In this document: positions 1 through 64,000 of the stretch, in pieces | How the letters are laid out: every line of letters begins with the position of its first letter | Position numbering within the stretch: position 1 is the stretch's first letter | Source: an uncultured Mageeibacillus sp. | GTDB taxonomy: Bacteria; Bacillota; Clostridia; Saccharofermentanales; DTU023 | Direction: 5' to 3' | NCBI GenBank assembly: GCA_964606165.1 | Contig: CAZSFQ010000003.1 | Coordinates: forward strand, 64,322-128,321 | Length of the DNA stretch: 64,000 nt | Program-made: the position numbers and the translations under genes | The notes under the pieces: model-generated | Told to the model about the DNA's origin: nothing | Database searches by the model: none | The model's input: only the letters and a program-made list of their open reading frames with translations

Positions 1-1136
1 CGCAACTTTGTCGCCATTAAGCTGTGAAATGGTTGAGGGGATGGTCTGGGCATGGGGCTGATCGGACACGAGGCTGAGCAGGCTGCGGAAGGACCGGTTG
101 CCCAACAAGGCGCCGCTGGACGGGTTGACCGTGATCCCCGCCACCCTTTCCCCCCCAAGGATGACCAGGCTCCCGTCCCGCGTCCCTTCTGTTTCCAGGC
201 CGCTGATCAGGCCGGACGAAACAGCGCCCAGCATCAGGCCGGCGTCATGGCCTAAAAAAGCCTGTTTCGCCAAATGGGCGTCGGCATATTTCAAGATCGA
301 AAGATAAGCCGGCTGCCCCGAATCTTCGGCCGCGCCGGAAGACCGGACAAAAGACAGGGCAAATTCATCCTCCCCCCACAAGGACCAAGGGCCTGAGCCG
401 ACCAAAGGCAGCTTCTGATCCGCCAACTGCTCTTCCGTTGCAGTGGCGGAAACGATGGCATTCCAGTGGTGTTCAGGCAGAATCAGCAGATGCGCGAGCG
501 CCTCCATGCAACGCAGGCCTGCGTTGTCTTTTTCATCGCTCAGGTGAATGTCAAGAGAAAACTCGCCCGTGTCCATGTCCTTGACCAGGTCGTCCAGGAC
601 TTGACCGGCACTTGTCTCGAATTTTTGGTTTGCCTGGATTGAAAAAAGGATGTCCGCGCTTGTGAGTGGAAAGCCATCATGCCATTGACCATCACCGGCC
701 AGAAGGATGGAGAGGACACCTTCCTCGTATCTAACTGTTTCCGCCAGGACCGGCACATAGTCCATCCTGGCCGGGTCGTACTGGATCAGGGTTTGATAGA
801 GGGGCTGGTAATAACCCCGGGGATCAACCGGGAAGAGGCGGTCTCCGTCCCTGAAGGGATTGATATTCCAGGAATCCGGATCCGCCAGGGCCACGGTCAG
901 TCTTTCATCCGGGCTGCCGGGAAGCCCCCGGTCAAGATGAAGAGTGCTGCCTTCCGTTGGCCTGGTTATGGCTGCTGTCGTCACCGGCGTGGGAGGGTCT
1001 TTGTCAGGATCAGCCGGTGAATGGGGTGAACAGGCTGCAAGGAAAAAAAGCGCGGCAAGACCCGCGGCCAGCAGAAGAGGCCGCTTTTTTCTTTTTACTA
1101 TCCCTGAAACGGTAGCTTGTGACAGTTCAAATGGCA
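1..1136 (-). CDS. ABC transporter substrate-binding lipoprotein, family 5 (peptide/nickel type). The N-terminal ~378 codons are in the window and the C-terminus lies beyond the window edge.
   Basis: Absent from the ORF track because it runs off the edge. Reverse translation from TTG at 1136 (AGGAAG 7 nt upstream) gives KKRPLLLAAGLAALFFLAAC (lipobox), then NPFRDG and YQTLIQYDPARMDYVPVLAETV...WHDGFPLTSADILFSIQ, typical of SBP_bac_5 proteins. Confidence 0.75.
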
Positions 1137-1200
1137 AGGTCCTGCTTCCTTTCCGCCAAATTCGTTGGACAACAGCCTCTGATTATTTTAACATGAGGCA

Positions 1201-1914
1201 ATGACCGACAGTTCCAAAATGATCCGGTCTTTCATGGGCCGTCTCTTTCGCTTCCTTCTTGCGGGCCTGGCTTTCTTTCTGGGGATCACGCTCGCGGCTG
1301 CCTCTGCCGTTCTTTTCATTTACAGCTCGATTGCCATTCGGGGCAATGGCATGATTAAAACCATGGAGCAACTGCAGTCACCGGTCGACTGCATCATCGT
1401 CCCGGGGGCCTCGGTCATTGCCAACAGGCGGCCTTCCCCCATGCTGCAGGACCGGCTCGACGGCGCGGTCGAGCTTTACCGGGCAGGCTTTTCCGACCGC
1501 ATCCTGGTCTCGGGCGATCACCGTGAGGACAACTACAACGAGCCGCTGGTCATGTGCCGCTATCTGCTCGAGCAGGGGATCCCCGACGAGGCGATTCTAA
1601 TGGACCATTACGGCCTTGACACTTACGACACCCTGTATCGGGCCAGGCATGTATTCCAGATCAATACGGCCATCATCTCGACCCAGCGCTTCCACCTTCA
1701 GCGTGCTCTTTTTCTGGCGGAGAAGTCAGGGATTTCAGCATCAGGCTACGCGACCGATCCGCGGTTTTATTCTTCGCATCTCTACATGCTCCTGCGGGAA
1801 ACCGGCGCCCGCCTGAAAGCAGTCTATGAAGTGCGTACCGGCGCGCTTCCCGCATATTCCAGCCCTTCTTTCCCCTTCGGGGGTGACGGGCGGCTGACCC
1901 GCGATCCCTTTTGA
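1201..1914 (+). CDS. sanA: SanA/YdcF (DUF218) family membrane protein
   Basis: 237-aa ORF with an N-terminal TM helix and a DUF218 core (CIIVPGASV...RLDGAVELYRAGFSDRILVSGDH...YNEP). Confidence 0.8.
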   Translation: MTDSSKMIRSFMGRLFRFLLAGLAFFLGITLAAASAVLFIYSSIAIRGNGMIKTMEQLQSPVDCIIVPGASVIANRRPSPMLQDRLDGAVELYRAGFSDRILVSGDHREDNYNEPLVMCRYLLEQGIPDEAILMDHYGLDTYDTLYRARHVFQINTAIISTQRFHLQRALFLAEKSGISASGYATDPRFYSSHLYMLLRETGARLKAVYEVRTGALPAYSSPSFPFGGDGRLTRDPF

Positions 1915-1924
1915 TGAATTGAAG

Positions 1925-2989
1925 CTAGGAACCTAGATTTTTGACGACACGCACGGCGCGCACATTGGCCGCGAGCACATTGATGGCGGTGTATTGCTCA
2001 ACACCTGAGCTGACGGCTGCCTGAACGTCTGCCAGAACAGCCTGGGCGCTTGACCCGTAATAGATGGAAAGATCAAGATCCAGGATGATGCCGTAGGGTT
2101 CCTTGTGGACTTTCTGGCGGACCACCTTTTCAACCCCGTCCACTTCAACAGCAAGCAGCCCTACCAGATCTTTCATGGCTTGATCCGACATGGCATAACT
2201 TCCCAATGTCGAAAAGGTGGGGCGGACAACTGTCCGGTCCTGGTCGGGGATGCCTGGGCTTCCCGGCTGCCCGAATACACCAAACTCGAATTTTTGCCAG
2301 AACTTGGCCAGGGGTTCGGCCAGGTAGCCGGAAAACTCATGCTTGATCTCCATACTGGGCACGGGAATGGTATGCTTGCCTTCACTCAGACGTGTCTGGC
2401 GCGCCAGATTGCGCTCCTCCTCAGAGGAGACATCCTCAATCCTGATTTTAATGGAGGGTTGATTCAACCACAGGTTGTCACAGATACGCGCCAGCATGGC
2501 GTCGGAAGTTCCCAGTATCATGAGGGCGCTGGGCAGGTGCTCTATCAGGGCGCGTCGCATATTCTCCGCCCTTACCGGATCAAGAAACATGGCCTGTCTG
2601 ACTGAATCCATCTTGGTTTCCGCGCGCTTGGCCGATGAGCCTGTAATGATGGCGCTGCCGCGGATCAGGAGGCCGTCATCGATCATGTACTCAATATTGT
2701 ATTCGCGGGCAACCCGGATTGCCCGTGTAGACTTGCCGCTGCCGCTGGAACCGATGAAAGAGACGACCGCGATCTGTGAAAGCAGCTGACGGATTTCCTT
2801 TTGCGTCTGCTCCTCATAAGCTTCAGCGCGCTCATTCATCTGCGCGATCACCGCGTCAGCCAGCCGTCCGAACTGGTTAAAGAGTGAATCGGCTTGCGGC
2901 CGTTCCGGCAGATCAGCCGGCGCTGGGTCTGCAGGCCCGTCTATGGGTTGAGTGCTGGCCTTTTTGCGCCTGAACCATCCGTTTGCCAT
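1925..2989 (-). CDS. P-loop NTPase domain fused to a C-terminal Asp23/alkaline-shock-protein-like domain; function unknown
   Basis: Walker A motif GSSGSGKST. The C-terminal ~100 aa (VEVDGVEKV...GIILDLDLSIYYGSSAQAVLADVQAAV...INVLAANVRAVRV) follows the Asp23-family pattern. Confidence 0.6.
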   Translation of the reverse strand: MANGWFRRKKASTQPIDGPADPAPADLPERPQADSLFNQFGRLADAVIAQMNERAEAYEEQTQKEIRQLLSQIAVVSFIGSSGSGKSTRAIRVAREYNIEYMIDDGLLIRGSAIITGSSAKRAETKMDSVRQAMFLDPVRAENMRRALIEHLPSALMILGTSDAMLARICDNLWLNQPSIKIRIEDVSSEEERNLARQTRLSEGKHTIPVPSMEIKHEFSGYLAEPLAKFWQKFEFGVFGQPGSPGIPDQDRTVVRPTFSTLGSYAMSDQAMKDLVGLLAVEVDGVEKVVRQKVHKEPYGIILDLDLSIYYGSSAQAVLADVQAAVSSGVEQYTAINVLAANVRAVRVVKNLGS

Positions 2990-2998
2990 CTCTTGCGC

Positions 2999-3730
2999 CT
3001 AATCCTCCTGGCCCCAATTGTGGTAGACATCCTGAACATCGTCGTCGTCCTCGAGCCGGTCGATCAACTTTTCCATATTGTCGATTTCCTCTTCCGAGGA
3101 AAGGGTTACCCAGTTAAGGGGCACCGGTCCCAAGCGCTGATCGATCATCTCGTAGCTTTGAGCGAGACGGTCACGGATGGGGCTATACAGGTCAGGTGAG
3201 GTTGTGATTTCGATCATATGCTCATCATCGAGATCGACGTCTTCCGCGCCGGCTTCGAGCGCCTCCATGAAGACAGCGTCCACGTCAAGGGTATCGGTGC
3301 GCTCAAGGACCAGGATGCCCTTGCGGTCAAACTGAAAGGAAACGCAGCCGTCCGTTCCCAGATTACCGCCGTACTTGCTGAAGATGTGGCGAATCTCACC
3401 GGCTGTCCTGTTCCGGTTGTCGGTAAGGGCGCGCACCATGACGGCTACACCACCGGGGCCGTAACCCTCATAATAGATCTCTTCAAAGCTCTGGCCGCCA
3501 GCTTCTCCCGCCGCCCGTTCAATCGATCTCTTAATATTGTCGTTGGGCATATTATAGGATTTCGCTTTCGCGATGGCGTCGCGTAAGGCAGAGTTGGAGG
3601 CGGGATCCGGTCCCCCGGTCCGGACCGCTTGTTGGAGTTCACGGCCGAGCTTGGAAAAAATCTTGCCCCGCTTATCGTCAACTGCCTCTTTGCGGCGTTT
3701 TATGTTGCTCCATTTTGAATGTCCCGCCAT
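2999..3730 (-). CDS. yebC: YebC/PmpR family DNA-binding transcriptional regulator
   Basis: MAGHSKWSNIKRRK...GPDPASNSALR signature. The ORF-track start at 3802 is an upstream extension; the ATG at 3730 matches the family N-terminus. Confidence 0.9.
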   Translation of the reverse strand: MAGHSKWSNIKRRKEAVDDKRGKIFSKLGRELQQAVRTGGPDPASNSALRDAIAKAKSYNMPNDNIKRSIERAAGEAGGQSFEEIYYEGYGPGGVAVMVRALTDNRNRTAGEIRHIFSKYGGNLGTDGCVSFQFDRKGILVLERTDTLDVDAVFMEALEAGAEDVDLDDEHMIEITTSPDLYSPIRDRLAQSYEMIDQRLGPVPLNWVTLSSEEEIDNMEKLIDRLEDDDDVQDVYHNWGQED

Positions 3731-3829
3731 GGTTTGCCTCCGGAAATAGAAAACTGCAAAAACTGTCAGTCGGAGCTGGGTCACCACCTCCCCTGACTCC
3801 ATTATACATATGGATGGGGTGGACTTTCC

Positions 3830-4462
3830 CTAAAAAGAATCCTCAATCCAGCTTTCGCCGCATGGCTCAAGTATCGCGGCACCGGCAGAAAGATTCATGA
3901 CAAGCGCCCGGAGTTCATCCGTCTGACCCGCCCTGGCACCGACCCTTTGCCGGACGCTTACGCCGTATTCGGGTATCTCCTGGAAAAAACCCGCTGAACC
4001 GAGCCGGTTCTCCAGTAAATGGAAGACCGCGTAATCCGTTTCCAGCATGAATAGCTCACAGCGGACAAAAGAGACCGGTCCCGCTTTGGAAAGAGCGCCC
4101 CGGGCAGCTTTGGCGTAGGCCCGTGACAGTCCGCCGGTGCCAAGAAGAATCCCTCCGAAATAACGCACCACCACGATGGCCCCCCGGTCAATCTTTTCAG
4201 CCAGCAGGGCGTCAAGCAGCTGCCTGCCGCCTGTTCCATGCGGTTCTCCGTCATCGGAAAACCGCTGCAGGAGTGATGGAGAGTCGATCCGCCAGGCGTA
4301 CACGTAGTGGCGGGCCTCGGGATATCGTTGGCGCGCCTTGTTTTGCAGTTCAAGCGCGTCCTCTTCACTTGTGAGGGGCCGGCAAATCCCTATGAAACGG
4401 GAGCCGCGTTCAGTCAGCTCGAACAAACCCTCGCGGCGTACTGTCCGGTAATGATCAGTCAT
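3830..4462 (-). CDS. yigZ: YigZ / IMPACT-family (UPF0029) protein
   Basis: SRFIGICRP...ARHYVYAWRI...SDDGEPHGTGG...VVVVRYFGGILLGTGGL motifs. Likely start is MTDHYRT at 4462, overlapping the serS stop by 8 nt. Confidence 0.85.
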   Translation of the reverse strand: MTDHYRTVRREGLFELTERGSRFIGICRPLTSEEDALELQNKARQRYPEARHYVYAWRIDSPSLLQRFSDDGEPHGTGGRQLLDALLAEKIDRGAIVVVRYFGGILLGTGGLSRAYAKAARGALSKAGPVSFVRCELFMLETDYAVFHLLENRLGSAGFFQEIPEYGVSVRQRVGARAGQTDELRALVMNLSAGAAILEPCGESWIEDSF

Positions 4463-5750
4463 GGCCCGGCTTGACCGGGTGGATGACCTCAATGCCGTGC
4501 ATCCAGGGTGCCAGCACTTCGGGAACCCGGATGGAACCGTCAGCCAGCTGGCACTGCTCGACGATGGCGGGAATGACGCGGGATGTCGCCAGGCCCGAAC
4601 CATTTAACGTATGACAGAACTCAGTCTTGCCTGTGTCGGACTGTCTGTAGCGGATATTGCCCCGCCTTGCCTGGTAGGCCCCGGCAGTCGAAACCGAACT
4701 CACCTCTTTATAGATCTGCATGCTGGGGATCCAGATCTCGATGTCGAAGGTTTTCTTCATGCCCGCGCTGCAATCGCCTGCGGCCAGGCGGCTGATGCGG
4801 TGAACCAGGCCCAGGCCTTCGACAAGTCCCGATGCCTTACCCACCAGCTCCTCAAAAGCATCTTCCGAGTCCTGGGGCCGGGTATACTGGAACATCTCTA
4901 CCTTGTTGAACTGATGACCCCTTATCATGCCGCGTTCATCCGCCCGGTAGGAACCCGCCTCACGCCGGTAACAGGGCGTAAAGGCAAAGTATTTTTTGGG
5001 CAAATCCGCTTCTTTTAGAATTTCATCCACATGGACATTGGTCAGGGCTGTCTCTGCCGTCGGCAGGATAAATTGAAACTTGTCCCCACCTCCCCGAAGC
5101 TGGAAAACGTCTTCTTCAAATTTGGGGAACTGGCCGCCGACATAGCCGCATTCGTAATTCAAAATGTGGGGCGGCAGCATCATTTCGTAGCCATCTTTCA
5201 GGTGTTCACTGATGAAATAATTAAGCAGGGCCCATTCAAGTATGGCGCCCGGACCCCGGTATATCCAAAAACCGCTTCCGGAGAGCTTCGCCCCCCGTTC
5301 ATAATCGACCATGCCGCACGACTCAACCAGGTCGACGTGGTTCTTCCTGGCCGCTTCAACCGGCATGGGCTCTCCCCAAACGGAAACCACCTCATTGTTT
5401 TCCTTGCCCCCCTCCGGGATGTCATCGGCGGGAATGTTGGGCAGGGCGGCAAGAAAACCCTGTTGTTCGGCATTCATCTCCTTGATCCGGTTGTCATTGT
5501 CGCGGATTTTTTCGCTCAGCTGCCTCAATTGTTCGGTCAGGGCTGTGACATCGCCTTTTTGCTTCTTGATCAGGGGTATTTCTGCTGACTTCTGATTACG
5601 CTCAGCTTTCAGTTCTTCCGTTTCGTGCATCAATGAGCGGCGATCGGCGTCAGACGCCAAAAATTCGGTGAAGTCGATGACGAAACCGCGCCGCGCCAGC
5701 TTGGCTGCCACTTCCTGCGGTTTGTTTCGGATGTAGACTAAATCCAGCAT
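4455..5750 (-). CDS. serS: Serine--tRNA ligase
   Basis: 431 aa with an N-terminal coiled-coil arm and class II core motifs (FRREAGS-like CYRREAGSY, GSGLATSR). Confidence 0.95.
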   Translation of the reverse strand: MLDLVYIRNKPQEVAAKLARRGFVIDFTEFLASDADRRSLMHETEELKAERNQKSAEIPLIKKQKGDVTALTEQLRQLSEKIRDNDNRIKEMNAEQQGFLAALPNIPADDIPEGGKENNEVVSVWGEPMPVEAARKNHVDLVESCGMVDYERGAKLSGSGFWIYRGPGAILEWALLNYFISEHLKDGYEMMLPPHILNYECGYVGGQFPKFEEDVFQLRGGGDKFQFILPTAETALTNVHVDEILKEADLPKKYFAFTPCYRREAGSYRADERGMIRGHQFNKVEMFQYTRPQDSEDAFEELVGKASGLVEGLGLVHRISRLAAGDCSAGMKKTFDIEIWIPSMQIYKEVSSVSTAGAYQARRGNIRYRQSDTGKTEFCHTLNGSGLATSRVIPAIVEQCQLADGSIRVPEVLAPWMHGIEVIHPVKPGHD

Positions 5751-5809
5751 GTGTTCCTCCCGGCAGTTGATATGCCGGTCTATTCTATCACAGCGGACTT
5801 ATAACAGGC

Positions 5810-6466
5810 TTAGTGGTCCATGGCATTCAGGGCGTCATTGACAAAACGATCCATCAGCTCCCGGGCCAGCGCGCCTTGCACATAGCCAATAAAGTAGCCT
5901 TGATGATCAATCATGTAGGTAGTTGGCAGGCCGCTGATCTGGTATTGATTAAATACCTGGCCCTTGGTGTCCATGAGGACTGGAAAGGTGTAATTATTCT
6001 CATGAAGAAAGGCTTTGATACCCTCGACATCCATCTCCCGCTGGGCTGACGCGGAACCGTCCTCATCGGGGTAGGCAACTGCCAGGATGACCAGATCCTT
6101 CCGGTTCATGCCATGATCATTGTAAAGGCCCTCGATATCCGGCATCTCCTGCTTGCAGGGCGGACACCAGGTCGCCCAGAAATTCAGGAAAATAACCTGA
6201 CCTTGGTAGTCTGAAAGTTTGTGCTCAGTCCCGTATTGATCGGTGAGCGTGAAGTCATATGCCTTGACCCGCTCCTCAACGGTCGGATCCGTCGGATCCT
6301 TTTCCGTGCCGGCGCCGCCGGCTGACGAGGCGGGACCGGTCTCATCCGGCATGCCGGGGCTCTTCTTCCCGCAGGCGGATAAAGCGAAAAGTGAAATCAG
6401 AAGAACTGACAGCAAGAGGACAACTGTCCCCCTCAGCGCGTATTTTCTGTTGCGGTTGGTTTTCAT
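5810..6466 (-). CDS. TlpA/ResA-like thiol-disulfide oxidoreductase lipoprotein
   Basis: Lipobox LSAC followed by a thioredoxin fold with FWATWCPPCKQEMP. Confidence 0.85.
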   Translation of the reverse strand: MKTNRNRKYALRGTVVLLLSVLLISLFALSACGKKSPGMPDETGPASSAGGAGTEKDPTDPTVEERVKAYDFTLTDQYGTEHKLSDYQGQVIFLNFWATWCPPCKQEMPDIEGLYNDHGMNRKDLVILAVAYPDEDGSASAQREMDVEGIKAFLHENNYTFPVLMDTKGQVFNQYQISGLPTTYMIDHQGYFIGYVQGALARELMDRFVNDALNAMDH

Positions 6467-6492
6467 AAATGGAATCCTTTACTTTGGTTTTT

Positions 6493-7206
6493 TTATCCGC
6501 CGTAAATTCCGGCAATCATGAGGATGCCGATGACCAGCATGAGCAGGCCACCCACAATGACGGTATATTTCATGATCTTACTGTGACGGCGGAAGAAGGC
6601 CAGGGTTTGCGTTGTAAAAAGACCGACGATCAGGAAGGGAATGGTAAAGCCCAGCACGTAAACACCGACCAGGAGAAATCCCAGGCTGCGCTGGGCTGTT
6701 CCTGCCGCCATGAGAAGTACACTCGACATGGCTGGCCCAATGCAGGGCGTCCAGGCAAAGCTGAAAGTAAAACCCATCAGGAAAGCAATCAGGGGATTCA
6801 TGGTAAAACGGTCCAGCTTGAAAGGAAGCCGCCTGTCTCTTGACAAAAAGAGAGAGCTTCCAAAAGCACCCAGCTGGTAAAGGCCGAAGACGATGACCAG
6901 AATGCCCCCGCCGATCACAAAAGCCCGCCGGTAGGCCTGAAAGAACTCACCCGCCGCGGTAAAGCCAAGCGCCAGGATAAAAAATGTCGAAGCGATGCCA
7001 AGGACAAAAAAGAAAGTATTCAGGAAGACACGCTTACGCGGGTATCTGACCTCGCCATCTTCACCTACATGGTAAGTGCCGCCCGCCAGATAACCAATAT
7101 ACAGGGGCAGCAGGGGTAACACGCAGGGTGAAAGGAAACTGACAAGTCCCTGTAAAAAGACCGTCAGTACGGGAATCGAATGCTGAATTTCTAAAGCTGG
7201 CGGCAT
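6493..7206 (-). CDS. ccdA: Cytochrome c biogenesis / thiol-disulfide electron transporter CcdA (DsbD family)
   Basis: Polytopic membrane protein with LSPCVLPLLP and WTPCIGP Cys motifs. The ORF extends to 7233, but the ATG at 7206 has a GGAGG 5 nt upstream. Confidence 0.85.
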   Translation of the reverse strand: MPPALEIQHSIPVLTVFLQGLVSFLSPCVLPLLPLYIGYLAGGTYHVGEDGEVRYPRKRVFLNTFFFVLGIASTFFILALGFTAAGEFFQAYRRAFVIGGGILVIVFGLYQLGAFGSSLFLSRDRRLPFKLDRFTMNPLIAFLMGFTFSFAWTPCIGPAMSSVLLMAAGTAQRSLGFLLVGVYVLGFTIPFLIVGLFTTQTLAFFRRHSKIMKYTVIVGGLLMLVIGILMIAGIYGG

Positions 7207-7350
7207 CTGCCCCTCCCCCATCAGGCAAGACATTCCTGTCTAAGCGGAATACACAGCCACCATTCTAGCAATCTCACGGATTTTACTTGTTACAAAGGTA
7301 ACATTATGCGTCCATGGCAAAGAAGCCTTGATCCCGCACCTTGTCAGACC

Positions 7351-8469
7351 TCAGTTCAGCAGGAAACTGACAAGCCTGTTATGCGTCTTTACCATGTCGA
7401 ACCACCAGACTTCCTGGCCTCCAACATAGTAGTGGCGGGTCTCACCCGTGGCGGGAAGCTGGAGCTGGCGCCGCTGGTAGGACAAGAGGCCCGGCGCCCT
7501 GCTGATGTAATCGTTCAAATTGAGATTGGTATAGGTATTGGCCAAAACCACGGCTGAGGCCTTGTAGATGGAGGAACCGCCCTGGGCAGCCATTTCACTT
7601 AAAACGGAATTGATGACATTGCGCTGCCGCTGGTTGCGCTGAAAATCGCTGTCAATTTTGCGGATTCTCGAATAAGCAAGCGCCTGCTGGCCATTCAGCC
7701 GTTGAGCGCCAGGATTGCGTCCCAGATATTGCGCTTCACGTTCCGTCAGAGAAATGCTGACACCTCCGATGGCGTCAATGATCCGGACAAATGAATTGAA
7801 ATTGATGGCCACGAAACCTTTGATCGGAATCCCGTAGTTGACCTCGACCGTTCGTATGGCAAGTCCCGGGCCTCCGTAGGAGTAAGCCGCGTTCAAGAGC
7901 CCCCAGGGATGGTTCTTGGCACCGATCTTGACGTACATGGCGCGCATGAGTGAAACAATATTGATCTTTTTTGTATTGTGGTTGATCGAAATGATCATGG
8001 TTACATCGGACCGGCCCCTGTAGTTATTGGATGCGGAATCCACCCCGAACAGGAGAATATTCTCGACCCCGGGCATTTGCTTCATCTCGACGGTGCCGCT
8101 CTGGTGTAATTCAGGTCTCCGCAACTCGTCGGGCATATCCTGATCACTTTCAGGCGCATCCGGTCCTTCCTCCTGCTGATCATCCCAGCCGTCCGGATCG
8201 ACGAAAATATCGTAGTCCATCAGGTTGTCAATCTTATAAAAATCACTATCTGACTCATCGACGTAAGTGACTCTCGAAACCAGGTCCGCGTAGATCAGAT
8301 AGACCCCTGAAAAAACTGAAATGATGAGACCTGCGGCCACTCCCAGAACAAGAAACTTGATTGGGAAGTTTCGGCTGAACGGTCCCTGGCCGGACACCTT
8401 TCTTCCCTTTGGACGCTTGTCTTTCGTGCGGCCGGGATACCCCGGCCTCTCTTGCTTAGACTGTGGCAC
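7351..8469 (-). CDS. LCP (LytR-CpsA-Psr) family cell-wall glycopolymer ligase
   Basis: N-terminal TM helix and an LCP core (NILLFGVDS...GRSDVTMIISIN...; ALAYSRIRK). Confidence 0.85.
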   Translation of the reverse strand: MPQSKQERPGYPGRTKDKRPKGRKVSGQGPFSRNFPIKFLVLGVAAGLIISVFSGVYLIYADLVSRVTYVDESDSDFYKIDNLMDYDIFVDPDGWDDQQEEGPDAPESDQDMPDELRRPELHQSGTVEMKQMPGVENILLFGVDSASNNYRGRSDVTMIISINHNTKKINIVSLMRAMYVKIGAKNHPWGLLNAAYSYGGPGLAIRTVEVNYGIPIKGFVAINFNSFVRIIDAIGGVSISLTEREAQYLGRNPGAQRLNGQQALAYSRIRKIDSDFQRNQRQRNVINSVLSEMAAQGGSSIYKASAVVLANTYTNLNLNDYISRAPGLLSYQRRQLQLPATGETRHYYVGGQEVWWFDMVKTHNRLVSFLLN

Positions 8470-8560
8470 GCTTACCTACCTACCTTTTATCAGGAAATGC
8501 CCATGAAAACATGAGCATTTCACCAAGACACGGGAACTGTGCCATTCCCGCCGCTACAGA

Positions 8561-9361
8561 TTAAAACCGGAACAAGGCTTTTATGCTCCATTGCAGACCC
8601 AGGGCGAGAATCGCGCTGTAAAGGAAAAGCAGGACAAAGAAAACACCGGCGATTGTGAGAACAACCAGCCAAAGCTTTTTCACCTCTGCCTGTGATCCAC
8701 CGACTGCTGTCATGACCGACGCGGCAAAGATCAAAACCGGCACCACATACATGAGCACAGAGATGAAGGTGCCTGCGGGAAGGACCACACCAAAGATAAA
8801 GGCAAGCAGGGAGACGGGAAGGACCGCGTTCAGGTAAGAGGAGAACCTGGCGCAGGCATCGGGCAATTTGTCTTCCTCTTTGAGGATAAACCGCTTGCAA
8901 AACCAGGCCATGGTGGGCATGGCGCCCATGATAATCAGCATGAAGAACCACAGGAGGAAGAAGCCTCCCGCGTGCCAGTTCATCAACCTGGCCGCTTCAA
9001 GCGTAGAAAACAGCGTGACGAGGAAGGGAACAATAGCCGCGAACAAAAGGTGCATGGGCTCTTCTGTCCCAAGAAAACCTTTGACCAGCCAGCCGGGGTA
9101 CCGTTTTCCATCGAGCGCGAGGGCGGAGGGGGCTTTTGGCGCCTGGGGCGGATAAGGATAGGGGTAGGGCGGCTGCTGGGGCACTTGGGCCGGGCCTGCC
9201 TGGTAAGGAGGCGGAGGAGGCGCTACGGGCGGAGGGGCTTCTTGAACTTGTTCCGCTGCCGCCGGACCATTTTCCGGGGCAAGTTCCTGCTTACTTCCGC
9301 AATTACTGCAAAAGACGGCGTCGTCGGCAAGTTCCGTACCACAGTTTTGACAATTCTTCAT
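8561..9361 (-). CDS. Zinc-ribbon, proline-rich membrane protein; function unknown
   Basis: N-terminal CxxC-x13-CxxC (CQNCGTELADDAVFCSNCG), a Pro-rich linker and four or more predicted TM helices. Confidence 0.6.
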   Translation of the reverse strand: MKNCQNCGTELADDAVFCSNCGSKQELAPENGPAAAEQVQEAPPPVAPPPPPYQAGPAQVPQQPPYPYPYPPQAPKAPSALALDGKRYPGWLVKGFLGTEEPMHLLFAAIVPFLVTLFSTLEAARLMNWHAGGFFLLWFFMLIIMGAMPTMAWFCKRFILKEEDKLPDACARFSSYLNAVLPVSLLAFIFGVVLPAGTFISVLMYVVPVLIFAASVMTAVGGSQAEVKKLWLVVLTIAGVFFVLLFLYSAILALGLQWSIKALFRF

Positions 9362-9572
9362 TCGATCTCCTCTTTCTTGGCATTTGTCCGGCTCTCATCC
9401 GGTAAAGGTGGATATCTGATTAAGAATGTGTAGATTATAGCATAGGGAGTGCCCAACATATCAGGTATCCGGTCCGCTCCCATCCCGCTGGGCGCCTTTT
9501 CGCCGCCCGCGTGATACCATGATACAGGGTTCCATTGTGCCCTCAAAAGTGATGTGAAAAGAGGAAGTTAAA

Positions 9573-10019
9573 GTGCGCGCACTGATTCAACGTGTAAGTG
9601 AGGCATCCGTCCTTTGCGATGACGGATTCCAGTCAGCAATCGGGCAGGGTTTTCTTATTCTCCTCGGCGTCGGGGCTGAAGACCATGAAGAAAGTTGTGC
9701 GCGACTTTGGCAGAAAATCAGGAAACTGAGGATTTTCAAAGATCATGAGGGAAAAACCAACCTTGATTTGGCTTCCGTGGAGGGAGAGGTCATGGTCGTT
9801 TCCCAATTTACCTTGTTCGCTGATACGAAAAAGGGAAACCGGCCCAGCTTCGTCAAGGCGGCCCCGCCCGAAAAGGGTGAACAGCTCTACCAGTATTTTG
9901 TGGAGCTTGCGCGGCGCGATATCCCCTCAGTTCAGACTGGTTCCTTCGGAGCGGAGATGAAAGTCAGTTTGGTCAATGACGGCCCCTTCACCATTTGGCT
10001 CGACACGGATCAGTTTTGA
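9573..10019 (+). CDS. dtd: D-aminoacyl-tRNA deacylase
   Basis: GTG start. MRALIQRV...SQFTLFADTKKGNRPSF...NDGPFT match Dtd hallmarks. 148 aa. Confidence 0.9.
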   Translation: MRALIQRVSEASVLCDDGFQSAIGQGFLILLGVGAEDHEESCARLWQKIRKLRIFKDHEGKTNLDLASVEGEVMVVSQFTLFADTKKGNRPSFVKAAPPEKGEQLYQYFVELARRDIPSVQTGSFGAEMKVSLVNDGPFTIWLDTDQF

Positions 10020-10999
10020 CAGGCTAACCTTTCGGTTTGGGGCGACAGGGAAGTCATGATCCAGGTGACCTGGGGATATCTTGCGGTCAGCATCCCAAAT
10101 GCATTCTCCATGACTTTCTCATGATCGAATAGAGCGAAGCAGGCGGGCCCGCTTCCTGTCATGGACGCCGCGAAGGCACCTGCGTCGCGCATGTCCTCTA
10201 CGATAAGCCTGGTTACGCTGGACTGATCTGACTGAACTTCCATAAAATCATTGTGGACCAAACTCCCTATCTCCGACCGATCGCCTTGTACAAGCGCAGC
10301 CGTCCATCGCGCAAAATCCGGACCCGGCTGCCTGTCGGGCGCCTGCCGGCCACCCTGATCCAGCCTGACGGCGTCAAGTGAACGAAAGGCGTCGGCCGTA
10401 CGAATCGGAAAGGGGGGGAAGGCCAGCAAAACACGATGAGGGAGGCTTTCGATGGTGCCGGACATACGCTCGCCCACTCCCTGGCAGAAGCGGACACCGC
10501 CGTGCAGGCAGAAAGGCACATCGGCGCCGCAGGCCAAGGCAAGACGGTCAAGATGATCCAAAGACAAGCGTCCGCGGTCAAGCTGGAGGGACTCAGCCAA
10601 CCCTCCCTGCCAGCACATCCAAAGAAAACGCAGAACCGCCGCGGCGTCCGCGCTTCCACCGCCAAGACCCGCGGCCATGGGAATCTTCTTTTCGATGTGG
10701 CAGTGAAAATGAAGGGATTGCGGGTCGATCCCGGCCGCCTCGAAAAACAAAGACGCCGCTTTAAAGCACAGATTTTCCTCGCCGGCAGGTAGTTGGCTGG
10801 AGTCTGAGCTGAGTTCCCAGCCGGTATCATACTCTCTTGTACGGCGCAAGCCTAAATCAAGACGGTCGGCCAAAGCGACCGTCGCCATCACTCCGGCCAG
10901 CTCGTGGTAATCGTCCGGCCGGCGGCCCAATACACGAAGAGACAAATTAATCTTGGCCCGGGCACTTTCAATCGACCGGCAGGGGGGGAATTCAGTCAC
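10010..10999 (-). CDS. ispE: 4-diphosphocytidyl-2-C-methyl-D-erythritol kinase
   Basis: GHMP kinase motifs AKINLSLRVLGRRPDDYHEL and PMAAGLGGGSADAAA. Its 3' end overlaps the dtd 3' end by 10 nt. Confidence 0.85.
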   Translation of the reverse strand: MTEFPPCRSIESARAKINLSLRVLGRRPDDYHELAGVMATVALADRLDLGLRRTREYDTGWELSSDSSQLPAGEENLCFKAASLFFEAAGIDPQSLHFHCHIEKKIPMAAGLGGGSADAAAVLRFLWMCWQGGLAESLQLDRGRLSLDHLDRLALACGADVPFCLHGGVRFCQGVGERMSGTIESLPHRVLLAFPPFPIRTADAFRSLDAVRLDQGGRQAPDRQPGPDFARWTAALVQGDRSEIGSLVHNDFMEVQSDQSSVTRLIVEDMRDAGAFAASMTGSGPACFALFDHEKVMENAFGMLTARYPQVTWIMTSLSPQTERLACQN

Positions 11000-11002
11000 G
11001 GC

Positions 11003-11293
11003 CTAACGGCTGTCCTCCGTTTGCAGAAGCAGTTTTTCAAGACCCTCGTCATCGAAGGCAATTTCGACAACATTTGTCAAGAGATCAATGTAGCTGAAAC
11101 AGACATGTTCACTGTAGGTCGGGCTGACGGGACAGCAAACGGTAAAAACATTTGATGAGCAGTTTTCAAGATAACCCTCATGTATGACTGTACGGCGGCG
11201 CCCTCCGTTTGACTTAAGCATGATACGTTGTCCAAGGCGTTCTTCCAGTTCAGCTCGGCATGAAGCCAACTCAGATTTTGCAATCAATTGCAT
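11003..11293 (-). CDS. veg: Veg family protein
   Basis: 96 aa. LKSNGGRRRT...FSYIDLLTNVVEI resembles B. subtilis Veg. veg next to ispE is the usual Firmicute arrangement. Confidence 0.8.
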   Translation of the reverse strand: MQLIAKSELASCRAELEERLGQRIMLKSNGGRRRTVIHEGYLENCSSNVFTVCCPVSPTYSEHVCFSYIDLLTNVVEIAFDDEGLEKLLLQTEDSR

Positions 11294-11399
11294 TCACTCC
11301 TCTATTTAAAATGTCAAAGGCACATACGTGGCCATCAAACCGCATTATACCTGAAAGGGCTTTAAAAATCAAGGTAAATCACGCCGTAAGCGCCTGTTT

Positions 11400-12482
11400 T
11401 CAGGACATGTCAGCGACGACACCGCCTCCCAGAACCCGGTCGCCGTCGTAGAAGACAGCGGACTGGCCCGGAGAAGTGATCCGCACCGGTTCTGCAAACC
11501 TGATCCTCGCCTCCCCATGCTTGGGCCCCGTCAGCACAGTCGCGTCATGAGGTGTCCCCTGAGAACGAAGTTGAACCCCCGCGCGAAAGGTGCCGGGCTG
11601 GGGCCCGGCCAGGACCAGGCCGGTCAGAAGGGCTTCCTTCATCAGGGCAGCGGACTCTTCGCCCAGCGTCACTGTGTTATGGCAGTGATCGGTGGCAAGA
11701 ACAGTCATCCGTCTGCCAAAAGACTGGCCAAGATGGCGGCGCTGTCCTGGCGTGTATTGCCAGCTTCCTTTGTGTTCACCAATCACTTCTCCTGCCGGGT
11801 CAATAAAGAATCCGGGATTCTCCTCCAGGCCCCAGCGGCCGAGGAAAGCTCTCAGCTGGTTCTTTGCGATAAAGCAGATATCCTGACTGTCCCTGGCCTC
11901 CGATACCGGGTCATGAAAGCGCTGGGCCAGCCGCCGTGCTTCCTCCTTGGATAAACTTCCAACAGGAAAGAGAAGCCTGCCAAGCAAAGAGGGTTCGAGT
12001 CTGTACAAGAAGTAGCTTTGGTCGTGACGCCGGTGGAGTGCACGATAAAGCCAATAACCTTGATCCGTCTCCACGACACGCGCGTAATGGCCGGTGGCCA
12101 GGTACTGAATGCCCAACTGATCGGCCAGATCACTCATATGGGCAAACTTGAAGCCGGGGTTGCACAGGACGCAGGGATTAGGCGTCAAACCGCCCTTCCA
12201 GGCTTCCACGAAAGGGACAACCACTTCTTGGTAAAAGGCCTGCCTGACATCCAGGACCCTGTGAGGGATCCCAAGGATACGGGATGACCTTTCCGCCCTT
12301 TCTATCCTGGATCTGTCGGCCTGGTCTTCCTGCCAGGTCCACAAGGTCACGGCTGTCACTTGGTAACCTTTTTCCTGCAGCAAGACAGCGGAAGCCATGC
12401 TGTCCACGCCTCCGGAGAGGCCAAGCAGAACCTTGCGCCCGGAAGCCTTTTTGCTGCTTTTCTTTTGCTGATTCTCTTTCAC
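11400..12482 (-). CDS. mnmA: tRNA 2-thiouridine(34) synthase MnmA
   Basis: GTG start. PP-loop LGLSGGVDS plus the conserved NPCVLCN and ATGHYAR motifs. Confidence 0.9.
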   Translation of the reverse strand: MKENQQKKSSKKASGRKVLLGLSGGVDSMASAVLLQEKGYQVTAVTLWTWQEDQADRSRIERAERSSRILGIPHRVLDVRQAFYQEVVVPFVEAWKGGLTPNPCVLCNPGFKFAHMSDLADQLGIQYLATGHYARVVETDQGYWLYRALHRRHDQSYFLYRLEPSLLGRLLFPVGSLSKEEARRLAQRFHDPVSEARDSQDICFIAKNQLRAFLGRWGLEENPGFFIDPAGEVIGEHKGSWQYTPGQRRHLGQSFGRRMTVLATDHCHNTVTLGEESAALMKEALLTGLVLAGPQPGTFRAGVQLRSQGTPHDATVLTGPKHGEARIRFAEPVRITSPGQSAVFYDGDRVLGGGVVADMS

Positions 12483-12540
12483 TCTTTCATTTTATGGGTC
12501 AAAGCGACGCCTGTCGAGTTGTATTGCCATCGGGAAAAAG

Positions 12541-12900
12541 ACAGACGCGAAACGGGCAGGATTCCCATTTCTTCCCGGGAATCAGCTGCCCGTTCCTTCG
12601 AGGTGTACTTTCAAAGTACGCCTCCTTTCCTGTCCCTTCATGGCCGCTTTGCCGGTCAAAGTCAGACGACCCCATGAACGATTCCGGCCATAAGAATACG
12701 GTTTGGTGCGCTTTCGTTGCGGTCACCCGTCTTCTCAATGAAAGAGGTAACGCACCCCTGGCTTCAGGTATTCCGCACCCGCGCGCACTAGCGCGGTCTT
12801 TCGGGACACTCCATTGTCTGATTACTTACAACTTTCTGGTGAATCCGACTCAATACGGACGCACATTTCCGTCTATGTAATCCAATCGAGGTTGCCATGA
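12541..12900 (-). ncRNA. Candidate structured 5' leader or ncRNA upstream of mnmA, riboswitch-like with a possible glnA-RNA-like core. Unclassified.
   Basis: ~470 bp with no credible ORF in an otherwise densely coding window. It has its own promoter, several nested helices (for example 12600-12624, a 9-bp stem) and a 3' hairpin. CGUUCA at 12680-12675 and GAAGGAACG near 12599-12591 flank an ACAGGAAAG-hairpin element. Confidence 0.45.
12551..12594 (-). terminator. Terminator-like or attenuator hairpin in the mnmA leader
   Basis: AACGGGCAGCUGAUUCCC...GGGAAUCCUGCCCGUU forms a ~14-bp stem. It is followed by UUCGCGUCUGUCUUUUU, so the U-tract is not immediately adjacent. It lies ~70 nt before the mnmA GTG. 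Confidence 0.5.
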
Positions 12901-12928
12901 TCCTAGCATATTCCCGATTTCCTGTCAA
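12900..12928 (-). promoter_or_regulatory. Sigma-70-type promoter for the mnmA leader
   Basis: On the minus strand: TTGACA (12928-12923), a 17-nt spacer, then TAGGAT (12905-12900). It lies just downstream of the XRE gene stop. Confidence 0.5.
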
Positions 12929-12952
12929 TATTTATCCGCCTTCTTTGAATGT

Positions 12953-13378
12953 TTATGTAGCATGAAAATCCGGTTCGCCTGCAGGCTCATTTTTCGCCTC
13001 GAGTGTCTCAATTTCCAGGTAAATCTCTGCCCTGTCAAGAACCCGCTGCCGCGCAAGCGGTGATAGCCGGTTCATGATAGCGAGCAGGCGTGTTTTCTGT
13101 TCAAGGGGAAAGAGTGTTTCTTCCATGCCATGACTCAGGACAGCGCCAATACGCAAAGGGACCGGGGACCCAATGAGGGAATCATTTACATCTTCCATGC
13201 CAAGGATTTGGTCGAGCGTTGCTCCAAACATTGTGGCCAACCGCTTGGCCGTTTTGATATCGGGGTAATTCCGACCGCCCTCCCATTGGCTGACGGAAGT
13301 TTGCGTGACGCCGAGCACGTTTGCCAGCTCGCTTTGCGTCATATGGTTCTTTTTACGAAAATAGCGGATTCCATTCAA
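12953..13378 (-). CDS. XRE-family helix-turn-helix transcriptional regulator
   Basis: IRYFRKKNHMTQSELANVLGVTQTSVSQWEGGRNYPD is a classic HTH_3 motif. The TTG at 13378 has a GAAGGTGG RBS; the ORF-track start is 13387. Confidence 0.8.
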   Translation of the reverse strand: MNGIRYFRKKNHMTQSELANVLGVTQTSVSQWEGGRNYPDIKTAKRLATMFGATLDQILGMEDVNDSLIGSPVPLRIGAVLSHGMEETLFPLEQKTRLLAIMNRLSPLARQRVLDRAEIYLEIETLEAKNEPAGEPDFHAT

Positions 13379-13561
13379 TGCGACCACCTTCTTTCTGGTT
13401 CAATCCAGACTGCTAATTACAATCAATGCGTTCAAAAGACCCTTAGCGGATTCAATATTGCAATTCCTTTTTTATTTGGCAATTTAACAGGAATTACCCA
13501 GATCCGATCAGGTTACGCGTCAATGATAACAGATAATATGTTAGCAATACCACAATGTGCG

Positions 13562-14572
13562 TTACAAATACCAGGAAGGAACAGGCGTGCGGAAGAGGTC
13601 ATGTTGGCGTGACAGGGAGGCAAAACGGTCAATCTTGCGGGATTCGCTGGCCGACCCGGCCGGCGACCGCCTGAGATCGTGGAGGATGGACGTCATGGCG
13701 TGATGTGTCAGAAGGGTAAAAAAATGAGATGGAATATCCATATTGAAGTAGAGGTCAATCAGGTATTGGCGGTCCTGGACGCTGGCGCCCGACAGGTCAA
13801 ACAAAATTTTGCACAAATCCATATCGGCGATGTCTTCGCTTAAGAAAAAGGGTAGATCAATCAGCAGCGCACCACATTCGGTGCAGGTGAAACAAGTGGT
13901 GGCGAACGCCCCGAAAGAGAGTGTCAGACGATAGCTTGTCGAGCGTGAAATGCTGCGGGCGTTTTGTATATAAAAAGATTTCCAGTGCCTGAATACGGGC
14001 TTTTTCGGAATCCGCCCCGCAAGGGCCTCCACAAGATCGACTGCCCTTGATTCCATTTGAGCCATCATCAAACGGCTTTCCTTCCTCTCGAAATAGTTCT
14101 CACCTGTTTGAAGCAGCCGCAAGAAACCTGTCAACTGGACCAGGTTCTCAAAACGGGGAGGATTGGAATCCGAAATGTCCTGAAAGAAAGAGCGGGTTTT
14201 TCTTTTCTCCGAATAACCGACGTAGCCTTCCTCGACACCCTCCCAAGAGATTTCCGGCACCATCTGATCCATAAACCGAAATATGTGGGAAGAACTTGCG
14301 ATGATCTCACTTGCCCAGTAAAGCTGATTCCATAATCCGGAGACACGCGGCCATTCGCGCCAGGGTCCGGCCAGCAGCCAATGGGCGCGTCCCTCCCGGT
14401 CGAAGGCTTCGTAGATTACACAATCGCGCTCCGGCTGCCGCGCGTGACAAGCGCCAAGATGCCAGCCGCGCAGTTTTCCAATTTTGCCCAAGCGTTCCCG
14501 CAATCTGGTCAGTCCGTCAGTTGAACAAAGCATCTGCCCACTGGATTCAGCCATACTGCCTCTATTCTTCAT
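13562..14572 (-). CDS. Hypothetical protein with a possible aminoglycoside/choline-kinase-like fold in which the catalytic motif is degenerate
   Basis: 336 aa. The C-terminal segment SFGAFATTCFTCTECGALLIDLPFFLSEDIADMDL aligns by eye to the APH HGDxxxxN...IDxE..GDPxxDL pattern with His, Asp and Asn replaced. This is a weak call. Confidence 0.35.
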   Translation of the reverse strand: MKNRGSMAESSGQMLCSTDGLTRLRERLGKIGKLRGWHLGACHARQPERDCVIYEAFDREGRAHWLLAGPWREWPRVSGLWNQLYWASEIIASSSHIFRFMDQMVPEISWEGVEEGYVGYSEKRKTRSFFQDISDSNPPRFENLVQLTGFLRLLQTGENYFERKESRLMMAQMESRAVDLVEALAGRIPKKPVFRHWKSFYIQNARSISRSTSYRLTLSFGAFATTCFTCTECGALLIDLPFFLSEDIADMDLCKILFDLSGASVQDRQYLIDLYFNMDIPSHFFTLLTHHAMTSILHDLRRSPAGSASESRKIDRFASLSRQHDLFRTPVPSWYL

Positions 14573-14619
14573 AATAATTTGGATGGATTACTTGTATGAT
14601 AAGGCGACCCGCACAAATA

Positions 14620-14644
14620 ACAAAGCGCCATTTTGGCGCTTTGT
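14620..14644 (-). terminator. Intrinsic terminator downstream of the aminotransferase gene
   Basis: Stem ACAAAGCGCC/GGCGCUUUGU with a 5-nt loop, followed on the minus strand by UUAUUUGUG. Confidence 0.7.
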
Positions 14645-14676
14645 CATCAAGGGGACCCGTATTGGTGTTAAGATCC

Positions 14677-15873
14677 TTAACGCTTGCGGCCAGGGTATTG
14701 ATCGAGCGCAATCTTCAGAATACGCATGGCATCCTCAATATCTTCTGCTTTCAGGACGTAGGCGACGCGAACCTCATCGCGGCCCATGCCGGGCGTTTGG
14801 TAGAAATTCTCAACAGGCGCCAGCATGACAGTTTTGCCCTGGTACTCGAAGTCTGTTAAAAGCCAGATCGCGAAATCCTCCGCATTGTCAACCGGCAGTT
14901 TGGCTGTCGCGTAGAATGCGCCACCCGGTTTCTCGCAAAGGACGCCCTCCATCTTCTGAAGCGCGTCGATCATAATATTTCTTCTTGTCTCATACTCCTG
15001 GCGAATGGGAAGAAAGTAATCAGGGTCAAGGTCGAAGAGGGCCTTGGAACCGATCATTTCCAGTGTCGGCACGCACAAACGCGCCTGGCCAAGTTTGAGC
15101 GCCGCTGTCATGACCTCTCTGTTCTTGCTGGTCAGGGAACCGATCCGCGCGCCGCAGGCCGAAAAGCGTTTGGACACACTGTCGATCAGGATAACACGGT
15201 CCAGCACATCCGTCATGGACCCGAAGCTGGTCGCTGTTTTCCCGTCATAACAAAACTCCCGGTACACTTCATCGGCAATGATGAAGAGGTTGCGGTCGCG
15301 GGCGATGTCAGCGATGCGGCGGACCTCTTCCTGACTGTAAACAGCCCCCACCGGGTTGCCGGGGTTCGACAAGACAAAACCACGTGTTTTTTCCGTAATG
15401 AGCCCTTCGATGGTCGGACGGTCCGGCAGGGCGAAACCGTCCTGGGGATAGGTCGTAATGGGTTTCAGCTCAACAAGATAGGGCGCGGCAAATCCGCGGT
15501 AATTGGTGTAAAAAGGTTCCGGAACCAGGATTTCCTCCCCCGGGTCACAGGTAATCAGCATGGCCCACTGGAGTGCCTCACTGCCCCCGTTTGTGATAAT
15601 GATATCTTCCGTTTCATAGGGCAGCCCGATTCTCTTGTAGTAGTTCGAAATACTTTCCCGAAGCGGCTCCCAGCCGTTGGAGTCCGCATAGGCGAGAACC
15701 TTGACATCCGCCTGCTTGACAGCCTCCAGGAAAACTTTCGGTGTTTCAATATCAGGTTGTCCAATGTTCAAATGGTAAACTTTCGTCCCGCGCTTCTTTG
15801 CCTCGTTCGCGTAGGGAACGAGCTTGCGAATCGGTGACGCCTGCATGGCAGCGCTGCGACTCGATATGATCAT
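14677..15873 (-). CDS. Class I/II pyridoxal-phosphate-dependent aminotransferase (aspartate-aminotransferase-like)
   Basis: SPIRKL...HLNIGQPD N-terminus and the PLP-lysine motif SVSKRFSACGARIG. The ATG at 15873 has an AAGGGGG RBS; the ORF-track start at 16086 is an extension. Confidence 0.85.
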   Translation of the reverse strand: MIISSRSAAMQASPIRKLVPYANEAKKRGTKVYHLNIGQPDIETPKVFLEAVKQADVKVLAYADSNGWEPLRESISNYYKRIGLPYETEDIIITNGGSEALQWAMLITCDPGEEILVPEPFYTNYRGFAAPYLVELKPITTYPQDGFALPDRPTIEGLITEKTRGFVLSNPGNPVGAVYSQEEVRRIADIARDRNLFIIADEVYREFCYDGKTATSFGSMTDVLDRVILIDSVSKRFSACGARIGSLTSKNREVMTAALKLGQARLCVPTLEMIGSKALFDLDPDYFLPIRQEYETRRNIMIDALQKMEGVLCEKPGGAFYATAKLPVDNAEDFAIWLLTDFEYQGKTVMLAPVENFYQTPGMGRDEVRVAYVLKAEDIEDAMRILKIALDQYPGRKR

Positions 15874-15975
15874 CCTTATACCCCCTTGTGTTGATTTGAT
15901 AAAATGATTTCTTCTTTCCGGTCTTTTGCCGGCCGGGCGTTTTGCATGCCCATCATAACATATCCGCCGGCAAAG

Positions 15976-16000
15976 AAAGGGCGTCTGACAGACGCCCTTT
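15976..16000 (-). terminator. Intrinsic terminator downstream of the FucI-fold gene
   Basis: AAAGGGCGUC-UGUCA-GACGCCCUUU hairpin followed on the minus strand by CUUUGCC. Confidence 0.65.
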
Positions 16001-16027
16001 CCGCTTATACAGGGGTGTGGATTCCCC

Positions 16028-17230
16028 TTATTGCCGGTAGGAGCGAAAGAACTCATCGACCAGCTCCTGATGATGGCCGAGAACAATCATGTGGTGGTTG
16101 GCGATCGGTCGTCTGGTAAAGTAATCAAGTCCCGAGGGGACCTCAAGTTCCATCTGCGTTCGGCACAAATTGCCTTCATGCATGCTGTTCAAGAGCCGGG
16201 CATCCGCCGCGTAGTAGGTCTCAAAATCGTCCGCGCATTTGAAAACCGTGCAGGCGCCGGAATCAAAATCTGCCGCGACGGATATCCCGAGACCACTTTC
16301 AAAGTGTGTGGTCAAGCCGTATTCCCGCGGCATGTTGAGCGGCAAAATGCAGTGCGCAAATACGATTTTGTTTTCAGCCGGATAAAGGCGGGATGGGTTG
16401 GCCATGAAGACGGGCTGTTCTGTCAGCTCGCCGATGACCGCCATGGAGACGAGGGAACGGCTGTCCCCCTCACAGGCCGCCCAGATCCCCTGGGCGTTCA
16501 GGATGCCAAGCGCCAGACAGCCGGTGATGCAAAAGGGCTCCAGCAGATCGAAGCAGCGCAGGGTGAACCCGTCCAGCATGTATTTATCAACCAGACGTCT
16601 GCAGGCGCCGTAAACCTGGAGCGCTCCCTCCATCGCTTCGCTGTCGTAGCCTTTGGCCTTCAGCTCGCGCGTCCACTCATTTTCTTCATAAGTCCGTCGC
16701 TCAATCTCCTCCATGACCTCTGCCATGGGCACATGGATGAGCTCCATCCCCGCGCGTTGACGCAAAAGATCCGCGTCGGCGGGCCGGCTGATCAGCCAGT
16801 CGGACTCGCCCGTCACGCCCAGCCGCATCCCATGAAGTTTACCGCGCGTTTCCGCTACGCGGATTAAAACACGCAGCCGGCCGGCAATTTCACCGGGACT
16901 TCCGTGAAGGATCTCTCCCCTCTTACCCTGCTCGTTCAAGTAAGAGAGGATCTCCATTGAAGCTGCCAGCGAATTGTGCGAGCGCGTCGTCAAGAGGATG
17001 TAGGGCCCCGGGACCTTCTCATAAATCGATTTGAATACCTGTTCCGATCCGCCCGAACCGATGAAGAAGAGATTGACAGGCTGGCGTGAAAACAGTTCCT
17101 GATCCTCAGTAAATGCCAGCGGCTCACCGAGCGCCGCGGAAATCTCATCCAGAAAGGCGGCACAGGAAGCCGCCAGGTTGGGATCGCGGTTGTCATCAGG
17201 GGCTTTCACCAGCCAAACTGCTTTTGTCAT
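16028..17230 (-). CDS. L-fucose/L-arabinose-isomerase-fold family protein; function unknown
   Basis: 400 aa. By eye it resembles the uncharacterised fucose-isomerase-like family (N-terminal Rossmann-like region, FAHCILP, ANHH motifs). No sugar transport or kinase genes are nearby. Confidence 0.45.
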   Translation of the reverse strand: MTKAVWLVKAPDDNRDPNLAASCAAFLDEISAALGEPLAFTEDQELFSRQPVNLFFIGSGGSEQVFKSIYEKVPGPYILLTTRSHNSLAASMEILSYLNEQGKRGEILHGSPGEIAGRLRVLIRVAETRGKLHGMRLGVTGESDWLISRPADADLLRQRAGMELIHVPMAEVMEEIERRTYEENEWTRELKAKGYDSEAMEGALQVYGACRRLVDKYMLDGFTLRCFDLLEPFCITGCLALGILNAQGIWAACEGDSRSLVSMAVIGELTEQPVFMANPSRLYPAENKIVFAHCILPLNMPREYGLTTHFESGLGISVAADFDSGACTVFKCADDFETYYAADARLLNSMHEGNLCRTQMELEVPSGLDYFTRRPIANHHMIVLGHHQELVDEFFRSYRQ

Positions 17231-17258
17231 CCGATTAGCTCCTTCTCATTCTTATCTG

Positions 17259-19175
17259 TTAACAGGAAAGGCTTTCCTGCTGGCCCGGGACGATGATTGA
17301 GTCGATATTCTTACCTCTCAATGACTGCCATGTTGCCTTGGTACAGGCGAAATAGTCGTTAATGGCTGCCAGCTCGACACCACGGCGGATCTTGAGGGTC
17401 GTCGTCTTGACCATGTCATGCAAACTGTAGAAGTAGGAGCGGATCTCCTTAAAGGACGGCAGGCCGCGGTTGATCTCCGCGATGATATTTGCCAGCGCCT
17501 GGGACACCTCATCCTCTGTCGGGTCACGCCGGAGCTCTTCGCGCATCTTCTCCTGGTTGACAACGACCTTGGCCGTAATGACCACATCGCCGCCCGAACT
17601 TTGATGGCCGAAGACCAGGGCGTCCCTGACCATGCCGTGGCGATAAAGGAGCGCCTCGATTTCCTCGGGGAATACCTTCTTTCCGGAGGAGAGTACGATC
17701 ATGGACTTGGACCGGCCCGTGATGACGATACTCTTCTTTTTTGTGAAGCGGCCGATGTCCGCCGTATGCAGCCATCCATCCTGGTCGATGGCCTCGGCTG
17801 TCGCCTCGGGGTCGTTCAGATAGCCTTTCATGACGATATCAGACCGGACCAGGATCTCCCCCTCGCCTTTGCCGCCGTTGGCGATGGCCACCTCCACGCC
17901 GGAAAGCGGTTGGCCAACGGTCCCGAATTCATTGACGCGGGTATTGCCGCCGCTTACGACGGGCGAGGCCTCTGTCAGTCCATAGCCGGCCAGTACCTCG
18001 ATGCCGATGGCCCTGAAGAACTTCAGGGTCTCAAGCTCGACAGGCGCCGCGCCGCAGATAATATGCTGCAAGCGTCCGCCCAATTTTTCCAGGACCTCTT
18101 TCATCAGCTTGCGGCGGACATCGATTCCCAGCTTATAAAGGGCTGTGGCGATTTTCATTCCCAGCTTGAGTTTCCTGTCCTGGCCCGCTTTAGCCGCTTC
18201 GTTCATCACCCGGCGGTATACCGCGTCGAGGATGGCGGGAACAGCGACGATCAGGTGTACCTTGAATTCTTCCAGGTTCTTACCGATGTAGCGCAAACCG
18301 TCAAAGACGTGGATGGTCCCGCCGAAGGTCAAGATGGTCAGAAAACCGCAGGTGTTCTCAAAGGCGTGGTGCAGCGGAAGGATGGACAGGGAATAGAGCG
18401 GGTCCGGGAAAGATACCGAGCCCCGCAAGGCCCGTATATCGGCCACGATCGACTTGTCTGTCAGGATGGCCGCTTTCGATGTCGCGCTGGTACCGGAGGT
18501 AAAAAGGATGGCCGCGTCATCGGTCACGTCAGCTGGAGTGATGAGTTCCGGTTCCCCCGCGGGATCCGGCATTTGGCTCAAGAGATCATCGAGGACAAAA
18601 AGCCTGGAATCCGCAGACTGGTCCATCTCGATGGTTTCCCGGACTTCTTCGGACATGACACCGCGATCCATGATGACGCGGTGGGTAAGATAAGGGAGGT
18701 TGTCACAGACTGCGCTGACGTAGTGGTGCCAGGAGGCGTCATAAACAAACATAACCGACTCACTGCGTCCGAGAATTGGTTCAACCTCGTCCGCTTTCAG
18801 CAGCCGGTCAATGGGGACAATGACACCGAAACCCGATGCCACAGCCAGCCAGGTGACCATCCACAGATAGCTGTTTTCGCCGATCAGGGCGATCCTGCTC
18901 CCGCGCGGCAGCTGCGTCCCGAGCCACTTTTGCATTTTTGACACATCCCGGGCCAGATCGCCGTAAGTTCTGGAGACAATCTCCGCGTCCCGCGGCTTGA
19001 CGCGCCAGCGTACTACCTCGCGGTCCTGGTACAGGTTATATCCTCGCAAAACGACATCGCGCAACATATAGATGGGCGGTACATCATACCAGGTCTTACC
19101 CTTTACAATCTGAAATCCCCCTTCCGGATTAATTTGATTCGCGCGGGACTTTGGGGGCTTTTCGGCTTTTTTCAT
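17259..19175 (-). CDS. AMP-dependent synthetase/ligase (long-chain acyl-CoA-synthetase-like)
   Basis: 638 aa. AMP-binding motif ILFTSGTSATSKAA, plus GYGLTE and TGDIG-like HTADIGRF motifs. Confidence 0.85.
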   Translation of the reverse strand: MKKAEKPPKSRANQINPEGGFQIVKGKTWYDVPPIYMLRDVVLRGYNLYQDREVVRWRVKPRDAEIVSRTYGDLARDVSKMQKWLGTQLPRGSRIALIGENSYLWMVTWLAVASGFGVIVPIDRLLKADEVEPILGRSESVMFVYDASWHHYVSAVCDNLPYLTHRVIMDRGVMSEEVRETIEMDQSADSRLFVLDDLLSQMPDPAGEPELITPADVTDDAAILFTSGTSATSKAAILTDKSIVADIRALRGSVSFPDPLYSLSILPLHHAFENTCGFLTILTFGGTIHVFDGLRYIGKNLEEFKVHLIVAVPAILDAVYRRVMNEAAKAGQDRKLKLGMKIATALYKLGIDVRRKLMKEVLEKLGGRLQHIICGAAPVELETLKFFRAIGIEVLAGYGLTEASPVVSGGNTRVNEFGTVGQPLSGVEVAIANGGKGEGEILVRSDIVMKGYLNDPEATAEAIDQDGWLHTADIGRFTKKKSIVITGRSKSMIVLSSGKKVFPEEIEALLYRHGMVRDALVFGHQSSGGDVVITAKVVVNQEKMREELRRDPTEDEVSQALANIIAEINRGLPSFKEIRSYFYSLHDMVKTTTLKIRRGVELAAINDYFACTKATWQSLRGKNIDSIIVPGQQESLSC

Positions 19176-19193
19176 AACTTGTCACTCCTGTGA

Positions 19194-19706
19194 TTAGTTG
19201 GGATAGATCATGCCGTACAGCATAACATGCGACGCTGTCACGGCGGCGATCAGGATGATGGCGACCAGGGCGATCAAAACCCCTGACACGCCAAGGGACG
19301 CCCCGTCCCTTTGGTGCCGCCTGGAAATGTGGATGCCGACCGGGGTCAGAACCAGGCCCAAAAGGGCAAAGAGGGCACTGCTGCCTCCCAGGGCTATGGT
19401 GGCGTAATAATAATAGTGAAGAAAAAACTCTTTGCCGCCATCGTAGGTCAGATAGTTGGTGAATGCCTCCTTATAAAAAGGAAGCAGGAACAAACTGAGC
19501 ATGCTCAAGGTGAATCCAAAGCCGGTAATGCCCGGCACCCCGATGCGGACTTTTTTTTGTTTTGTCTGGACGGCCGGCGCCTGGGCCGGAACTGGCGGAA
19601 CATACTGAACAGGCGGCTGTTCAGCGGGCTGAACCGGAGGGGGAGCAGCTGCCGCGGGCGGATCCGGCAGCTGGCCCTGGTCAGGCATATAGGTCTGTTC
19701 TGTCAT
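19194..19706 (-). CDS. Proline-rich N-terminus membrane protein; function unknown
   Basis: 170 aa with a Pro/Ala/Gln-rich N-terminal 50 aa followed by four predicted TM helices. Confidence 0.55.
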   Translation of the reverse strand: MTEQTYMPDQGQLPDPPAAAAPPPVQPAEQPPVQYVPPVPAQAPAVQTKQKKVRIGVPGITGFGFTLSMLSLFLLPFYKEAFTNYLTYDGGKEFFLHYYYYATIALGGSSALFALLGLVLTPVGIHISRRHQRDGASLGVSGVLIALVAIILIAAVTASHVMLYGMIYPN

Positions 19707-19839
19707 GGTACATTCCTTTCAACAGGCTTGACGCTGGCTTATGCACGCGGGCATTATCTCACACAAATATGGCGCAGGCTTGAATTTGTAACGGCAGTCT
19801 CAAAATTGCCGAATCCGTTGATTAACACTATGAGTAACC

Positions 19840-20844
19840 CTATTCCTCTTTTGGAGGGAAATCCCGGAAAATCTGATCGAAAAGCAGGTTGACACTTCTC
19901 TGTGTCTCGGAGCTCAGCTGCTCAAAGCGATTGAGCAGTTCACGACCTGTCACGGTCAGCTTGCTGCTTCCCCCCTCCTGGCCGCCTGGTTGCCGGTCGG
20001 CTACCGCCGCGCCCAGTTCCTCTTCCAGGATGTTGAGTATCTGCCAACCCTTGCTGTAGGAAAGTTTCATGCGGATACAGGCGGTCCGGACCGAGCCCGT
20101 CTCATCGATCAAACGCAGCAGGGTCGCGGGGCCGGGGCCGAAAAATACCGAATCACGGGCAAGACTCAGCTTGAGGCGGGCACGCATTGGCAAAGGATCC
20201 TCTTCGATCCATCCAGGCTTCCGGCCCGGGGAATCGACCAGCCTGTCCAAGCCGCTGAGAATTCCCGGGTCGCTGACGGCAATCCTTTCAACCGGACCCG
20301 GTGACAGGGAAACCAGATCAGCCGGGGTCTTCCCGGCTGATCGCCGGGGGATTTTCGCGATTACCCCCCGGTGAAAAGCAAGGGGCAGCCCCTCCTCGCC
20401 TTCAAAAACGGGAACAGCGACCGGCTCCCCCGACGCCAATAAGGTCATCAGCGTTTCCTTGCTGACCGAAGGAATCAGGGGTGTGGCCAGCAGTACTTTT
20501 TCGCAGGCCGGACAGGTCCTTTCCGCGTAGTCCAGACCCATCATGGCGTCGTCAAAAAAGGTGGACTCCTTCCAGTCTGGATTGTTGAGACACACGACGC
20601 TCATCCTGGCCAGATGGCGCTCCAGCAGCTCATTCTCAAATCCTGTAATCACGATAACCGGGGCTGTTCCGACGAGTTGGAAGCGGATGATCACCCGCTC
20701 TATCAAGGTCACCTGGCCCAGGCGGATCATGGCCGGGGGCAGGTCACGCTCATCGCCGGCGAATCCGGCCGCCGCAAGGGCTGGATCAGGTGGCTTGGAG
20801 GCGACGATGACCGCCGCCCCGCGTGCGGCTTGAACCAGGTTCAT
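19840..20844 (-). CDS. MocA/YgfJ-like nucleotidyltransferase domain with degenerate motifs, fused to a ModE-N-terminal-type winged-helix DNA-binding domain
   Basis: The N-terminal ~200 aa is MobA/MocA-like (VIVITGFENELLERHL, NNPDW). The C-terminal ~110 aa, FGPGPATLLRLIDETGSVRTACIRMKLSYSKGWQILNILEEELG...GGQEGGSSKLTVTGRELL, matches the ModE N-terminal HTH pattern. The start overlaps the xdh stop as ATGA. Confidence 0.65.
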   Translation of the reverse strand: MNLVQAARGAAVIVASKPPDPALAAAGFAGDERDLPPAMIRLGQVTLIERVIIRFQLVGTAPVIVITGFENELLERHLARMSVVCLNNPDWKESTFFDDAMMGLDYAERTCPACEKVLLATPLIPSVSKETLMTLLASGEPVAVPVFEGEEGLPLAFHRGVIAKIPRRSAGKTPADLVSLSPGPVERIAVSDPGILSGLDRLVDSPGRKPGWIEEDPLPMRARLKLSLARDSVFFGPGPATLLRLIDETGSVRTACIRMKLSYSKGWQILNILEEELGAAVADRQPGGQEGGSSKLTVTGRELLNRFEQLSSETQRSVNLLFDQIFRDFPPKEE

Positions 20845-23411
20845 GCCTTCTTCTTCCGGTAGAAGGTATCATCCATGGGAAGGCTGGTCCGCATCCTGCC
20901 ATCCAGCCGGAAGTAGGCGTGGGCGACAGAGGGCGCGATGGGAATACAGGCAAGCTCGCCGATTCCGCGGGCGCCGTAGGCGACGTCTACGTAGCCTGGT
21001 CCCTTGACGATATGGGTTTCGATTTCCGGGATGCGATTGGCCCGGAAAAGACCGTAAGTACCCAGTTTGAACTTGGGGATGCCGCCGGGGTTGACAAACT
21101 CTTCCGTCAAGGCATAGCCAAGGCCCATGACACAGCCGCCTTCAATTTGTCCTTCCACCGCGGTGACATTGACCGGCGTCCCGACATCGTAGGCACCCAC
21201 CATCCTTTGAATCTCCCCTTTTTCGTCAGGGATGGCCACCTCGCAGCCGTAGCTGTAGCCGATGTGGCTTACCGGATGCTCCTTGGGCGATCCGAGCGGA
21301 TCCGTGGGCGGACCGAATTCACCGAAGAACTCCATGCCCTCCATCCTGGAAAGGTCTCCGCCCACAGCGCCCAGGGCTGCTTTTAAGTCCTGAGCCGCCT
21401 GCCGTGCGGCCTCCCCGGTAAAGAGAGTCTGGCGCGAAGCCGTGCTGGTGCCGGCATCCGGCGTGCGGTCCGTATTGGGCAATTCAAAGACTGTATCGGT
21501 TACTTCACAGTCCAGGGTTTGACAAACAATCGAAGTCACCACCTGAGCGACACCCTGTCCTGAGCAGGCGGCAGACGTGCGGATGTGGATTTTCCCTTTC
21601 TCAACCGACAGGGTGCAGCGCCCGAAATCCGGAACACCGACGCCCAGGCCGCTGTTTTTGAAACTGCAGGCGATCCCCGCGTAAGGGCTGGATTCATAGG
21701 CTTCCCTGACCGCCTCAAGGCACTCGGCAAGGCCGCAGCTGGGATCGACAATCTGGCCGTTGGGGAGCACATCGCCCGGTCTGACTGCATTGAGATAGCG
21801 GAATTCCCAGGGGTCCATGCCGCACTTATCCGCCAGGAGGTTCAGGTTGCATTCCATGGCGTAGCAGCTTTGGGTGACTCCGAAACCCCGGAAGGCGCCC
21901 GAGACAACATTGTTGGTGTAAACGGCCTTGCCCGAGATGTCAATATTCTGAAAATTGTAGGGCCCCGCCGCGTGGGTACAGGCCCGCTGGGTGACGGGTC
22001 CGCCAAGCGAGGCGTAGGCGCCTGTATCGGCGATGATCTCCGCGACGAGGGCCGTCACGCGGCCGTCCGCGTCACAGGATGTTGTCATTTTCATGGTCAT
22101 GGGATGCCGTTTGGTATGGACAATGGTGCTTTCATAGCGGGACAGCCTGACATTGACCCGGCGCCCCGTTTTCCAGGCCAGCAGGGCCGCGTGATGCTGG
22201 ACACTCATGTCCTCACGGCCCCCGAAAGCGCCGCCGACCAGGGCTGACTGGACATGCACCCGCTCCGGCTCGATCTTCAGCATCTCGGACACTTCCCGCT
22301 GCTCATCGTAAATGGACTGGGAGGCTGTAATCAGGTGGACACCGCCATCTTCGGAAGGCCAGCCGATGGCGCACTCCGGCTCCAGAAAGGCATGTTCCTG
22401 CCATGAGACCTGGTAGGTTTCCGTCACCACATGCGCCGCCTCGGCGACAGCCTTGCGCGCGTCACCCCGGATCAGCCGTTCGCTTGACAGGATATTGCCC
22501 TTTTCATGGATCTTGGGGGCGCCTTCCTTCATGGCCTCAAAGGGATCAAGAAGAGGCTCAAGTTCCGTGTAGTCGACCTCAATCAGATCAAGCACTTCCT
22601 GGAGGCTCTCCCGCTTGCCTGTCGCCACCAGGGCGACCGAATCACCGATGTAGCGTGTAATCTCCCCCTCGGCTATCATGACATCCCAGTCCCGCACAAT
22701 GTGGCCGATTGTGTTGTTGGGCACATCAGCCGCGGTCAGAACCGCGACACAGTCTGGATGCTGGAGAGCCTTTGACACATCGATCCTGTTGACGCGGGCG
22801 CGCGGATAAGGGGTTCGCAGAGCCCGGCCGTAGATCATGTCGTCGAAGCTGTAGTCATCCGGGAATTTGCCGGTACCCAGCACCTTTTCCATGACGTCGA
22901 TGCGCTGGGACCGGTCCCCGACGCGGATCTCCTTATCTGCTTCGGGGATACTTTTATCCTCCCGAAAGAACCTGGCAGCCAACTCGATGGCGTCGATTAT
23001 TTTTTTATAGCCGGTACAGCGGCAGAGATTGCCTGTGATGGCCTTTTTGATTTCCTGGCGGGTCGGATCCGGATTTTGATCGAGAAGGACCTTGGCGGCC
23101 ATGACCATTCCCGGTGTGCAAAAACCGCACTGAACCGCGCCGCACTCGGCAAATGTATGGACATAAACTTCCTTCTCACGCGGGGTCAGACCCTCGACGG
23201 TCATGATACTGGATCCGTCAAACCTCGATACATTCATGATGCATGATTTGACAAGTTTGCCGTCCGCGATGACTGAGCAGGTGCCGCAGGTACCTTCACT
23301 GCAGCCATCCTTGACCGAGGTCAGGCCGAGATCGTCACGCAGAAAATCGATCAGCCGCTTATCCTCCGGAACACGATAAATCTGCCGGTTGACTGTTAGA
23401 GCCCAGGCCAT
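20841..23411 (-). CDS. xdhD: Molybdopterin-dependent hydroxylase of the XdhD / aldehyde-oxidoreductase type, with fused [2Fe-2S] and Mo-cofactor domains
   Basis: N-terminal GCSEGTCGTCSV, CGFCTPG and CRCTGY 2Fe-2S motifs, followed by ~700 aa of Ald_Xan_dh large-subunit sequence. The ATG at 23411 has an AAGGAGG RBS. Confidence 0.8.
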   Translation of the reverse strand: MAWALTVNRQIYRVPEDKRLIDFLRDDLGLTSVKDGCSEGTCGTCSVIADGKLVKSCIMNVSRFDGSSIMTVEGLTPREKEVYVHTFAECGAVQCGFCTPGMVMAAKVLLDQNPDPTRQEIKKAITGNLCRCTGYKKIIDAIELAARFFREDKSIPEADKEIRVGDRSQRIDVMEKVLGTGKFPDDYSFDDMIYGRALRTPYPRARVNRIDVSKALQHPDCVAVLTAADVPNNTIGHIVRDWDVMIAEGEITRYIGDSVALVATGKRESLQEVLDLIEVDYTELEPLLDPFEAMKEGAPKIHEKGNILSSERLIRGDARKAVAEAAHVVTETYQVSWQEHAFLEPECAIGWPSEDGGVHLITASQSIYDEQREVSEMLKIEPERVHVQSALVGGAFGGREDMSVQHHAALLAWKTGRRVNVRLSRYESTIVHTKRHPMTMKMTTSCDADGRVTALVAEIIADTGAYASLGGPVTQRACTHAAGPYNFQNIDISGKAVYTNNVVSGAFRGFGVTQSCYAMECNLNLLADKCGMDPWEFRYLNAVRPGDVLPNGQIVDPSCGLAECLEAVREAYESSPYAGIACSFKNSGLGVGVPDFGRCTLSVEKGKIHIRTSAACSGQGVAQVVTSIVCQTLDCEVTDTVFELPNTDRTPDAGTSTASRQTLFTGEAARQAAQDLKAALGAVGGDLSRMEGMEFFGEFGPPTDPLGSPKEHPVSHIGYSYGCEVAIPDEKGEIQRMVGAYDVGTPVNVTAVEGQIEGGCVMGLGYALTEEFVNPGGIPKFKLGTYGLFRANRIPEIETHIVKGPGYVDVAYGARGIGELACIPIAPSVAHAYFRLDGRMRTSLPMDDTFYRKKKA

Positions 23412-23455
23412 GATTGCTTCCTCCTTAATTGATCTTGCTTCCACTCACCCTTGAA

Positions 23456-24859
23456 TCAGCGGATATCCCGGTCCGGCAGCTGCCTTCTCAGGTACTGGCC
23501 ATCCGCTTCCTCAATCACAATCTTACCAGAAGCGACCTTGTGGCGGCCCCGCAAAAACACGTCACGCACCCTGCCTTTGAGCTCGAAGTTCTCGTAGGGG
23601 GTGTAGTCACAGTTTTCGTGGAGATCCTCCCCCTTGACCGTCCATCGCGGCTCGGGGTCGAAGACGACAATATCCGCGTCACTGCCCGCTTCCAGGATGC
23701 CCTTGCGGGGGTATAAACCGAAATATTTTGCCGCGTTGGTTGAGGCAACTTCGGAAAAACGATTGATGTCCATCCGGCCCTGGGCGACGCCATAGGTGTA
23801 GAGCAAGTGCATCCTCAGCTCAATCCCCGGCGCGCCGTTTGGGATTTTCGAAAAATCGTCCCGGCCCATTTCTTTCTGGCCCTTGAAATTGAAGGAGCAG
23901 TGATCGGTACCAACGAACTGGATTTCCCCGGACGCGAGTCCTTTCCAAAGGGCTTCCTGGTCCCGGCGCTCACGAAGCGGCGGGCTCATGATATACTTGG
24001 CCGCCTCAAAATCCTCACTGGTGGGTGTCCCGTAGCGGGAGGCGTCAAGGAGCAGGTACTGCGGACACGTTTCAACAAGGATATGGATGCCGCGTTCCCT
24101 GGACCGGTTGATGGCTGTCAGGCCCCTTGCTGTCGACAGGTGAACGATGTGGTGAGTGGCGTGAAGGAGGTGGTTGACCGCCTCCAGGCGCACGATGGCC
24201 TCTTCCTCCAGTTCGGCCGGCCGGCTGATCTGATGATAATAGGGTGATAAATGCCCCTTTTCGCGCTCACGGCGGACCAGGACATCGATGAGCAGGCCGT
24301 TTTCACAGTGAAAGCCAATGGTGGCCCCCAGACGCTGCGTTTCTTCCAGGGCATGGTAGATCTCATCCTCCTGGACCATCATGTTATCTTTGTAGGCCAT
24401 GTACATTTTGAAGGAGCTGACGCCGCCGGCAACGATTGATTCCATCTCCTTTTTCAGCTGGCTGTTCCACTCCGTCAGCGCCATATGGAAACCGTAGTCG
24501 ATGGCGCATTTGCCATCCGCTTTTTCGTGCCAGCGCTTCAGACCCTGGGCCATGGTTTCGCCGTGGAACTGGGTCGCGAAATCGATGACCGTTGTCGTGC
24601 CTCCGGCCAGGGCCGCCCGCGTACCGCTCGCGAAATCGTCGGCCGTCACCGTACCCATCGACTCCAGCTGGAGGTGGGTGTGGGTCTCGATCCCGCCCGG
24701 CAGGAAATAGAAACCGCGGCAGTCGAGCACCTCCTCGTTCTCACGGGGCGTCAGCTTGCCTGTTTCTTCAATGATTTCACCTTTGATTCGGATACTTCCC
24801 CGGACTGTTTCCCGGGGCAGGACGATGAAGCCGTCCTTGAGCAATAGGGATTGTTCCAT
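23456..24859 (-). CDS. hyuA: Dihydropyrimidinase / D-hydantoinase family cyclic amidohydrolase
   Basis: HTHLQL metal motif, SSFKMYMAYK (carboxylated Lys) and VGTDHCSF. 467 aa. Confidence 0.85.
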   Translation of the reverse strand: MEQSLLLKDGFIVLPRETVRGSIRIKGEIIEETGKLTPRENEEVLDCRGFYFLPGGIETHTHLQLESMGTVTADDFASGTRAALAGGTTTVIDFATQFHGETMAQGLKRWHEKADGKCAIDYGFHMALTEWNSQLKKEMESIVAGGVSSFKMYMAYKDNMMVQEDEIYHALEETQRLGATIGFHCENGLLIDVLVRREREKGHLSPYYHQISRPAELEEEAIVRLEAVNHLLHATHHIVHLSTARGLTAINRSRERGIHILVETCPQYLLLDASRYGTPTSEDFEAAKYIMSPPLRERRDQEALWKGLASGEIQFVGTDHCSFNFKGQKEMGRDDFSKIPNGAPGIELRMHLLYTYGVAQGRMDINRFSEVASTNAAKYFGLYPRKGILEAGSDADIVVFDPEPRWTVKGEDLHENCDYTPYENFELKGRVRDVFLRGRHKVASGKIVIEEADGQYLRRQLPDRDIR

Positions 24860-24879
24860 CTTAACCTCTTTGATTGATC

Positions 24880-24903
24880 AGCGCCCCGGCTCGCCGGGGC
24901 GCT
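24880..24903 (-). other. GC-rich intercistronic stem-loop between ssnA and hyuA
   Basis: AGCGCCCCGG-CGAG-CCGGGGCGCU forms a 10-bp perfect stem with no U-tract. Confidence 0.5.
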
Positions 24904-24911
24904 CCAGAGTC

Positions 24912-26234
24912 TTACAGATTCGGCCAGATGGCCGCGGCGCGTTTGGCTGTGCGGGCGAATATCTTCTTTTCATCAACCGTCAGTATCTCGCGGTTGCGCA
25001 TAACAAGCTTGCCGTTGATTACCACGTCATTGGTCATACGGCCGTAGCCGCCAAAAAGCAGATGGCCCTTCCAGTTGTCGCCGCCAAAAGGCGTGAAGGG
25101 GAAATAATCAAGCGTGATAACATCGGCATAGGCCCCCGCTTTCAAGACGCCCAGAGGCCGCTTGAAGTGAAGGGCCGCGATGGCCGGATTGCCCTCATAC
25201 TGCAATTGCAGCGCCTGGCTGAAACCGACCGTGGGGTCGGACAGGCGGTGGGACTGCAGAATTTTCGATACCTTGATTGATTCAAACATGTCGTGGGTGT
25301 AGGCGTCTGTCCCCAGTCCCAGCCGGATGCCGCGGCGCAGCATGCCAAGGACAGGGGTTGCCCCCACGGCGTTGCCCATGTTGGACATGGGGTTGTGGAC
25401 GACCGTGGTATCGGTTTCCGCCAGAATATCGAGTTCACGACCGTTGACATTGACGGCATGGACGGCGATGGATCTGGGACCCAGCAGGCCCCAGCCGAGC
25501 AGGCGCTCGGTCACCCTCATGTCGTACTTCTTCAGGCTGTCGTACTGATCCTCCCTGCCTTCGCCGACATGGATATGGTAGCCTGCCTCAATGCCATCCA
25601 TGGCCTTTTTGACCTTTTCCATGGTTTTGTCGGAGATGGTGAAAGAGGCGTGCATGCCGAACATGCCTTTCACCATATCCTGTTCATCGGTGTTCATGGC
25701 CTTGATGAAGTTGACGTTTTCCTTGATTTCCTGATCCGCGGTTTTCACACCGTCCCGGTCGGACAGCTCCATGGAAAAAGAGCCGCGGATGCCGGTCTTC
25801 TTTGCCGCCTCAGCCAGGGTAAACAGCGACCCCTCCACAGCATGGGGACTGGCGTGGTGGTCAAACAGGGTGGTCACACCGTTGCGGATGCTGTCGATGT
25901 AGGTCGTATAGGCTGACAGCTCGTTGTCTTCCATGGTCAGGCTTCGGTCGAGTGCCCACCAGAGGTTTTTCAGTATCTCGGGGAAATTCCGCGTCGGCTT
26001 TGATACCCCCATGCCCCGGGCGTAGGAGCTGTAGATATGGGTGTGCGCGTTGATCATGCCTGGCATGATGACGCGGCCCTGCGCGTCCAGCACCTCATCA
26101 TCCGGGTATTGTTTTTTCAAGTCATCAAAGTCGCCCACCGCGTCAATCAGCTGATCGACTATGCGCAGGCCGCCATTTTCAAAGTAGGGGTGATCGGGAT
26201 CGTTGGTCACCAGTCTTCCCTTGCCGATAATCAT
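24912..26234 (-). CDS. ssnA: SsnA-type putative aminohydrolase (chlorohydrolase / guanine-deaminase superfamily)
   Basis: 440 aa. MPGMINAHTHIYSS HxH motif with amidohydrolase His and Asp residues (HVGEG, HAVN, LGTD). Sits in ygfK-ssnA synteny. Confidence 0.75.
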   Translation of the reverse strand: MIIGKGRLVTNDPDHPYFENGGLRIVDQLIDAVGDFDDLKKQYPDDEVLDAQGRVIMPGMINAHTHIYSSYARGMGVSKPTRNFPEILKNLWWALDRSLTMEDNELSAYTTYIDSIRNGVTTLFDHHASPHAVEGSLFTLAEAAKKTGIRGSFSMELSDRDGVKTADQEIKENVNFIKAMNTDEQDMVKGMFGMHASFTISDKTMEKVKKAMDGIEAGYHIHVGEGREDQYDSLKKYDMRVTERLLGWGLLGPRSIAVHAVNVNGRELDILAETDTTVVHNPMSNMGNAVGATPVLGMLRRGIRLGLGTDAYTHDMFESIKVSKILQSHRLSDPTVGFSQALQLQYEGNPAIAALHFKRPLGVLKAGAYADVITLDYFPFTPFGGDNWKGHLLFGGYGRMTNDVVINGKLVMRNREILTVDEKKIFARTAKRAAAIWPNL

Positions 26235-26260
26235 CTTCTACCTCCTGTCAAATAGGCTGT

Positions 26261-29200
26261 TTAATGCTCATTGCAGTCATGTTCATTGTTCAGCAGCCAA
26301 GTGAAATCTTTTGTGACAGCCGTTATCACAGCCGCCATCTGCGCTCCTGCCTTCGCGGCCAGCTCGCTTTGCGGCACATCGAAAACACGGCCCCGGTCGT
26401 CGCGGATCCGGTATCTTCCTTCTGCCAGCCGCAGGAAGCCTGTGTTATCTGAATCGGAAAAATCTTCCCCGCTCCAGAAGACAGTCAGCTTATCTTTGTA
26501 CGGTTTGCCCGCGTGGGGACAGAAAGTGGCGCAGTTGCCGCATTCGTTGCACATGCCGTCGATGTGGACAATCTGTTCGGAATTGGCAAAACCCGGGATG
26601 GCCAGGGCCACATTGGCCCGGTTGGGGCAGACCTCCGTGCAGATACGACAGACCTGGTCGCAGATCAGGCAGCGCTGGCCTTCTTCCGGGGGCTGTTTTT
26701 CTTCCCTGAGTTCTCCCCTGCGTTCCAGGATGACCGCCTCATCGACAGGAACCCGCGCATGGACGAAATCGTGGTCCAGGCCCTCTCTGGACAGGATATC
26801 CAGGGCCGCCTTTTTTGCGTCGCCCATGGCCGCGACAACCGTTGACGGTCCCTTTCGGCAATCACCGATGACATAAAGGCCGTCAATTGAACTCTCCATG
26901 GCAGCTGACAGGCGCGGATCACCGTAGCGGTCCGTCTTCATGCCGATTTTCGTGAAGAGCTTCTTGTCAACGCGGGCACCGGTCGCGCCGATCACCGTGT
27001 CGAATTCAAGTGTTTCGAACCCGCCCGTTCCCAGTGAGGCACGGCGGCCTGATTCATCGAAATCGCCCAGTCTTTGTCTTTCGCAAACCAGCTTGCTGCC
27101 TTCATAACGGACGGGAGCCAGAAGCTCAAGCCATCCGATGCCCTCTTCCATGGCCGCATCGAATTCATCCTGGCTGGCGGGCGCGTACATCTCAGTCCGG
27201 CGGTAGACAATGGTCACCTCCGGATCGCCCGGCATCCGTTTCGCAAGCCTTGCAGCGTCCATGGCTACATCACCGGCGCCGATAACGGCCACCCGCTTGC
27301 CCAGGTCACGGGGACCTTCTTCCTTGACGCCGATCAGGAAGTCGAGCGCGTCGAGAACGCGGCCGCTTTCCTCTTCTACCGGCGGCCGCCCCTGCTCCCA
27401 CGCCCCGGTCGCAAGAATCAGGTAGTCATAGGACTTTTTCAGTTCATCCGGATCAAATTGCGGGTTGGCATTGAAATGGAAATTAACCCCGGCAGCTTCG
27501 ACCAGCCTGTAATCACGGTCAATCTGCTCTTCCGAGATACGGAAGGAAGGGATGGCATAGCGGACGATACCATGGGAAGCGGCACGCTTCTCAAAGACAT
27601 CGACCTCAACACCGTTTCTTCTGAGATAATAGGCCGCGGCCAGGCCTGCGGGGCCGGCGCCGATTACACAGGCTTTCTTATCGGTCTTCAGGGGGCTGAC
27701 CGACATCTTGCTGATGTAGGCATCCTGAGCCTGGTCGGCTGCCATCAGCTTGATATCCCTCATGTGCAAGGAGCTGTCATAGTCCAGGCGGGTGCACTTC
27801 TCCCGGCAGGGCTGGGCGCAAAGGACGCCTGTAATGGTGGGGCAGGGATTGTCGATGGCAATCACCCGCATGGCCTCATGGCAGTCACCCCTGGCGACCA
27901 GGGTATTGTATTCGGGTATCTGCTGTTCGATGGGGCAGCCGCCGTCCTTGCAGGGCGCCTTGTAACAGTCATAAAGAGGCAGTTCGGATCCGGTTTCCCT
28001 GGAAGCCACTTTCTCCCGCCAGCGTTTTTGCATGCGCGGGTCAGCCATGGTATCTTCTGCCAGTTTCTCCAGTTTGGCGACATCGATCCTGCCGCCCTTT
28101 CCGAGCAAGGATTCTGTTTCACGCGCCATCTGAGTCAGGCGCATATAGCCGCCTGGTTTCAAAAGTGTCGTCGCGACCGTCACCGGGCCGATTCCGGTTT
28201 CCAGCAGATCCTTCAAGTTGAAGGCGTCGGCGCCGCCCGCAAAGGATACAGGCAGCTTGCCGTCAAAGGCGCGCGACAGATTCAGGGCAAGGTTGATGGT
28301 CAGGGGCATCAGGGCCCGGCCCGACATGTACATCTCCTCCGACGGCACCTCGCCGCGCTTAACATCTACCGGACAGGTATTGGAAAGCTTGACGCCAAAG
28401 GCCAGTTTCTCTTTTCCGGCAACCGCCAGCATGCGGGTAAATATTCCGACCGCGTCTTCGTACTGCAGGTCGGCCAGAAAGTGTTTGTCGGGGAAGGCGA
28501 TGTAATCGTAGCCCAGATCGTCCAGTGTCCGGCGGACAAAATCATAGCCCAGCATGGTGGGGTTGCACTTGACGAAGGTATGAAGCTTTTTTTCGGTCAG
28601 AAGATAATGGGCAATCCGCTCGATCTCGTCCGGCGGGCACCCGTGGAGTGTCGACAGGGTTGCCTGATGGCAGATTTGCGGGGAGATGGCATCGATGACT
28701 GCTTGGTCAACCTTGTCGAAAAGATCTTGATGGCTTTTCAGGAATTGGATGGATTCGGTAAAAAGAGCAAGGCGCGACGCGTCCTTGAGGCCCTCGATGA
28801 AAGCGTCCATCTTGGGCAGTTTGATCCCGTCGAGATCATAGCCAAGGCTCATGTTGAAGGCAAAGTCATTGCCGTCGGACAGGTCGAATTCCACAGCCAG
28901 GACCTTGATGGCAATCCAGGCCTTGATGTACTCGTCGAAGGCTTCCTGGACGGTCAGCTCCGTCGACCACTCGCAGTTATAGCACTCGTCCTCGGCGTTG
29001 ATGCAGGGCTTGGCCACCGCCTGGCGGATTTCCTCACCATCCATCTTCTGGACCGTCTTCAGTTCAACAAAACGCGCGCCAGCCAGATAGGAGACAATGA
29101 TGTTCTGAGCCAGCTGGGAATGGGGGCCCGCTGCCGGCCCGACAACCGAGGCAATCCTGTCACCAAAGGGAGTGACGAAGCGGCTCCCCGACTGGTTCAC

Positions 29201-29308
29201 GTAAAATTTGCTCTTGTCGAGTCCAAAAACACTTCCCTGTGCTTTGTACTCATCAAGGCTCCACTCGATTAGATTCGCAAAGCTGATGGGTCTCATGATG
29301 TCGCTCAT
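26261..29308 (-). CDS. ygfK: YgfK-type Fe-S flavoprotein oxidoreductase (annotated in databases as putative selenate reductase subunit YgfK)
   Basis: 1015 aa. N-terminal DPD/DHODH-like barrel and central dinucleotide folds (VIGAGPAGLAAAYYL, VAVIGAGDVAMDAA). Cys clusters are CAQPCREKC, CLICDQVCRICTEVCP and CNECGNCATFCP. Confidence 0.8.
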   Translation of the reverse strand: MSDIMRPISFANLIEWSLDEYKAQGSVFGLDKSKFYVNQSGSRFVTPFGDRIASVVGPAAGPHSQLAQNIIVSYLAGARFVELKTVQKMDGEEIRQAVAKPCINAEDECYNCEWSTELTVQEAFDEYIKAWIAIKVLAVEFDLSDGNDFAFNMSLGYDLDGIKLPKMDAFIEGLKDASRLALFTESIQFLKSHQDLFDKVDQAVIDAISPQICHQATLSTLHGCPPDEIERIAHYLLTEKKLHTFVKCNPTMLGYDFVRRTLDDLGYDYIAFPDKHFLADLQYEDAVGIFTRMLAVAGKEKLAFGVKLSNTCPVDVKRGEVPSEEMYMSGRALMPLTINLALNLSRAFDGKLPVSFAGGADAFNLKDLLETGIGPVTVATTLLKPGGYMRLTQMARETESLLGKGGRIDVAKLEKLAEDTMADPRMQKRWREKVASRETGSELPLYDCYKAPCKDGGCPIEQQIPEYNTLVARGDCHEAMRVIAIDNPCPTITGVLCAQPCREKCTRLDYDSSLHMRDIKLMAADQAQDAYISKMSVSPLKTDKKACVIGAGPAGLAAAYYLRRNGVEVDVFEKRAASHGIVRYAIPSFRISEEQIDRDYRLVEAAGVNFHFNANPQFDPDELKKSYDYLILATGAWEQGRPPVEEESGRVLDALDFLIGVKEEGPRDLGKRVAVIGAGDVAMDAARLAKRMPGDPEVTIVYRRTEMYAPASQDEFDAAMEEGIGWLELLAPVRYEGSKLVCERQRLGDFDESGRRASLGTGGFETLEFDTVIGATGARVDKKLFTKIGMKTDRYGDPRLSAAMESSIDGLYVIGDCRKGPSTVVAAMGDAKKAALDILSREGLDHDFVHARVPVDEAVILERRGELREEKQPPEEGQRCLICDQVCRICTEVCPNRANVALAIPGFANSEQIVHIDGMCNECGNCATFCPHAGKPYKDKLTVFWSGEDFSDSDNTGFLRLAEGRYRIRDDRGRVFDVPQSELAAKAGAQMAAVITAVTKDFTWLLNNEHDCNEH

Positions 29309-29417
29309 ATATGGTCACCTCTCCTCATTTTCTGGTTTTACCCGGACAATAACCTGTCGCGCGGACAAGGCGGCTGATCTTTAGTTTATCAGTTTTGCCG
29401 CTTTTTTTAGAAGAAAT

Positions 29418-29447
29418 GACCGGGACTCCCTTTGGGGAATCCCGGTC
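29418..29447 (-). terminator. Probable intrinsic terminator after ygeY, internal to the cluster
   Basis: GACCGGGAUUCCCC-AAA-GGGAGUCCCGGUC imperfect hairpin followed on the minus strand by AUUUCUUCU. Confidence 0.5.
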
Positions 29448-29471
29448 AACGGTATCATCGGATTGGTTCGC

Positions 29472-30695
29472 TTACGCTTCCTTGGTAATGTCCACGTAGA
29501 GCGAAGGCATGACACTGTAAATCGCCGCGCAGCGGACGACGTCCTCTTTCCAGGTCACCTCGTTGGGCGCGTGAGCCTGAGCTTCCTTGCCAGGGCCGAG
29601 GCCGATGCAGGGGATGTCGTGGCGGCCCATGATGGCGACACCATTGGTTGAGAAGGTCCACTTATCGACCTTGGGCGCCTGGTAGAGATTGGTGTAGGCG
29701 TCCACCAGGGCCCGCGTCTGCGGCGCGTCCTCGGGAATAACCCAGGTGGGAAAATAGCAATCCTGCTCATAGACGAAGCCGGTCCAGGACGGGCGGTCGT
29801 ACTTGTACATGGTAACAACACCGCCATGCTTTTTGACGGATGGCAGGGCTTCGATTTCCGCTATTGCCGATTCCCAGGTCTCGCCCCAGGTCAGGCGGCG
29901 GTCCAGGGAAATGGCACAGCTGTCCGCGACCGCGCAGCGCGATGGCGAGGTGTAGAAAATCTGGGAAGTCGTGACTGTGCCCTTGCCCAGGAAGGGGTCG
30001 TCCTTGAGGTGGTTGTTGAGCTCTTCCACTTCCTTCAGGATGTCGGCCATTTTGTAGATGGCGTTCTCACCGCGCTCGGGGGCCGAGCCGTGGCAGGAAA
30101 TGCCCTTGACCTCAACACGGATCTCCATGCGGCCACGGTGTCCGCGGTAAACATGCATGTCGGTCGGTTCGGTCGAGACCACGAATTCGGGTCTGATGTT
30201 TTCGTTCTCAATGAGGTGGAGCCAGCACATGCCGTCGCAGTCTTCCTCCTGTACGGTGCCCGTGACCAAAAGCGTGACGTCGTCATCAATCATGCCCAGG
30301 TCCTTGGCAATTTTCGCGCCATAGACGGCCGATACAACGCCGCCCAGCTGGTCGGAAGCGCCGCGTCCGCCCACTTGGGTTTCAGTCTCAAATCCTTCGT
30401 AGGGGTCAAATTCCCAGTTGGTGATTTCGCCAATACCCACGGTATCGATATGGCCGTCAAAGGCGATGACGCGGTCGCCTGTGCCCATCCAGCCCAGCAC
30501 GTTGCCGAGCTGATCGAATTCGGCCTTGTCGTAACCGAGTTTTTCCATCTCTTCCTTGATGCGGCGGGCCACACCTTCCTCTTCACAGCTTTCGCCGGGA
30601 ATCTTGACCAGGTCGCGAAGGAACTTTACCATATCTTCTTTATAAGCCTCAGCGGCTTGGCGTACGCGGTCGTAATCAATTGCGGTTTTTGTCAT
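29472..30695 (-). CDS. ygeY: YgeY-type M20-family metallohydrolase (peptidase M20 / deacylase)
   Basis: M20 motifs [16 protein letters not shown] and TVQEED. The ATG at 30695 has an AAGGAG RBS; the ORF-track start at 30749 is an extension into ygeW. Confidence 0.8.
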
Positions 30696-30730
30696 CTTGG
30701 GTACACTCCTTTTATCAATTATATTTGGCT

Positions 30731-31927
30731 TTAAGCATTGTCCGCCCAACGGGGGGCTGCGCTCTTCCAGAGTTCTTCAAGCTTCGCGCCCGGAGCCTTG
30801 ATCTTCTGGAGGAAAATCATGGCCGCGATGATGTAAGGCTTGAAGCTGGCTTCTTTGTACAGGGGGATCCGGTAACGGTCAAAGACAGAAGCATCCACCT
30901 CGCCCTCCTCGCAGGAGACACCCGTGATGTCGGCCGGCAGGCAATGCATGTAGAGCGCCTTGCCGCCGCGCGTCAGCTTCATCATGTCTTCGGTACAGGC
31001 CCAGTCCTTATGGAGGGCATTTTGCGCCAGAAGTTCCTGCTCAAGTGCGTTGATGCCGGCCTGGTCGCCTTTGGCGTAGAGGTCCGTGCGGATTTCCATG
31101 GCCTTGAAGGGCGCCCAGCTCTTGGGGTAGACAACATCGGCATCCTTGAAAGCCTCCGCCATCGACTCGACGCGGGTGAACTTGCCGCCGTACATCTCCT
31201 CATTATGCCTGGCCACGCCTTCGATTTCGTCCATGATGTCATAGCCTTGCGGGTGGGCCAGGACAACTTCCATGCCAAAACGCGTCATCAGCCCTACGAT
31301 GCCTTGCGGGACCGACAGCGGTTTGCCGTAGGAGGGTGAATAGGCCCAGGTCATGGCAAGTTTCTTGCCTTTCAGGTTCTCAACGCCGCCGAACTCGTGG
31401 ATGATGTGGAGGGCATCGGCCATGGACTGGGTGGGGTGATCGATGTCACACTGCAGGTTGACCAGGGTCGGGCGCTGTTCAAGCACGCCGTCCTCATAGC
31501 CCTCCTTGACGTAATCCGAAAAACCCTTCATGTAGGTGTGACCCTTGCCGATGTACATGTCATCGCGAATGCCGATCACGTCCGCCATGAAGGAAATCAT
31601 GTTGGCTGTCTCCTTGACAGTCTCCCCGTGCGCGATCTGGGATTTGCCCTCATCAAAGTCCTGGACCTCAAGGCCGAGAAAATCACAGGCCGAGGCAAAG
31701 GAGAACCTTGTCCGGGTCGACTGGTCACGGAATAGCGAGATACCCAGCCCCGAGTCAAAAATTCGTGCACTCTTGTTATTCTCGCGGAGCTCGCGAAGCG
31801 CGTCGGCCACTGTGAAAATGGCCATAATCTCATCCTGGGACTTGTCCCAGGTAAGAAAGAAATCGTCCTGGTAGAGACCCCTGTAATCGTATCCTTCCAG
31901 TTGCTTGATCAGTTCATTGATTTTCAT
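30731..31927 (-). CDS. ygeW: YgeW-type (knotted) carbamoyltransferase
   Basis: Carbamoyl-phosphate motif STRTRFSF and the HCLP motif (YMHCLPAD). ~398 aa, longer than OTCase/ATCase, as expected for YgeW. Confidence 0.8.
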
Positions 31928-31965
31928 TCCTATCTCATTTCCTCTCTTGAATTGGGGTAGCAAAT

Positions 31966-33438
31966 CTACATGCTGGCAAGAACGCCTGCGCGCTCGTTGA
32001 ACTCTTCTGTCAGGCGGTCGATTTCATAAACCTGGTTATGGATGTTGTGCCAGTAATTGTCGTCATACCACTGCGCGTTGAGCTCTTCCAGCGAGCGGCC
32101 CTGTTGCTCGACCCAGGTGTAGTACTTGAGGTTGTGGACACGCCTGCGTGTCCAATAGGTGAACTCTTCCATGTGGTCGACCTTCATGGATTTCAAGTTG
32201 TGCCAGTAGTCGCGGGCAGCCAGTTCATAGCTGTATTCTGCTTCTTCATCGAGCTCAAGGATGCGTGACTGGTACATCTCGGCCGAGTCGGTTGCGACGG
32301 TCAGCAGGACGTCTTTTTCAGTCAATTCGTAGTATTTGGCCATCTTGATCAGGCCCAGGACATTGGCAATGCCGCTGATGCCCAAGAATGACAGTTCCTC
32401 CAGCGCCTGTTTGGACAGGCCTGTTTCCTTCATCAGGTAGTCGTGTCCGACTTCCGAGTTGAAAAGGCGGAGCAGATTCTGGGTGTTGTTGTCATCAATG
32501 GCGACAACCATATCGGTATTCTTGACATTGTGGACAAAGGGGATGTGCTTGTCACCGATGCCCTCGATGCGGTGTCCGCCAAAACCGTTGTTAAGGATGG
32601 TCGGGCATTGCAGGGCCTCGCCCACCGCCACCTTTATGTGGGGGAATTTCTCTTTGAGGTAATCGCCCGCGCTCAAACTGCCTCCGCTGCCGCTTGTAAA
32701 GAAGGCGCCGAACAGCCTGGAATCTTCATCTTTGATTTCATTGTAGACTTCTTCAAGGGCGGGGCCGGTCGCATGGAAGTGCCACAGCACGTTGCCCATC
32801 TCCTCAAACTGATTGAAAATGAAGGCGTCCGGACGTGTCGCGCGGATTTCCTTGACCTTGGCGAAAATTTCATAGACATCACTCTCGCAGCCGGGGGTCG
32901 CGATCACTTCATCCGCGATACTCTGCAGCCAGTCGAAACGCTCCTGGCTCATTTCCTCGGGCAAAATGGCGATTGATTTACAACCCAGCAGCTTTGAGTT
33001 GAAAGCGCCTCCGCGGCAGTAGTTGCCGGTTGACGGCCAAACAGCCCAATTCTCATAAGGGTCAAACTGACCGGTCACAAGACGGGGAACCAAACAGCCG
33101 TACGAAGCGCCGACCTTGTGGCAGCCGGTGGGGAACCATTTGCCGACCATGACAAAGACGCGTGCCTTGATAGCAGTCAATTCCTTGGGAATTTCAATAT
33201 AATTAACCCCGTCGTATCCGCCGCCGTCACGTCTCGGCTCGTTCTTCCATGTAATGCGGAACAAGTTAAGCGGATTGACGTCATCTGTGTTGACATTTTG
33301 TAGAGCTTTTTTGATTTTGTCGGGAACGTTTTCAACTGGATTGCGCAATTGCGCGAAAGTTGGAATAATGATTTTGTTCTCACGCGCGCGTTTAATGGCG
33401 CTCTCGAGACCGTCCTCACGGATCGTCAGATCGATCAT
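31966..33438 (-). CDS. PLP-dependent enzyme of the tryptophan-synthase-beta (PALP) fold, ~490 aa; specific function unknown
   Basis: FPTGCHKVGAS (PLP-lysine motif analogous to NPTGSFKDRGA) and the Gly-rich loop FFTSGSGGSLSAG. The ATG at 33438 has an AAGGAG RBS. First gene of the cluster. Confidence 0.7.
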   Translation of the reverse strand: MIDLTIREDGLESAIKRARENKIIIPTFAQLRNPVENVPDKIKKALQNVNTDDVNPLNLFRITWKNEPRRDGGGYDGVNYIEIPKELTAIKARVFVMVGKWFPTGCHKVGASYGCLVPRLVTGQFDPYENWAVWPSTGNYCRGGAFNSKLLGCKSIAILPEEMSQERFDWLQSIADEVIATPGCESDVYEIFAKVKEIRATRPDAFIFNQFEEMGNVLWHFHATGPALEEVYNEIKDEDSRLFGAFFTSGSGGSLSAGDYLKEKFPHIKVAVGEALQCPTILNNGFGGHRIEGIGDKHIPFVHNVKNTDMVVAIDDNNTQNLLRLFNSEVGHDYLMKETGLSKQALEELSFLGISGIANVLGLIKMAKYYELTEKDVLLTVATDSAEMYQSRILELDEEAEYSYELAARDYWHNLKSMKVDHMEEFTYWTRRRVHNLKYYTWVEQQGRSLEELNAQWYDDNYWHNIHNQVYEIDRLTEEFNERAGVLASM

Positions 33439-33574
33439 TGTTTTTCTCCTTGCTAAGTGATTGTAGGTGATAGGTTGGGCCGGGCTCCGAAAGAAACCCA
33501 AACCTCAACAACTATAGCACATAATATTGTAATAAAGACAGGCCGGCTTGGCTAACAAATTTAAGACACATTTG

Positions 33575-34405
33575 TTACGCATCCGGAAGGGACTCCCCGA
33601 CCTGTGAATCTTTACCTGAATCTTGCTTCTGAAGCAGCTCTTCCTGCCGGGCGTGTTTATTGAGTCTGTTGTACATCAGGATGCCTGCCAGGGCGACAAC
33701 CGCGGTAAGGGCAAATACGGCAACGGCATAAAGATAGTTTTGCGCGCCAAGAAGGCCGCCGCTTACGGTGGAGGTGACGACGGATAAGAGTCGCGCCGAG
33801 ATGATGATCAGCCAGGCCGGCAGGCGCATGGGCGTCAGGCCCGCCAGGTAGGTGAGAATATCCTTGGGGGTACCGGGAAGGAAGAGAAGGATATACATCA
33901 AGACATTGAGCTGGCCCGGCTTGCGGAACAATCTGACCTGGTCGATCTTCTCCGGTTCAAAAAACAATTCAATAACGGGCCGGCCGAAGCGCTTGACAAG
34001 CAGGAAGATCAGGATGCTTGCAGCGTAAATGGCAGCAACACAGATGAGCGTGCCCTCGACCACTCCGAAGGCATAGCCCGCGGCCAGTTCAAAAGGTTCG
34101 CCGGGGATGATGGCAATGACTACCTGCATGAAGTTGGCGAAAAAGAAAATCAACCTGCTGGAGACGGGATGACGGGAAACCATGGCCCGGACCCGAAGCG
34201 GGTCGGAGAAAAAATCGATGGCCGCTTCGCCCCAGCAGATGTAGACCATAACAGAGGATGCCATGATCAGGACAAGAATGCCGATTGTCAGGGAGCGTTG
34301 AAACAGGCGCCTTTTGCGGACAGCGTACAGGGCGCGGGCGTCACTGATATTTATTTTAAACCCGGCTCGGTTTCGTGCCGTCGTCATCAGCTTGTCTACT
34401 TTCAT
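33575..34405 (-). CDS. TVP38/TMEM64 (DedA-related, SNARE-associated) family membrane protein
   Basis: Polytopic membrane protein with IPGEPFELAAGYAFG and FLPGTPKD motifs. Confidence 0.75.
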   Translation of the reverse strand: MKVDKLMTTARNRAGFKINISDARALYAVRKRRLFQRSLTIGILVLIMASSVMVYICWGEAAIDFFSDPLRVRAMVSRHPVSSRLIFFFANFMQVVIAIIPGEPFELAAGYAFGVVEGTLICVAAIYAASILIFLLVKRFGRPVIELFFEPEKIDQVRLFRKPGQLNVLMYILLFLPGTPKDILTYLAGLTPMRLPAWLIIISARLLSVVTSTVSGGLLGAQNYLYAVAVFALTAVVALAGILMYNRLNKHARQEELLQKQDSGKDSQVGESLPDA

Positions 34406-34527
34406 TTGCGCAAAAAGAGGCGCTCAGGCGCACGATGCCATTCTATCATGGAGACAGGTGTTTAGGTTCACCGATCGATTGTATAATGCGTCTGGGAACA
34501 TAAGAGCCGAAAGCAGGAGGACAAAAC

Positions 34528-35457
34528 TTGCATCAACCCCTGGTCAGCGTCATTATTCCTTTCTACAACGCCGAGCGCTGGATTTCACGCTGTCTGGACT
34601 CTGTAACCGGCCAAACTTACAGGGCGCTTGAAATCATTCTTGTATCCGACGGGTCGGCGGATGGATCCGACGGGATCGCCCGCCAGTACGAAGGTAAAGA
34701 TCCGAGGGTGCGCTATGTGCGTCAGGACAACCGGGGGGTGGGCGAGGCCCGTAACCACGGGCTGTCCCTTGCCACAGGAGAATGGATCTGCTTTATCGAT
34801 GCCGATGATTATGTCAGCCATAACTACATCCAGGTCATGGTGGATGCCCTCGTATCGGACGAAACCGACGCGGTCGCTGTCAATTTTTTCATGGAATTAC
34901 CACGGGGCTGGCGACTTCCCTATCCCTTCATCGTGCTGCGGAAGAGACTGAGCGGACAGCAAGCGGTAAAGCAATCTTTCCGGGTACTCTTCTTCCCCAC
35001 CTTCGTGTGGAACAAACTATTCCGCCGCAGTCTCTTTACCGAAAACGGGATCCGCTTTCCCTCGATTCTGTACGAGGACGCCCTTGTTGTTCCCCTCCTT
35101 TTTTTCCACTCCAGGCAAGTGATTGTCCTGAAAAAGTCCTGCTACCACTACCTGCGCCATTCCGGAAGCCTGACTCACGAACTCGCCTCCAGGCACGTCC
35201 ACGACTATCTCAGAGCCGCCAGCATGCTGCGAAGACATCTTTTGGAATCGGGAGAGTGGGAGAAATGGGAAAAACCATTCACCCGATGGCTGAACCGGAT
35301 CAGGGCGCAAATCTTCTTTACCCTTTACCTGACCAGGCGGACCATGCCATGGAAAGAAAGGGACCGCCTGGTCCGCAAAACAGGCGCGGCCGTCAAAACA
35401 ATCAAGCGGGCGGGTGACGCGGATCTGGACCCGGATGAATTGGTCTTCACGCTCTGA
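34528..35457 (+). CDS. Family 2 glycosyltransferase
   Basis: TTG start. VSVIIPFYNAERWISRCLDSV..QTY...EIILVSDGSADGS and FIDADD motifs. Confidence 0.85.
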   Translation: MHQPLVSVIIPFYNAERWISRCLDSVTGQTYRALEIILVSDGSADGSDGIARQYEGKDPRVRYVRQDNRGVGEARNHGLSLATGEWICFIDADDYVSHNYIQVMVDALVSDETDAVAVNFFMELPRGWRLPYPFIVLRKRLSGQQAVKQSFRVLFFPTFVWNKLFRRSLFTENGIRFPSILYEDALVVPLLFFHSRQVIVLKKSCYHYLRHSGSLTHELASRHVHDYLRAASMLRRHLLESGEWEKWEKPFTRWLNRIRAQIFFTLYLTRRTMPWKERDRLVRKTGAAVKTIKRAGDADLDPDELVFTL

Positions 35458-35549
35458 ACACAAAAGCAGGCCCGCGGGACAGGATCCCGCGGGCCATTTC
35501 TTTGCCAAATCCCTGCCGCGCCGGTCTGGCCCAGCAGGGCTGAGCTCTC

Positions 35550-38500
35550 TTATTTCTCCCTGACGGCCGCGTACTTCAGCCGCAGCAGGACCAAGGTGCC
35601 GGCTGCCATCAGCAGGACACCGAAGGCCCAGAAGAAAGTTCTGTCGAAGAAACCACCCGTTTTGGGCAATTCATCCGTATCACCTTCGACCAACTCCTCC
35701 GGAGGAGTCACAGTCACCACATTGGATTCGACTCCGGGATCTTCATTGAAGAGCAGCAGCGCTTTGTTGGGTACCGTTTCATCGGTGTAAGCACTGAGAT
35801 CCGCGTCTTCCAGGATCTGGGCGCCGATCTCCAGGATCAATGTCTTGCCGGCCAGCAGGTCAAAATCCTCACTGCGGTCGAGAACCAGCCGGATCTCCTG
35901 GCCGTCGATGGTGATCCGCCCGGTCAGAGCCGGCAATTCCACACCGTCAACAAGAGCCCGGACACCTCTTGTGCCCAGCACATCTTCCAGTGTGTCAAGC
36001 AGGATCAGAGACTCGTATCCACGGACATTGACAGGTATTTCAACCTTGACCTGGTAGGTGAAGATTTCATCCCTTTCCTCCAGGTCTTCATGTAGCTTGC
36101 CGTTGATCTCCTTTTTGATCGAAGGCTTCTCGGGCGGCGGCGTGACGGTTACCATGTTGGAGTCAATCCTTATGTCCTTATTCAGGATGAGCCGCCCCCT
36201 GTTGGGAACTGTCTCATCTTCATATTCACTCAGATCCGCTCCCGCCCTTATTTTGGCTTCGATCCGGAGCGTGATTTGCTTTCCCGCGGCATGGGCCAGG
36301 TCAGCCCTGTCAAGGACAAGACGGATGGTCTGACCGTCGAATTCGAGCCTGGCAGTCAGGCTGGCATTCATGAGGCCGTCAACAAAGACGGTGGCCTCCC
36401 CTCTCTCGAGAACATCTTCCAGAGTGTCAAGGATGACCAGCGACTCATATCGGCCTGCGTAGTCCGGTATTCTTACACGGACATGGTAGGTGAAAACCTC
36501 GTCTCTTGCCGCCAGGTCCTCATGCTCCTTGCCGTTGACATCTTTATCGATAACGGGGAATTCAAAAGGCGGCGTCACCGTCACGATATTGGATTTTGTG
36601 CCGATCTGATCATTGATCAGATATTCCGCCTGGTTGGGGATTGTTTCACCCTCGTAGGGTGTCAGGTCAGCGCCCTCCCGGATCCTGGCCCCGATCACCA
36701 GGGTGATGGTTTTTCTTGCCAGGAGGCTGAAATCGAAAGTCTCGTCAAGGATGAGGCTTACTGTCTGGCCGCTGACATCCAGGTAGGGTGACACGGCGGG
36801 TTCCGCGCTGCCGTCGAGCAGGACCGCGGCCTCGATGATTTCGAGCACATCCTCCAGGGTATCGGTGAGAACCAGCGAGGCGTAGTCACGGGTGTTGTTG
36901 GGAATCTCCAGCTCGACATGGTAGGTGAATACCTGGTCGAACAGGGTCAGATCCTCATGCTCCTTGCCGTTGACGTCTTTTTCAATCTCGGGCGGCTCCG
37001 CGGGCGGGGTCACCGTCACGGGCTCCGTCATGACCTGGGGCTTATCATTGAATTGGATGGCCGCCTGGTTGGGCACCGTGTCATTAAGGTAGGCATCCAG
37101 GTTGGCGCCGATCTTGATACGGGCCACCAGTTCGATTACGATCTGCTCCCCTTCAATCCGGCTGAAGTCAAATTCACTGTCCAGCACCAGGGTCGCGGTC
37201 TGGTCCGAAATGGTCAGATAAGGCGCCAGCAGAGTATCATCTGTCCCCACGGTCACCTTGCTGCTGACGATTTCGAGTACACTTTCCAGGGTATCACTGA
37301 CCACGATGGACTCATAGCCGCGCACGCTTTCAGGGATATCGACCAGGACATGGTAGGTAAAGAGTTCATGCCTGGATCCCAGATCCTCATGCGCCTTGCC
37401 GTTGACATCCTTGTCGATGACAGGTTCATCGGGGGGCGGGGTTACTGTTACTTTATTGGACTTGACTTTCTGATTGCCATTGACGCTGTAGTAGCCTTCA
37501 TTGGGCACCAGCTCCCCTTCATGAACCGAAAGGTCGGCGCCATCCCTGATAACTGCTGTAATCTCCAGGGCAATCACCTTGCCGATGATATCAGCGAAGT
37601 CGAAATCTTCCTCGTCAAGGGACAAGGTCACCTTCTGACCTGCGATGGAAACGAAAGCGTCCAGCGCAGGAACCGCCACGCCGTCGATCAGGACCGCAGT
37701 GCCTTGAATTTGCAGGACAGGCTCCAGGGTGTCATCGATGACCAGGGTCCGGTAGTATTCACCCTCCTCCAGTTGGGGCAGCAATACCTTGACATGGTAG
37801 TTGAAGGAGTCGTCCGCCGCGGCCAGATTCTCGTGGGTCTTGCCGTTAATGTCCTTGGAGATCTGGGGCGTCACCGGGGCCGGTGGCGCGATGGTGACAG
37901 TGTTGGAATTGGTTTTGTGGCCGTTGTAGATCAGCTGGGCCGTATTGGGGATCTTGCCGTCCGGATAGATGGCCTTAACCTCGCCACAAATAACGCAGGC
38001 GTCAATGGAAGCCTTGAACTCCAGGACCACATCCTTTTCCTTTATCTGGGTGAAATCGCTGGTTTTACTGAAGGTGATTTTATTGCCGATCACAGTCAAC
38101 TCCCCGGGCTTGACGATGCTGACCCCGTCGACTTTGACGTCGGCGGAACCGGCTGTGATCTTCAGGAGGGCGTCCACCTGATCTTCGAAGCCGAAGGAGG
38201 TCATGCCGAAGATATTATCGACATGCGTCGTGACGGTGTAGGTCACTTCTTCCCTGACCTGGCTGAGGTCGTAGTGTTCGACCCCGTTGACTCTTTTTAC
38301 CGGAACCGTGGGCTCCAGGGTACAGATGGTGTTGGTATTGCCGGGGATTACCGGGTTTTCGATATGGTAGCGTTTTTGTCCCGACCTGCCTATCGCGGTA
38401 ACGGGTGTCTTATCCTCGCCATAGAAATCGAGTTCTCTCAGCTCATATTCGATGGTGTAGTCACCTTCCTGCTCAACCTCAACGATATTGGATCCCGTAT

Positions 38501-39659
38501 GAAGACCCAAATTAGCGTTAATGACCACGCCGTCCTTAAGCAATCTTGAACTTAAGACCTGATAGCCGGACTCAATGACCACCTCAATGCTCTCCTGGCT
38601 GATTTCCTCGACCAGGGCATCGAAAAGATTTCCCGCTACCGTACCGAAGTTGGCAGGAGTGTCAAAGACTACGAAATAGTCATCCGACGTTGCCATGGAC
38701 TCCAGCTTCGTCCGGGTATAGGGACCCACCACCGAAGTATAATAATCGCCTCCCCCGTACTGTTCAGTTTGCCTGGCCAGGTCCTGGATGAAGGTTGAGA
38801 TCAGGTAATAGCCCTGACCCTTGATGGCGGTTGCCTGGGCGGCTGCCTGATCCGTAGCCGTCTTGTAGTCCTGGTATTTTTCGTTGAAACCGGTGCTGTT
38901 TCCGTGTGATTGGCTGCCATAGGCCCAATCCCAGTCCAGCCAGATGGTTCCGTCGTCTCCGGTACTGCCGTCCGGCAGCCTGACATTGGCCACGCCGTCG
39001 GTTACCAGCAGGAAGACCGTCTCTCTCATAAGATCGCCCGCGTCACCCAGCTCACCGCGTTTATCGTTGTACCCTTTCAAAGCGTACTGGAGGCCCCGGG
39101 CTGTCGGGGTCGCGCCATTGACACTGATGGTTCCGATTTGGTCTTTGGCCTGGGTAAAGCCATTGCCCAGCGCATAGGGTGTCTTGGTGTCAACCGTGAT
39201 GAAACCATCTCCCGAGCCCGTGAAAAGACCATTGTTGCTGCCAACATTTTTCTTGACCTGCGACCCGTCATCCACTTCATACCATTGGTAGCGCTGGCCG
39301 CCTCGGAAAGTGGTCACCATGACCCGGTCACCACGGCTGAATACCAACTTGTCAACGACAGCCTTCAGGCCATCTTTCATGGTACCGATCGTATTTGTGA
39401 ATGAACCGCTGGCGTCCTGGACGATTACCAGGTCGATGGCTTTCTCGACCAGGGGTCTTTGAAAATTGACCTCACCTTTGATTGTCCGGATACAGAGCTC
39501 AATCAGCCGGTCGATCTCACTTGTGTGTGACAGCGACACCAGACGGTCGTTGTCAGCTCTTACCTTGTTTGGGAATACGGGTGCCACCAGATACATTAAA
39601 AGAGACAGCACCAGGAGAAATACATAGAGGTATTTCGCCTTACCTAAAGATTTATTCAT
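35550..39659 (-). CDS. LPXTG-anchored surface adhesin with an N-terminal vWA domain followed by tandem isopeptide-forming (pilin D2/CnaB-like) domains
   Basis: Signal peptide, then MIDAS DASGS within VIVQDASGSF. Six ~145-aa repeats each carry DKDVNGK...FTYHV...E-x-x-A...VPNxA...VTVTPP. The C-terminus is LPKTGG, a TM helix and a basic tail. The ATG at 39659 has a GGAGGA RBS. Confidence 0.85.
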   Translation of the reverse strand: MNKSLGKAKYLYVFLLVLSLLMYLVAPVFPNKVRADNDRLVSLSHTSEIDRLIELCIRTIKGEVNFQRPLVEKAIDLVIVQDASGSFTNTIGTMKDGLKAVVDKLVFSRGDRVMVTTFRGGQRYQWYEVDDGSQVKKNVGSNNGLFTGSGDGFITVDTKTPYALGNGFTQAKDQIGTISVNGATPTARGLQYALKGYNDKRGELGDAGDLMRETVFLLVTDGVANVRLPDGSTGDDGTIWLDWDWAYGSQSHGNSTGFNEKYQDYKTATDQAAAQATAIKGQGYYLISTFIQDLARQTEQYGGGDYYTSVVGPYTRTKLESMATSDDYFVVFDTPANFGTVAGNLFDALVEEISQESIEVVIESGYQVLSSRLLKDGVVINANLGLHTGSNIVEVEQEGDYTIEYELRELDFYGEDKTPVTAIGRSGQKRYHIENPVIPGNTNTICTLEPTVPVKRVNGVEHYDLSQVREEVTYTVTTHVDNIFGMTSFGFEDQVDALLKITAGSADVKVDGVSIVKPGELTVIGNKITFSKTSDFTQIKEKDVVLEFKASIDACVICGEVKAIYPDGKIPNTAQLIYNGHKTNSNTVTIAPPAPVTPQISKDINGKTHENLAAADDSFNYHVKVLLPQLEEGEYYRTLVIDDTLEPVLQIQGTAVLIDGVAVPALDAFVSIAGQKVTLSLDEEDFDFADIIGKVIALEITAVIRDGADLSVHEGELVPNEGYYSVNGNQKVKSNKVTVTPPPDEPVIDKDVNGKAHEDLGSRHELFTYHVLVDIPESVRGYESIVVSDTLESVLEIVSSKVTVGTDDTLLAPYLTISDQTATLVLDSEFDFSRIEGEQIVIELVARIKIGANLDAYLNDTVPNQAAIQFNDKPQVMTEPVTVTPPAEPPEIEKDVNGKEHEDLTLFDQVFTYHVELEIPNNTRDYASLVLTDTLEDVLEIIEAAVLLDGSAEPAVSPYLDVSGQTVSLILDETFDFSLLARKTITLVIGARIREGADLTPYEGETIPNQAEYLINDQIGTKSNIVTVTPPFEFPVIDKDVNGKEHEDLAARDEVFTYHVRVRIPDYAGRYESLVILDTLEDVLERGEATVFVDGLMNASLTARLEFDGQTIRLVLDRADLAHAAGKQITLRIEAKIRAGADLSEYEDETVPNRGRLILNKDIRIDSNMVTVTPPPEKPSIKKEINGKLHEDLEERDEIFTYQVKVEIPVNVRGYESLILLDTLEDVLGTRGVRALVDGVELPALTGRITIDGQEIRLVLDRSEDFDLLAGKTLILEIGAQILEDADLSAYTDETVPNKALLLFNEDPGVESNVVTVTPPEELVEGDTDELPKTGGFFDRTFFWAFGVLLMAAGTLVLLRLKYAAVREK
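35700..37883 (-). repeat. Five tandem ~435-bp coding repeats (isopeptide domains) inside the adhesin gene, plus a sixth more divergent unit up to ~38327
   Basis: The VTVTPP-encoding segment recurs near 35700, 36140, 36570, 37005, 37440 and 37880. The repeats are diverged at DNA level and conserved at protein level. Confidence 0.75.
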
Positions 39660-39807
39660 TGCCCTATCCTCCATCTATCTATTAGTCATCGGGCAACACT
39701 GACTCCTCAAAACGTGTCCTCATCCATGGCCAAGCCTATGCTCCTGATTTGAACAAAGTTTGAAGTTGCCGCAGCTGTAACTCTGGTTCTCACTTTGCAT
39801 GGAACAG

Positions 39808-39835
39808 GCGAACCCGCCTTTTGAGGCGGGTTCGC
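39808..39835. terminator. Perfect 11-bp GC-rich hairpin between the Tim44-like gene and the adhesin gene
   Basis: GCGAACCCGCC-UUUUGA-GGCGGGUUCGC, 26 nt past the stop of the upstream minus-strand gene. It lacks a clear U-tract. Confidence 0.55.
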
Positions 39836-39860
39836 AGTTCAGTACAAAGAAGGCAGGAGG

Positions 39861-40805
39861 CTAGATGGTCTGTTGGGAAATCCCCTTGATATTGGACAGG
39901 ACCCAGTCAAACTCAGGAGCCGTCACGATGGAGCCGCAGTAGCTGCAGCGGGCGGATTGAGTCAGGTCAATGGGGGCACCGCAGTGCGGGCAATTGCGGC
40001 TGACCTCTTGTTTGCCCTCAAGGCCAGGTGCCGGTGTCTTGATGCCCAGGCTGCGGATCATGGTCCACTCGTAGGTCATGAACTTCTCGCGGCGCGGGTC
40101 ACCGCTGACCACCTTGCCGGTCGCCCGGTCGATGGTGTAATCGGTGATGCGGGTGGTCAAACGGATGACCAGGTTGTCGTTTTGCTGATCCTGGTAGAAG
40201 TTGACCAGGGCGACGCTGATGATGGCGACCCGTTCCACCCGGTTGATCTGGTTACGGTTGACCAGCTCCTGGAGCTGGCGCCACATCTGGTTGTAAAGAT
40301 CGTCCGTCATGTGGGCCCGCATGGGCTCCCAATCCTGGTTTTCCCAGGCGCGCTGCATCCCGGAGTAAAGATTGGAGACCTTCTCCCGCATCTCCGCTTC
40401 GGTGAAGAAGGGGTCATGCAACCTCACCTGGTCGGCGATGCCTGCCGACTGGGCCGGGTGTACGGTCGGGGCATGGGTTGATCCCGCCTGGCTGCCCTTT
40501 TTGGATTTTAGAATTACGAATACAACGATGAGGATAAAAATAATCAGGCCAAAAGGTGAACCCCCCAGGCAGGACAGGCCCACACAGCTGCCGAAACTTC
40601 CGCTGCCGCCCCAGTCACTGTCGCCGAAAGAACCGCCCCAGTCACCTCCGCCCGAGGAGCCGCCCCAGTCGCTGTCGCCGCTGAAAAAGCCGGCATCGGC
40701 AGGCCCGGGATAAAAACGGGTGCCGGCCTGGGCGACTCCGCTGAATATAAGCAGCCCCAATGAGATCGCCAGCAATATGAGTGAAATCCTAACCGTCCGT
40801 CTCAT
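39861..40805 (-). CDS. Tim44-like domain membrane protein with a C-terminal zinc ribbon
   Basis: Signal/TM region, GDSDWGGS repeats, a second TM helix and a Tim44-like domain (FFTEAEMREKVSNLY...WEPMRAHMTD). C-terminal CPHCG...CSYCG. Confidence 0.65.
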   Translation of the reverse strand: MRRTVRISLILLAISLGLLIFSGVAQAGTRFYPGPADAGFFSGDSDWGGSSGGGDWGGSFGDSDWGGSGSFGSCVGLSCLGGSPFGLIIFILIVVFVILKSKKGSQAGSTHAPTVHPAQSAGIADQVRLHDPFFTEAEMREKVSNLYSGMQRAWENQDWEPMRAHMTDDLYNQMWRQLQELVNRNQINRVERVAIISVALVNFYQDQQNDNLVIRLTTRITDYTIDRATGKVVSGDPRREKFMTYEWTMIRSLGIKTPAPGLEGKQEVSRNCPHCGAPIDLTQSARCSYCGSIVTAPEFDWVLSNIKGISQQTI

Positions 40806-40850
40806 CCGTCAAGGCCCTCCTGTCGATGCTCCTATTTTAAACGAAACCGG

Positions 40851-41747
40851 TCAATTACTGTTGCCGTCGGTTGTTTCTCTCCGGTACAAACGGATCAGGG
40901 CCTGGGTGCCCAGATCAGCATCGCCATCTTCGGCCATCTTTTCGTAAAGACCAAGTACTGCGTGAAGCATGGGAAGCCTGGTCCGGCGTTCCGCCATCTC
41001 TTCTTCCACGATGTGCATGTCCTTGATAAAGTGCTTGATGAAAAAACCCGGATCATGATCACCGGACAATACCCTGGGCGCCATGTGGCTGATCTGCCAG
41101 CTTCCCGCGGCTCCCGCCCCAATCGCCCGCAGCATGGTCTCAGGGTCCAGACCCGTCTTCTCGGCGTAGAGGATGGCCTCAGTCATGGCCGCCGTTGCAC
41201 CCGCCACTGCGATCTGGTTGGCAGCCTTGGTGTGCTGGCCCTTGCCTGCCTCACCCATGTAAACGATATTTTTGCCCATAACCGAAAAAACAGGAAAAGC
41301 GCGGTCGTAGGATTGGCGGTCACCGCCCACCATGATGGAAAGCGTCCCGTCACGCGCCCCCAAATCGCCGCCGGAAACGGGCGCGTCCAGAAGAAACAGG
41401 CCCTTTTCCCGGCCCAGTTCGTGGAGCTTGACGGCAAGAGAAGGCGATGAAGTCGTCATATCAATGACAAGGGTTCCGGGAAGGGCCGTGTCGAAGACGC
41501 CCCCCTGACCCAGCATGACCTCTTCCAGATCGGCGGGATAACCCACCATGGTGATCACAGCGTCCGCGCCTTCAACCGCGCCGGCTATGCTGCCGGCGCA
41601 CACCGCTCCCGTCGCGCAGGCGGTCTCCTCCGCCTTGCTTCCTGTTCGATTAAATACCTTTACCTGGTAGCCGTTAAGGCACAGGCGGGCGACCATGGCT
41701 GCGCCCATGACGCCCGTTCCGATGAATCCGATTCGCTTGATGGGCAT
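40851..41747 (-). CDS. NAD(P)-dependent beta-hydroxyacid dehydrogenase (3-hydroxyisobutyrate / tartronate-semialdehyde reductase family)
   Basis: IGFIGTGVMGAAM dinucleotide motif, DAPVSGG and the catalytic-Lys region GQHTKAANQ. Confidence 0.8.
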   Translation of the reverse strand: MPIKRIGFIGTGVMGAAMVARLCLNGYQVKVFNRTGSKAEETACATGAVCAGSIAGAVEGADAVITMVGYPADLEEVMLGQGGVFDTALPGTLVIDMTTSSPSLAVKLHELGREKGLFLLDAPVSGGDLGARDGTLSIMVGGDRQSYDRAFPVFSVMGKNIVYMGEAGKGQHTKAANQIAVAGATAAMTEAILYAEKTGLDPETMLRAIGAGAAGSWQISHMAPRVLSGDHDPGFFIKHFIKDMHIVEEEMAERRTRLPMLHAVLGLYEKMAEDGDADLGTQALIRLYRRETTDGNSN

Positions 41748-41755
41748 CTGCTTTT

Positions 41756-42619
41756 CTACACTCCCCTCGCTGACATGATCAGGTCAATCTGATCGGGATT
41801 CAAGCCGACCATGGCTTCACCCAGATTCTCGGAAACATGGGCCAGACGCTCCGGATCGTCGTAGTGCTCACAGGCTTCGACGATGGCTCTGGCCCGGCGT
41901 ACCGGGTCGCCTGACTTGAAGATTCCCGACCCGACGAATACGCCCTCCGCGCCAAGCTGCCTCATCAGGGCGGCATCGGCCGGTGTCGCGACACCGCCGG
42001 CGGAAAAATTGGGAACCGGAAGCTTACCGTGTTTATGGACGTATTGGATCAGTTCAACCGGAACGGCCAGGTCGCGCGCCCGGACGTAAAGTTCGTCGGG
42101 GCGAAGCGAGACCACCTCCCCGATCTGTTGATTGATTTTGCGCATGTGACGGACCGCCTGGACCACGTCACCCGTACCAGGCTCACCCTTGGTCCTTATC
42201 ATCATGGCCCCTTCGGCCAGGCGCCGAAGCGCCTCATCAAGACCACGCGCGCCGCACACAAAAGGCACATCAAAGCTGGTTTTATCAATATGGAAGACTT
42301 CGTCGGCGGGAGTCAGCACTTCACTTTCATCGATGAAGTCAACCCCGATGGCCTGGAGAATCTGTGCCTCAACAAAATGGCCGATCCGCACCTTAGCCAT
42401 CACCGGGATCTTGACCGCCTTCATAATCGCCTTGATCATGGCGGGATCACTCATTCTTGATATGCCACCTGCCGAACGAATGTCGGCCGGAACGCGTTCG
42501 AGGGCCATGACCGATACGGCTCCGGCCTCCTCGGCGATCCGGGCCTGCTCGACATTGACGACATCCATGATGACGCCGCCTCTCAGCTGTTCCGCAAGGT
42601 TGCGGTCAAATTGTTTCAT
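41756..42619 (-). CDS. pdxS: Pyridoxal 5'-phosphate synthase lyase subunit PdxS
   Basis: [21 protein letters not shown]...[11 protein letters not shown]...[10 protein letters not shown] are hallmark PdxS motifs. The ATG at 42619 has a GGAGG 10 nt upstream. Confidence 0.9.
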
Positions 42620-42789
42620 CAGAACCATGCCTCCAATCCTTAAAAACAAATACGATTATACATCTCAAAAAAGCCCCGATAGCGGAGCTTTGTCGCAATC
42701 ATCCGGCCTTGGTCCGTACCTGTTTCAGTATACGCCGACGGTTTAGCGAACGCAAGAAATGGACTGCCGCGGATATTCCGTTACGGCAA

Positions 42790-42818
42790 TTGACAGCAGG
42801 CCTTTTAATCAATAATAT
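42790..42818 (+). promoter_or_regulatory. Sigma-70-type promoter for rex
   Basis: TTGACA (42790-42795), a 17-nt spacer, then TAATAT (42813-42818), ~25 nt before the rex ATG. Confidence 0.55.
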
Positions 42819-42842
42819 GTTATCGATATTGAGGAGGTTCTC

Positions 42843-43457
42843 ATGGCTTCAAATTCACTCTCCTTCCAAACGCTTCAGCGCTTGCCCTATTACCTCGATT
42901 ATCTGCGGGAGGTCGAAACAGAAAATATTTCTTCGACGACCATCGCCGCTGAGTTCCGCCTGCATGAGGTACAGGTCCGCAAGGATCTGGCCTCGGTGAG
43001 CCGCTTGGCTGGACAGCCGCGAAAGGGGTTCGCCACTCAGGCTCTTATCAAGGATATCGAGGATATACTGGGCTACGGCCATGTTGATGAGGCGGTCATC
43101 GTCGGTGTCGGCCATCTTGGAACCGCTCTGGCCAACTACGCAGGATTCGGCAAATACGGCCTGAAGATTGTCGCTGGTTTCGACACCCGCATCGAGCACG
43201 CGGATTGCCTGAACGGGATGCCTCTTTACCCCATGGACCAGCTTGAGGCGGTTATCCGTGAAGGCGGGATCCGGCTGGGCATTATTACCGTAGACGGGGT
43301 CCATGCCCAGTCAGTTTGTGACCAGCTGGTAGAGGCCGGTGTGGAAGCGATCTGGAATTTCGCGCCTGTATTGCTGCAGGTTCCGGAAGGAATCATCGTA
43401 CAAAATGAGAACATGGCATGCGCCCTCGCGGTCTTGAGCCATCATCTTCGAAAGTAG
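42843..43457 (+). CDS. rex: Redox-sensing transcriptional repressor Rex
   Basis: TLQRLPYYLDYL wHTH N-terminus and a Rossmann fold VIVGVGHLGTALANY. 204 aa. Confidence 0.9.
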   Translation: MASNSLSFQTLQRLPYYLDYLREVETENISSTTIAAEFRLHEVQVRKDLASVSRLAGQPRKGFATQALIKDIEDILGYGHVDEAVIVGVGHLGTALANYAGFGKYGLKIVAGFDTRIEHADCLNGMPLYPMDQLEAVIREGGIRLGIITVDGVHAQSVCDQLVEAGVEAIWNFAPVLLQVPEGIIVQNENMACALAVLSHHLRK

Positions 43458-43509
43458 CATCCCCAAGGCCGAAACCGCCGCCTGGCATTGTCCGTGATAT
43501 GATACAGGC

Positions 43510-44484
43510 ATGAGCGGGACAGGCCAAAAAATCCTGGTTATCATCAATCCGAACGCCGGCCGTTTCGGCGCGACCGAGCTGGCCGCCAAGCTTTGCGGCG
43601 AACTCCGGCAGGCTGGGGCTGTGGTCCGCGAAGTTTTTACGGCCGGCAGGGGGGACGCCCGCGAAATCGCTTTCACCGAGGCCCCCGCCTACGAGGTTGT
43701 CGTCGCCTGCGGCGGCGATGGCACGCTGTCCGAGGTCATCTCGGGACTTATGCGGCTCCGCTTCCCCCCCGATGTCGGTTTCCTGCCGATTGGCTCCACT
43801 TGCGACATTGCCAGGACTTTCAAACTGCCATCAGACCCCAGGAAGGCGGCACAGGGTATCTTGACGGGTATCCCTTTCCCTGTCGACATCGGCCGTGTCC
43901 ATGGGAGCCGCCCCCTGATCCGCCGGGACCTTCCCGAGGGCGTCGCGCCTGACAGTCCCGACCAGGTTCCCGACTACTTCAGCTATGTCACCAGTTTTGG
44001 CGCTTTTACCGAAACTTCCTATGCGACAAGACGCCGCCTGAAAAAGACCCTGGGTCATTTCGCCTACATCCTGACCGGTCTTCAATCGGTGGGCAGCATC
44101 CGCCCCTTTGATACCACTGTCCTTCTTGACGGGGCCGACTATTCCGGCAGTTACATCTTCGGCGGTGTCCTCAACTCCTTTTCTGTCGGCGGGATGGTTA
44201 AGCTGGACGATGTTGTTTTCAACGACGGCCTCTTTGAGGTCCTGCTGGTCAAGCCCCCCCGCAATGCTGGACAGACAGCTCAACTCATCTCCCATCTGCT
44301 GCGCCGGAAAACAAGTGAAGCCATTATCCGGCGGCGGGCCAGCGAAATCATCTTTCGTTTCAAAGAAGCCGTCCCCTTCACCGTTGACGGGGAATACGGC
44401 GGTTCGAGGACTGACTGGCAGATCCAAAACATCAAGCAAGCCATCCGGCTCCGCCTTCAAAGCCCGCCCGGAACCAGAGCTTGA
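43510..44484 (+). CDS. Diacylglycerol/lipid kinase family protein (YegS/DagK type)
   Basis: ILVIINPNAG and VVACGGDGTLSEVISGL motifs. Confidence 0.85.
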   Translation: MSGTGQKILVIINPNAGRFGATELAAKLCGELRQAGAVVREVFTAGRGDAREIAFTEAPAYEVVVACGGDGTLSEVISGLMRLRFPPDVGFLPIGSTCDIARTFKLPSDPRKAAQGILTGIPFPVDIGRVHGSRPLIRRDLPEGVAPDSPDQVPDYFSYVTSFGAFTETSYATRRRLKKTLGHFAYILTGLQSVGSIRPFDTTVLLDGADYSGSYIFGGVLNSFSVGGMVKLDDVVFNDGLFEVLLVKPPRNAGQTAQLISHLLRRKTSEAIIRRRASEIIFRFKEAVPFTVDGEYGGSRTDWQIQNIKQAIRLRLQSPPGTRA

Positions 44485-44501
44485 AGACAGGAGGCCTTCC
44501 C

Positions 44502-45593
44502 ATGTCCGAAAGCACAAGCAAGGCACGGCGCCAGGATCATGACCTTGGTTTTTTACTGCGCTACGAGAATATCGCCTGGTATGAAAAGGGTTTGGTCCGG
44601 ATCCTGGACCGGCGTGTCTACCCGACTGAAATTATTTTCCTCGAATGCCGGACTGTCGACCAGGTGGCTGAAGCCATCACCGGCATGGTGACCCAGAGCG
44701 CCGGCCCCTACACGGCGGCCGGCATGGGAATGACACTTGCAGCCAGCCAGGTCAGGGGCCGGAGCAAAGACGATCAGCTTCACGCATTGCGGCTGGCTGC
44801 CGACAGGCTGTCGACCGCCCGGCCGACAACTGAATCGAGAATGAGGCTGGTGACATCTGCTGCCCTTGCTGCAGCCGAAAAAGCGCTGAAGCAAGGGGAA
44901 AGTGATGTAACGCAGGTCCTCTTCAACCTGGCCTATGACTCCCTGGAACGCCGCTACGAGCGGATGTCCAGGGTCGGCATCAATCTTATTTCACTTCTTC
45001 CTGACCGGGCAAGCGTTATGACCAACTGCTTTGGCGAGACCATCGTAGGCACCATGATCCGGGCGGCCCAGGAGAGAGGCATGGAACTGAAACTGTTCAC
45101 TCCCGAGACCCGGCCCTACTTCCAGGGTGCCCGCCTGACGGCCAGCGTCGCGGCTGAAATGGGCGCGGATGTCACTGTGATTACCGACAATATGCCAGCC
45201 GAGGTGTTCTCCCGCCATCAGGTCGATCTGTTTACAACGGCGGCCGACGCCATTACCAGGGACGGCTATGTGGTCAACAAAATCGGAACTCTCCAGATCG
45301 CCATCGTCGCCAAATACTACGGCGTGCCCTACTTTGTCACGGGAATTCCGGACATGGTGACCCTTTCTGAAGTCACCATCGAACAGCGCGATCCCCAATT
45401 CGTGCTTGAGGCCCGCGGCGTGCGGAACACCAGGCCTGAAGTCAAAGGTTACTACCCATCCTTTGACATAACGCCTCCTCATCTTGTTTCGGGTGTTGTC
45501 ACCGACACGGGGATTTTGACGCCCTATAACCTGGACCATTACCAGCCGCCCGGCGGACAGGCAGATGACTACTACGGCGGTTTAGATGTATGA
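44502..45593 (+). CDS. eIF-2B alpha/beta/delta-like family isomerase (MtnA-like sugar-phosphate isomerase)
   Basis: 363 aa from the ATG at 44502 (AGGAGG 7 nt upstream). IF-2B-family pattern with FTTAADAITRDGYVVNKIGT. Substrate not assignable. Confidence 0.7.
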   Translation: MSESTSKARRQDHDLGFLLRYENIAWYEKGLVRILDRRVYPTEIIFLECRTVDQVAEAITGMVTQSAGPYTAAGMGMTLAASQVRGRSKDDQLHALRLAADRLSTARPTTESRMRLVTSAALAAAEKALKQGESDVTQVLFNLAYDSLERRYERMSRVGINLISLLPDRASVMTNCFGETIVGTMIRAAQERGMELKLFTPETRPYFQGARLTASVAAEMGADVTVITDNMPAEVFSRHQVDLFTTAADAITRDGYVVNKIGTLQIAIVAKYYGVPYFVTGIPDMVTLSEVTIEQRDPQFVLEARGVRNTRPEVKGYYPSFDITPPHLVSGVVTDTGILTPYNLDHYQPPGGQADDYYGGLDV

Positions 45594-45624
45594 TTGCCTG
45601 TGAGAGAAGAAAGGAGGTAGCCGG

Positions 45625-46668
45625 ATGACAGAAAAAGAAATCCGTCTGACCCAGCTGACCAGCGCCGGCGGCTGAGGGGCCAAGGTAGGACCGGGGGTCC
45701 TTTCCGAGCTGCTGGCTGGTTTGCCGAAAAAAATTGACGACCGCCTCCTTGTCGGTTATGAAACCGACGATGACGCCTGCGTCTACCTCGTTTCCGACGA
45801 CATCGCTGTCATCCAGACAGTCGATTTCTTCCCGCCTGTCGTCGATGATCCTTATGACTACGGCCGTATTGCCGCGGCCAACGCCCTGAGCGATGTCTAC
45901 GCCATGGGAGCTGTACCTAAAACAGCGCTGAACCTGCTTTGCTTTTCGTCTTGTATGGACCTGGCCGTCGTGCGCAGGATTCTTGAAGGCGGGGCCGACA
46001 AGTGCGTGGAGGCCGGGGTCACCATCGCAGGCGGTCACAGTATCGAGGATGAAGAGCCCAAATACGGCCTGTCCGTCATGGGTCTCTGCCACCCGGATCA
46101 GATCCGGAGGAACAACACGCCCCGTGCGGGCCATCAGCTTGTTCTGACAAAGGCTCTTGGTACGGGAGCTCTTTCTACGGGCGCCAAAGCCGACCTTCTC
46201 GACAAGGAGACCGAACAGCTCATGGTTGATACCATGGCCAAACTGAATAAATACGCCTTTGAGGCTTCCCTGGGCCTTCATGTATCTGCCTCAACCGATA
46301 TCACAGGTTTCGGCCTGCTCGGACATATGCGGGAAATGGCGGGTGATGGCGGAGGGATCACCCTGGAACTCGACAGCCGGTCCGTCCCCCTGCTGCCCCA
46401 GGCTCTGGATATGGCCAGGGACGGCATACTCCCCGGCGGAACCTACCGCAACAGGGACTATGTCGGCGACCGGGTTCGGATTGACAAGGAAATTCCCATG
46501 GCCTTGACGGATCTCATGTTTGACCCCCAGACCTCAGGCGGTCTCTTGCTGGCCATGAAAGAGGATGACGTCGAACCTTATCTCAGTACCCTGCGCGGGA
46601 TGGGCGAGGAGGCGTGGCCGGTCGGCCGCGTCCTTCCCTGGCAAGGTGTCGCCATCCGGGTGATCTGA
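45625..46668 (+). CDS. selD: Selenide, water dikinase SelD, with selenocysteine encoded by an in-frame UGA at 45673-45675
   Basis: The ORF track starts at 45721, but the ATG at 45625 (AGGAGG RBS) reads MTEKEIRLTQLTSAGG-U-GAKVGPGVLSELLAGLPKK in frame. This is the SelD N-terminal Gly-rich loop with Sec at the catalytic Cys/Sec position. Confidence 0.85.
45684..45705 (+). promoter_or_regulatory. SECIS-like hairpin for selD UGA recoding
   Basis: Core stem AGGACC-GGG-GGUCCU with flanking G/C pairs, beginning ~9 nt 3' of the UGA. This is typical bacterial SECIS placement. Confidence 0.6.
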
Positions 46669-47748
46669 TCAGCAGAAGATTTCCGACAGCACCTGATCCG
46701 TATAGTCCCCGAACAGGGGGCCGTTGGCGTACTGCATAAAGCCCAGCTCCCCTATGTCATTATATTCGATAAGAACCGGTTCACCGTCTTCAGCGACAGC
46801 AATATCCCAGGCAATCAGGCGCGTATAGGGAAGGCGTTCCGCCATTTTCACAGCCATCTCCCTGACCGCCTGGAAGGAGGGAACAGGATAGCCGCTAAAA
46901 TCAAAGCCCTGCGGGTGCCGGCCGAACTGGTCGCCATTGGCCGAGAAGGCAACTTCCCGCAGGCTGCCGTCTTCCCTGACACCACATACGATGCCGCCAA
47001 AACCCAGGTTATCCACCTGGCTGCCACCGGCGCCCATTTTCAGCACGGTCGAAAGCGCGACGGCCTGGCCGTCAATCAAAAGCGTCATCACGCGCAGGCA
47101 GTTGACTGAACTCTCATGGATGGCGGCAAGGGCGGCATGCTGCCTGACCACCTTCTGAACGATATAACTTGGGACCTGGTCAAAGTGGGTGTCCAGGAAA
47201 TCTGAAACTTCTGCCGCCTCCCTGGCAGAGTGAAACCGGATCCCCTTGCCGCTGTGGGTGCGTGTCGCCGGCTTGACAACCGCCTCACCGCTTTCAAGGA
47301 ATAGCCGGATCGCTTCTTCCCTGCTGATCAATTGATAGTCGGCGTTGTAGAAGGATCCCTTGATTCGCATGAAGACCGTCTCCGGCTGGCGGCAGTTAAA
47401 GAGGAGAGGCTGAAGGCACTTGTTGGTCAGGACGGCATAGTCACGGTCGTTCAGATAGCCAAGCATGCGGGTAAGGTAAAGGTCGTCGGGCAGATAGCGA
47501 ACGTCAAAATCGCCGTGCATACAGGAGTACAAAGCCTGGAAGAGCGGGCGGTTCTTTTTCGTATAGCGGTTCCAGTAATCCCGGATCATCTTTTTCTGTT
47601 CCCGGCTGATGCAACACTGCCGGTGCTTGAATTCCTTGCGGCTGCCTGACCGGATCGACCAGACCATGGCGCGGGCCATGGCGGCATCGGCCTGCTTGTT
47701 CAGGAAGGAAACCCAGGCCCGGATCATTCTCTTAAATTTGTCGCGCAT
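46669..47748 (-). CDS. ATP-grasp family protein (sugar-transfer-associated ATP-grasp type)
   Basis: ~360 aa. VVKPATRTHSGKGI, GGIVCGV and LIAWDIAV..DGEPVLIEYN are reminiscent of the ATPgrasp_ST family. The ATG at 47748 has a GGAAGGAG RBS. Its stop abuts the selD stop. Confidence 0.55.
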   Translation of the reverse strand: MRDKFKRMIRAWVSFLNKQADAAMARAMVWSIRSGSRKEFKHRQCCISREQKKMIRDYWNRYTKKNRPLFQALYSCMHGDFDVRYLPDDLYLTRMLGYLNDRDYAVLTNKCLQPLLFNCRQPETVFMRIKGSFYNADYQLISREEAIRLFLESGEAVVKPATRTHSGKGIRFHSAREAAEVSDFLDTHFDQVPSYIVQKVVRQHAALAAIHESSVNCLRVMTLLIDGQAVALSTVLKMGAGGSQVDNLGFGGIVCGVREDGSLREVAFSANGDQFGRHPQGFDFSGYPVPSFQAVREMAVKMAERLPYTRLIAWDIAVAEDGEPVLIEYNDIGELGFMQYANGPLFGDYTDQVLSEIFC

Positions 47749-47855
47749 GCCAACACTCCTTCCGTCCGTCAAGGCGATCCGCTCTGATTCGGCATTATTC
47801 TACCACTCCCTTTGGTAAGATGAGTTTAAGAACTCAAGACAAAGAGGTGATGGGG

Positions 47856-49310
47856 ATGACCATTGAAAGTCCGCGGGACCTGCCAAAAGTGGATGAGTTG
47901 CTGCGTGATTCGCGTTTCGACAAGGCCAGGGAAACCATGGGCTACATCCCTGTACGAGAAGCGGTGCGCGGTATTCTCGACGCGGCGCGGCAGTTGCTTC
48001 TTGAAAGCGGAGATAAGCCCCACCCGGACACCACATATATCGGCCGGACTGGCCATGGGACGGAGGGAAGCTTATCCCTGACCGCGCAAAGCCTGGTCAC
48101 GGCAGCACTTAATAAGCTCGATACCGAAGCCAGGCCGGGGATCCGGAAAGTCATCAATGCCACCGGCGCCATCCTCCACACCAATCTTGGCCGGGCACCC
48201 CTGGCCAGGCAGGCTCTGGCCGCAATCCAACGAAGCAGTGAAGGCTACGCGTCACTCGAATTTGATCTGGAAGAAAACAGACGGGGCCAGCGTACGTCAT
48301 CGGTGGAAACCCTGCTTTGCCGTCTTTTCCCCATTGAAGCCGCGACAGTGGTCAACAACAACGCGGCTGCTGTCATGCTCGCCTTGTCGGCCTTGTGCCG
48401 GGGGCGTGAGGTCATTGTTTCGCGCGGTGAGCTGGTCGAGATCGGGGGCAGGTTCAGGATCCCCGAGATCATGGAGGAAAGCGGCGCCATTCTGCGCGAA
48501 GTCGGCACCACCAACAAGACACATCCGGCCGATTATGAGAGCGCCATCGGCGACTCAACCGCGGCCCTTCTCAAAGTTCATCGCAGCAATTTCCGGCTGT
48601 CGGGCTTTACCGGAGAGGTTGACGAATTCCAACTGTCCGAATTGGCCCACAAGCACGGCCTCCCTCTGATCTATGACCTGGGAAGCGGCCTCATCTCCGC
48701 GGAGCTTTCCGCCCTGCTGACTGACGAACCGACCGTCCCTGCCGCCCTTGCCTCCGGCGCCGATGTCATCTGTTTTTCCGGTGACAAACTCCTCGGCGGG
48801 CCCCAGGCCGGCATCATCATCGGTAGGGCCGACCTGGTGGGGAAAATGGCCTCCCACCCCCTGATGCGTGCCTTCCGGTGTGACAAGATGACCCTCGCGG
48901 CCCTTGAGGCAACCCTGGCGCTCTATCTGGATCCCGACCGCGCCAAAGAGGAGATCCCTTTGCTGGTGTCGGCGCTTTATGATACCGCCGCCCTGCGTGA
49001 ACGGACCGAAGAGGCGGCGGCCGTCCTCGCCCAACACGGGATTGGCGCGCAGGCTATCTCCTCTCCCATGATCATGGGGGGAGGGGCGGCGCCTGAAGTC
49101 GCTGTGGACTCATGGGCCCTGGCCGTCAATCCCGGCACACTGCCGATCTTTTCGCTGGAATCCAGATTGCGGGCTTTTGACCCTCCCGTCCTCTGCCGCA
49201 CAACACACGAAACACTTTTGTTCGACTTGCGGACTGTTTCTGAAGAAGAGGAGCGCCTGCTTATTTTCGCCCTGGTCGACGCATTTGACAGAGAGGCGGA
49301 TCAGCTATGA
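47856..49310 (+). CDS. selA: L-seryl-tRNA(Sec) selenium transferase
   Basis: LPKVDELLRDS, VINATGAILHTNLGRAPL and PLP-lysine FSGDKLLGGPQAG motifs. The ORF opens at 47820, but the ATG at 47856 has a GAGGTG RBS and matches the family N-terminus. Confidence 0.9.
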   Translation: MTIESPRDLPKVDELLRDSRFDKARETMGYIPVREAVRGILDAARQLLLESGDKPHPDTTYIGRTGHGTEGSLSLTAQSLVTAALNKLDTEARPGIRKVINATGAILHTNLGRAPLARQALAAIQRSSEGYASLEFDLEENRRGQRTSSVETLLCRLFPIEAATVVNNNAAAVMLALSALCRGREVIVSRGELVEIGGRFRIPEIMEESGAILREVGTTNKTHPADYESAIGDSTAALLKVHRSNFRLSGFTGEVDEFQLSELAHKHGLPLIYDLGSGLISAELSALLTDEPTVPAALASGADVICFSGDKLLGGPQAGIIIGRADLVGKMASHPLMRAFRCDKMTLAALEATLALYLDPDRAKEEIPLLVSALYDTAALRERTEEAAAVLAQHGIGAQAISSPMIMGGGAAPEVAVDSWALAVNPGTLPIFSLESRLRAFDPPVLCRTTHETLLFDLRTVSEEEERLLIFALVDAFDREADQL

Positions 49311-51205
49311 AACATGTCATCATCGGCACGGCCGGCCACGTCGATCATGGCAAATCTTCCCTGATCCTGGCCCTGACCGGCCGCGACCCCGACCGGCTCA
49401 CCGAGGAAAAAGAAAGAGGCATCACCATCGAGCTGGGCTTCACCTGGCTCGATCTGCCCGACGGCTCGCGGTCGGGCATTATTGATGTTCCCGGCCATGA
49501 AAAATTCATCAGCAACATGCTGGCGGGAGCCGGCGGGATTGATCTCGCCCTGCTGGTCGTCGCCGCCGACGAGGGTGTCATGCCGCAGACGCGCGAACAC
49601 CTGGGAATTCTGTCGCTGCTTGGTATTCCGCATGGGGTCATCGCGCTCACCAAGTGCGATCTGGCCGATGAGGAGCTGATTGAACTGGTCGAAGAGGATC
49701 TTCGCGACCAGGTCCGCGGCACATTCCTGGAGGACGCGGCCGTCATCCGGACATCAACTGTATCGGGTGAGGGCATTGAAAGCCTGCGGACCACCCTCTT
49801 CGACCTGATCGCCGCGGCGGATTCCACGAGAGACGAGCTCCCCTTCCGGCTGCCTGTCGACCGGATTTTTTCGCTGGGCGGCTTTGGAACCATCGTGACC
49901 GGGACCCTGATTGAGGGGATAGTCCGGACAGGTGACCAGGCCGGGATCTATCCCCAGGACAAGACCGCGCGCGTGCGGGGCATTCAGATTCATGAAACAG
50001 CGGTGGATACCGCCTGGCCGGGGCAGCGCGTCGCCCTTAACCTGACTGGCGTAAAAAAAGACGATTTGGCCCGGGGCGATACCCTGGCCGCGCCGGGAAG
50101 CCTGCGGGGAAGCCAGCTCATCGATGCCACCCTGACCGCGCTCCCCGGAGCCCGCTTCCCCATCACCAACAAGATGCGGGTTCACCTCTTCCACGGCGCC
50201 CGTGAAATCCTGGCCCGCATTGTGCTGCTTGACCGCGATATCCTGGAACCGGGTGACACGGGCCCTGCCCAGATAAGGCCCGAGGAGGAACTGTTCGCCA
50301 AGTACGGTGACCGCTTTATCATCCGTTTTTATTCGCCGCTTGAGACAATCGGGGGCGGTGTCATTGTTGACCCCCTGCCGGCAAGGCGCAGGCGCATGCG
50401 TGAAAACAACTCCGGTGATTTTGACATCATGGCCGGCCATGACCCGTCGGCCCGCCTCAGCCTGGCTGTCGCCCACAGGAGCGACAGGCTTGCCTTACTG
50501 GAAACCGCCTTTTACCGGGCAGGTGTCAGCGCCTTGGACGGCAAGGAATTGCTCAGCGGCCTTGTCGCCAGCCAATCCCTTGTCCTCCTGAATGAGCGCG
50601 TCGCGGTCAGCGAAAGCTTCCTGGAATCACTGGGCCGAAAAGCGTCAGCCCTGCTCGCCAGCTTCCATGCCAAACGGCCGCTCGAGCAGGGGATGAGGCG
50701 TGAGGAACTGCGGACCAGGCTGATGCCGCGCGCGGGGATCCAGTTGTCCGATCTTGTCATCGACCGGCTGCGCGACAGGGAAATCCTTGACACTTACGAT
50801 GGCTTGGTCTCCCTTCATGGCTACCGGGTCTCTCTTTCGCCGGAAGAGGAGAAGGCAGTCCATGAGATGGAGATGATCTTCCTGAAGGCGGGTTACGCGC
50901 CCCCCCTGCCCGACGAGATCCCGCTGCAGCCGGGCAAGCGGGTCGACCGTACGCAAATTTTGTCTTTGCTGATCGACCGTGAAATCCTGATCCGGCTGAC
51001 CCCCCAGATCCTGATGCACCGGGACAAGGTGGATCAGGCGTGGGCCGTCGCCCGCGACACGATTGAGCGGGAAGACGGGATCACTCTGGCTGACTTTCGC
51101 GACCGGCTGGAAACAAGCCGCAAATTTGCCATCGCCCTTCTTGAGTACTTTGACAAAATGAAACGGACCCGCCTGACCGGCGAGACACGCGTATTCTTCG
51201 CCTAG
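49307..51205 (+). CDS. selB: Selenocysteine-specific translation elongation factor SelB
   Basis: GTPase motifs GTAGHVDHGKSSL, DVPGHE and TKCD, with C-terminal winged-helix repeats. ATGA overlap with selA. Confidence 0.9.
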   Translation: MKHVIIGTAGHVDHGKSSLILALTGRDPDRLTEEKERGITIELGFTWLDLPDGSRSGIIDVPGHEKFISNMLAGAGGIDLALLVVAADEGVMPQTREHLGILSLLGIPHGVIALTKCDLADEELIELVEEDLRDQVRGTFLEDAAVIRTSTVSGEGIESLRTTLFDLIAAADSTRDELPFRLPVDRIFSLGGFGTIVTGTLIEGIVRTGDQAGIYPQDKTARVRGIQIHETAVDTAWPGQRVALNLTGVKKDDLARGDTLAAPGSLRGSQLIDATLTALPGARFPITNKMRVHLFHGAREILARIVLLDRDILEPGDTGPAQIRPEEELFAKYGDRFIIRFYSPLETIGGGVIVDPLPARRRRMRENNSGDFDIMAGHDPSARLSLAVAHRSDRLALLETAFYRAGVSALDGKELLSGLVASQSLVLLNERVAVSESFLESLGRKASALLASFHAKRPLEQGMRREELRTRLMPRAGIQLSDLVIDRLRDREILDTYDGLVSLHGYRVSLSPEEEKAVHEMEMIFLKAGYAPPLPDEIPLQPGKRVDRTQILSLLIDREILIRLTPQILMHRDKVDQAWAVARDTIEREDGITLADFRDRLETSRKFAIALLEYFDKMKRTRLTGETRVFFA

Positions 51206-51219
51206 CGAGGTCAAACGAG

Positions 51220-54200
51220 ATGCCACCAGCATGCTGCCCCCGCCTCATCTATCACACAGATCCCGACCAGCTGGTCCGCCGGGTCTTTGACGAACTTGGC
51301 CAACACCAGTCGGCCTGGCCGGATCACCGGGCCTTCATCCTGGTGCCGGAGTATCTGAAAGCCGATATGGAGCGCCGCTACCTGACCGGACAGCATGCCG
51401 GCGGTCTGATGATGTCTGAAGTCCTTTCCTTTCGCCGCCTGGCAACGCGGCTTTTCATGGAGGCGGGCCGCCAGGCCGCGGCCAGTCTCTCAAAAGCGGG
51501 CAAGGCTGTTTTGGCACAGGGCTTGCTGCTGGACAGCAAGCTTCCTTTCCGAAGATTCAACCGGCTGGCCGGAAGACCGCGCTACGCCGCGGAACTGGTC
51601 AGTGTTCTGGGAGATTTTCAACGTTATGGTATATCCACCAAAGACCTGATGAATACTGAAGAGGAGATCGGCACTGCCGTCGCGAGCCAGGCAACCATGG
51701 ATAAGCTGCACGATTTCGCTCTTCTCAAGGATGCGCTGGAAAAAGAACTTCAACTGCGGCACTTGGATGACCCTGACGAAGAACTGAGCCGTTTGGCGCA
51801 ATTACTGGACACCGAACCCTTGCCCGGCCGCCTGGCTTTCCTGGGGAACTCCCATGTCTGGATCCTGGGTTTCGGCAACAGCCGTGATTTTACCTCCCAG
51901 GAGCGGCAGGTCCTGAAAGCCCTCTCATCCAAAGTCGCTTCCCTGACCATCGCGATTGCCGATGACGGCTCGGAAGGGGAAGAAATCGCTTTCCGGCATG
52001 GCAGCGAAAGCCTGCGGTCGCTCGAGCGGCTCTTCCCCGGATCCAGGAGGGAACGGCTGCCATCTCCAGTCACCCGCCCGCAACCGGAGATGTGCTTTAT
52101 ACGGGCCATCGACAGGCGTGAGGAAGTGCGCTATGCCGCCGGGGAAATCCGCAGACTTCTGCTGACGGGCAAGACGCGGCGAAAGGACATCGGCATTGCC
52201 CTTTGTGAGACGGACATGGCTTCCGCCTACCTTGAACCTGCCCTGGCCGAGTACGGGATTGACGCCTACATTGACACGGGCAGGCCGCTCCATCAAAGCT
52301 CCTTTCTACGCTTCCTGCGATCTTTTCTCAAACTGTGCAAACACGAATTCAGCCTGGATGACCTGCTCGACTATTACAGAAGCGGCCTTTCCGGCCTGGA
52401 TGGCCAGGAGATCGATCTTTTTGAAAATGAGGCCCTGGCCATCGGTTGGCGGGGAGTCCGCGATTCTTCCAGGATCCTGACCGGGTTTGACCCGCTGACG
52501 CCGGAGGGTCTGGCCGTCACCTCTGTTCTTGCTGACTTGGAAAAGTTGCTGATGCGGATAACCGCCATGCGGGAAGCAGGGACTGGCAGGTCCAAGTGCT
52601 CCCTGCTGATTGACTTGCTGTTTGAAGGTGAAAGCCCTCCCGCCCGGCTGATCGGGGAACAAAGGGACAAGCTGCTGGCGGACGGCCACAAGGAGAGCGC
52701 CCGTACTCTGGTCGCCTCTTGGAACGCGGTCATCGATTACCTGGAGGAATCCGCCGGGCTCCTCGGTGAGACCCGCATTTCCCAGGAGCATTTTGCATCC
52801 CTCCTGCTCGCGGGCATGGAGGGTTTGTCGCTGGCTTCAATTCCCGCCGGTATCGATCTGGTCCGGGTGGGCTCACTTGCCCAGATGGCCTCCTGGCCAT
52901 GCCGGATTTTATTTATTTTGGGCGCGACCGACGCGGCTTTTCCTCCTCCGCCCGGGCAGGAAGGCTACTTGCTGGATGAGGAAAGGGCTTTCCTGGCTGA
53001 CCGGTCAGGCAAGCCCTTCCCCAACAGGACCAGGGACCAGGCCGCGACACAGGCCTGGCTGATTCACTCACTCCTTACCAGACCCGGCCAGGCACTTTAC
53101 TTGTCAACACCGACCCTGGGAGACGACAGTTCGCGTCTCTTTGACGAATGGCTTGCGGAAAAAGGAGGCGATGAAATCGTCCTGACCAGGCAGACTGCTC
53201 AACCCGACCCGCGCTGGTACGCGCCCGGGACGGCGGTCAGGATGCTCCGATGGACCCGCGACGCGCCCCTGGCCTGGCAGGAGGCCGTCGCGCATTTCAA
53301 AAAAGATATTCCCCGCCTGCTTCAGCCGGCCGATGAAATGGCCGCTTCTCTCGCCCTGCCCCAATCACTGGCCGAAGCCGTCATGACAGAGCGTAAGGGC
53401 GTCAGCGTTTCCTTGATCCAGCTTTATAATTCCTGTCCCTTCCGGTTCTTTATCCAATACCTGACGGGCGCAACCGAACGGATCATACCCGAGGACATGG
53501 CAAGCCACCAGGGAACCCTCCTTCACCGCCTGATGGAATTGGCTGTGGAGGAATTGATCGACCTGCTCGGGGTCTCTTCGCAGGATGAAAATTTGGCAGT
53601 CACTCTTGGCTGGCAAGAACGTCTGACCCCCCTGCATATGCGCGATCTGTACCGGCAGGCGACCGGGGACCGGCAGCTGGCATGGTATGGGGAGCCGTCT
53701 CTTTCAGGCGGAATCGGCGAGCGAATGATCATGCGCGCCGCGGACACCCTTGGCATCCTCGCCGAATTCAACCGCAAGGATGAATTCAGGCCGCGGCTTC
53801 TGGAGTGGTACTTCCCCCAGGAAGGTCGGCCGCCCTATCTGTTGAGGGCCGGCAAACACGACTTCACCTGCCGCGGCCTGATCGACCGGATCGATGAAAA
53901 CCCGCAGGGCCTGATCCGGCTGATCGATTATAAGCGTTCATCCCGGGAGTTCTCCTGGCTGGGCCTTTACGATGGTACCGACCTCCAGCTCCCTCTCTAC
54001 AAAAGAGCTTATGAGACCGCTTTTCCGGGAAGCCTGATCGAAGGACTTCTTTTCGCCGGCTGGAAGACATCCAATCATTACCAACTATCTTCCTTCCGGC
54101 CGCCCCCCTCTCCCGATGAAAATACAGGCCTCAAATCACTCGAAAAGCAGATGGCCGTATGGAAGGAAGATCACCTGCAAAAGGTGGCCCGTTTCGCTGA

Positions 54201-54411
54201 AAAGAAAGCTGTCGAAAGCCTGGAATCAATCCTGAGCGGACATTTCCCCGCAAAGCCAGCCATGCGGGAAAACAGCCAAAACCCCTGCGCTTACTGCCCC
54301 TGGTATGCCGCCTGCGGCTACGACAGCCGGCTGGCGCGAAATCAGGCCAAAGCCGCGGATAAAGAAGAAAACAGCAGGGCGCGCGAGGCAATCCTGGAGG
54401 CGGGCGGTTAA
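51220..54411 (+). CDS. addB: Helicase-exonuclease AddAB, subunit AddB (RexB)
   Basis: 1063 aa. C-terminal RecB-type nuclease with Fe-S cluster cysteines (CPFRFF...; CAYCPWYAAC). The N-terminal Walker A motif is absent. Starts 14 nt after selB. Confidence 0.85.
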   Translation: MPPACCPRLIYHTDPDQLVRRVFDELGQHQSAWPDHRAFILVPEYLKADMERRYLTGQHAGGLMMSEVLSFRRLATRLFMEAGRQAAASLSKAGKAVLAQGLLLDSKLPFRRFNRLAGRPRYAAELVSVLGDFQRYGISTKDLMNTEEEIGTAVASQATMDKLHDFALLKDALEKELQLRHLDDPDEELSRLAQLLDTEPLPGRLAFLGNSHVWILGFGNSRDFTSQERQVLKALSSKVASLTIAIADDGSEGEEIAFRHGSESLRSLERLFPGSRRERLPSPVTRPQPEMCFIRAIDRREEVRYAAGEIRRLLLTGKTRRKDIGIALCETDMASAYLEPALAEYGIDAYIDTGRPLHQSSFLRFLRSFLKLCKHEFSLDDLLDYYRSGLSGLDGQEIDLFENEALAIGWRGVRDSSRILTGFDPLTPEGLAVTSVLADLEKLLMRITAMREAGTGRSKCSLLIDLLFEGESPPARLIGEQRDKLLADGHKESARTLVASWNAVIDYLEESAGLLGETRISQEHFASLLLAGMEGLSLASIPAGIDLVRVGSLAQMASWPCRILFILGATDAAFPPPPGQEGYLLDEERAFLADRSGKPFPNRTRDQAATQAWLIHSLLTRPGQALYLSTPTLGDDSSRLFDEWLAEKGGDEIVLTRQTAQPDPRWYAPGTAVRMLRWTRDAPLAWQEAVAHFKKDIPRLLQPADEMAASLALPQSLAEAVMTERKGVSVSLIQLYNSCPFRFFIQYLTGATERIIPEDMASHQGTLLHRLMELAVEELIDLLGVSSQDENLAVTLGWQERLTPLHMRDLYRQATGDRQLAWYGEPSLSGGIGERMIMRAADTLGILAEFNRKDEFRPRLLEWYFPQEGRPPYLLRAGKHDFTCRGLIDRIDENPQGLIRLIDYKRSSREFSWLGLYDGTDLQLPLYKRAYETAFPGSLIEGLLFAGWKTSNHYQLSSFRPPPSPDENTGLKSLEKQMAVWKEDHLQKVARFAEKKAVESLESILSGHFPAKPAMRENSQNPCAYCPWYAACGYDSRLARNQAKAADKEENSRAREAILEAGG

Positions 54412-54428
54412 GCTCAGGGACGCGCCTC

Positions 54429-56753
54429 TCAGGGCCAGGGATTTTCTTTCATGTAAGTCAAGTAGGGTTCGTTGATTGCGGTCCAATCTTCTTCAGTTAA
54501 CAGATCTTTGTAATAATCCGAATCAATGACGACCCGGGCCGTATCGTAGCGCAGTTTGACCTCGCGGTTGATAAGCTCGATGTAGGCTGCCTGGTCATCC
54601 AGCTCCTGGCCTTGGTGGAGGGTGAAGGTTCCGGTCGCGGCATTGTAGCGCCCTTTTTCCGTGATCCAGCTTCGCCCGAGGAATATGGCCAGGGCTTCCG
54701 TGTCGGAGAAGATGTCGCGTCCTGAGAAAAATCTGGAGTCGTAGGGGACACCCATGTAGTTGTAAATTGTCGGAAGCAGATCCAGGCTGGTGCAGTACTT
54801 GTCGACAACTTCCGGTTCGATCCCGTCATGGTAAAACAAGGCGCAGCTTTCGTAGATGTCAAAAACCTTGTCAAGGCTCTTTCCCGCCAGGGCCTCGTAA
54901 CTGGAGTGTTCTTCGAGGGCATAGGGATAATGGTCGGGGTTGATGACAATCAGGGTCCTGTCCGCAATGCCGGCATCTCTCAGCTGCCGCATCAGGCTCT
55001 CCATGGCCAGTTCCAGTTCATAGTTGGCGGCCAGGTAGGCGATCCCCTCATGGGGCAGGTCCAGATGCGAGAAGGTGTCCCAGTGACGGGCCGCCATGGC
55101 GTTTCCCATTTTCGTCCAGTTGGCGTGACCACTGACCGTCAGGTAGTAAACGTGGAAGGGTTCCTCGTCCAGGAACTCGAATGCCGTCTTTTCGATCATC
55201 TCCAGATCGGATTCCGGCCAGGTCCGCTTGACCTCCAGCCCGTGGCCCAGCCCCCGGTAATCGTAGCCCAGGTTGGGGTGGGACAGGTCGCGCGCGTAGT
55301 AATTCCAGGTGTGGTTGTGCCAGGCGTAAGTCGTATAGCCCAAGCGCTCAAACATCTTGCCGGGCACCATGGCCATGTCATTTTTATGGGCTTCCTTCAA
55401 GGTCCAGACACCCTGCTTGGGTATCATGCCGCAAAGCCCGGCATATTCACCGTCCAGGGTCGATACGGTCCACACCGGCACATAGAAATTCTCGAAGTAA
55501 ACCCCCTGGTGATACATTTGCCAAAGTGTCGGGGTCAATTCCTCGTCGATGCAGTATTTGGAAAAACTCTCGGCCGTCACAAAGATCAGGTTGAAGCCCT
55601 TGCCCCGCCCCGTATGGTCATTTGTATAGGAGGGCTCTGTCCGAGAAAAGACCAGGTCCAGATAACGGACCAGGTCAGCCCTGGTTTTCCCCATCAGGAT
55701 GGGGGCTGCGTTGTCCTCGGAGACATAGTCTTCGAGCCGTGCATCATAATCAATGGGCAGGACATTGGGGGCCCGCACAAAGACATCATCCGGCTCCGTT
55801 TCGAGAGGACCCGGCAAAGACTGGTCCGGCTCGGTCATCCAGGGCGGATCAATGGGATCCGGGATCAAATCATCCGGTACCAGCGCGCTTCGGGGGTACA
55901 CTATGTGGCTGACGTCGACTCCCATGGCGGACAGGAGGCCAAACTGATTGGTCCCGGTCAGGATCTCGTTTTCGAGAAAATAGTGTTCCCAGGGGCTGTT
56001 AAGCGAACGGTCAAAGGCCATGACGCCGACGGTCGCCCCGAAGAGGACAAAAGCGGCAGCCAGCGCGGCCAGCACCTCCGGCCATCTTTTTTTTCTTCCG
56101 GCGCAGTCAGTGTCAACTCGCTTCTTCACGAAGACGTAATAGATGGATATAGGGGAGAGCATGAGGACAAACCAGGGTGTATTGCGGAGAATCTTGATTA
56201 CAATATCCTCCATAAATTGCAGCACCTGGCCGCCGTGGCCGATTGAGTAAACGACGAAAAAAGTCCGGAAGAATTTATAGTAAACAAGCTGTGCCGCGTA
56301 AATGAAGGGAAAGATAAATAAAAGCGCGTAGGTGGCGGCGTTGCGGACTTTTTGAGGTAAAACCCGTAAAAGGGCAGACAGGATCACCGCCCGGACCAGA
56401 CAAAACAAAGTCAGATAGAGAAGGCCGATGGTGAAAAAGGGACCGTCCACATTGATGCGGAGCACAATCTCACTGATCAACTGGGCGGCAAAGAGTATCA
56501 CAACCAGATGAAGACCACAAGACAGACGTCCCCGCCAGCCCCCGTCAAGCGGATTGGCAAAATCCTCGGCGGGCAAGGCGGCCCGCAAAATAAAATCGGG
56601 GCGGTTGACAAGCGGGCGGCGCATGTTCCGCACTCCCTGTTCTGGCTCCACGGTTTCACCGCGCGACGCTGCCGCCTTTAATTCATCAAGGCGGCCGTCA
56701 CTTTCGTGGTTACGGTTCTCCCGCGTCTTCCCGCCCTTTGATTGAAAACTCAT
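54429..56753 (-). CDS. LTA-synthase / sulfatase-family membrane protein (LtaS-like)
   Basis: Five or more N-terminal TM helices and an extracellular alkaline-phosphatase-superfamily domain (FVTAESFS, SGHANW). The ATG at 56753 has an AGGAGG RBS. Confidence 0.75.
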   Translation of the reverse strand: MSFQSKGGKTRENRNHESDGRLDELKAAASRGETVEPEQGVRNMRRPLVNRPDFILRAALPAEDFANPLDGGWRGRLSCGLHLVVILFAAQLISEIVLRINVDGPFFTIGLLYLTLFCLVRAVILSALLRVLPQKVRNAATYALLFIFPFIYAAQLVYYKFFRTFFVVYSIGHGGQVLQFMEDIVIKILRNTPWFVLMLSPISIYYVFVKKRVDTDCAGRKKRWPEVLAALAAAFVLFGATVGVMAFDRSLNSPWEHYFLENEILTGTNQFGLLSAMGVDVSHIVYPRSALVPDDLIPDPIDPPWMTEPDQSLPGPLETEPDDVFVRAPNVLPIDYDARLEDYVSEDNAAPILMGKTRADLVRYLDLVFSRTEPSYTNDHTGRGKGFNLIFVTAESFSKYCIDEELTPTLWQMYHQGVYFENFYVPVWTVSTLDGEYAGLCGMIPKQGVWTLKEAHKNDMAMVPGKMFERLGYTTYAWHNHTWNYYARDLSHPNLGYDYRGLGHGLEVKRTWPESDLEMIEKTAFEFLDEEPFHVYYLTVSGHANWTKMGNAMAARHWDTFSHLDLPHEGIAYLAANYELELAMESLMRQLRDAGIADRTLIVINPDHYPYALEEHSSYEALAGKSLDKVFDIYESCALFYHDGIEPEVVDKYCTSLDLLPTIYNYMGVPYDSRFFSGRDIFSDTEALAIFLGRSWITEKGRYNAATGTFTLHQGQELDDQAAYIELINREVKLRYDTARVVIDSDYYKDLLTEEDWTAINEPYLTYMKENPWP

Positions 56754-56793
56754 CCAAGAGCCTCCTGTTACCCGACAATGATAGCACAGCACT

Positions 56794-58284
56794 CTAGGGT
56801 GCGGATGGGAAAATGGTGTCCTCATAGACGACCTGTTCCGGTACCGGAACGTCGACAATCAGGATATCACTCCCGCCGTACTGATCCTTGAAGCTGGAAA
56901 TGAGATCCAGTTCGACATCCCCGTGGAAGCGCAGGTTGATCTCCCGGAAATCCTCCACCGCGGGGCGGTCATACATGATCTCTTCGACGACGTAAAGAAG
57001 GTAAAGCGTCGAGTTCACCCTGTCACCTTTCTCGTAAAAGGACTGATAGGGGACAGCCTCCTGACAGCTGCCATTTACGACGGCCTTGTAAAGGATGGCA
57101 AAAAAGTTGCGGGCGCGGTCAGTCTGGTCATAACCGTAGAACAAACGGGTAACACCTGCCTGATAGCTGTAGTCCCAACGGCTGACTGGCTGGCCTGTCC
57201 TGAAGTCGTCGTTCCAGTAGTTCATGTCAAGCCTGGCTGTCACATCCTGCTCAAGCCAGGGGGCGATCTGATCGAACAAGGGCATCAGATCCACGCCATC
57301 CAGATTCCTGGGGTATTCTTTCAGGCCGCTGACAAGATACTCCTTTGTCAGCCGCTCCACTTTCAGTCCCTGGCCGGCAAACCATTCCGTATCGGCAATG
57401 GCTTCAACTATGACCCTTTCGCCATTGGAAAGTCCCGCTGAAGGCAGCGCGGTAAAACGGACAGGCACTCCACCCTGAAGGCCGCCCTCAACCCAGTCGG
57501 CAGGCAAGCGGGTGGTGTCAAAGCTGATAATGCCCTGGTCGCTGACACCGTCAAAAATCAAGACCAGGTTCTCAAACAGATCGACCTGGACCAGGGGCGG
57601 GAGTCCCGACACTTCAAAGGACAAATTGGTCTCGCGCGCGATCTTTCCCCTGGCGGTCAGGATCCGGTTGTCGGGGATCACTTTCAGCTCGACCAAATCG
57701 CCGTTTGACAGATCGGTGTTGCCGCGGGTGAAAACAAATTCGAAGCCCTGCTTGAAGCGGTCGACATCGCCTGACAATGAGACCGAGGCCTGGCCCCGCC
57801 CGTCATAACCCGAAAAAGCAAGTTCCACATCCTCTTTGACATCAATCGGCACTGCCTCCTTGAGGCCTTCGACTGTGTATTTGAAGCGGACATTCCGGAA
57901 ACGGACACCTGCCTCCTTTGCCAGCTGATGATCGTAGTCAGCGCGGATGGTCACCTCGTCGCCGTTTTTCAAACCCACTGTTCTGTCGGGAGTAAAAACC
58001 AGCGAACTGAGCACGGCTTCGCGTTGAAAGAGGCGTTGAAATCCTTTTTCGTCATGCTCGTCAAGCCTGTCTGACGCCTCATCAAGCAAAGCGCGTATCA
58101 CGGATTCATCCGGGCCGACAGAGATGGCAGCGAAGCCATCCGCCCCGGTTACTTGCACAAGAGCCATTTCCCTGGCGTCATAAGTCTGCGAACTGCATGA
58201 AGCGGTCAAAATCAGGCCAAGGGCCAGAATCAGGATTAAAACAAGTGTGCGTTTCAAGCGCATCCCTCCATCCCCGCCTGCCAA
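56794..58284 (-). CDS. Lipoprotein; function unknown
   Basis: Signal peptide with lipobox LTASC. No motif recognised in the remaining ~470 aa. An alternative start is at 58263. Confidence 0.6.
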   Translation of the reverse strand: MAGGDGGMRLKRTLVLILILALGLILTASCSSQTYDAREMALVQVTGADGFAAISVGPDESVIRALLDEASDRLDEHDEKGFQRLFQREAVLSSLVFTPDRTVGLKNGDEVTIRADYDHQLAKEAGVRFRNVRFKYTVEGLKEAVPIDVKEDVELAFSGYDGRGQASVSLSGDVDRFKQGFEFVFTRGNTDLSNGDLVELKVIPDNRILTARGKIARETNLSFEVSGLPPLVQVDLFENLVLIFDGVSDQGIISFDTTRLPADWVEGGLQGGVPVRFTALPSAGLSNGERVIVEAIADTEWFAGQGLKVERLTKEYLVSGLKEYPRNLDGVDLMPLFDQIAPWLEQDVTARLDMNYWNDDFRTGQPVSRWDYSYQAGVTRLFYGYDQTDRARNFFAILYKAVVNGSCQEAVPYQSFYEKGDRVNSTLYLLYVVEEIMYDRPAVEDFREINLRFHGDVELDLISSFKDQYGGSDILIVDVPVPEQVVYEDTIFPSAP

Positions 58285-58440
58285 AGACGGGCCTCATTAT
58301 TGTCGGACATTTTAATTCTTCTTTCAAGTGATCACTTCCCCGGACTTCCCTGGCAGTATCTGACCGTGATCCGACTGCCCTTCTGCTAGAATGAAAAAAC
58401 AGGAGCAAGTACCGGCCCGGATGATTGCGAAGACGACAAA

Positions 58441-61400
58441 ATGACTTCCCGACTGACAGACGACCAGCGGCTTGCCGTCGATTTTGACCGGCCGGCAAAC
58501 CTGCTCATCTCCGCTGCGGCAGGATCGGGCAAGACGACCACCCTGACTGAACGGATCGTTGAGCGGATGATCCAGGGAAAGGTTGCCCCCTCCCAGCTAC
58601 TTGTCATCACTTTCACCGAATTGGCCGCCAAGGACCTGAAAGTAAAAATCTCATCCCGCTTCCGAAGGCTGCGGGATCAGGCATCCAGCCGGGAAGAGAG
58701 ACGGCGTTTCGATCAGTTGGCCGGCGAGTTGGATCTGGCTCAAATCTCGACTATTCACGCTTTTTGCAATCGGGTGCTTGGCGCGCACCTGTCCAGTTTC
58801 TGTGATGAAAACGGTCAGACTCTCCTTGAGCCGGGCTACGGGATCCTGGAGGGAGCGCAGGAAACAAGGCTGCTTGAGGAATCCATCGATGCCGTCCTGT
58901 CGGACCTGTACGCCAGAATTGACGCCTGCCATACCATGCAGGAATCCTGGTGCAGGGAAGAACCCGCGCCCCTGATCCTGACGGGCGAAGAGATCAGTCT
59001 CCTCGATTGGCTTTCCGGTTTTCAAGCCATTTCCCTGGCCTATTCCCCGGATCTCGACGACAGGGCTTTTCGGGAAGCCATTGTCCAGATGCTGGAACAG
59101 CTGCGAAACTTGCCGGATTATCGGGAATTGGCCCGGACAAAAACCCATGAACTCCTTCACCGGGCCCGGGCTTTCCCCCTGTCTGATGATTTCGCGGCCG
59201 GTTACTGGTGGGATCTTTTCGAAGAAGCCTTGGGCATGGCCCGCCAGACCCTTGACGATATTGAGTCTTCCCCCGCCTTGATCAGAGAATTCCAGGACTC
59301 CAAACTTGTCACCGACCAACAGATGCTGAATGTGGTTGATGTGGTGTCCGCCCTGGTTACCCGCCTTGAAGAGTCATCCGGCCGCAGCGCTGCCCGGTGG
59401 GATGAGATAGTCGAAGCCGGCCGGCAGATGGATCCGGTTCAATTCCCAAGATCTGTGCATGCGGGCAAGGATCCTGTAAAAAAGGAGATCAAAGAGGACT
59501 TCGTTTATATGTGCCGCGCCGGTTTTTTGCCCTTGGTCGGCCTTGTCAGCGACCAGATCAAGCGCGGTTCAAGCAGGGACGCATCCTTTATCACCGGATA
59601 CCCTGCCATCTTCACCACAAGAATTGAGGCAATCCGCAATGATCTTGAAAGATCCGCGCAAGCCGTCGCCCGTTTCATGGAAGTCGTCCTTTTGCTGGAC
59701 CAGGAGTTCAAGCGGCGCCGTTTCGGGATGAACGCCATTCAGTTCAGCGACATCGAACATGGCGCCCACCAACTGTTGAAGCAGGCGGAAATCAGGGAGG
59801 TCTACCTGTCAAAATTCAAAGAGATTTATGTCGATGAATATCAGGATACCAGCAGCATCCAGGATGCCATCATCCGGGGGATTGCCCAAGACAACCTGCT
59901 CATGGTCGGTGATATTAAGCAAAGCATCTATCGCTTCCGATACGCCAACCCCGATCTTTTTGCCGGACACCAGGACAGCTCCTGTCTTGTCAAGGCCAAT
60001 GAAGCGCCCCCTGCCCTGGATTCACGGCAAAGCGGTTATCTGGCCCTTCTCAACCGCTGTTTTCGCTCCCGGCCGCCGATAATCGGCTTCATCAACGATT
60101 TTTTCAGCTCATTTCTGACAAAACAATCAGGTGAAATTGACTACGATGAGACTCAGCAGCTTTTCGCCGATGACCAAAAATGGCGCCTCCTCGATGAAGA
60201 GGAAGGAAGCACCTTCCCCGCCAATGTCGTCTTGGAAATCGCGACGGGGGTGAAGGCTGAAGCCGGCATCTTGGAAGCCGATATCGCCGCCATGTCCCCC
60301 GCAGCCCGTGAAGGCCTGATGGCACTCCGGGTCATTGGTGAGCTGCGGCGCAAAGGTGTGCCTTATGACAGGATTGCCATCCTTCTTCCGACCAATGAAA
60401 ACTGCCGCGATTGCGAGGAGGTCTTAGTCCAATACGGCATCCCGGTCACCACCAGGTCTGGTGAAATGTATCCGGATAACCTGGTTTTCCGCCAACTTGA
60501 GGCACTTTTTTCCGTCCTTGACAACCCCAGGCAGGATTTCGCCCTCCTCTCCGTCCTGCTCGGACCATTCGCGCCCCAAGCCTGGTCAGGTGAAGAGCTG
60601 GTCCAGGTCGCCCGTCTTTCGCTGGATGACGCGGTTCCAAAGATTGAGGGCGGGGTGAAAAAGCGGCAATTATTTTTCCATGACCGCTTCTTCCGTCTCT
60701 GCGAATCCGCAGATCATCCCCTGGCAAAAAAAGCCGAAGTCTTTATTAACCGGATTGAACGATGGCGATTCCTGGCGCAGGAACTCAGTTTCCGCGGCCT
60801 GCTCGATCTGATCTTTTTTGAAACGGATTACCCCGAATATATCGCCCAGGCAACTTTTGGCGAAAGCTACACAGCAGAATTGGACAAATTGCTTGACTTC
60901 GCGGCAGAGCCCGACACTGACACTCTGCCGGGCATACGGGGAGCTTTGCGAAAAATGAAGGAGATGATGAAGGCGGACACGGCCAGGGCTAAACCAAAAA
61001 CAGCCCTTCTCCCCGGCGCTGTCCGCGTGCTGACCCGGCACAGCAGCAAGGGTCTCGAGTGGGATTACGTCATTCTTGGCAGGCTGGATTTGAACTGGAG
61101 AACCCGGAAAACGAAACCGGTCATTCTTTTGTCCGAACATGAAGGGCTCTCCTGCGCGACCATTGCCGGGGACGGGATGACAGTCGTCAACAATCCCTTG
61201 CATGAGGCAGCGCTTATCGCCGAAGCCAACCGGGACAGAGCGGAAGCCTGGCGCTTACTTTATGTCGCCATGACGCGCGCAATCCACGGCCTTTACCTGC
61301 TCTGGCCCGTGGATCAGCCGTCGCTCGGAGACAAGCCGGCCTACGCCGGTATCATGGATACAATCCGGCGCCAGACGGAAGATCTGGATCATAAGGAACG

Positions 61401-62496
61401 GGCCTGCCGCGCCATCATTCCCCACAAGGTGACAGCGAAGTTGAAAAATGACGCGGAACTCTTCCTGGCTTATTTGGCCGCCAGATACCCGGCCCTGGCC
61501 CGGCAAATCACTTCCTTGACCGGAGAGTCACCGCCCCGGTCCCTGGATGCGGGATTGCCACCGGTCATCCAGGCCGTGCATATCACCCCCTGGGAGGAGC
61601 TTGTCCGGGACGCGTCGACGCTTCAGCAGGACGGGCCCGTTGACAAGCACGAAGATACCAGCCTTTTCGCCCTGGGAAAAGACGACCATTCTTCCGGAGA
61701 GGCAGTATGGACACCCCTCCAACTTCTCAGAGCCGAGATCCCTTTCCGGGAAGCCGCCGTGACCCCGGCCAAGGTGACCGTTACCGAGCTGCAGCGTCTG
61801 GGCCTGGAAGCGCAAACAGGCCTTCAAGGCCTTGATACGGTACATGAACCCTTATGGGAGCTCAGCGGAAACAGTGCGTCGGCAAAGCTCGAAAAAGCGG
61901 ATATGCCCCTGACACTGCGCACAAAAGAAGAAAGGTCTGAAGACAGGGGAGCCCGGCTTGGAACAACCATGCACCTTGTTTTTCAATTTCTAGATCCCCG
62001 TCTCTTGCGGGGCAAAGACTTTGATGCAGCCGTTCAAATTTACAGGGAGCAGCTCGATCAACTGGTAAGTGCCCGCACCTTAACGGATAACCAGCGCCAT
62101 GCCGCCCTTTCTTTCGCGGACAAGGCAGTCAGCTGGGCGGATAGCGACCTTGCCGGCCGCCTTTTAAGGGTTGAAGATACAAGCGGAAAAGTTTACCGGG
62201 AGATGCCTTTTGCACTCGCCCTCCCCTCGAGCCGGCTGGATCCGGCCTTCCCCCCTGACGAGACCAGCCTGGTTCAGGGCATGATTGACTTGTGGTTTGT
62301 GGAAGAGGACGGCCAGGCTGTTCTGGTTGACTTCAAAACGGATCGCCTGACAGCTGGCGGTGACGACTGGCTTCGGCAACGCTATGGAATTCAGATCGAT
62401 TTCTACACCGAGGCGATTTCGCAGGCGACGGGACGGCGTGTCAAGGAGCGGGTCGTTTGGCTGATCCGCGAGGCACGACCGGTCGCCTTTCCATAA
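58441..62496 (+). CDS. addA: Helicase-exonuclease AddAB, subunit AddA (UvrD/Rep helicase plus RecB nuclease)
   Basis: 1351 aa. LISAAAGSGKTTTL Walker A, DEYQDTS, a UvrD C-terminal domain and a C-terminal PD-(D/E)xK nuclease (GMIDLWF...LVDFKTD). Confidence 0.9.
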   Translation: MTSRLTDDQRLAVDFDRPANLLISAAAGSGKTTTLTERIVERMIQGKVAPSQLLVITFTELAAKDLKVKISSRFRRLRDQASSREERRRFDQLAGELDLAQISTIHAFCNRVLGAHLSSFCDENGQTLLEPGYGILEGAQETRLLEESIDAVLSDLYARIDACHTMQESWCREEPAPLILTGEEISLLDWLSGFQAISLAYSPDLDDRAFREAIVQMLEQLRNLPDYRELARTKTHELLHRARAFPLSDDFAAGYWWDLFEEALGMARQTLDDIESSPALIREFQDSKLVTDQQMLNVVDVVSALVTRLEESSGRSAARWDEIVEAGRQMDPVQFPRSVHAGKDPVKKEIKEDFVYMCRAGFLPLVGLVSDQIKRGSSRDASFITGYPAIFTTRIEAIRNDLERSAQAVARFMEVVLLLDQEFKRRRFGMNAIQFSDIEHGAHQLLKQAEIREVYLSKFKEIYVDEYQDTSSIQDAIIRGIAQDNLLMVGDIKQSIYRFRYANPDLFAGHQDSSCLVKANEAPPALDSRQSGYLALLNRCFRSRPPIIGFINDFFSSFLTKQSGEIDYDETQQLFADDQKWRLLDEEEGSTFPANVVLEIATGVKAEAGILEADIAAMSPAAREGLMALRVIGELRRKGVPYDRIAILLPTNENCRDCEEVLVQYGIPVTTRSGEMYPDNLVFRQLEALFSVLDNPRQDFALLSVLLGPFAPQAWSGEELVQVARLSLDDAVPKIEGGVKKRQLFFHDRFFRLCESADHPLAKKAEVFINRIERWRFLAQELSFRGLLDLIFFETDYPEYIAQATFGESYTAELDKLLDFAAEPDTDTLPGIRGALRKMKEMMKADTARAKPKTALLPGAVRVLTRHSSKGLEWDYVILGRLDLNWRTRKTKPVILLSEHEGLSCATIAGDGMTVVNNPLHEAALIAEANRDRAEAWRLLYVAMTRAIHGLYLLWPVDQPSLGDKPAYAGIMDTIRRQTEDLDHKERACRAIIPHKVTAKLKNDAELFLAYLAARYPALARQITSLTGESPPRSLDAGLPPVIQAVHITPWEELVRDASTLQQDGPVDKHEDTSLFALGKDDHSSGEAVWTPLQLLRAEIPFREAAVTPAKVTVTELQRLGLEAQTGLQGLDTVHEPLWELSGNSASAKLEKADMPLTLRTKEERSEDRGARLGTTMHLVFQFLDPRLLRGKDFDAAVQIYREQLDQLVSARTLTDNQRHAALSFADKAVSWADSDLAGRLLRVEDTSGKVYREMPFALALPSSRLDPAFPPDETSLVQGMIDLWFVEEDGQAVLVDFKTDRLTAGGDDWLRQRYGIQIDFYTEAISQATGRRVKERVVWLIREARPVAFP

Positions 62497-62579
62497 ACCT
62501 GCCCTGCTGTCAATGCCGTTCCATCCAAAATATTCAAATATAAGCCGCTCATCTTCATCCTATTGCCTGCCTCGATAAC

Positions 62580-62608
62580 TTGACAAACGGGGTGCCCTTG
62601 CATATTGT
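62580..62608 (+). promoter_or_regulatory. Sigma-70-type promoter upstream of the DUF4190-like gene
   Basis: TTGACA (62580-62585), a 17-nt spacer, then TATTGT (62603-62608). Confidence 0.5.
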
Positions 62609-62672
62609 TTATGAGAAGGGGAAACGGTTGTAGGAAATTCGTTTCCGTATTTTTATTAGACGGAGGAGACAC

Positions 62673-63029
62673 ATGGAAAACAATACGCAATATCAGCAAC
62701 CGCCCGGCGGCTACGTCCCGCCCCCGGCACCACCCGCGCAGACGAACGGAATGGCCATCGCGGCTCTCGTTTGCGGCGTCCTTGGCATTGTCGGATCCTT
62801 TATTCCCGTCGTCATGTACTTTACGGCTGTTCTGGCCGTCCTGGGGATTATCTTCGGGGTCATGGGAATGAAGAAGGCAAAGCAAATCGGAGCGGGCAAC
62901 GGGCTCGCGATCGCGGGACTTGTCCTAGGGATCGTCGGCACCATTTTTGCCCTTGTCGGGATCATCTGCACCGCTTCCGTGGCCTGCGCCCTCAAGAAGG
63001 GTTTTGACGCCCTCGGTGCCTTAGGCTAA
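62673..63029 (+). CDS. Small DUF4190-like membrane protein with a Pro-rich N-terminus
   Basis: 118 aa. QQPPGGYVPPPAPP followed by two long hydrophobic segments (GMAIAALVCGVLGIVGSFIP, GLAIAGLVLGIVG). Confidence 0.65.
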   Translation: MENNTQYQQPPGGYVPPPAPPAQTNGMAIAALVCGVLGIVGSFIPVVMYFTAVLAVLGIIFGVMGMKKAKQIGAGNGLAIAGLVLGIVGTIFALVGIICTASVACALKKGFDALGALG

Positions 63030-63165
63030 GTCGTGAGGGGCGCTCAGCTGCCCTGATGACGCGCAATTTGCTAAAAAGAAGAAGGCGCTGCCCAGCGATG
63101 ATCATTCGTCGCCGCGCAGCGCTTTTGACTTGACCGGGTTATGCCCGGTCGAGCGGGAAAATGGT

Positions 63166-63960
63166 ATGCTTCCTTATTTTTACCTGTTTGGAAAGCTGAT
63201 CAGCGTCTATTCCCTCCTCTCCCTGGCGGGAGTCCTGGCAGCGGGCACATTCGCCTACCTGTACGCGAAAAAAACATCGCTGGACGTGATTTCCATGACC
63301 TCCATTTTGCTGGTCGCTGTTTCTGCCGGTTGGGCCGGCAGCCACCTGACTTATGCCCTGGTGAATTTCCAGGAGCTGAAACTCTTTCTCTCAAACCTTG
63401 ACAAGATTCCTTCCTTTGCCGTCTTTCTTCAGTACATGCAGTACCTGTTCGGCGGCGCTGTCTACTACGGAGGCCTTATCACCGGCATCCTGGCCGGCAT
63501 GCTCTACGGAAAGAAGAAAAAACTGGACCTCGATGCCTACTCAGACATCGGGGCAGCGGCGGTTCCTCTTTTTCATGGTTTCGGGCGTATCGGCTGCTTC
63601 TTCGGAGGATGTTGTTACGGCGTCGAATGCAAGATCGGTTTCATATACACCCAGGCGGCTGTCGAGGAAGCGAACGGAGTCAGGCGCTTTCCCATTCAGC
63701 TGGCCGAGGCTTTTTTGAACTTCGCCCTTTTCTTCCTACTGTGGCGGCTCTTGCGAAAATCCCGCTTTTCTGGCAAGCTCCTTTATCTTTACCTTTGCGT
63801 CTACGCACTTATCAGGTTTACCCTGGAATTCTGGAGAGGGGATGAGGCGAGAGGCTTTCTGCTTGGTATTTCGACCTCACAATTCATCAGCATCTTCGTC
63901 TTTCTCTTCGGACTGGCCATGTTTCTGTTCAAAAACAAGCGGCGCGTGAGCAGCTCGTAA
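63166..63960 (+). CDS. lgt: Prolipoprotein diacylglyceryl transferase
   Basis: GRIGCFFGGCCYG signature and RFPIQLAEA. The ATG at 63166 (MLPYFYLFG) fits the family N-terminus; the ORF opens at 63130. Confidence 0.85.
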   Translation: MLPYFYLFGKLISVYSLLSLAGVLAAGTFAYLYAKKTSLDVISMTSILLVAVSAGWAGSHLTYALVNFQELKLFLSNLDKIPSFAVFLQYMQYLFGGAVYYGGLITGILAGMLYGKKKKLDLDAYSDIGAAAVPLFHGFGRIGCFFGGCCYGVECKIGFIYTQAAVEEANGVRRFPIQLAEAFLNFALFFLLWRLLRKSRFSGKLLYLYLCVYALIRFTLEFWRGDEARGFLLGISTSQFISIFVFLFGLAMFLFKNKRRVSSS

Positions 63961-64000
63961 CACACGGTTTATCCACCCTTTCAGGTTGACAAATTGATAG

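Follow-up and report, generated by a model that had tools for sequence, protein, structure and literature searches.

Genomic context and distribution of the RNA

The window analysed here is a 64,000-nt stretch of DNA from an uncultured Mageeibacillus sp., and its largest stretch free of open reading frames lies at 12483-12952, as had been stated in the original prediction and was found again by crude ORF tiling (the next apparent gap in these 64 kb is occupied by an ORF of 496 amino acids). This gap of 470 bp is flanked by two genes on the minus strand. The downstream neighbour (11400-12482) is mnmA for tRNA 2-thiouridine(34) synthase, whose product matches Pfam PF03054 (tRNA_Me_trans), PF20259 and PF20258 and scores 316 bits against NCBIfam NF001138 (MnmA), the cut-off of which is 284. 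The upstream neighbour (12953-13387) encodes an HTH_3 regulator of the Xre type (Pfam PF01381), with its stop codon located 25 nt before the -35 box described below; this gene is syntenic at all homologous loci but L098, where tRNA-Thr(GGU) stands upstream. The gap encodes a structured RNA of about 350 nt on the minus strand, running from about 12895 to about 12541, and all coordinates of RNA elements given below refer to this strand.

The RNA is predicted to have its own promoter (12900-12928), with the -35 box TTGACA at 12928-12923, a 17-nt spacer, TG at 12908-12907 and the -10 box TAGGAT at 12905-12900. The two boxes had been recognized before, and the consensus scan, in which the promoter matches the consensus at 10/12 positions, adds the TG extension to them. 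Both ATTGACA and TGnTAnnnT are present in every homologue while the letters of the spacer vary, and it is as a motif (TTGACA-17-TGnTAnnnT) that the predicted promoter is conserved in all lineages. The predicted transcript (12541-12895) would start at about 12894, 7 nt past the -10 box, and would end at about 12548-12541, after the hairpin P14. The minus strand folds with -157 kcal/mol (z = -4.95), and none of 100 shuffled sequences folds as well; the plus strand has a z of -3.39 against its shuffles.

Using nhmmer, the RNA was detected in all related loci with E values from 1e-129 to 1e-20. It is present in every close relative (17 distinct sequences, mnmA being 44-87% identical), always at the same locus and within one clade of uncultured anaerobic-digester Clostridia; the source assemblies are of the Clostridia type, and those with a stated source are anaerobic-digester metagenomes. 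A pattern scan of metagenomes gave 10 stretches, all of the same clade, and the RNA was absent from the viral contigs and the plasmids that were searched. Neither the profile nor the covariance model found it at 79 other mnmA loci of species-representative genomes, and in L102 the HTH gene is followed by 117 nt and then by mnmA (49% identical), with no RNA between them. When the mnmA upstream regions of the relatives were gathered and tested for covariation, as had been proposed, both sequence and structure were found to be conserved, and at the nucleotide level the RNA has changed less than the coding part of mnmA.

Secondary structure and covariation

The 5' arm is a long irregular hairpin (12809-12893) composed of P1, P2, P3 and the P4 hairpin (12864-12839). 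P2 pairs GAUUAC (12882-12877) with GUAAUC (12825-12820) and carries a double change from C-G to U-A in L095 and L097. The strands of P4 also covary in an alignment-free comparison, the cognate duplexes having a mean of -13.2 kcal/mol and the non-cognate ones -8.5 kcal/mol (p = 2e-5). The register of P1 in this arm varies among lineages. The central domain (12632-12807) is closed by P5, in which GUCCC (12807-12803) pairs with GGGAC (12636-12632), and P5 is invariant in 15 sequences and appears as GCCUC:GAGGC in L103 and L104. Inside it there is a stacked rod of P6 (CCGC:GCGG, 12796-12793:12647-12644), P7 (GUGCGC:GCGCAC, 12788-12783:12711-12706), P10 (UGCGG:CCGCA, 12777-12773:12722-12718) and P8 (12769-12765:12729-12725), ending in the P9 hairpin (12758-12744). 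A branch (12651-12688) is formed by P11 (GCCGG 12688-12684 : CCGGC 12655-12651), a conserved internal loop AAUNGUUC and the P12 hairpin (12673-12658).

The same nesting of the central domain was recovered by independent single-sequence folds, and the divergent L104 on its own folds to the same architecture. Among the curated helices, double-sided changes were found at five pairs of P6, five of P7 and four of P10, which 0/1000 partner shuffles matched. Moreover, 4/6 pairs of P12 are changed on both sides with 97.8% paired, and P11 carries a C-G to U-A change. In the MAFFT alignment, 96.6% of the cells are paired and 22 cells show double-sided changes, neither of which was reached by any of 500 shuffles, and pairing falls to 32-52% when the partner columns are slid. 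Taken over the whole molecule, covariation supports about twelve helices. One further pairing, between J8/9 (AAGCCAG) and the 3' strand of P12, was rejected by eye, as it fits several lineages but is uncompensated in the window's own group.

Five helices had been drawn previously from the window sequence alone. The two 3' hairpins among them are conserved, whereas the other three (CCGCGC-UAGU-GCGCGG, GGUG(AC)CGC-AACGAAA-GCGCACC and the 10-bp helix CUUAUGGCCG/CGGCCAUGAAG) turned out to be window-specific alternatives: they can be drawn and are used in the single-sequence minimum-energy fold, but they do not belong to the conserved fold, and in the relatives their strands take other partners, in P6, P7, P10 and P11, with compensatory changes.

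A near-invariant 3' module

The most conserved part of the RNA is its 3' module, which contains GGAAAGGAGG, the P13 stem and UUG at 12614, and the 3' domain is 80-99% identical. It begins with a purine tract AGGAAAGGAGG (12621-12631), of which 10 nt are complementary to CCUCCUUUCU, the usual 3' tail of Firmicute 16S rRNA, which may differ from that of the host. With this Firmicute-type tail the duplex with GAUCACCUCCUUUCUA has 10 bp and -17.0 kcal/mol. The GGAGG is invariant in all 17 sequences. The next element is the hairpin P13 (12600-12624; GAGG-C-GUACUU-UGA-AAGUAC-A-CCUC; -11 kcal/mol), in which the Shine-Dalgarno-like GGAGG is paired with an anti-Shine-Dalgarno-like CCUC and UUG lies in the loop. 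This is the 9-bp hairpin already noted at 12624-12600, and it is nearly identical in 17/17 sequences, including the divergent L103 and L104. In L088, P13 has GUGC on both sides, so that G-U pairs are kept in the RNA while the DNA palindrome is lost; the retention of G-U pairs identifies the minus strand as the RNA strand.

A frame of ten codons starts at this UUG (12582-12614; UUG 12614-12612, AAA GUA CAC CUC GAA GGA ACG GGC AGC, UGA 12584-12582), and its stop codon sits in the 5' strand of P14. The frame keeps its length and stop in 16 of the 17 sequences, the exception being a frameshift in L088; L103 and L104 use UAG at the codon where the main clade has UGA. The substitutions in the frame mostly change the amino acid. 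The same 16 sequences hold the complete series of GGAGG, a 5-7 nt spacer, UUG, ten codons and a stop in P14.

The terminator-like hairpin P14 (12549-12596; -30 kcal/mol) has 18 bp, 11 in the lower stem and 7 in the upper one with a 2-nt bulge between them, and is followed by UUUCGCGU. The original prediction had placed a hairpin of 14 bp here at 12594-12551; the hairpin exists, is terminator-like and has proved to be conserved, and its extent has been enlarged. In L088 the lower stem shows a double change from A-U to G-C, and in L104 the upper stem is GCUCC:GGAGC. P14 was not called a terminator by the scan tool because its loop is over the limit of that tool. The first 8 nt after P14 contain four to seven U across the homologues; in most genomes the tail is UUUCGYNU (4-5 U in 8 nt), and a strong U tail is found only in L083. 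With so few U residues in most genomes, read-through is plausible.

Two other roles for these hairpins were considered and rejected. That the HTH protein encoded next door uses P13 and P14 as DNA operators is contradicted by the G-U changes in L088, which break the DNA palindrome, and by the compensatory changes in P14, and a P13 loop mimicking a tRNA anticodon loop for MnmA would require an A-A closing pair in the UUG-anticodon register.

Relation of the RNA to mnmA

As would be expected of a leader, the RNA has the orientation of mnmA and, in 15 of the 17 distinct sequences, lies immediately before it. Because synteny extends over the entire neighbourhood in this narrow clade, the adjacency alone weighs little either way. 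In the window, mnmA has a putative promoter of its own (12480-12517) with the -35 box TCGACA at 12517-12512, a 17-nt spacer, the -10 box TAAAAT at 12494-12489, and 6 nt before the GTG start codon at 12482-12480, matching the consensus at 10/12 positions in the consensus scan. In 12/15 lineages an in-frame ATG or GTG of mnmA lies exactly 6 nt past the end of a -35/-10 pair, and no Shine-Dalgarno sequence accompanies these starts. From this placement the mRNA is predicted to begin at the start codon, which makes it very likely that mnmA is leaderless in this clade. In L089, L095 and L097 the mnmA start lies about 26 nt past P14 and no -35 box was found, so mnmA in these genomes might depend on read-through from the RNA.

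In some genomes the RNA is independent of the adjacency to mnmA. In L083 and L096, the RNA and mnmA are separated by a bidirectional terminator and a convergent gene for 78 amino acids, which has a ribosome-binding site of its own, while the RNA retains its promoter and a strong U tail and mnmA retains its own promoter. Besides this uncoupling, the upstream neighbour is swapped in L098, and mnmA occurs without the RNA in L102. With a conserved promoter for mnmA itself and with a convergent gene plus bidirectional terminator intervening in one lineage, the earlier reading of the region as an mnmA leader has become doubtful. An antisense control of the 5' end of mnmA was also considered and was discarded, since a 9-nt complementarity is present only in the window, L087 and L081.

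Comparison with known RNAs and coding sequences

No Rfam match at the gathering level was found anywhere in the 64-kb window. In a search of Rfam 15 at E <= 10 with the window RNA and nine homologues, no RNase P RNA, 6S, SRP, tmRNA, OLE, raiA, ROOL, GOLLD or HEARO was found, and ARAGORN found no tRNA or tmRNA. A literature search on the conserved strings and on mnmA-linked RNA motifs gave no record. No reading frame is open across the homologues, the indels being mostly of 1-2 nt, and the local ORFs of the gap have no Pfam match; a coding region or pseudogene was therefore rejected. Judged from these searches, the RNA belongs to a family that is not described in current catalogues. Of the readings put forward earlier, the decayed gene falls, and the structured RNA, with its promoter and a 3' hairpin resembling a terminator, stands.

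The more specific proposal was a glutamine riboswitch of the glnA type, or a close variant of it, for which we see next to no chance. The likeness lies in the letters: CGUUCA and GAAGGAACG are indeed present, and AUCGUUCA together with GAAGGAACG matches the outer strands at the ends of the Rfam model RF01739. However, the core, the P1 helix and the score all fail. The cmscan search against Rfam, which had been suggested as a check, gave no glnA RNA match at the gathering level: over the 651 nt searched, the resemblance scored 15.3 bits (E = 2.2), where RF01739 requires 35. The alignment covers only the two P1 strands, with insertions of 30 and 45 nt between them and the interior unmatched. These strands are 76 nt apart, whereas the whole RF01739 model has 53 positions, and the core is replaced here by 75 nt of unrelated structure, which in the relatives forms P11-P12, P6, P5 and P13. 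The nine homologous loci gave no Rfam match on the RNA at E <= 10. Furthermore, the glnA-like P1 pairs are broken in L001 (GGUUC/AAACG), L088 and L085, and GAACG has its partner within P14, where L088 shows a compensatory replacement of A-U by G-C. The switch between P1 and terminator that had been envisaged is unsupported. The glutamine riboswitch has been reported only from cyanobacteria and marine metagenomes, as had been stated earlier, and mostly before gifB/DUF4278 genes (PMC6212724), whereas the host here is of the Clostridium class and the neighbour is mnmA rather than a nitrogen-metabolism gene, so that both taxon and gene context are wrong. Membership in this family is refuted by the score, P1 and the context.

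It is unlikely that a riboswitch of another class, sensing a metabolite or (as in T-box-like RNAs) a tRNA, controls mnmA with P14 as its terminator. In size and complexity the RNA recalls large riboswitches, its 3' hairpin is terminator-like, and tRNA is what the product of the downstream gene acts on; with the T-box leaders (RF00230) it shares this kind of 3' hairpin as well as a Firmicute host, a length of a few hundred nt, a long 5' arm and a tRNA-related neighbour, and the window sequence GGGUGACCGC is faintly like the T-box motif GGGUGGUACCGCG. These letters, however, vary in the relatives (GUUACCGC, GUGGCUGC, AAGCCUC), neither the window RNA nor the nine homologues match a T-box or other riboswitch at E <= 10, and the conserved T-box sequence, the specifier features and a conserved antiterminator were not found. 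What would be the expression platform is here the most conserved part, the opposite of what riboswitches usually show, and the promoter of mnmA and the arrangements in L083 and L102 count against this reading as well. In favour of a decayed protein gene or a diverged universal RNA (tmRNA, RNase P RNA, 6S or SRP RNA) one could cite a length close to those of tmRNA and RNase P RNA, and a strong promoter as is typical of stable RNAs. Such an origin is highly improbable in view of the negative Rfam and ARAGORN results given above, the lack of the universal RNase P P4 sequences as read from the sequence, and the confinement of the RNA to one small clade, and for a decayed gene in view of the indels that disrupt every frame. 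There is also a likeness to the large bacterial structured RNAs OLE, raiA, ROOL and GOLLD, which likewise have several hundred nt, many covarying helices, their own transcription signals and no evident coding potential and occur in Clostridia-type or environmental genomes. The RNA described here differs from them in that no sequence or structure match to them is present in Rfam 15 and in that it is far narrower in distribution, with one clade and a fixed locus, and a hairpin with a Shine-Dalgarno sequence and start codon plus a short frame, of the kind found here, is not known in OLE, raiA, ROOL or GOLLD.

Possible function of the RNA

We consider it somewhat better than an even bet that the region holds a non-coding RNA gene of about 350 nt that is highly structured, is transcribed separately and founds a new family; the RNA is probably a gene of its own rather than the leader of mnmA. 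Transcription would proceed from the conserved strong extended -10 promoter, starting about 7 nt downstream of the -10 box, and would most likely terminate at the 18-bp hairpin P14 with its short U-rich tail. The product would have three modules, namely the long 5' hairpin arm, the central rod P5-P6-P7-P10-P8-P9 with the branch P11-P12, and the near-invariant 3' module, in which the purine tract facing the 16S tail, the hairpin locking GGAGG and UUG, and P14 are combined. With its own promoter and leaderless mRNA, mnmA would not be the cargo of the RNA, which probably works independently, with the invariant 3' module binding a highly conserved partner in the cell. The most plausible partner would be the small ribosomal subunit or a protein, which is a guess, and the ornate 5' two-thirds could serve as a scaffold or a sensor. 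More tentatively, the RNA might represent a new class of large structured RNAs built on a ribosome-recognition module, binding or sensing the small subunit in trans, or using ribosome loading to read out a signal that the 5' domain senses. The parts that suggest such a module are the 10-nt complement to the 16S tail, the locked Shine-Dalgarno and start-codon hairpin, and the ten-codon frame ending in the terminator.

The main rival reading is a ribosome-mediated attenuation of mnmA, in which the RNA would attenuate mnmA-veg-ispE in cis, and transcripts from the upstream promoter would get past P14 only when the ten-codon frame is being translated. As the frame ends in the 5' strand of P14, a translating ribosome would block the formation of this hairpin, and the frequency of ribosome loading would be governed by P13 or by the structured 5' part. 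We regard this as possible and yet clearly the minority case. The common strand and immediate adjacency in most genomes, the series from Shine-Dalgarno sequence to stop codon kept in 16/17 sequences, the short U tail in most genomes and the lack of a clear separate mnmA promoter in L089, L095 and L097 all speak for it, and the arrangement recalls leader-peptide attenuators such as pyrBI, where a short frame behind a Shine-Dalgarno sequence also has its end covering the 5' strand of the terminator and a ribosome trailing the polymerase prevents the terminator hairpin. Here, however, regulatory codons and a conserved alternative hairpin are missing and about 270 nt of conserved structure precede the frame. 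The downstream gene has its own leaderless promoter, and since its start in 12/15 lineages has no Shine-Dalgarno sequence, a read-through mRNA would be poorly translated. In L083 and L096, read-through would run into the bidirectional terminator and the convergent gene, and the RNA is nevertheless fully retained; L102, in turn, does without the RNA altogether, and the small frame is frameshifted in L088. In addition, an invariant hairpin sequesters both the Shine-Dalgarno sequence and the start codon and has no conserved route of opening, and no conserved alternative partner for either strand of P14 was found across the lineages, the best one differing in place by lineage. A candidate antiterminator pairing the P11 loop GGAAUC with GAUUCC of the P14 upper stem shows a matching double change in L091 and was rejected, as it fails in L098 and as the two sequences in L103 and L104 are both altered and not complementary. 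The same frame could also be taken as the point of the transcript, which would then be a tiny mRNA with a long structured 5' UTR controlling a functional peptide of ten residues, MKVHLEGTGS. Start, length and stop are kept in 16/17 sequences, and residues 1, 3-5 and 9 do not vary and residue 8 hardly does. The conserved codons overlap the helices P13 and P14, though, so that conservation at the RNA level explains them, and residues 2, 6, 7 and 10 change non-conservatively with almost no synonymous changes. Considering also the frameshift in L088 and a product of ten residues with no export or processing signal and no obvious role, we find the peptide reading quite unlikely.

Large bacterial RNAs that are supported by covariation are rarely newly found, and past classes such as RNase P, riboswitches, OLE, ROOL and others each led to new biochemistry. 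The general reach of the present RNA is limited, as its spread is narrow and confined to a single clade of uncultured digester Clostridia. The analysis corrects what would have been a misreading, a glutamine riboswitch of Firmicutes governing tRNA thiolation. In its place, the separately transcribed RNA proposed here offers a clear fold and a near-invariant 3' module seemingly built to meet the ribosome, and a natural set of genomes with and without the RNA exists.

Genomic context and distribution

The gap at 12483–12952 is the longest ORF-free stretch of the window by crude ORF tiling, in agreement with the original prediction of its largest non-coding gap, and the second-longest apparent gap is actually occupied by a 496-residue ORF. 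It is flanked by minus-strand genes on both sides, namely an upstream gene for an HTH_3 regulator of 144 residues (12953–13387) and mnmA downstream (11400–12482). The predicted promoter TTGACA-17-TAGGAT was found where it had been placed (12928–12900, minus strand), with a TG extension in addition. Just upstream of the HTH gene, and syntenic in most related loci, is a gene for a 336-residue protein without Pfam or NCBIfam match (13562–14572, minus strand). The mechanical ORF of the aminotransferase (14677–16086, minus strand) has 469 residues from a TTG codon; because its homologues are called at about 398–400 residues and the family match begins near residue 73, the true start is probably further inside. 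The Veg homologue (11003–11293, minus strand) is 86–100% identical in protein sequence across genomes whose MnmA is only 53–87% identical, which is unusually strong conservation for such a small protein.

An MnmA protein scan with one genome per species gave 80 loci, among which a similar upstream region was present only in the closest one, from a Saccharofermentanales metagenome-assembled genome (mnmA 61% identical; nhmmer E = 7e-62, with the promoter covered). The RNA was not found at the 79 other species-representative loci using a profile and a covariance model of its 3′ module, nor in the viral contigs and plasmids searched. MnmA proteins from metagenome assemblies, some closer and some more distant, gave access to further loci, and a scan of metagenomes with the 3′-hairpin pattern gave ten additional stretches, all of the same clade. 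In total, 17 distinct copies were obtained, 15 in the MAFFT alignment A1 and two divergent ones (loci L103 and L104), from genomes with MnmA 44–87% identical to that of the window; several source records are named as anaerobic-digester metagenomes. The copies share a neighbourhood of genes for an aminotransferase, a 330-residue protein without family match and HTH_3, then the RNA, mnmA, veg and ispE, with dtd on the opposite strand. In locus L098, a tRNA-Thr(GGU) gene (915–990) replaces the HTH gene and the 5′-side synteny is broken, thus the RNA is not tied to the HTH gene. The RNA exceeds the mnmA coding sequence in nucleotide conservation, and its final 88 nt are 80–99% identical among copies.

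A conserved RNA fold

The computed folding energy of the minus strand is -157 kcal/mol, versus -131 ± 5 in shuffles (z = -4.95), and the plus strand has a z of -3.39. The helices were derived by RNAalifold on the MAFFT alignment, then by folding four subgroups separately and finally single sequences, and the subgroup and single-sequence folds converge on one shared architecture. On the minus strand, it consists of a 5′ arm (12893–12809) with P2 (GAUUAC:GUAAUC) and the P4 hairpin; a central domain (12807–12632) closed by P5 (GUCCC 12807–12803 with GGGAC 12636–12632), containing a rod in which P6, P7, P10, P8 and the P9 hairpin (GGUUGCGUAACC) are stacked, as well as a P11–P12 side branch; and a 3′ module formed by the purine tract AGGAAAGGAGG (12631–12621) and the hairpins P13 (12624–12600) and P14 (12596–12549). 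In the helices that are in register in A1, 96.6% of the cells are paired and both-sided changes occur in nine pairs (22 cells). The pairing and the covariation score were each matched by 0 of 500 shuffles, and sliding the partner by 1–3 columns cuts the pairing to 32–52%. The strands of P6, P7 and P10, which are out of register in the MAFFT alignment, were curated and fitted by hand, giving double-sided changes in 5, 5 and 4 pairs, respectively, equalled in none of 1000 partner shuffles. Every copy in the comparison belongs to one narrow clade, and the independent substitutions are therefore modest in number. Moreover, an alignment-free test showed that cognate 5′ and 3′ strands duplex better than strands from different lineages (p = 2e-5 for P4, 9e-4 for P6, 8e-5 for the rod and 6e-5 for P12, values which are only indicative since the sequences are related). 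Helices unvarying in the main clade have compensatory versions in L103 and L104 (P5, GCCUC:GAGGC; P14 upper stem, GCUCC:GGAGC), where P10 and P8 also merge to form a single 11-bp helix whose sequence is unrelated. G-U pairs are numerous (the window's P12 has three), and they fix the minus strand as the transcribed one. Two of the five helices originally proposed were borne out; the other three (CCGCGC/GCGCGG, GGUG..CGC/GCGCACC and the 10-bp CUUAUGGCCG/CGGCCAUGAAG) are not the conserved ones, their strands being used by P6, P7, P10 and P11.

The 3′ module is the best-conserved portion. P13, with GGAGG paired to CCUC and UUG in the loop, is identical down to L103 and L104, and the purine tract GGAAAGGAGG could form a 10-bp duplex (-17 kcal/mol) with the 16S tail typical of Firmicutes, used here in place of the hosts' own. 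The UUG (12614–12612), a candidate start codon 5–7 nt past GGAGG, begins a reading frame that is exactly 10 codons long and stops within the 5′ strand of P14. The frame is kept in 16 of the 17 sequences, with UGA as its stop in the main clade and UAG at the corresponding codon of L103 and L104, and is shifted in locus L088. A role of P13 and P14 as DNA operators was rejected, because a GUAC to GUGC change on both sides in L088 keeps RNA G-U pairs and breaks the DNA palindrome, and because P14 shows compensatory changes.

Relation to mnmA

The region had been regarded as a leader of mnmA. It is indeed upstream of, co-oriented with and adjoining mnmA in 15 of the 17 distinct sequences, but four observations oppose a leader role. 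mnmA has its own predicted promoter between P14 and the gene (minus strand; TCGACA 12517–12512, 17 nt, TAAAAT 12494–12489), with exactly 6 nt between its -10 and the GTG start codon at 12482. Precisely the same 6-nt distance from a comparable -35/-10 pair to an in-frame ATG or GTG recurs in 12 of the 15 lineages, with varying -10 hexamers (TAAAAT, TAAGAT, TAGACT, TATTAT, TAGAAT and TACGAT), and no Shine-Dalgarno sequence was found before the mnmA start. This arrangement is the signature of a leaderless mRNA, and from its sequence mnmA appears to be a leaderless gene; a read-through transcript from the upstream promoter would contain this start internally, without a ribosome-binding site. In addition, a gene for a 78-residue hydrophobic membrane protein lies on the opposite strand between the RNA and mnmA in L083 (1740–2160) and likewise in L096, the only lineage with this arrangement; the gene has its own ribosome-binding site and is followed by a bidirectional terminator (AAAAGAGGA..TCCTCTTTTTT). 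There the RNA is still beside its own promoter and is followed by UUUUUAUUAUU, while mnmA is about 800 nt away and keeps its promoter; the RNA is thus uncoupled from mnmA in some genomes. Furthermore, in L102 (mnmA 49% identical) only 117 nt (1435–1553) separate the HTH gene from mnmA and the RNA is absent. Finally, no conserved alternative partner was found for either strand of P14. On the side of a leader, the U tail past P14 is short in most genomes (UUUCGYNU, 4–5 U in 8 nt), and mnmA starts about 26 nt past P14 without a recognisable -35 in L089, L095 and L097.

Some other features were observed at these loci. In L102, mnmA is preceded by AAGGAAA and may not be leaderless, and no veg gene was called. 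In the window, L087 and L081, but not in other lineages, the RNA segment CUCUUUCAU (12738–12746, minus strand) has its complement in GUGAAAGAG (12474–12482), the 9 nt with which the predicted leaderless mRNA of mnmA would begin.

Possible identity and role of the RNA

No frame is open throughout the homologues on either strand, 121 of the 168 internal gaps in A1 are 1 or 2 nt long, and neither of the two local ORFs matches Pfam. Nothing in the entire 64-kb window reaches the gathering level of an Rfam family, and in nine homologous loci no Rfam hit at E ≤ 10 falls on the RNA. A housekeeping RNA that has diverged, or a gene that has decayed, is considered highly improbable. The glutamine riboswitch suggested originally has the slightest chance of all: under relaxed thresholds RF01739 reaches only 15.3 of the required 35 bits (E = 2.2), and nothing but AUCGUUCA and GAAGGAACG is aligned, interrupted by inserts of 30 and 45 nt. 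Its proposed P1 (CGUUC:GAACG) is lost in relatives, L001 having GGUUC with AAACG and L088 and L085 also breaking the pairing, and the GAACG strand sits in the lower stem of P14, where L088 has an A-U to G-C double change. Reports of this class are confined to cyanobacteria and marine metagenomes, where it mostly precedes gifB/DUF4278 genes (PMC6212724). For these reasons, the RNA was not assigned to that family, either as a member or as a variant. The T-box, Downstream-peptide and raiA families, also named in advance, gave no match, and another metabolite- or tRNA-sensing riboswitch is improbable. The conserved strings and mnmA-linked RNA motifs are absent from the searchable literature. Nearest in kind are OLE, raiA, ROOL and GOLLD, large bacterial RNAs whose function is unknown, but they have neither sequence nor fold in common with it. 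None of the families described in Rfam 15 matches, and the RNA is new at the level of RNA families.

The 10-codon frame allows two further explanations. A ribosome-mediated attenuator of mnmA-veg-ispE, in which translation of the frame would block formation of P14, is rather unlikely, and what the 3′ end shares with leader-peptide attenuators is only the layout. A tiny mRNA encoding the 10-residue peptide is improbable, since L088 has the frameshift, most substitutions alter the residue and the conserved codons overlap helices. The data show that the RNA is conserved, that it has a common fold and its own promoter motifs, and that in some genomes it is uncoupled from mnmA. With somewhat better than even confidence, we take the locus to be a stand-alone gene for a structured RNA of a new family, with strong transcription. 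We infer its transcript ends, partner and any cellular effect as follows: transcription would stop at P14, and the invariant 3′ module would engage a very conserved partner, most plausibly the small ribosomal subunit or a protein, through which the RNA would act.

What the first reader, a model, noticed from the sequence alone, without database searches (positions are those of the whole stretch)
19840..33438. Eight-gene selenium-linked molybdenum-hydroxylase / reductive purine-ring catabolism cluster with non-canonical membership
**Gene order and packing.** On the minus strand the order is PALP-fold enzyme, ygeW-type carbamoyltransferase, ygeY-type M20 hydrolase, a terminator-like hairpin, then ygfK-type Fe-S flavoprotein, ssnA-type aminohydrolase, hydantoinase/dihydropyrimidinase, XdhD-like Mo hydroxylase and a MocA-like::HTH fusion. 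Intergenic gaps are 26-52 nt, apart from the 163-nt ygeY-ygfK spacer that holds the hairpin. There is one ATGA overlap.

**Known context (from memory).** This gene set matches the E. coli ygeW-...-xdhD neighbourhood. Comparative-genomics work tied that neighbourhood to orphan SelD and a labile selenium cofactor. Gut-microbiome studies from 2023 linked it to anaerobic urate consumption. The enzymology of most steps remains thinly characterised.

**What is unusual here.** This version lacks several usual partners within the window: YgeX diaminopropionate ammonia-lyase, carbamate kinase, the FAD subunit (YgfM/XdhB) and YqeB/YqeC. It carries two unusual proteins instead, described in separate findings. 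A Sec-containing selD with selA and selB lies 12 kb away.
Basis: partly seen in the sequence, partly recalled or inferred. Interest (0 to 1): 0.7.

Follow-up and report, generated by a model that had tools for sequence, protein, structure and literature searches.

The report
Variant anaerobic uric-acid degradation gene cluster
This is a real eight-gene cluster for the anaerobic, selenium-dependent breakdown of uric acid to pyruvate (a pathway solved in 2025), in a clostridial version where the usual last enzyme (YgeX) is absent and an uncharacterised cysteine-synthase-like enzyme sits in its place.

Summary
Eight minus-strand genes lie at 19840-33438, with the stated gaps, one ATGA overlap and a strong hairpin after ygeY. 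Curated HMMs put six products above cut-off in YgeW, YgeY, YgfK, SsnA, D-hydantoinase and the selenium-dependent Fe-S/Mo hydroxylase family TIGR03311, which is not E. coli XdhD. This is the 2,8-dioxopurine (reductive uric acid) pathway reconstituted in 2025, so the cluster type is known.

No YgeX, carbamate kinase, YgfM, YqeB or YqeC is in the window. Lacking the FAD subunit is normal for clostridial enzymes, and off-cluster carbamate kinase has precedent.

The real deviation is the first gene, a 490-aa PLP enzyme with a CysK/CBS-like fold ("PALP490"). Its family is highly conserved and unnamed. Among 48 ygeW loci with adequate flanks, 28 of 28 without PALP490 carry YgeX, 4 of 20 with it do, and none lacks both. 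I infer, without proof, that PALP490 replaces YgeX at the terminal step.

The "MocA-like::HTH" protein has lost the MocA nucleotide loop and catalytic Asp. It is probably a regulator, not a cytidylyltransferase.

Verdict: a new variant of a known system, of moderate interest.

The parts
31966..33438 (-). PALP490: a 490-aa fold-type-II PLP enzyme resembling CysK/CBS/beta-substituted-alanine synthases, with N- and C-terminal helical extensions. It is the first gene of the upstream operon and the candidate replacement for YgeX.
   Evidence: Pfam PALP scores 47.9 bits. The best NCBIfam hit is CysK at 96.6 bits against a cut-off of 351, and no DAP ammonia-lyase model hits. The PLP lysine (CHK108), Asn loop PSTGNY, NQFEE and GSGGS motifs are conserved. 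The AF2 model has pLDDT 81, and its Foldseek top hits are OASS, beta-cyanoalanine synthase, CBS and SbnA.
30731..31927 (-). ygeW: knotted carbamoyltransferase. It cleaves one ureido group of 2,3-diureidopropionate by phosphorolysis, giving carbamoyl phosphate.
   Evidence: TIGR03316 scores 755 bits against a cut-off of 500. The function is taken from 10.1101/2025.04.24.650524 and 10.1101/2025.05.19.654654.
29472..30695 (-). ygeY: M20 hydrolase. It hydrolyses the remaining ureido group to give 2,3-diaminopropionate.
   Evidence: TIGR03526 scores 653 bits against a cut-off of 321.
29417..29448 (-). Intrinsic-terminator-like hairpin that splits the cluster into two transcription units.
   Evidence: The stem has 14 bp and is followed by a T-run. 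Folding energy is -28.1 kcal/mol, z = -6.4. A hairpin plus T-run sits at the same position in L001, L006, L007, L010, L012, L013, L015 and L018, with different stem sequences.
26261..29308 (-). ygfK: Fe-S flavoprotein (2,8-dioxopurine reductase, DOPOR). It dearomatises 2,8-dioxopurine.
   Evidence: TIGR03315 scores 1313 bits against a cut-off of 835.
24912..26234 (-). ssnA: amidohydrolase that opens the reduced purine ring.
   Evidence: NF005540 scores 579 bits against a cut-off of 444, and TIGR03314 scores 520 against 455.
23456..24859 (-). hyuA: D-hydantoinase/dihydropyrimidinase. It opens ureidomethyl-hydantoin to 2,3-diureidopropionate.
   Evidence: TIGR02033 scores 554 bits against a cut-off of 393.
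20841..23411 (-). Fused [2Fe-2S]/molybdopterin hydroxylase of the selenium-dependent family (XdhAC/DOPDH type). It has no FAD domain. It is inferred to reduce uric acid to 2,8-dioxopurine.
   Evidence: TIGR03311 scores 1280 bits against a cut-off of 830, while TIGR03313 (XdhD) scores only 232 against 1102. Pfam finds Fer2, Fer2_2, Ald_Xan_dh_C and MoCoBD_1/2. The best solved relatives are D. gigas aldehyde oxidoreductase and the Se-dependent nicotinate dehydrogenase of E. barkeri.
19840..20844 (-). Degenerate MocA-like NTP-transferase domain fused to a ModE-type winged HTH. It is a probable regulator, translationally coupled to the Mo enzyme through the ATGA overlap.
   Evidence: NTP_transf_3 scores 39.6 bits. 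The ModE N-terminal domain scores 55 bits over aa 237-324. MocA TIGR03310 scores only 29 bits against a cut-off of 186. Alignment A2 shows that the AAGxSSRMG loop and the DxP aspartate are lost in this subgroup but kept in distant relatives. The same position after the Mo enzyme is seen in L087, and after hyuA or ssnA in L013, L015 and L018.
45625..46668 (+). selD (selenophosphate synthetase) with selenocysteine at codon 17. It is the selenium donor that the Mo hydroxylase requires. It lies outside the cluster.
   Evidence: TIGR00476 scores 348 bits. The in-frame TGA falls in SAGG*GAK. The SelD requirement of DOPDH was shown in C. sporogenes (10.1101/2025.04.24.650524).

Best explanation
The locus encodes the reductive (2,8-dioxopurine) pathway of anaerobic uric acid degradation, split into two transcription units by a terminator.

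**Downstream unit (ygfK-ssnA-hyuA-Mo enzyme-regulator).** The selenium-dependent Fe-S/Mo hydroxylase removes the 6-oxo group of uric acid to give 2,8-dioxopurine. YgfK reduces (dearomatises) that product. SsnA opens the pyrimidine ring to ureidomethyl-hydantoin. HyuA opens the hydantoin to 2,3-diureidopropionate.

**Upstream unit (PALP490-ygeW-ygeY).** YgeW cleaves one ureido group by phosphorolysis to carbamoyl phosphate. The carbamate kinase that would turn this into ATP must be encoded elsewhere. YgeY hydrolyses the second ureido group to 2,3-diaminopropionate.

**Basis for these steps.** They are shown experimentally for the E. coli, C. sporogenes and C. difficile orthologues. Here they are assigned by equivalog-level HMM matches and synteny.

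**Inferred steps.**
- PALP490, a CysK-like PLP enzyme, takes the place of the missing YgeX. It would perform the final alpha,beta-elimination through an aminoacrylate intermediate, yielding pyruvate and ammonia from diaminopropionate, or possibly directly from the mono-ureido intermediate.
- The last gene is a regulator built from a catalytically dead MocA-like domain and a ModE-type DNA-binding domain. It is not a working cytidylyltransferase.
- Selenium comes from the SelD encoded 12 kb away. YqeB/YqeC, MocA and the low-potential electron donor must be encoded outside the window.
For: **Pathway identity.**
- Six products exceed curated equivalog cut-offs.
- The domain architecture of the Mo enzyme ([2Fe-2S] + MoCo, no FAD) equals that described for C. 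sporogenes XdhAC/DOPDH (10.1101/2025.04.24.650524).
- Its nearest solved relatives include the Se-dependent nicotinate dehydrogenase. This agrees with the published placement of DOPDH.
- Gene order is conserved in related MAGs, and so is the terminator position.

**PALP490 as YgeX replacement.**
- It is co-oriented with ygeW, 38 nt upstream, behind an extended -10 promoter (TGCTATAGT) that is conserved in the six closest relatives (L001, L006-L009 and the window).
- It lies within 10 kb of ygeW in 32 of 86 family loci (85 fetched loci plus the window), in at least six different arrangements across several clostridial families.
- Among ygeW loci with at least 3 kb on both sides, YgeX is present in 28 of 28 without PALP490 and in only 4 of 20 with it. 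No locus lacks both. Fisher p = 2e-9, not corrected for phylogeny.
- All PLP-binding and carboxylate-binding motifs of beta-replacement/elimination enzymes are intact.

**Regulator.** The MocA G-loop and Asp are lost while the HTH is conserved. It holds a fixed position after the Mo enzyme. A similar degenerate fusion occurs in gut-type clusters.
Against: - No experiment exists for any protein of this organism.
- PALP490 co-occurs with YgeX in four loci (L057, L059, L072, L145).
- 54 of 86 PALP490 loci show no uric-acid gene within 10 kb.
- Outside the window's clade its steady neighbour is a threonine-synthase-family gene, often with serC. That fits an amino-acid biosynthetic role just as well.
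- CysK-type enzymes normally act on L-amino acids, whereas the published pathway proposes the R (D) configuration.
- The NCBIfam name of the Mo enzyme is 'xanthine dehydrogenase', and its substrate specificity was not testable. The Glu606 marker of EcXdhD lies in an XdhD-specific insertion that is absent here.
- The whole genome could not be searched for ygeX, arcC or yqeBC.
Confidence: 0.8

Rival explanations
1. PALP490 is not a pathway enzyme. It is a conserved amino-acid-metabolism enzyme, for example an O-phosphoserine- or O-acetylserine-dependent beta-replacement enzyme working alongside ThrC and SerC, that merely neighbours the cluster. The terminal diaminopropionate step would be done by a YgeX encoded elsewhere.
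For: - The fold and motifs are those of cysteine synthases.
- A threonine-synthase-family gene (TIGR00260, 210 bits against a cut-off of 167) is adjacent in 32 of 85 loci, and serC follows in 9.
- 54 of 86 loci have no uric-acid genes within 10 kb. In Christensenellaceae the gene sits among housekeeping genes.
- It co-occurs with YgeX in 4 loci.
Against: - In the window's clade it is the first gene of the ygeW-ygeY operon, with no ThrC or SerC in the window.
- It shows a strong inverse relation with YgeX, and no ygeW locus lacks both.
- No cysE-like neighbour was seen.
- In non-uric-acid loci its neighbours are again purine-related in about 12 cases (BMP-type nucleoside ABC transporter, DeoD).
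Confidence: 0.3
2. PALP490 acts one step earlier. It would beta-eliminate the ureido group (as urea or carbamate) from 2-amino-3-ureidopropionate (albizziin) and give pyruvate directly, making YgeY partly or wholly dispensable.
For: - Relatives L012 and L013 keep PALP490-ygeW but have no ygeY before the terminator.
- Li et al. place albizziin, with its free alpha-amino group and beta leaving group, as the YgeW product (10.1101/2025.05.19.654654).
- CysK-family enzymes typically handle beta-substituted alanines (established knowledge of the family).
Against: - ygeY is present and intact in the window and in most relatives.
- The order of ureido cleavage is disputed (PMC12990295).
- Urea was not detected in classical studies, as cited in 10.1101/2025.05.19.654654.
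- ygeY could lie elsewhere in the L012 and L013 genomes.
Confidence: 0.15
3. The Mo enzyme is a true selenium-dependent xanthine dehydrogenase, as its NCBIfam name says, and the cluster starts from xanthine or hypoxanthine rather than from urate reduction.
For: TIGR03311 is named 'selenium-dependent xanthine dehydrogenase'. From my own knowledge, the E. faecalis member was reported to have xanthine dehydrogenase activity.
Against: - The cluster-embedded fused Fe-S/Mo enzyme of C. sporogenes was shown to interconvert urate and 2,8-dioxopurine selectively (10.1101/2025.04.24.650524).
- YgfK and SsnA act on 2,8-dioxopurine, not on xanthine, in both studies.
- The enzyme here is syntenic with ygfK-ssnA-hyuA.
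Confidence: 0.1
4. This is a divergent paralogous locus. A second, canonical cluster with ygeX, arcC, yqeB and yqeC exists elsewhere in the genome and does the real work.
For: The partners are missing from 64 kb. Yet YqeBC and SelD were found in all cluster-bearing strains studied (10.1101/2025.04.24.650524), so at least yqeBC must lie elsewhere.
Against: - All six core proteins score as equivalogs with high bit scores, not as divergent paralogues.
- The same YgeX-less arrangement is conserved in 15 related loci from different MAGs and samples.
- The proteins are 72-96% identical across those relatives, which indicates purifying selection.
Confidence: 0.1

Closest known systems
Clostridium sporogenes 2,8-dioxopurine pathway cluster (xdhAC/DOPDH, ygfK/DOPOR, ssnA, hyuA, ygeW, ygeY, ygeX; Liu et al. 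2025, 10.1101/2025.04.24.650524)
   Same: It shares the fused Fe-S/Mo hydroxylase without an FAD subunit, full-length YgfK, SsnA, HyuA, YgeW and YgeY. It also shares selenium dependence through SelD. In C. sporogenes, too, carbamate kinase is encoded outside the cluster.
   Different: There is no YgeX here, and a 490-aa CysK-like PLP enzyme heads the ygeW-ygeY operon instead. A degenerate MocA::HTH protein is coupled to the Mo enzyme. No yqeB or yqeC lies nearby.
E. coli ygeW-ygeX-ygeY-hyuA-yqeA ... mocA-ygfK-ssnA-ygfM-xdhD region (Li et al. 2025, 10.1101/2025.05.19.654654; locus L086)
   Same: It shares orthologous YgeW, YgeY, HyuA, YgfK and SsnA and the same overall chemistry.
   Different: The E. 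coli Mo enzyme is XdhD (TIGR03313) with the FAD subunit YgfM and uses NADH. The window enzyme is only 27% identical and belongs to TIGR03311. E. coli also has YgeX, YqeA, YqeB, YqeC, a functional MocA and the sigma-54 regulator YgeV, all of which are absent here.
C. difficile variant cluster (UacX for YgfK, UacY for YgeW/YqeA; Li et al. 2025)
   Same: It is a precedent for non-orthologous replacement of individual steps in clostridial versions of the pathway, and for a Mo enzyme without YgfM.
   Different: The replaced steps differ. Here YgfK and YgeW are the canonical ones, and the terminal PLP step appears to be the one replaced.
O-acetylserine sulfhydrylase / cystathionine beta-synthase / SbnA family (fold-type II PLP, beta-substituted alanine synthases)
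   Same: PALP490 shares the fold (TM 0.74-0.79 to target), the Schiff-base lysine, the Asn loop, the Gln motif and the phosphate loop.
   Different: PALP490 is about 180 residues longer, with helical N- and C-terminal extensions. It scores 96.6 bits against a cut-off of 351 for CysK. Its lysine context is CHKVG rather than SVKDR. Its genomic context is purine catabolism.
MocA (CTP:molybdopterin cytidylyltransferase) and ModE (molybdate-responsive regulator)
   Same: The N-terminal domain is homologous to MobA/MocA-type NTP transferases. The C-terminal domain is homologous to the ModE N-terminal DNA-binding domain.
   Different: The MocA nucleotide-binding loop and the Asp of the DxP motif are lost. 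There are no Mop/molybdate-binding domains.

Membership tests
2,8-dioxopurine / reductive uric acid degradation gene cluster | Presence of SsnA, the marker enzyme used by Li et al., at equivalog level | tested here: met
   NF005540 scores 579 bits against a cut-off of 444, and TIGR03314 scores 520 against 455.
2,8-dioxopurine / reductive uric acid degradation gene cluster | A dearomatising reductase (YgfK or UacX) adjacent to SsnA | tested here: met
   TIGR03315 scores 1313 bits against a cut-off of 835. ygfK ends 26 nt before ssnA.
2,8-dioxopurine / reductive uric acid degradation gene cluster | XDH-family Mo hydroxylase in the cluster (XdhD+YgfM or XdhAC) | tested here: met
   TIGR03311 scores 1280 bits against a cut-off of 830, with Fe-S and MoCo domains and no FAD domain.
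2,8-dioxopurine / reductive uric acid degradation gene cluster | HyuA, YgeW (or UacY) and YgeY for ring opening and ureido cleavage | tested here: met
   TIGR02033 scores 554 bits, TIGR03316 scores 755 and TIGR03526 scores 653, all above their cut-offs.
2,8-dioxopurine / reductive uric acid degradation gene cluster | YgeX-type diaminopropionate ammonia-lyase | tested here: not met
   No DAP ammonia-lyase model hits at E <= 1e-5. tblastn with EcYgeX finds only a 46-residue match inside PALP490, E = 7e-4. The rest of the genome could not be tested.
2,8-dioxopurine / reductive uric acid degradation gene cluster | Actual anaerobic, Se/Mo-dependent conversion of urate to 2,8-dioxopurine and on to pyruvate | not testable with these tools
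   This needs culture or enzyme assays.
Selenium-cofactor trait (SelD + YqeB + YqeC) | SelD present | tested here: met
   TIGR00476 scores 348 bits, with Sec at codon 17.
Selenium-cofactor trait (SelD + YqeB + YqeC) | YqeB and YqeC present | tested here: inconclusive
   Both are absent from the 64-kb window. Genome-wide presence was not testable. Other PALP490-containing clusters (L128, L003) do carry yqeB or yqeC nearby.
E. coli XdhD family (TIGR03313) | Score above the family cut-off and a partner FAD subunit YgfM | tested here: not met
   The score is 232 bits against a cut-off of 1102. Identity to EcXdhD is 27%. No YgfM is in the window.
YgeX / diaminopropionate ammonia-lyase (for PALP490) | Sequence or structural membership in the DAPAL subfamily | tested here: not met
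   There is no NCBIfam DAPAL hit. The top 60 PDB sequence hits and top 50 fold hits are all CysK, CBS, beta-cyanoalanine synthase or SbnA-type enzymes.
CysK / O-acetylserine sulfhydrylase (for PALP490) | Equivalog-level score and a length of about 300-330 aa | tested here: not met
   TIGR01139 scores 96.6 bits against a cut-off of 351. The protein has 490 aa with extra N- and C-terminal segments.
CysK / O-acetylserine sulfhydrylase (for PALP490) | Catalytic motifs: Schiff-base Lys, Asn loop, Gln, Gly-rich phosphate loop | tested here: met
   K108, S136-T-G-N-Y, N209-Q-F and G250-S-G-G-S align with the CysK motifs. All but the third position of the Gly-rich loop are invariant across 15 family members, and that position is G or A.
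MocA cytidylyltransferase (for the last gene) | N-terminal AAGxSxRMG nucleotide-binding loop and the Asp of the DxP motif | tested here: not met
   Alignment A2 shows ASKPPDP...AGFAGDERDLPPAM and TPLIPSV in the window subgroup. E. coli MocA has AAGLSSRMG and HGDMP, and the distant fusion relatives have AAGMSSRMG and PVDIP. TIGR03310 scores 29 bits against a cut-off of 186.
ModE (for the last gene) | N-terminal winged-HTH DNA-binding domain | tested here: met
   TIGR00637 scores 55 bits over aa 237-324, which is below the whole-protein cut-off of 98.5. PDB 2ijl matches at E = 2.4e-11 and ModE 1b9m at 1.4e-5.
ModE (for the last gene) | C-terminal Mop (molybdate-binding) domains | tested here: not met
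   The protein ends at aa 334, right after the HTH domain. No Mop or TOBE hit was found.

The most novel reading that the evidence does not exclude
PALP490 defines a previously unrecognised PLP enzyme family. In many Clostridia it would be the terminal enzyme of the reductive uric acid pathway, a non-orthologous replacement of YgeX that acts on diaminopropionate or directly on ureido-alanine. Outside this clade it might work together with a ThrC-like partner. If so, gene-marker surveys that require ygeX, or that count any PF00291 protein as YgeX, misjudge which bacteria degrade urate. In addition, the pseudo-MocA::ModE-HTH protein would be a new kind of regulator that reads Mo-cofactor or nucleotide status through a dead cytidylyltransferase domain.
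Probability: 0.4. Interest if true: 0.6.

Novelty: new variant of a known kind. Interest (0 to 1): 0.45.

Why it matters
Gut and digester bacteria with this pathway remove urate, which is relevant to hyperuricaemia and gout. Current surveys identify them by marker genes that include ygeX (for example 10.1101/2022.12.12.520169), or by the generic PALP Pfam domain (10.1101/2025.05.19.654654).

If a second, unrelated PLP enzyme closes the pathway in a sizeable share of Clostridia, those surveys undercount or mislabel degraders. The enzyme would also add a new catalyst to a pathway whose late steps and stereochemistry are still debated (PMC12990295).

The degenerate MocA::HTH protein offers a testable handle on how expression of a selenium/molybdenum enzyme is tied to cofactor supply.

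The cluster as a whole, however, is an ordinary member of a pathway that is now well described.

Tried and rejected
- **Rfam searches.** A whole-window search at gathering thresholds and permissive searches of the two leader/spacer regions found no riboswitch. The only hit was the terminator hairpin matching the 3' end of an unrelated sRNA model at E = 0.07.
- **PALP490 leader.** The sequence-conserved 5' leader (ATCAYCTACCATCAC before the RBS) gave no consensus structure in RNAalifold. I dropped the idea of a structured RNA element.
- **tRNA-Sec.** ARAGORN found no tRNA in the window.
- **DOPDH active-site markers.** I tried to check the published markers (bovine F1009V, A1078T/S). Mammalian XOR chains never reached the displayed alignments, so this went untested. 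The EcXdhD Glu606 marker falls in an XdhD-specific insertion absent from the window enzyme and from EcXdhA, so it is uninformative here.
- **PALP490 as a divergent YgeX.** Rejected on sequence and fold.
- **ThrC-like neighbour.** I considered whether the ThrC-like gene of other clades is the real YgeX substitute. It is absent from the window and its clade, so it cannot be the common factor.
- **Literature.** Searches found no paper that characterises PALP490 or mentions it in these clusters.

Full report
**Observation.** Eight co-oriented minus-strand genes are present as described:
- PALP-fold gene, 33438-31966
- ygeW, 31927-30731
- ygeY, 30695-29472
- ygfK, 29308-26261
- ssnA, 26234-24912
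- hydantoinase, 24859-23456
- Fe-S/Mo hydroxylase, 23411-20841
- NTP-transferase-like::HTH gene, 20844-19840

The gaps are 38, 35, 163, 26, 52 and 44 nt, and the last two genes overlap by ATGA. The 163-nt spacer holds a 14-bp G+C-rich hairpin followed by a U-run (29448-29417). Its folding energy is -28.1 kcal/mol, z = -6.4. In eight related loci a hairpin plus T-run sits at the same place with different stem sequences. It is therefore a conserved intrinsic terminator, or attenuation point, that divides the cluster into PALP490-ygeW-ygeY and ygfK-ssnA-hyuA-Mo enzyme-regulator. The six closest relatives (L001, L006-L009 and the window) share an extended -10 promoter (TGCTATAGT) upstream of the first gene.

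**Identity of the proteins.** NCBIfam equivalog models are exceeded for six products:

| Product | Model | Bits | Cut-off |
|---|---|---|---|
| YgeW | TIGR03316 | 755 | 500 |
| YgeY | TIGR03526 | 653 | 321 |
| YgfK | TIGR03315 | 1313 | 835 |
| SsnA | NF005540 | 579 | 444 |
| D-hydantoinase | TIGR02033 | 554 | 393 |
| Se-dependent Mo hydroxylase | TIGR03311 | 1280 | 830 |

The Mo enzyme is not XdhD. It scores 232 bits against a cut-off of 1102 for TIGR03313 and is 27% identical to EcXdhD. It is a fused [2Fe-2S]-MoCo protein without an FAD domain. Its closest solved relatives are D. gigas aldehyde oxidoreductase and the selenium-dependent nicotinate dehydrogenase. This matches the published description of C. 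sporogenes XdhAC/DOPDH (10.1101/2025.04.24.650524).

**What is known.** Two 2025 studies reconstituted the pathway: 10.1101/2025.04.24.650524, and 10.1101/2025.05.19.654654 (also PMC12507026), with a commentary in PMC12990295. The steps are:
1. Urate is reduced to 2,8-dioxopurine by XdhAC, or by XdhD-YgfM in E. coli.
2. YgfK dearomatises it.
3. SsnA and then HyuA open the rings, giving 2,3-diureidopropionate.
4. YgeW releases carbamoyl phosphate, which carbamate kinase converts to ATP.
5. YgeY gives 2,3-diaminopropionate.
6. YgeX gives pyruvate.

DOPDH needs SelD, and all cluster-bearing strains studied had YqeB/YqeC. Carbamate kinase lay outside the cluster in 3 of 39 strains, and the clostridial Mo enzymes lack YgfM.

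**Surroundings.** The window shows a Gram-positive anaerobe signature: AddAB, an LCP transferase, an isopeptide pilin and Rex. The nearest public relatives of the locus are MAGs labelled Mageeibacillus or Saccharofermentanales, with proteins 85-94% identical. selD (Sec at codon 17), selA and selB start 12.2 kb from the cluster. tblastn at E <= 1 and family scans of the remaining ORFs find no YgeX, YqeA, YqeB, YqeC or YgfM and no purine permease in the 64 kb. The whole genome could not be searched.

**PALP490.** The first gene encodes a 490-aa fold-type-II PLP enzyme.
- *Relationship to known enzymes.* Only weak CysK/CBS-type hits are found (96.6 bits against a cut-off of 351), and no diaminopropionate ammonia-lyase hit. 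The Schiff-base lysine, Asn loop, Gln motif and phosphate loop of CysK-type enzymes are conserved. The AlphaFold model (pLDDT 81) matches O-acetylserine sulfhydrylases, beta-cyanoalanine synthase, CBS and SbnA, not DAPAL.
- *Family.* It is large, unnamed and strongly conserved: 63-94% identity across Clostridia, at least 582 species-level genomes, and few 50%-identity clusters.
- *Genomic context.* In 32 of 86 family loci (85 fetched loci plus the window) it lies within 10 kb of ygeW and other pathway genes, in at least six different arrangements. These include Lachnospiraceae, Ruminococcus, Formimonas and the window's clade.
- *Independent sample.* I fetched 80 metagenome loci anchored on YgeW. 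Most show the canonical order ygeX-ygeY-ygeW-yqeA.
- *Relation to YgeX.* Pooling all ygeW loci with at least 3 kb on both sides gives the result below. No locus lacks both enzymes, and Fisher p = 2e-9. The samples are not phylogenetically independent and were drawn in two ways, so the p-value is indicative only.

| ygeW loci with adequate flanks | With YgeX | Without YgeX |
|---|---|---|
| PALP490 present (20) | 4 | 16 |
| PALP490 absent (28) | 28 | 0 |

This pattern is what non-orthologous displacement of the terminal enzyme would give.

**Counter-evidence on PALP490.**
- Four loci have both enzymes.
- 54 of 86 family loci show no pathway gene nearby, although about 12 of these have a nucleoside-type ABC transporter or DeoD.
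- Outside the window's clade the constant neighbour is a threonine-synthase-family gene, often followed by serC. That would also fit a biosynthetic role.
- Relatives L012 and L013 lack ygeY. This hints that the enzyme might act directly on a mono-ureido intermediate.

I put about 0.45 on PALP490 being the terminal pathway enzyme. No paper found mentions it. One survey counts any PF00291 protein as YgeX, which would hide the difference.

**The last gene.** It combines an NTP_transf_3 domain (weak; MocA model 29 bits against a cut-off of 186) with a ModE-type winged HTH. The fusion family is small (62 clusters).
- Its distant members sit among Mo-cofactor maturation genes. They keep the MocA signature AAGxSSRMG and the Asp of the DxP motif.
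- The subgroup that follows the Mo enzyme in uric-acid clusters, including the window protein, has lost both.
- A similarly degenerate fusion sits between the Mo enzyme and ygeX in gut-type clusters.

It is therefore most likely a regulator using a dead MocA-like domain as a sensor, not the cytidylyltransferase for this enzyme. What it senses is unknown.

**Verdict.** The cluster is a member of a pathway that is now well characterised. Its compositional variant is shared by a whole lineage and, for PALP490, by many Clostridia. The one element with real discovery potential is the apparent replacement of YgeX by an uncharacterised PLP enzyme family, which a few enzyme assays could settle.

Noticed in passing
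window 33575-34405 (-): A VTT/DedA-type membrane protein gene lies directly upstream of PALP490. The same gene precedes PALP490 in 11 loci of the window's clade. From my own knowledge, DedA-family proteins have been linked to selenite uptake, so it could be a transporter serving the cluster.
   Followed up: partly
window 17259-19175 (-) and 19194-19706 (-): An AMP-binding acyl-CoA-ligase-like gene follows the pseudo-MocA::HTH gene here, with a 170-aa Pro/Ala-rich membrane ORF in between. The same ligase follows it in L087 and L013. It has no obvious role in the pathway.
   Followed up: no
L012 and L013 (relatives), between ygeW and ygfK: These two related loci have PALP490-ygeW-terminator-ygfK with no ygeY. 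L013 also lacks the Mo enzyme between hyuA and the regulator gene.
   Followed up: partly
L136/L138/L139, e.g. L138 5827-6774 (+): Human-gut-type clusters carry a 315-aa protein between the Mo enzyme and ygeX that also has a degenerate MocA-like N-terminus and a C-terminal HTH. It is 26-27% identical to the window protein. The pseudo-MocA regulator may therefore be a common, overlooked accessory of clostridial urate clusters.
   Followed up: partly
L003-L005, L017-L064 and other PALP490 loci: PALP490 is often next to a threonine-synthase-family gene with an N-terminal zinc ribbon (32 of 85 loci). It is sometimes next to serC, a BMP-type nucleoside ABC transporter, deoD, a PucR-type regulator or a short YqeB-like gene.
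   Followed up: partly
window 45625-51205 (+): selD carries an in-frame TGA (Sec) at codon 17 (45673-45675). An ATP-grasp gene on the opposite strand (46669-47772) separates selD from selA. selA and selB overlap by 4 nt. No tRNA-Sec gene is in the window.
   Followed up: partly
window 35550-39674 (-): A 1374-aa isopeptide-domain pilin gene lies between the glycosyltransferase and the Tim44-like gene. It is absent at that position in the otherwise syntenic relatives L001 and L002, so it is a lineage-specific insertion.
   Followed up: no
window 33439-33520 (-): The 5' leader of PALP490 is sequence-conserved in close relatives (ATCAYCTACCATCAC just before the RBS). RNAalifold found no consensus structure and Rfam had no match. 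Just after the stop codon of the upstream gene there is also a perfect 8-bp inverted repeat, TAACAAAT-N8-ATTTGTTA (about 33552-33575).
   Followed up: partly

Follow-up and report, generated by a model that had tools for sequence, protein, structure and literature searches.

PALP490, a 490-residue fold-type-II PLP protein, and an unlinked ThrC-like partner appear to replace YgeX in many gut and environmental bacteria. The gut-bacterial anaerobic urate pathway was resolved in 2025, and its published schemes end in YgeX (10.1101/2025.05.19.654654; 10.1101/2025.04.24.650524). YgeX is a 2,3-diaminopropionate ammonia-lyase and forms the exit step in E. coli and C. sporogenes; a literature search for an alternative to it found none. 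PALP490 is encoded on the minus strand at 31966-33438 of the window, the whole 64,000-nucleotide stretch of DNA analysed here. With moderate confidence, we read it as an uncharacterised, very conserved and catalytically intact branch of the cysteine-synthase/beta-substituted-alanine-synthase (BSAS) group which, jointly with its partner, takes over the YgeX exit step of the reductive (2,8-dioxopurine) urate pathway.

PALP490 heads a reductive urate gene cluster

Reading from PALP490, which comes first, the gene order is ygeW-ygeY-ygfK-ssnA-hyuA-Se-XDH. The features of the locus, all on the minus strand, are as follows.

33526..33554, minus: sigma-70-like promoter match (TAGCCA-17 nt-TACAAT) 5' of PALP490, a consensus match only
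33446..33451, minus: Shine-Dalgarno AAGGAG, 7 nt 5' of the PALP490 ATG, read from the sequence
31966..33438, minus: PALP490 CDS; key residues K108, S136-T137-G138-N139, Q210, G250-S-G-G-S254, D296-K297 and S385
30731..31927, minus: ygeW, knotted carbamoyltransferase (TIGR03316, 755 bits against a cut-off of 500)
29472..30749, minus: ygeY, M20 hydrolase (TIGR03526, 653 bits against 321.5); these are ORF coordinates, and translation probably begins further inside the frame
29417..29448, minus: hairpin with a 14-bp stem and T-run, 3' of ygeY (sequence scan)
26261..29308, minus: ygfK, Fe-S flavoprotein of the 2,8-dioxopurine reductase type (TIGR03315, 1313 bits)
24912..26234, minus: ssnA, aminohydrolase (NF005540, 579 bits; TIGR03314, 520 bits)
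23456..24859, minus: hyuA-type D-hydantoinase/dihydropyrimidinase (TIGR02033, 554 bits)
20841..23444, minus: selenium-dependent xanthine-dehydrogenase-type molybdenum hydroxylase (TIGR03311, 1280 bits)
19840..20844, minus: MobA/MocA-like nucleotidyltransferase fused to a ModE-type HTH, for cofactor maturation or regulation (profile search)

The genes that define a reductive urate cluster (ygeW, ygeY, ygfK, ssnA, hyuA and the selenium-dependent molybdenum hydroxylase) all score over their curated cut-offs between 20841 and 31963. The PALP490 ATG lies at 33438-33436 and its TAG stop at 31968-31966; a longer, TTG-initiated reading frame extends to 33501, which is unlikely to be the true start. 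The 38-nt spacing to ygeW given in an earlier note on this DNA is exact, with the ygeW ATG at 31927. The hairpin at 29417..29448 likely ends a predicted PALP490-ygeW-ygeY transcription unit, and no Rfam match (riboswitch or other RNA) was found upstream of PALP490 at E<=0.1 in window positions 19000-36000. Profile searches with TIGR03528 detected no ygeX as terminal lyase in the cluster or anywhere else in the genome, which is 94% complete; the canonical copy that the earlier note had allowed for just outside the cluster was not found.

A CysK-like core with family-specific extensions

The motifs from which the enzyme was first recognised are all present. FPTGCHKVGAS begins at residue 102, so that the PLP lysine is K108, and SGSGGSLSAG begins at residue 249; the C-terminal strings cited with them begin at residues 411 and 457. 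The reported richness of this end in Tyr, Trp and Glu was borne out (9%, 5% and 14% of the last 98-110 residues versus 3%, 2% and 8% of the core), as was an excess of about 90 residues over diaminopropionate ammonia-lyase, whose YgeX model has 396 positions. In the profile search that had been proposed as a check, no curated family claimed PALP490. The generic Pfam PALP model (PF00291, 48.1 bits against a cut-off of 35) is the sole model whose cut-off it clears. Its scores on the CysK model TIGR01139 (96.7 bits, cut-off 350.95), the SbnA model TIGR03945 (47.4 bits, cut-off 350) and the cysteate synthase model NF053679 (40.9 bits, cut-off 600) all fall short. The YgeX/DpaL model TIGR03528 (cut-off 532 bits) is absent among its profile matches, and neither the OrtB model NF040741 (cut-off 550 bits) nor the ThrC models matched it.

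The AF2 model of PALP490 has a pLDDT of 95.1, and its best PDB folds by Foldseek are CysK, beta-cyanoalanine synthase, Fn1055 and CBS, at a target-normalised TM-score of about 0.83; the O-ureidoserine synthase 3x44 is also among the fold matches. The description of PALP490 as a Trp-synthase-beta fold therefore needs amending: the PALP fold stands, and both sequence and fold search show a CysK-like rather than a TrpB-like core. With CysK the protein shares the Schiff-base lysine, the S/T-G-N carboxylate loop, the Gln, the Gly-rich phosphate loop and the Ser at the pyridine nitrogen. It differs from CysK in its overall identity of 22-26%, far under the curated cut-offs, in the lysine context (HK, where CysK has SxKDR), in GIGDK in place of GIGAGF, and in extra helical parts at the N-terminus (about 80-90 residues, a feature missing from the earlier description) and the C-terminus (about 100). 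In the predicted model, some 80 N-terminal and 100 C-terminal residues are family-specific. Pfam found no known domain in the C-terminal extension, and Foldseek matches were restricted to the core. An Atlas search with this extension gave nothing but unnamed clusters about 115 aa long, which are probably fragments of the PALP490 family. Domain fusions were considered as Rosetta-stone evidence and set aside, as the relatives of greater length (P0020, P0124, P0125, P0156 and P0269) are chimeric gene calls or PALP-only.

Across 36 diverse members, K108, STGN, Q210, the phosphate loop, D296 and S385 are each kept in 29-35. D296, which is Ala in CysK, is kept in 32 of them. For the segment 240-330, the best PDB match is Fn1055 of Fusobacterium nucleatum (PDB 5b53/5b55), a cysteine hydroxyl-lyase that converts Cys + H2O to Ser + H2S (PMC12940168). 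By alignment, a rare Asp after GI(G/S), which the water-dependent beta-replacement of Fn1055-type enzymes requires, appears to be common to both proteins: D296 falls on Fn1055 Asp232, precisely the column at which the wild-type and D232N chains differ. This match hints that PALP490 may catalyse beta-replacement by water. The two enzymes differ in other respects, with about 23% identity overall, a length of 340 aa without extensions for Fn1055, and a different pathway context.

Distribution of PALP490 and ygeX

Among 399 scored genomes of the host's class, ygeW occurs in 22. In fourteen of them ygeX is present without PALP490 and without an orthologue of the ThrC-like gene, and the remaining eight have no ygeX and all carry PALP490 (or a distant branch of it) together with the ThrC-like gene. 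Seven of the eight have a close PALP490 orthologue, which is rare in the class (7/399), and the last (G329) has a 35%-identical branch directly beside ygeW. The anti-correlation with ygeX proposed in the earlier note is thus observed among ygeW genomes (14 with ygeX only, 8 with PALP490 only), with the qualification that kinship overstates this complementarity because six of the eight genomes come from a single family. Families f11 and f51 each contain both solutions, which means that the switch took place more than once.

A second set comprised 80 carrier genomes or loci from several phyla, with ygeW, ssnA and the ThrC-like gene counted in the first 50. In these 50, ygeW is present in 42, ssnA scores over its cut-off in 44 and the ThrC-like orthologue is found in 47. 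Neighbouring genes, counted by tblastn, include ygeY in 31 of the 80 loci, ygeW in 25, a YheO-type regulator in 24 and arcC in 23. The linkage to ygeW and ygeY is conserved elsewhere and recurs across phyla, which bears on the earlier question of whether it would be found in other genomes. PALP490 stands alone in 13 of the 51 loci having full flanks. The ThrC-like gene lies within 10 kb of PALP490 in 44/80 loci and directly downstream in 31/80; where it does not adjoin PALP490, it is divergent from ssnA. In three loci, serC-serA follow the pair. Cultured carriers include Halanaerobium kushneri ATCC 700103, H. saccharolyticum and Anaerotignum sp. MSJ-24.

The exclusion is not strict, since ygeX is retained beside PALP490 in about 15 of the 80 carriers (over cut-off in 12). 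In a Blautia MAG, a single locus holds ygeX-ygeY-ygeW-arcC divergent from PALP490 and the ThrC-like gene. Such coexistence means that the two-gene module is not simply redundant with YgeX and may yield a different product. PALP490 and YgeX are both fold-type-II PLP enzymes, and PALP490 takes the place next to ygeW and ygeY that ygeX has in reductive urate clusters. The core of PALP490 is CysK-like whereas that of YgeX is dehydratase-like, the lengths differ (490 versus about 400 aa), and PALP490 consistently comes with a second PLP enzyme. The suggestion that PALP490 is a non-orthologous replacement for YgeX holds in part: the genome lacks ygeX and the distributions are complementary, but the exchange is not one-for-one, given the partner and the carriers that keep ygeX. 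From comparative genomics, replacement of the lyase step by PALP490 is partly supported.

A co-inherited ThrC-like partner

The partner, a Zn-ribbon ThrC-like PLP enzyme that does not figure in the earlier description, is unlinked to PALP490 in the source genome and lies on another contig.

G000:C4:56597-57853, minus: ThrC-like partner gene

Its co-occurrence with PALP490 in all eight class genomes, as well as in 47 of 50 other carriers, identifies the pair as a co-inherited two-gene module. Much like threonine synthase, the partner retains the PLP lysine and STGN loop; TIGR00260 gives it 203 bits, and ThrC structures give 190-211 bits. It departs from threonine synthase in the phosphate-binding Arg of NP-x-R-x-EGQKT, which 35 of 36 ThrC-like proteins replace by Leu or Met, and in being linked to ssnA or PALP490 rather than hom/thrB. 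Additionally, homoserine dehydrogenase and homoserine kinase (ThrB) were not found in its genome. PALP490, the ThrC-like gene and a true OrtB are the only three PALP-fold genes there, and a serine dehydratase search found an SDH_alpha-family gene, so that the ThrC-like enzyme may or may not be needed there to deaminate serine. A complex prediction for a PALP490 and ThrC-like heteromer gave an ipSAE of 0.00, which counts as neither support nor contrary evidence.

Proposed mechanism

For substrate, products and division of labour, we infer the following course. The exit step would convert the C3 diamino acid left by YgeW and YgeY to pyruvate and ammonia. In PALP490, the substrate amino acid would displace the K108 Schiff base to form an external aldimine, its carboxylate being held by Q210 and the S136-N139 loop. 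Loss of the beta-substituent (for diaminopropionate, NH3) would then give PLP-aminoacrylate, with D296 positioning the beta-ammonium group or activating water. The product would be L-serine, or free aminoacrylate decaying to pyruvate. The ThrC-like partner, without the phosphate-binding Arg, may deaminate serine or handle the other enantiomer, a role suggested because a D-specific hydantoinase implies D-configured intermediates.

The beta-replacement by water in Fn1055 offers a chemical precedent for the conversion of diaminopropionate to serine. In its most specific form, which we put forward tentatively, the pair would form a new exit in two steps from the anaerobic purine pathway: PALP490 would be a diaminopropionate hydroxyl-lyase yielding serine by an Fn1055-like reaction, and the ThrC-like protein, of threonine synthase descent, would have been repurposed as a serine/D-diaminopropionate deaminase or racemase, both activities being undescribed. 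One enzyme suffices to take diaminopropionate to pyruvate, which leaves the requirement for two unexplained. L-substrates are the usual ones for CysK-type enzymes, whereas the pathway probably supplies the D-form, as judged from the D-specific HyuA and UacY (10.1101/2025.05.19.654654).

Alternative readings

There are other possible explanations for the association of the two genes with the urate cluster. First, the ThrC-like protein could be the true diaminopropionate/serine deaminating lyase that replaces YgeX, with PALP490 performing a separate, anabolic beta-replacement; examples would be use of the diaminopropionate-derived aminoacrylate to make cysteine, selenocysteine or serine, or Se/S supply for the selenium-dependent molybdenum hydroxylase. 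We regard this as unlikely, though it explains several observations. CysK-type enzymes usually retain aminoacrylate for a nucleophile and do not release pyruvate. ThrC is nearer to the Ser/Thr dehydratases, and the partner matches DpaL models weakly (51-57 bits). The persistence of the pair alongside ygeX, the three loci with serC-serA and a genome in which no cysteine synthase besides PALP490 was found point the same way. Against it, PALP490 rather than its partner stands where ygeX would be in the operon, so clean a complementarity with ygeX would be unexpected for a purely anabolic enzyme, and cysE had no match at E<=1e-10 in the 94% complete genome. The distributions of PALP490 and the ThrC-like gene are identical, so that they do not separate the two roles.

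Second, as the earlier note suggested, PALP490 could act one step earlier on a ureido intermediate, eliminating or replacing the beta-ureido group of 3-ureidoalanine (albizziin) and so bypassing or paralleling YgeY. BSAS enzymes tolerate bulky nucleophiles as well as bulky beta-leaving groups, and the fold match to 3x44 is in keeping with this. The reading is nonetheless improbable: ygeY is kept beside PALP490 here and in 31/80 loci, urease for the released urea was not found in the genome, and it is ygeX, not ygeY, that PALP490 complements.

More doubtful still is the reading of PALP490 as a housekeeping enzyme of cysteine synthesis, an O-acetylserine or O-phosphoserine sulfhydrylase that just happens to be close to purine genes. 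The top sequence and fold matches of PALP490 are cysteine synthases, relatives are named 'cysteine synthase' in public sources, and no further CysK was found in the genome. A score of 96.7 bits where the CysK model requires 351, at 22-26% identity, some 180 additional residues and the Ala-to-Asp change at 296 all speak against it, as do the missing cysE, the presence of ygeW or ssnA in 42-44 of 50 carriers and the rarity of PALP490 in the class. Finally, identity with an OrtB-type thiolase subunit, or with one of the other long PALP enzymes already known (threonine synthase, cysteate synthase), would fit the PALP fold and the length (OrtB has 464 aa) but can be dismissed, as the OrtB, ThrC and DpaL models are unmatched, model scores rule out threonine synthase, cysteate synthase and SbnA, and a genuine OrtB (776 bits) sits with OrtA, Ord and OraE on contig C1.

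Implications for urate breakdown

Replacement of YgeX by PALP490 and its partner would concern a final urate step that lacks an assigned enzyme in 8 of the 22 ygeW genomes of the class sample and in most of the 80 carriers, a gap that two unnamed, highly conserved PLP families would fill. Surveys that use ygeX as a marker miss these organisms, as with the five-gene definition in 10.1101/2022.12.12.520169, and counting any PF00291 protein as 'YgeX' gives them a wrong label, which happens in Figure 3g of 10.1101/2025.05.19.654654. The record name 'cysteine synthase' for PALP490, and the name 'threonine synthase' that its model scores make probable for the partner, would misdirect metabolic reconstructions. 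The cultured carriers make the question directly testable. If the reading as hydroxyl-lyase and deaminase is true, about one third of ygeW-carrying Clostridia would end urate breakdown by chemistry outside the published schemes.

The PALP490 gene and its cluster

Translation confirms the gene that the earlier note had placed at the head of the purine cluster, encoding the 490-residue fold-type-II PLP protein PALP490, with all of the quoted motifs: FPTGCHKVGAS starts at residue 102 and SGSGGSLSAG at residue 249. The C-terminus is as distinctive as described, with Tyr/Trp/Glu-rich strings beginning at residues 411 and 457; Tyr, Trp and Glu make up 9%, 5% and 14% of the ~100-residue tail versus 3%, 2% and 8% of the core. 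A ribosome-binding-type box (AAGGAG) lies 7 nt 5′ of the ATG, and a promoter-like match is present 5′ of the gene at 33554-33526. The reported spacing to ygeW is exactly 38 nt, from the PALP490 stop to the ATG at 31927. Since a hairpin with a 14-bp stem and a T-run lies directly 3′ of ygeY, PALP490, ygeW and ygeY probably form a single transcript. Six downstream genes on the same strand score far over their NCBIfam cut-offs.

Genes of the purine cluster
33438-31966, minus strand: PALP490 CDS, 490 residues, TAG stop
Downstream, minus strand: ygeW, 755 bits
Downstream, minus strand: ygeY, 653 bits
Downstream, minus strand: ygfK, 1313 bits
Downstream, minus strand: ssnA, 579 bits
Downstream, minus strand: D-hydantoinase, 554 bits
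Downstream, minus strand: Se-dependent xanthine-dehydrogenase-type enzyme, 1280 bits
19840-20844, minus strand: MobA/MocA-like nucleotidyltransferase domain fused to a ModE-type HTH, ending the cluster after the six pathway genes

The last of these is an unusual pairing of cofactor maturation with molybdate-type regulation. Upstream of the cluster, at a distance of a few kb, are a protein of 1374 aa carrying six isopeptide-forming fimbrial (RrgB-type) domains (35550-39674, minus strand) and the PLP-synthase subunit PdxS (41756-42649, minus strand). An open frame runs antisense to PALP490 at 32443-32976 (plus strand), with ~524-aa counterparts at loci L003, L012, L014 and others. Such frames occur in many genomes and took the place of the real gene in naive ORF calling; we take them to be shadow ORFs rather than genes.

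Family, fold and active site

The earlier note proposed profile and fold searches. Only the generic Pfam PALP domain exceeds its cut-off on PALP490 (48 bits versus 35). The NCBIfam models for CysK (96.7 bits versus 351), CBS (76 versus 510), SbnA (47 versus 350) and cysteate synthase (41 versus 600) stay sub-threshold, and those for YgeX/DpaL, OrtB and ThrC give no match. An AlphaFold2 model computed from 36 diverse relatives has very high confidence (pLDDT 95.1, pTM 0.94), and in Foldseek it matches CysK, beta-cyanoalanine synthase, the Fusobacterium nucleatum enzyme Fn1055 and CBS (TM-score ~0.83 target-normalised, only 0.52-0.56 query-normalised). Because these matches span ~320 of 490 residues, at 22-26% identity, the predicted fold marks ~80 N-terminal and ~100 C-terminal residues as specific to the family; no known domain was found in the tail by searches that included Pfam.

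The CysK-group catalytic set (K108, S136-T137-G138-N139, Q210, the G-S-x-G-T/S phosphate loop and S385) is kept in 29-35 of 36 family members. Where CysK has GIGAGF, however, the family has GIGDK(H), a segment whose top PDB match is Fn1055. D296 sits in the column that differs between 5b53 (wild-type) and 5b55 (D232N), and therefore aligns with Asp232, listed as one of the key residues of this cysteine hydroxyl-lyase (Cys + H2O to Ser + H2S; PMC12940168).

Thousands of relatives (489-497 aa, 58-94% identity) appear in the protein database, where their only names are ‘pyridoxal-phosphate dependent enzyme’, ‘cysteine synthase’ or ‘PLP-dependent protein subunit beta’. Clustering at 50% yields a few full-length lineages and remote branches of 30-46% identity. 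Carriers among species-level genomes include Clostridia of many families, Halanaerobiales, Chloroflexota, Atribacterota, Bipolaricaulota, and bins labelled Thermotogae and Spirochaetia. Inside purine clusters at loci L083, L084 and L086 (genomes G329, G271 and G035), a distant branch (~455 aa, 33-38% identity) has a Zn-ribbon ThrC-like gene as its partner. L084 and L086, from another genus, have a 327-aa OTC-like carbamoyltransferase, not YgeW, with ygeY and arcC, and also hold adenine deaminase and XDH subunits. In genome G249, a 459-aa distant homologue (L085:5341-6720) stands alone beside what we take, from sizes and N-termini, to be a ctsR-mcsA-mcsB-clpC-like run; ygeX is present there, ygeW is not matched, and the function of this homologue may differ.

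A ThrC-like partner

Gene neighbourhoods bring in a second PLP enzyme, which has a Zn ribbon. The most frequent layout is yheO-PALP490-ThrC-like, divergent from arcC-ygeW-ygeY.

Neighbours at 80 PALP490 loci (flanks up to 10 kb per side, recounted by tblastn)
418-aa ThrC-like PALP gene: 44 within 10 kb, 31 immediately downstream
ygeY: 31
ygeW: 25
YheO-type PAS-HTH regulator: 24
Carbamate kinase: 23
Bmp/PnrA-type binding protein: 11
ssnA: 9
Guanine deaminase: 9
ygfK: 8
hyuA: 8

Among the 51 loci with full flanks, 13 have none of these genes; ygeW lies elsewhere in all eight of their genomes that were searched. At L045, L058 and L074, serC and serA (phosphoserine aminotransferase, phosphoglycerate dehydrogenase) follow the pair, which could reflect a link to serine/phosphoserine or chance among related genomes.

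The partner scores 203-219 bits on TIGR00260, falls slightly below the PRK08197 cut-off and carries an N-terminal CxxC...CxxC ribbon. In alignment, the NP-x-R-x-EGQK of the Aquifex, Mycobacterium and Thermus threonine synthases is replaced by NP-x-(L/M)-x-EGKK. The Arg, which in ThrC binds the substrate phosphate, is missing from 35 of 36 members.

Related genes elsewhere in the genome
C4:56597-57853, minus strand (L089:4598-5854), on another contig, outside the window: ThrC-like partner gene
L082:2-3581, contig C1: ornithine-fermentation genes OraE, OrtB and Ord/OrtA (Ord and OrtA read as one ORF)
C1:111972-112880: arcC, the only carbamate kinase, adjoining the ornithine-fermentation genes

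The genes for a Bmp/PnrA-type ABC transporter, comprising a binding protein, an ATPase and two permeases, run divergently from the partner gene; after them come a pyridine-nucleotide-disulfide oxidoreductase gene and, 7 kb from the partner, a RidA (L-PSP) gene. RidA proteins quench enamines that PLP lyases release. The protein can hardly make threonine here, since a genome search found neither a homoserine dehydrogenase nor a ThrB over the cut-off. Complex prediction gave no interface with PALP490 (ipSAE 0.00, a low score that proves nothing), and two separate enzymes seem more likely than a heteromer.

Distribution relative to ygeX

The gene ygeW occurs in 22 of 399 scored genomes that belong to the class of the present genome and are at least 90% complete. 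Fourteen of these 22 have ygeX and lack both PALP490 and a ThrC-like orthologue, their top partner matches being ordinary ThrC (30-37% identity). In the remaining eight, ygeX is missing, and each of them has a PALP490-type as well as a ThrC-like gene. Seven carry close PALP490; G329 instead has the 455-aa branch (35% identical), directly adjoining ygeW in a run with the ThrC-like gene, arcC, ygeY, ssnA and ygfK. Both solutions occur inside each of families f11 and f51, and the family of the present genome is a third lineage.

Across 50 PALP490 carriers, ygeW is found in 42, ssnA over cut-off in 44 and the ThrC-like orthologue in 47. The co-occurrence with ygeW and the anti-correlation with ygeX that the earlier note proposed to test appear within the class. 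Exclusion is strong yet not absolute, because ygeX is over cut-off in 12 of 80 carriers and near it in three more. In a Blautia MAG (L031, about 5195-12706), PALP490-ThrC-like lies back to back with ygeX-ygeY-ygeW-arcC. YgeX and the pair can therefore occur together, and neither simply duplicates the other.

Proposed role

In the published pathway, urate is converted to 2,8-dioxopurine, followed by YgfK reduction and ring opening by SsnA and HyuA; YgeW and YgeY strip two ureido groups to give 2,3-diaminopropionate, which YgeX converts to pyruvate and ammonia (10.1101/2025.05.19.654654; 10.1101/2025.04.24.650524). No mention of an alternative to YgeX was found in the literature searched. The most economical reading is that PALP490 and the ThrC-like enzyme would jointly substitute for YgeX. 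The earlier suggestion of a non-orthologous YgeX replacement finds support in its outline, though it is incomplete: the partner went unnoticed, and exclusion with ygeX is not strict. PALP490 would catalyze beta-elimination or water-dependent beta-replacement at C3 of diaminopropionate, a role favored because its aminoacrylate-forming active site is complete and carries the Fn1055-like Asp. The ThrC-derived enzyme may finish by deaminating serine, or handle the other enantiomer.

The 1.58-Mb genome has only three PALP-fold genes (PALP490, the ThrC-like gene and a true OrtB), so any fold-type-II PLP disposal of the pathway's C3 amino acid falls to PALP490, its partner or both; a rival explanation reverses their roles. 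Another has PALP490 acting on the ureido intermediate; a third makes it a housekeeping cysteine synthase, and a fourth an OrtB-like enzyme. The closest solved relatives are cysteine synthases (E~1e-19). CysK, CysE and urease were not found in the genome search. The true OrtB (776 bits) lies within an ord-ortA-ortB-oraE ornithine cluster beside arcC. Being the sole carbamate kinase, ArcC would need to serve YgeW too.

One survey labels any PF00291 neighbour ‘YgeX’ (10.1101/2025.05.19.654654), and coloring all such neighbours this way would conceal the PALP490 family. The pair would give the known urate pathway a new variant, with two uncharacterised enzyme families behind it.
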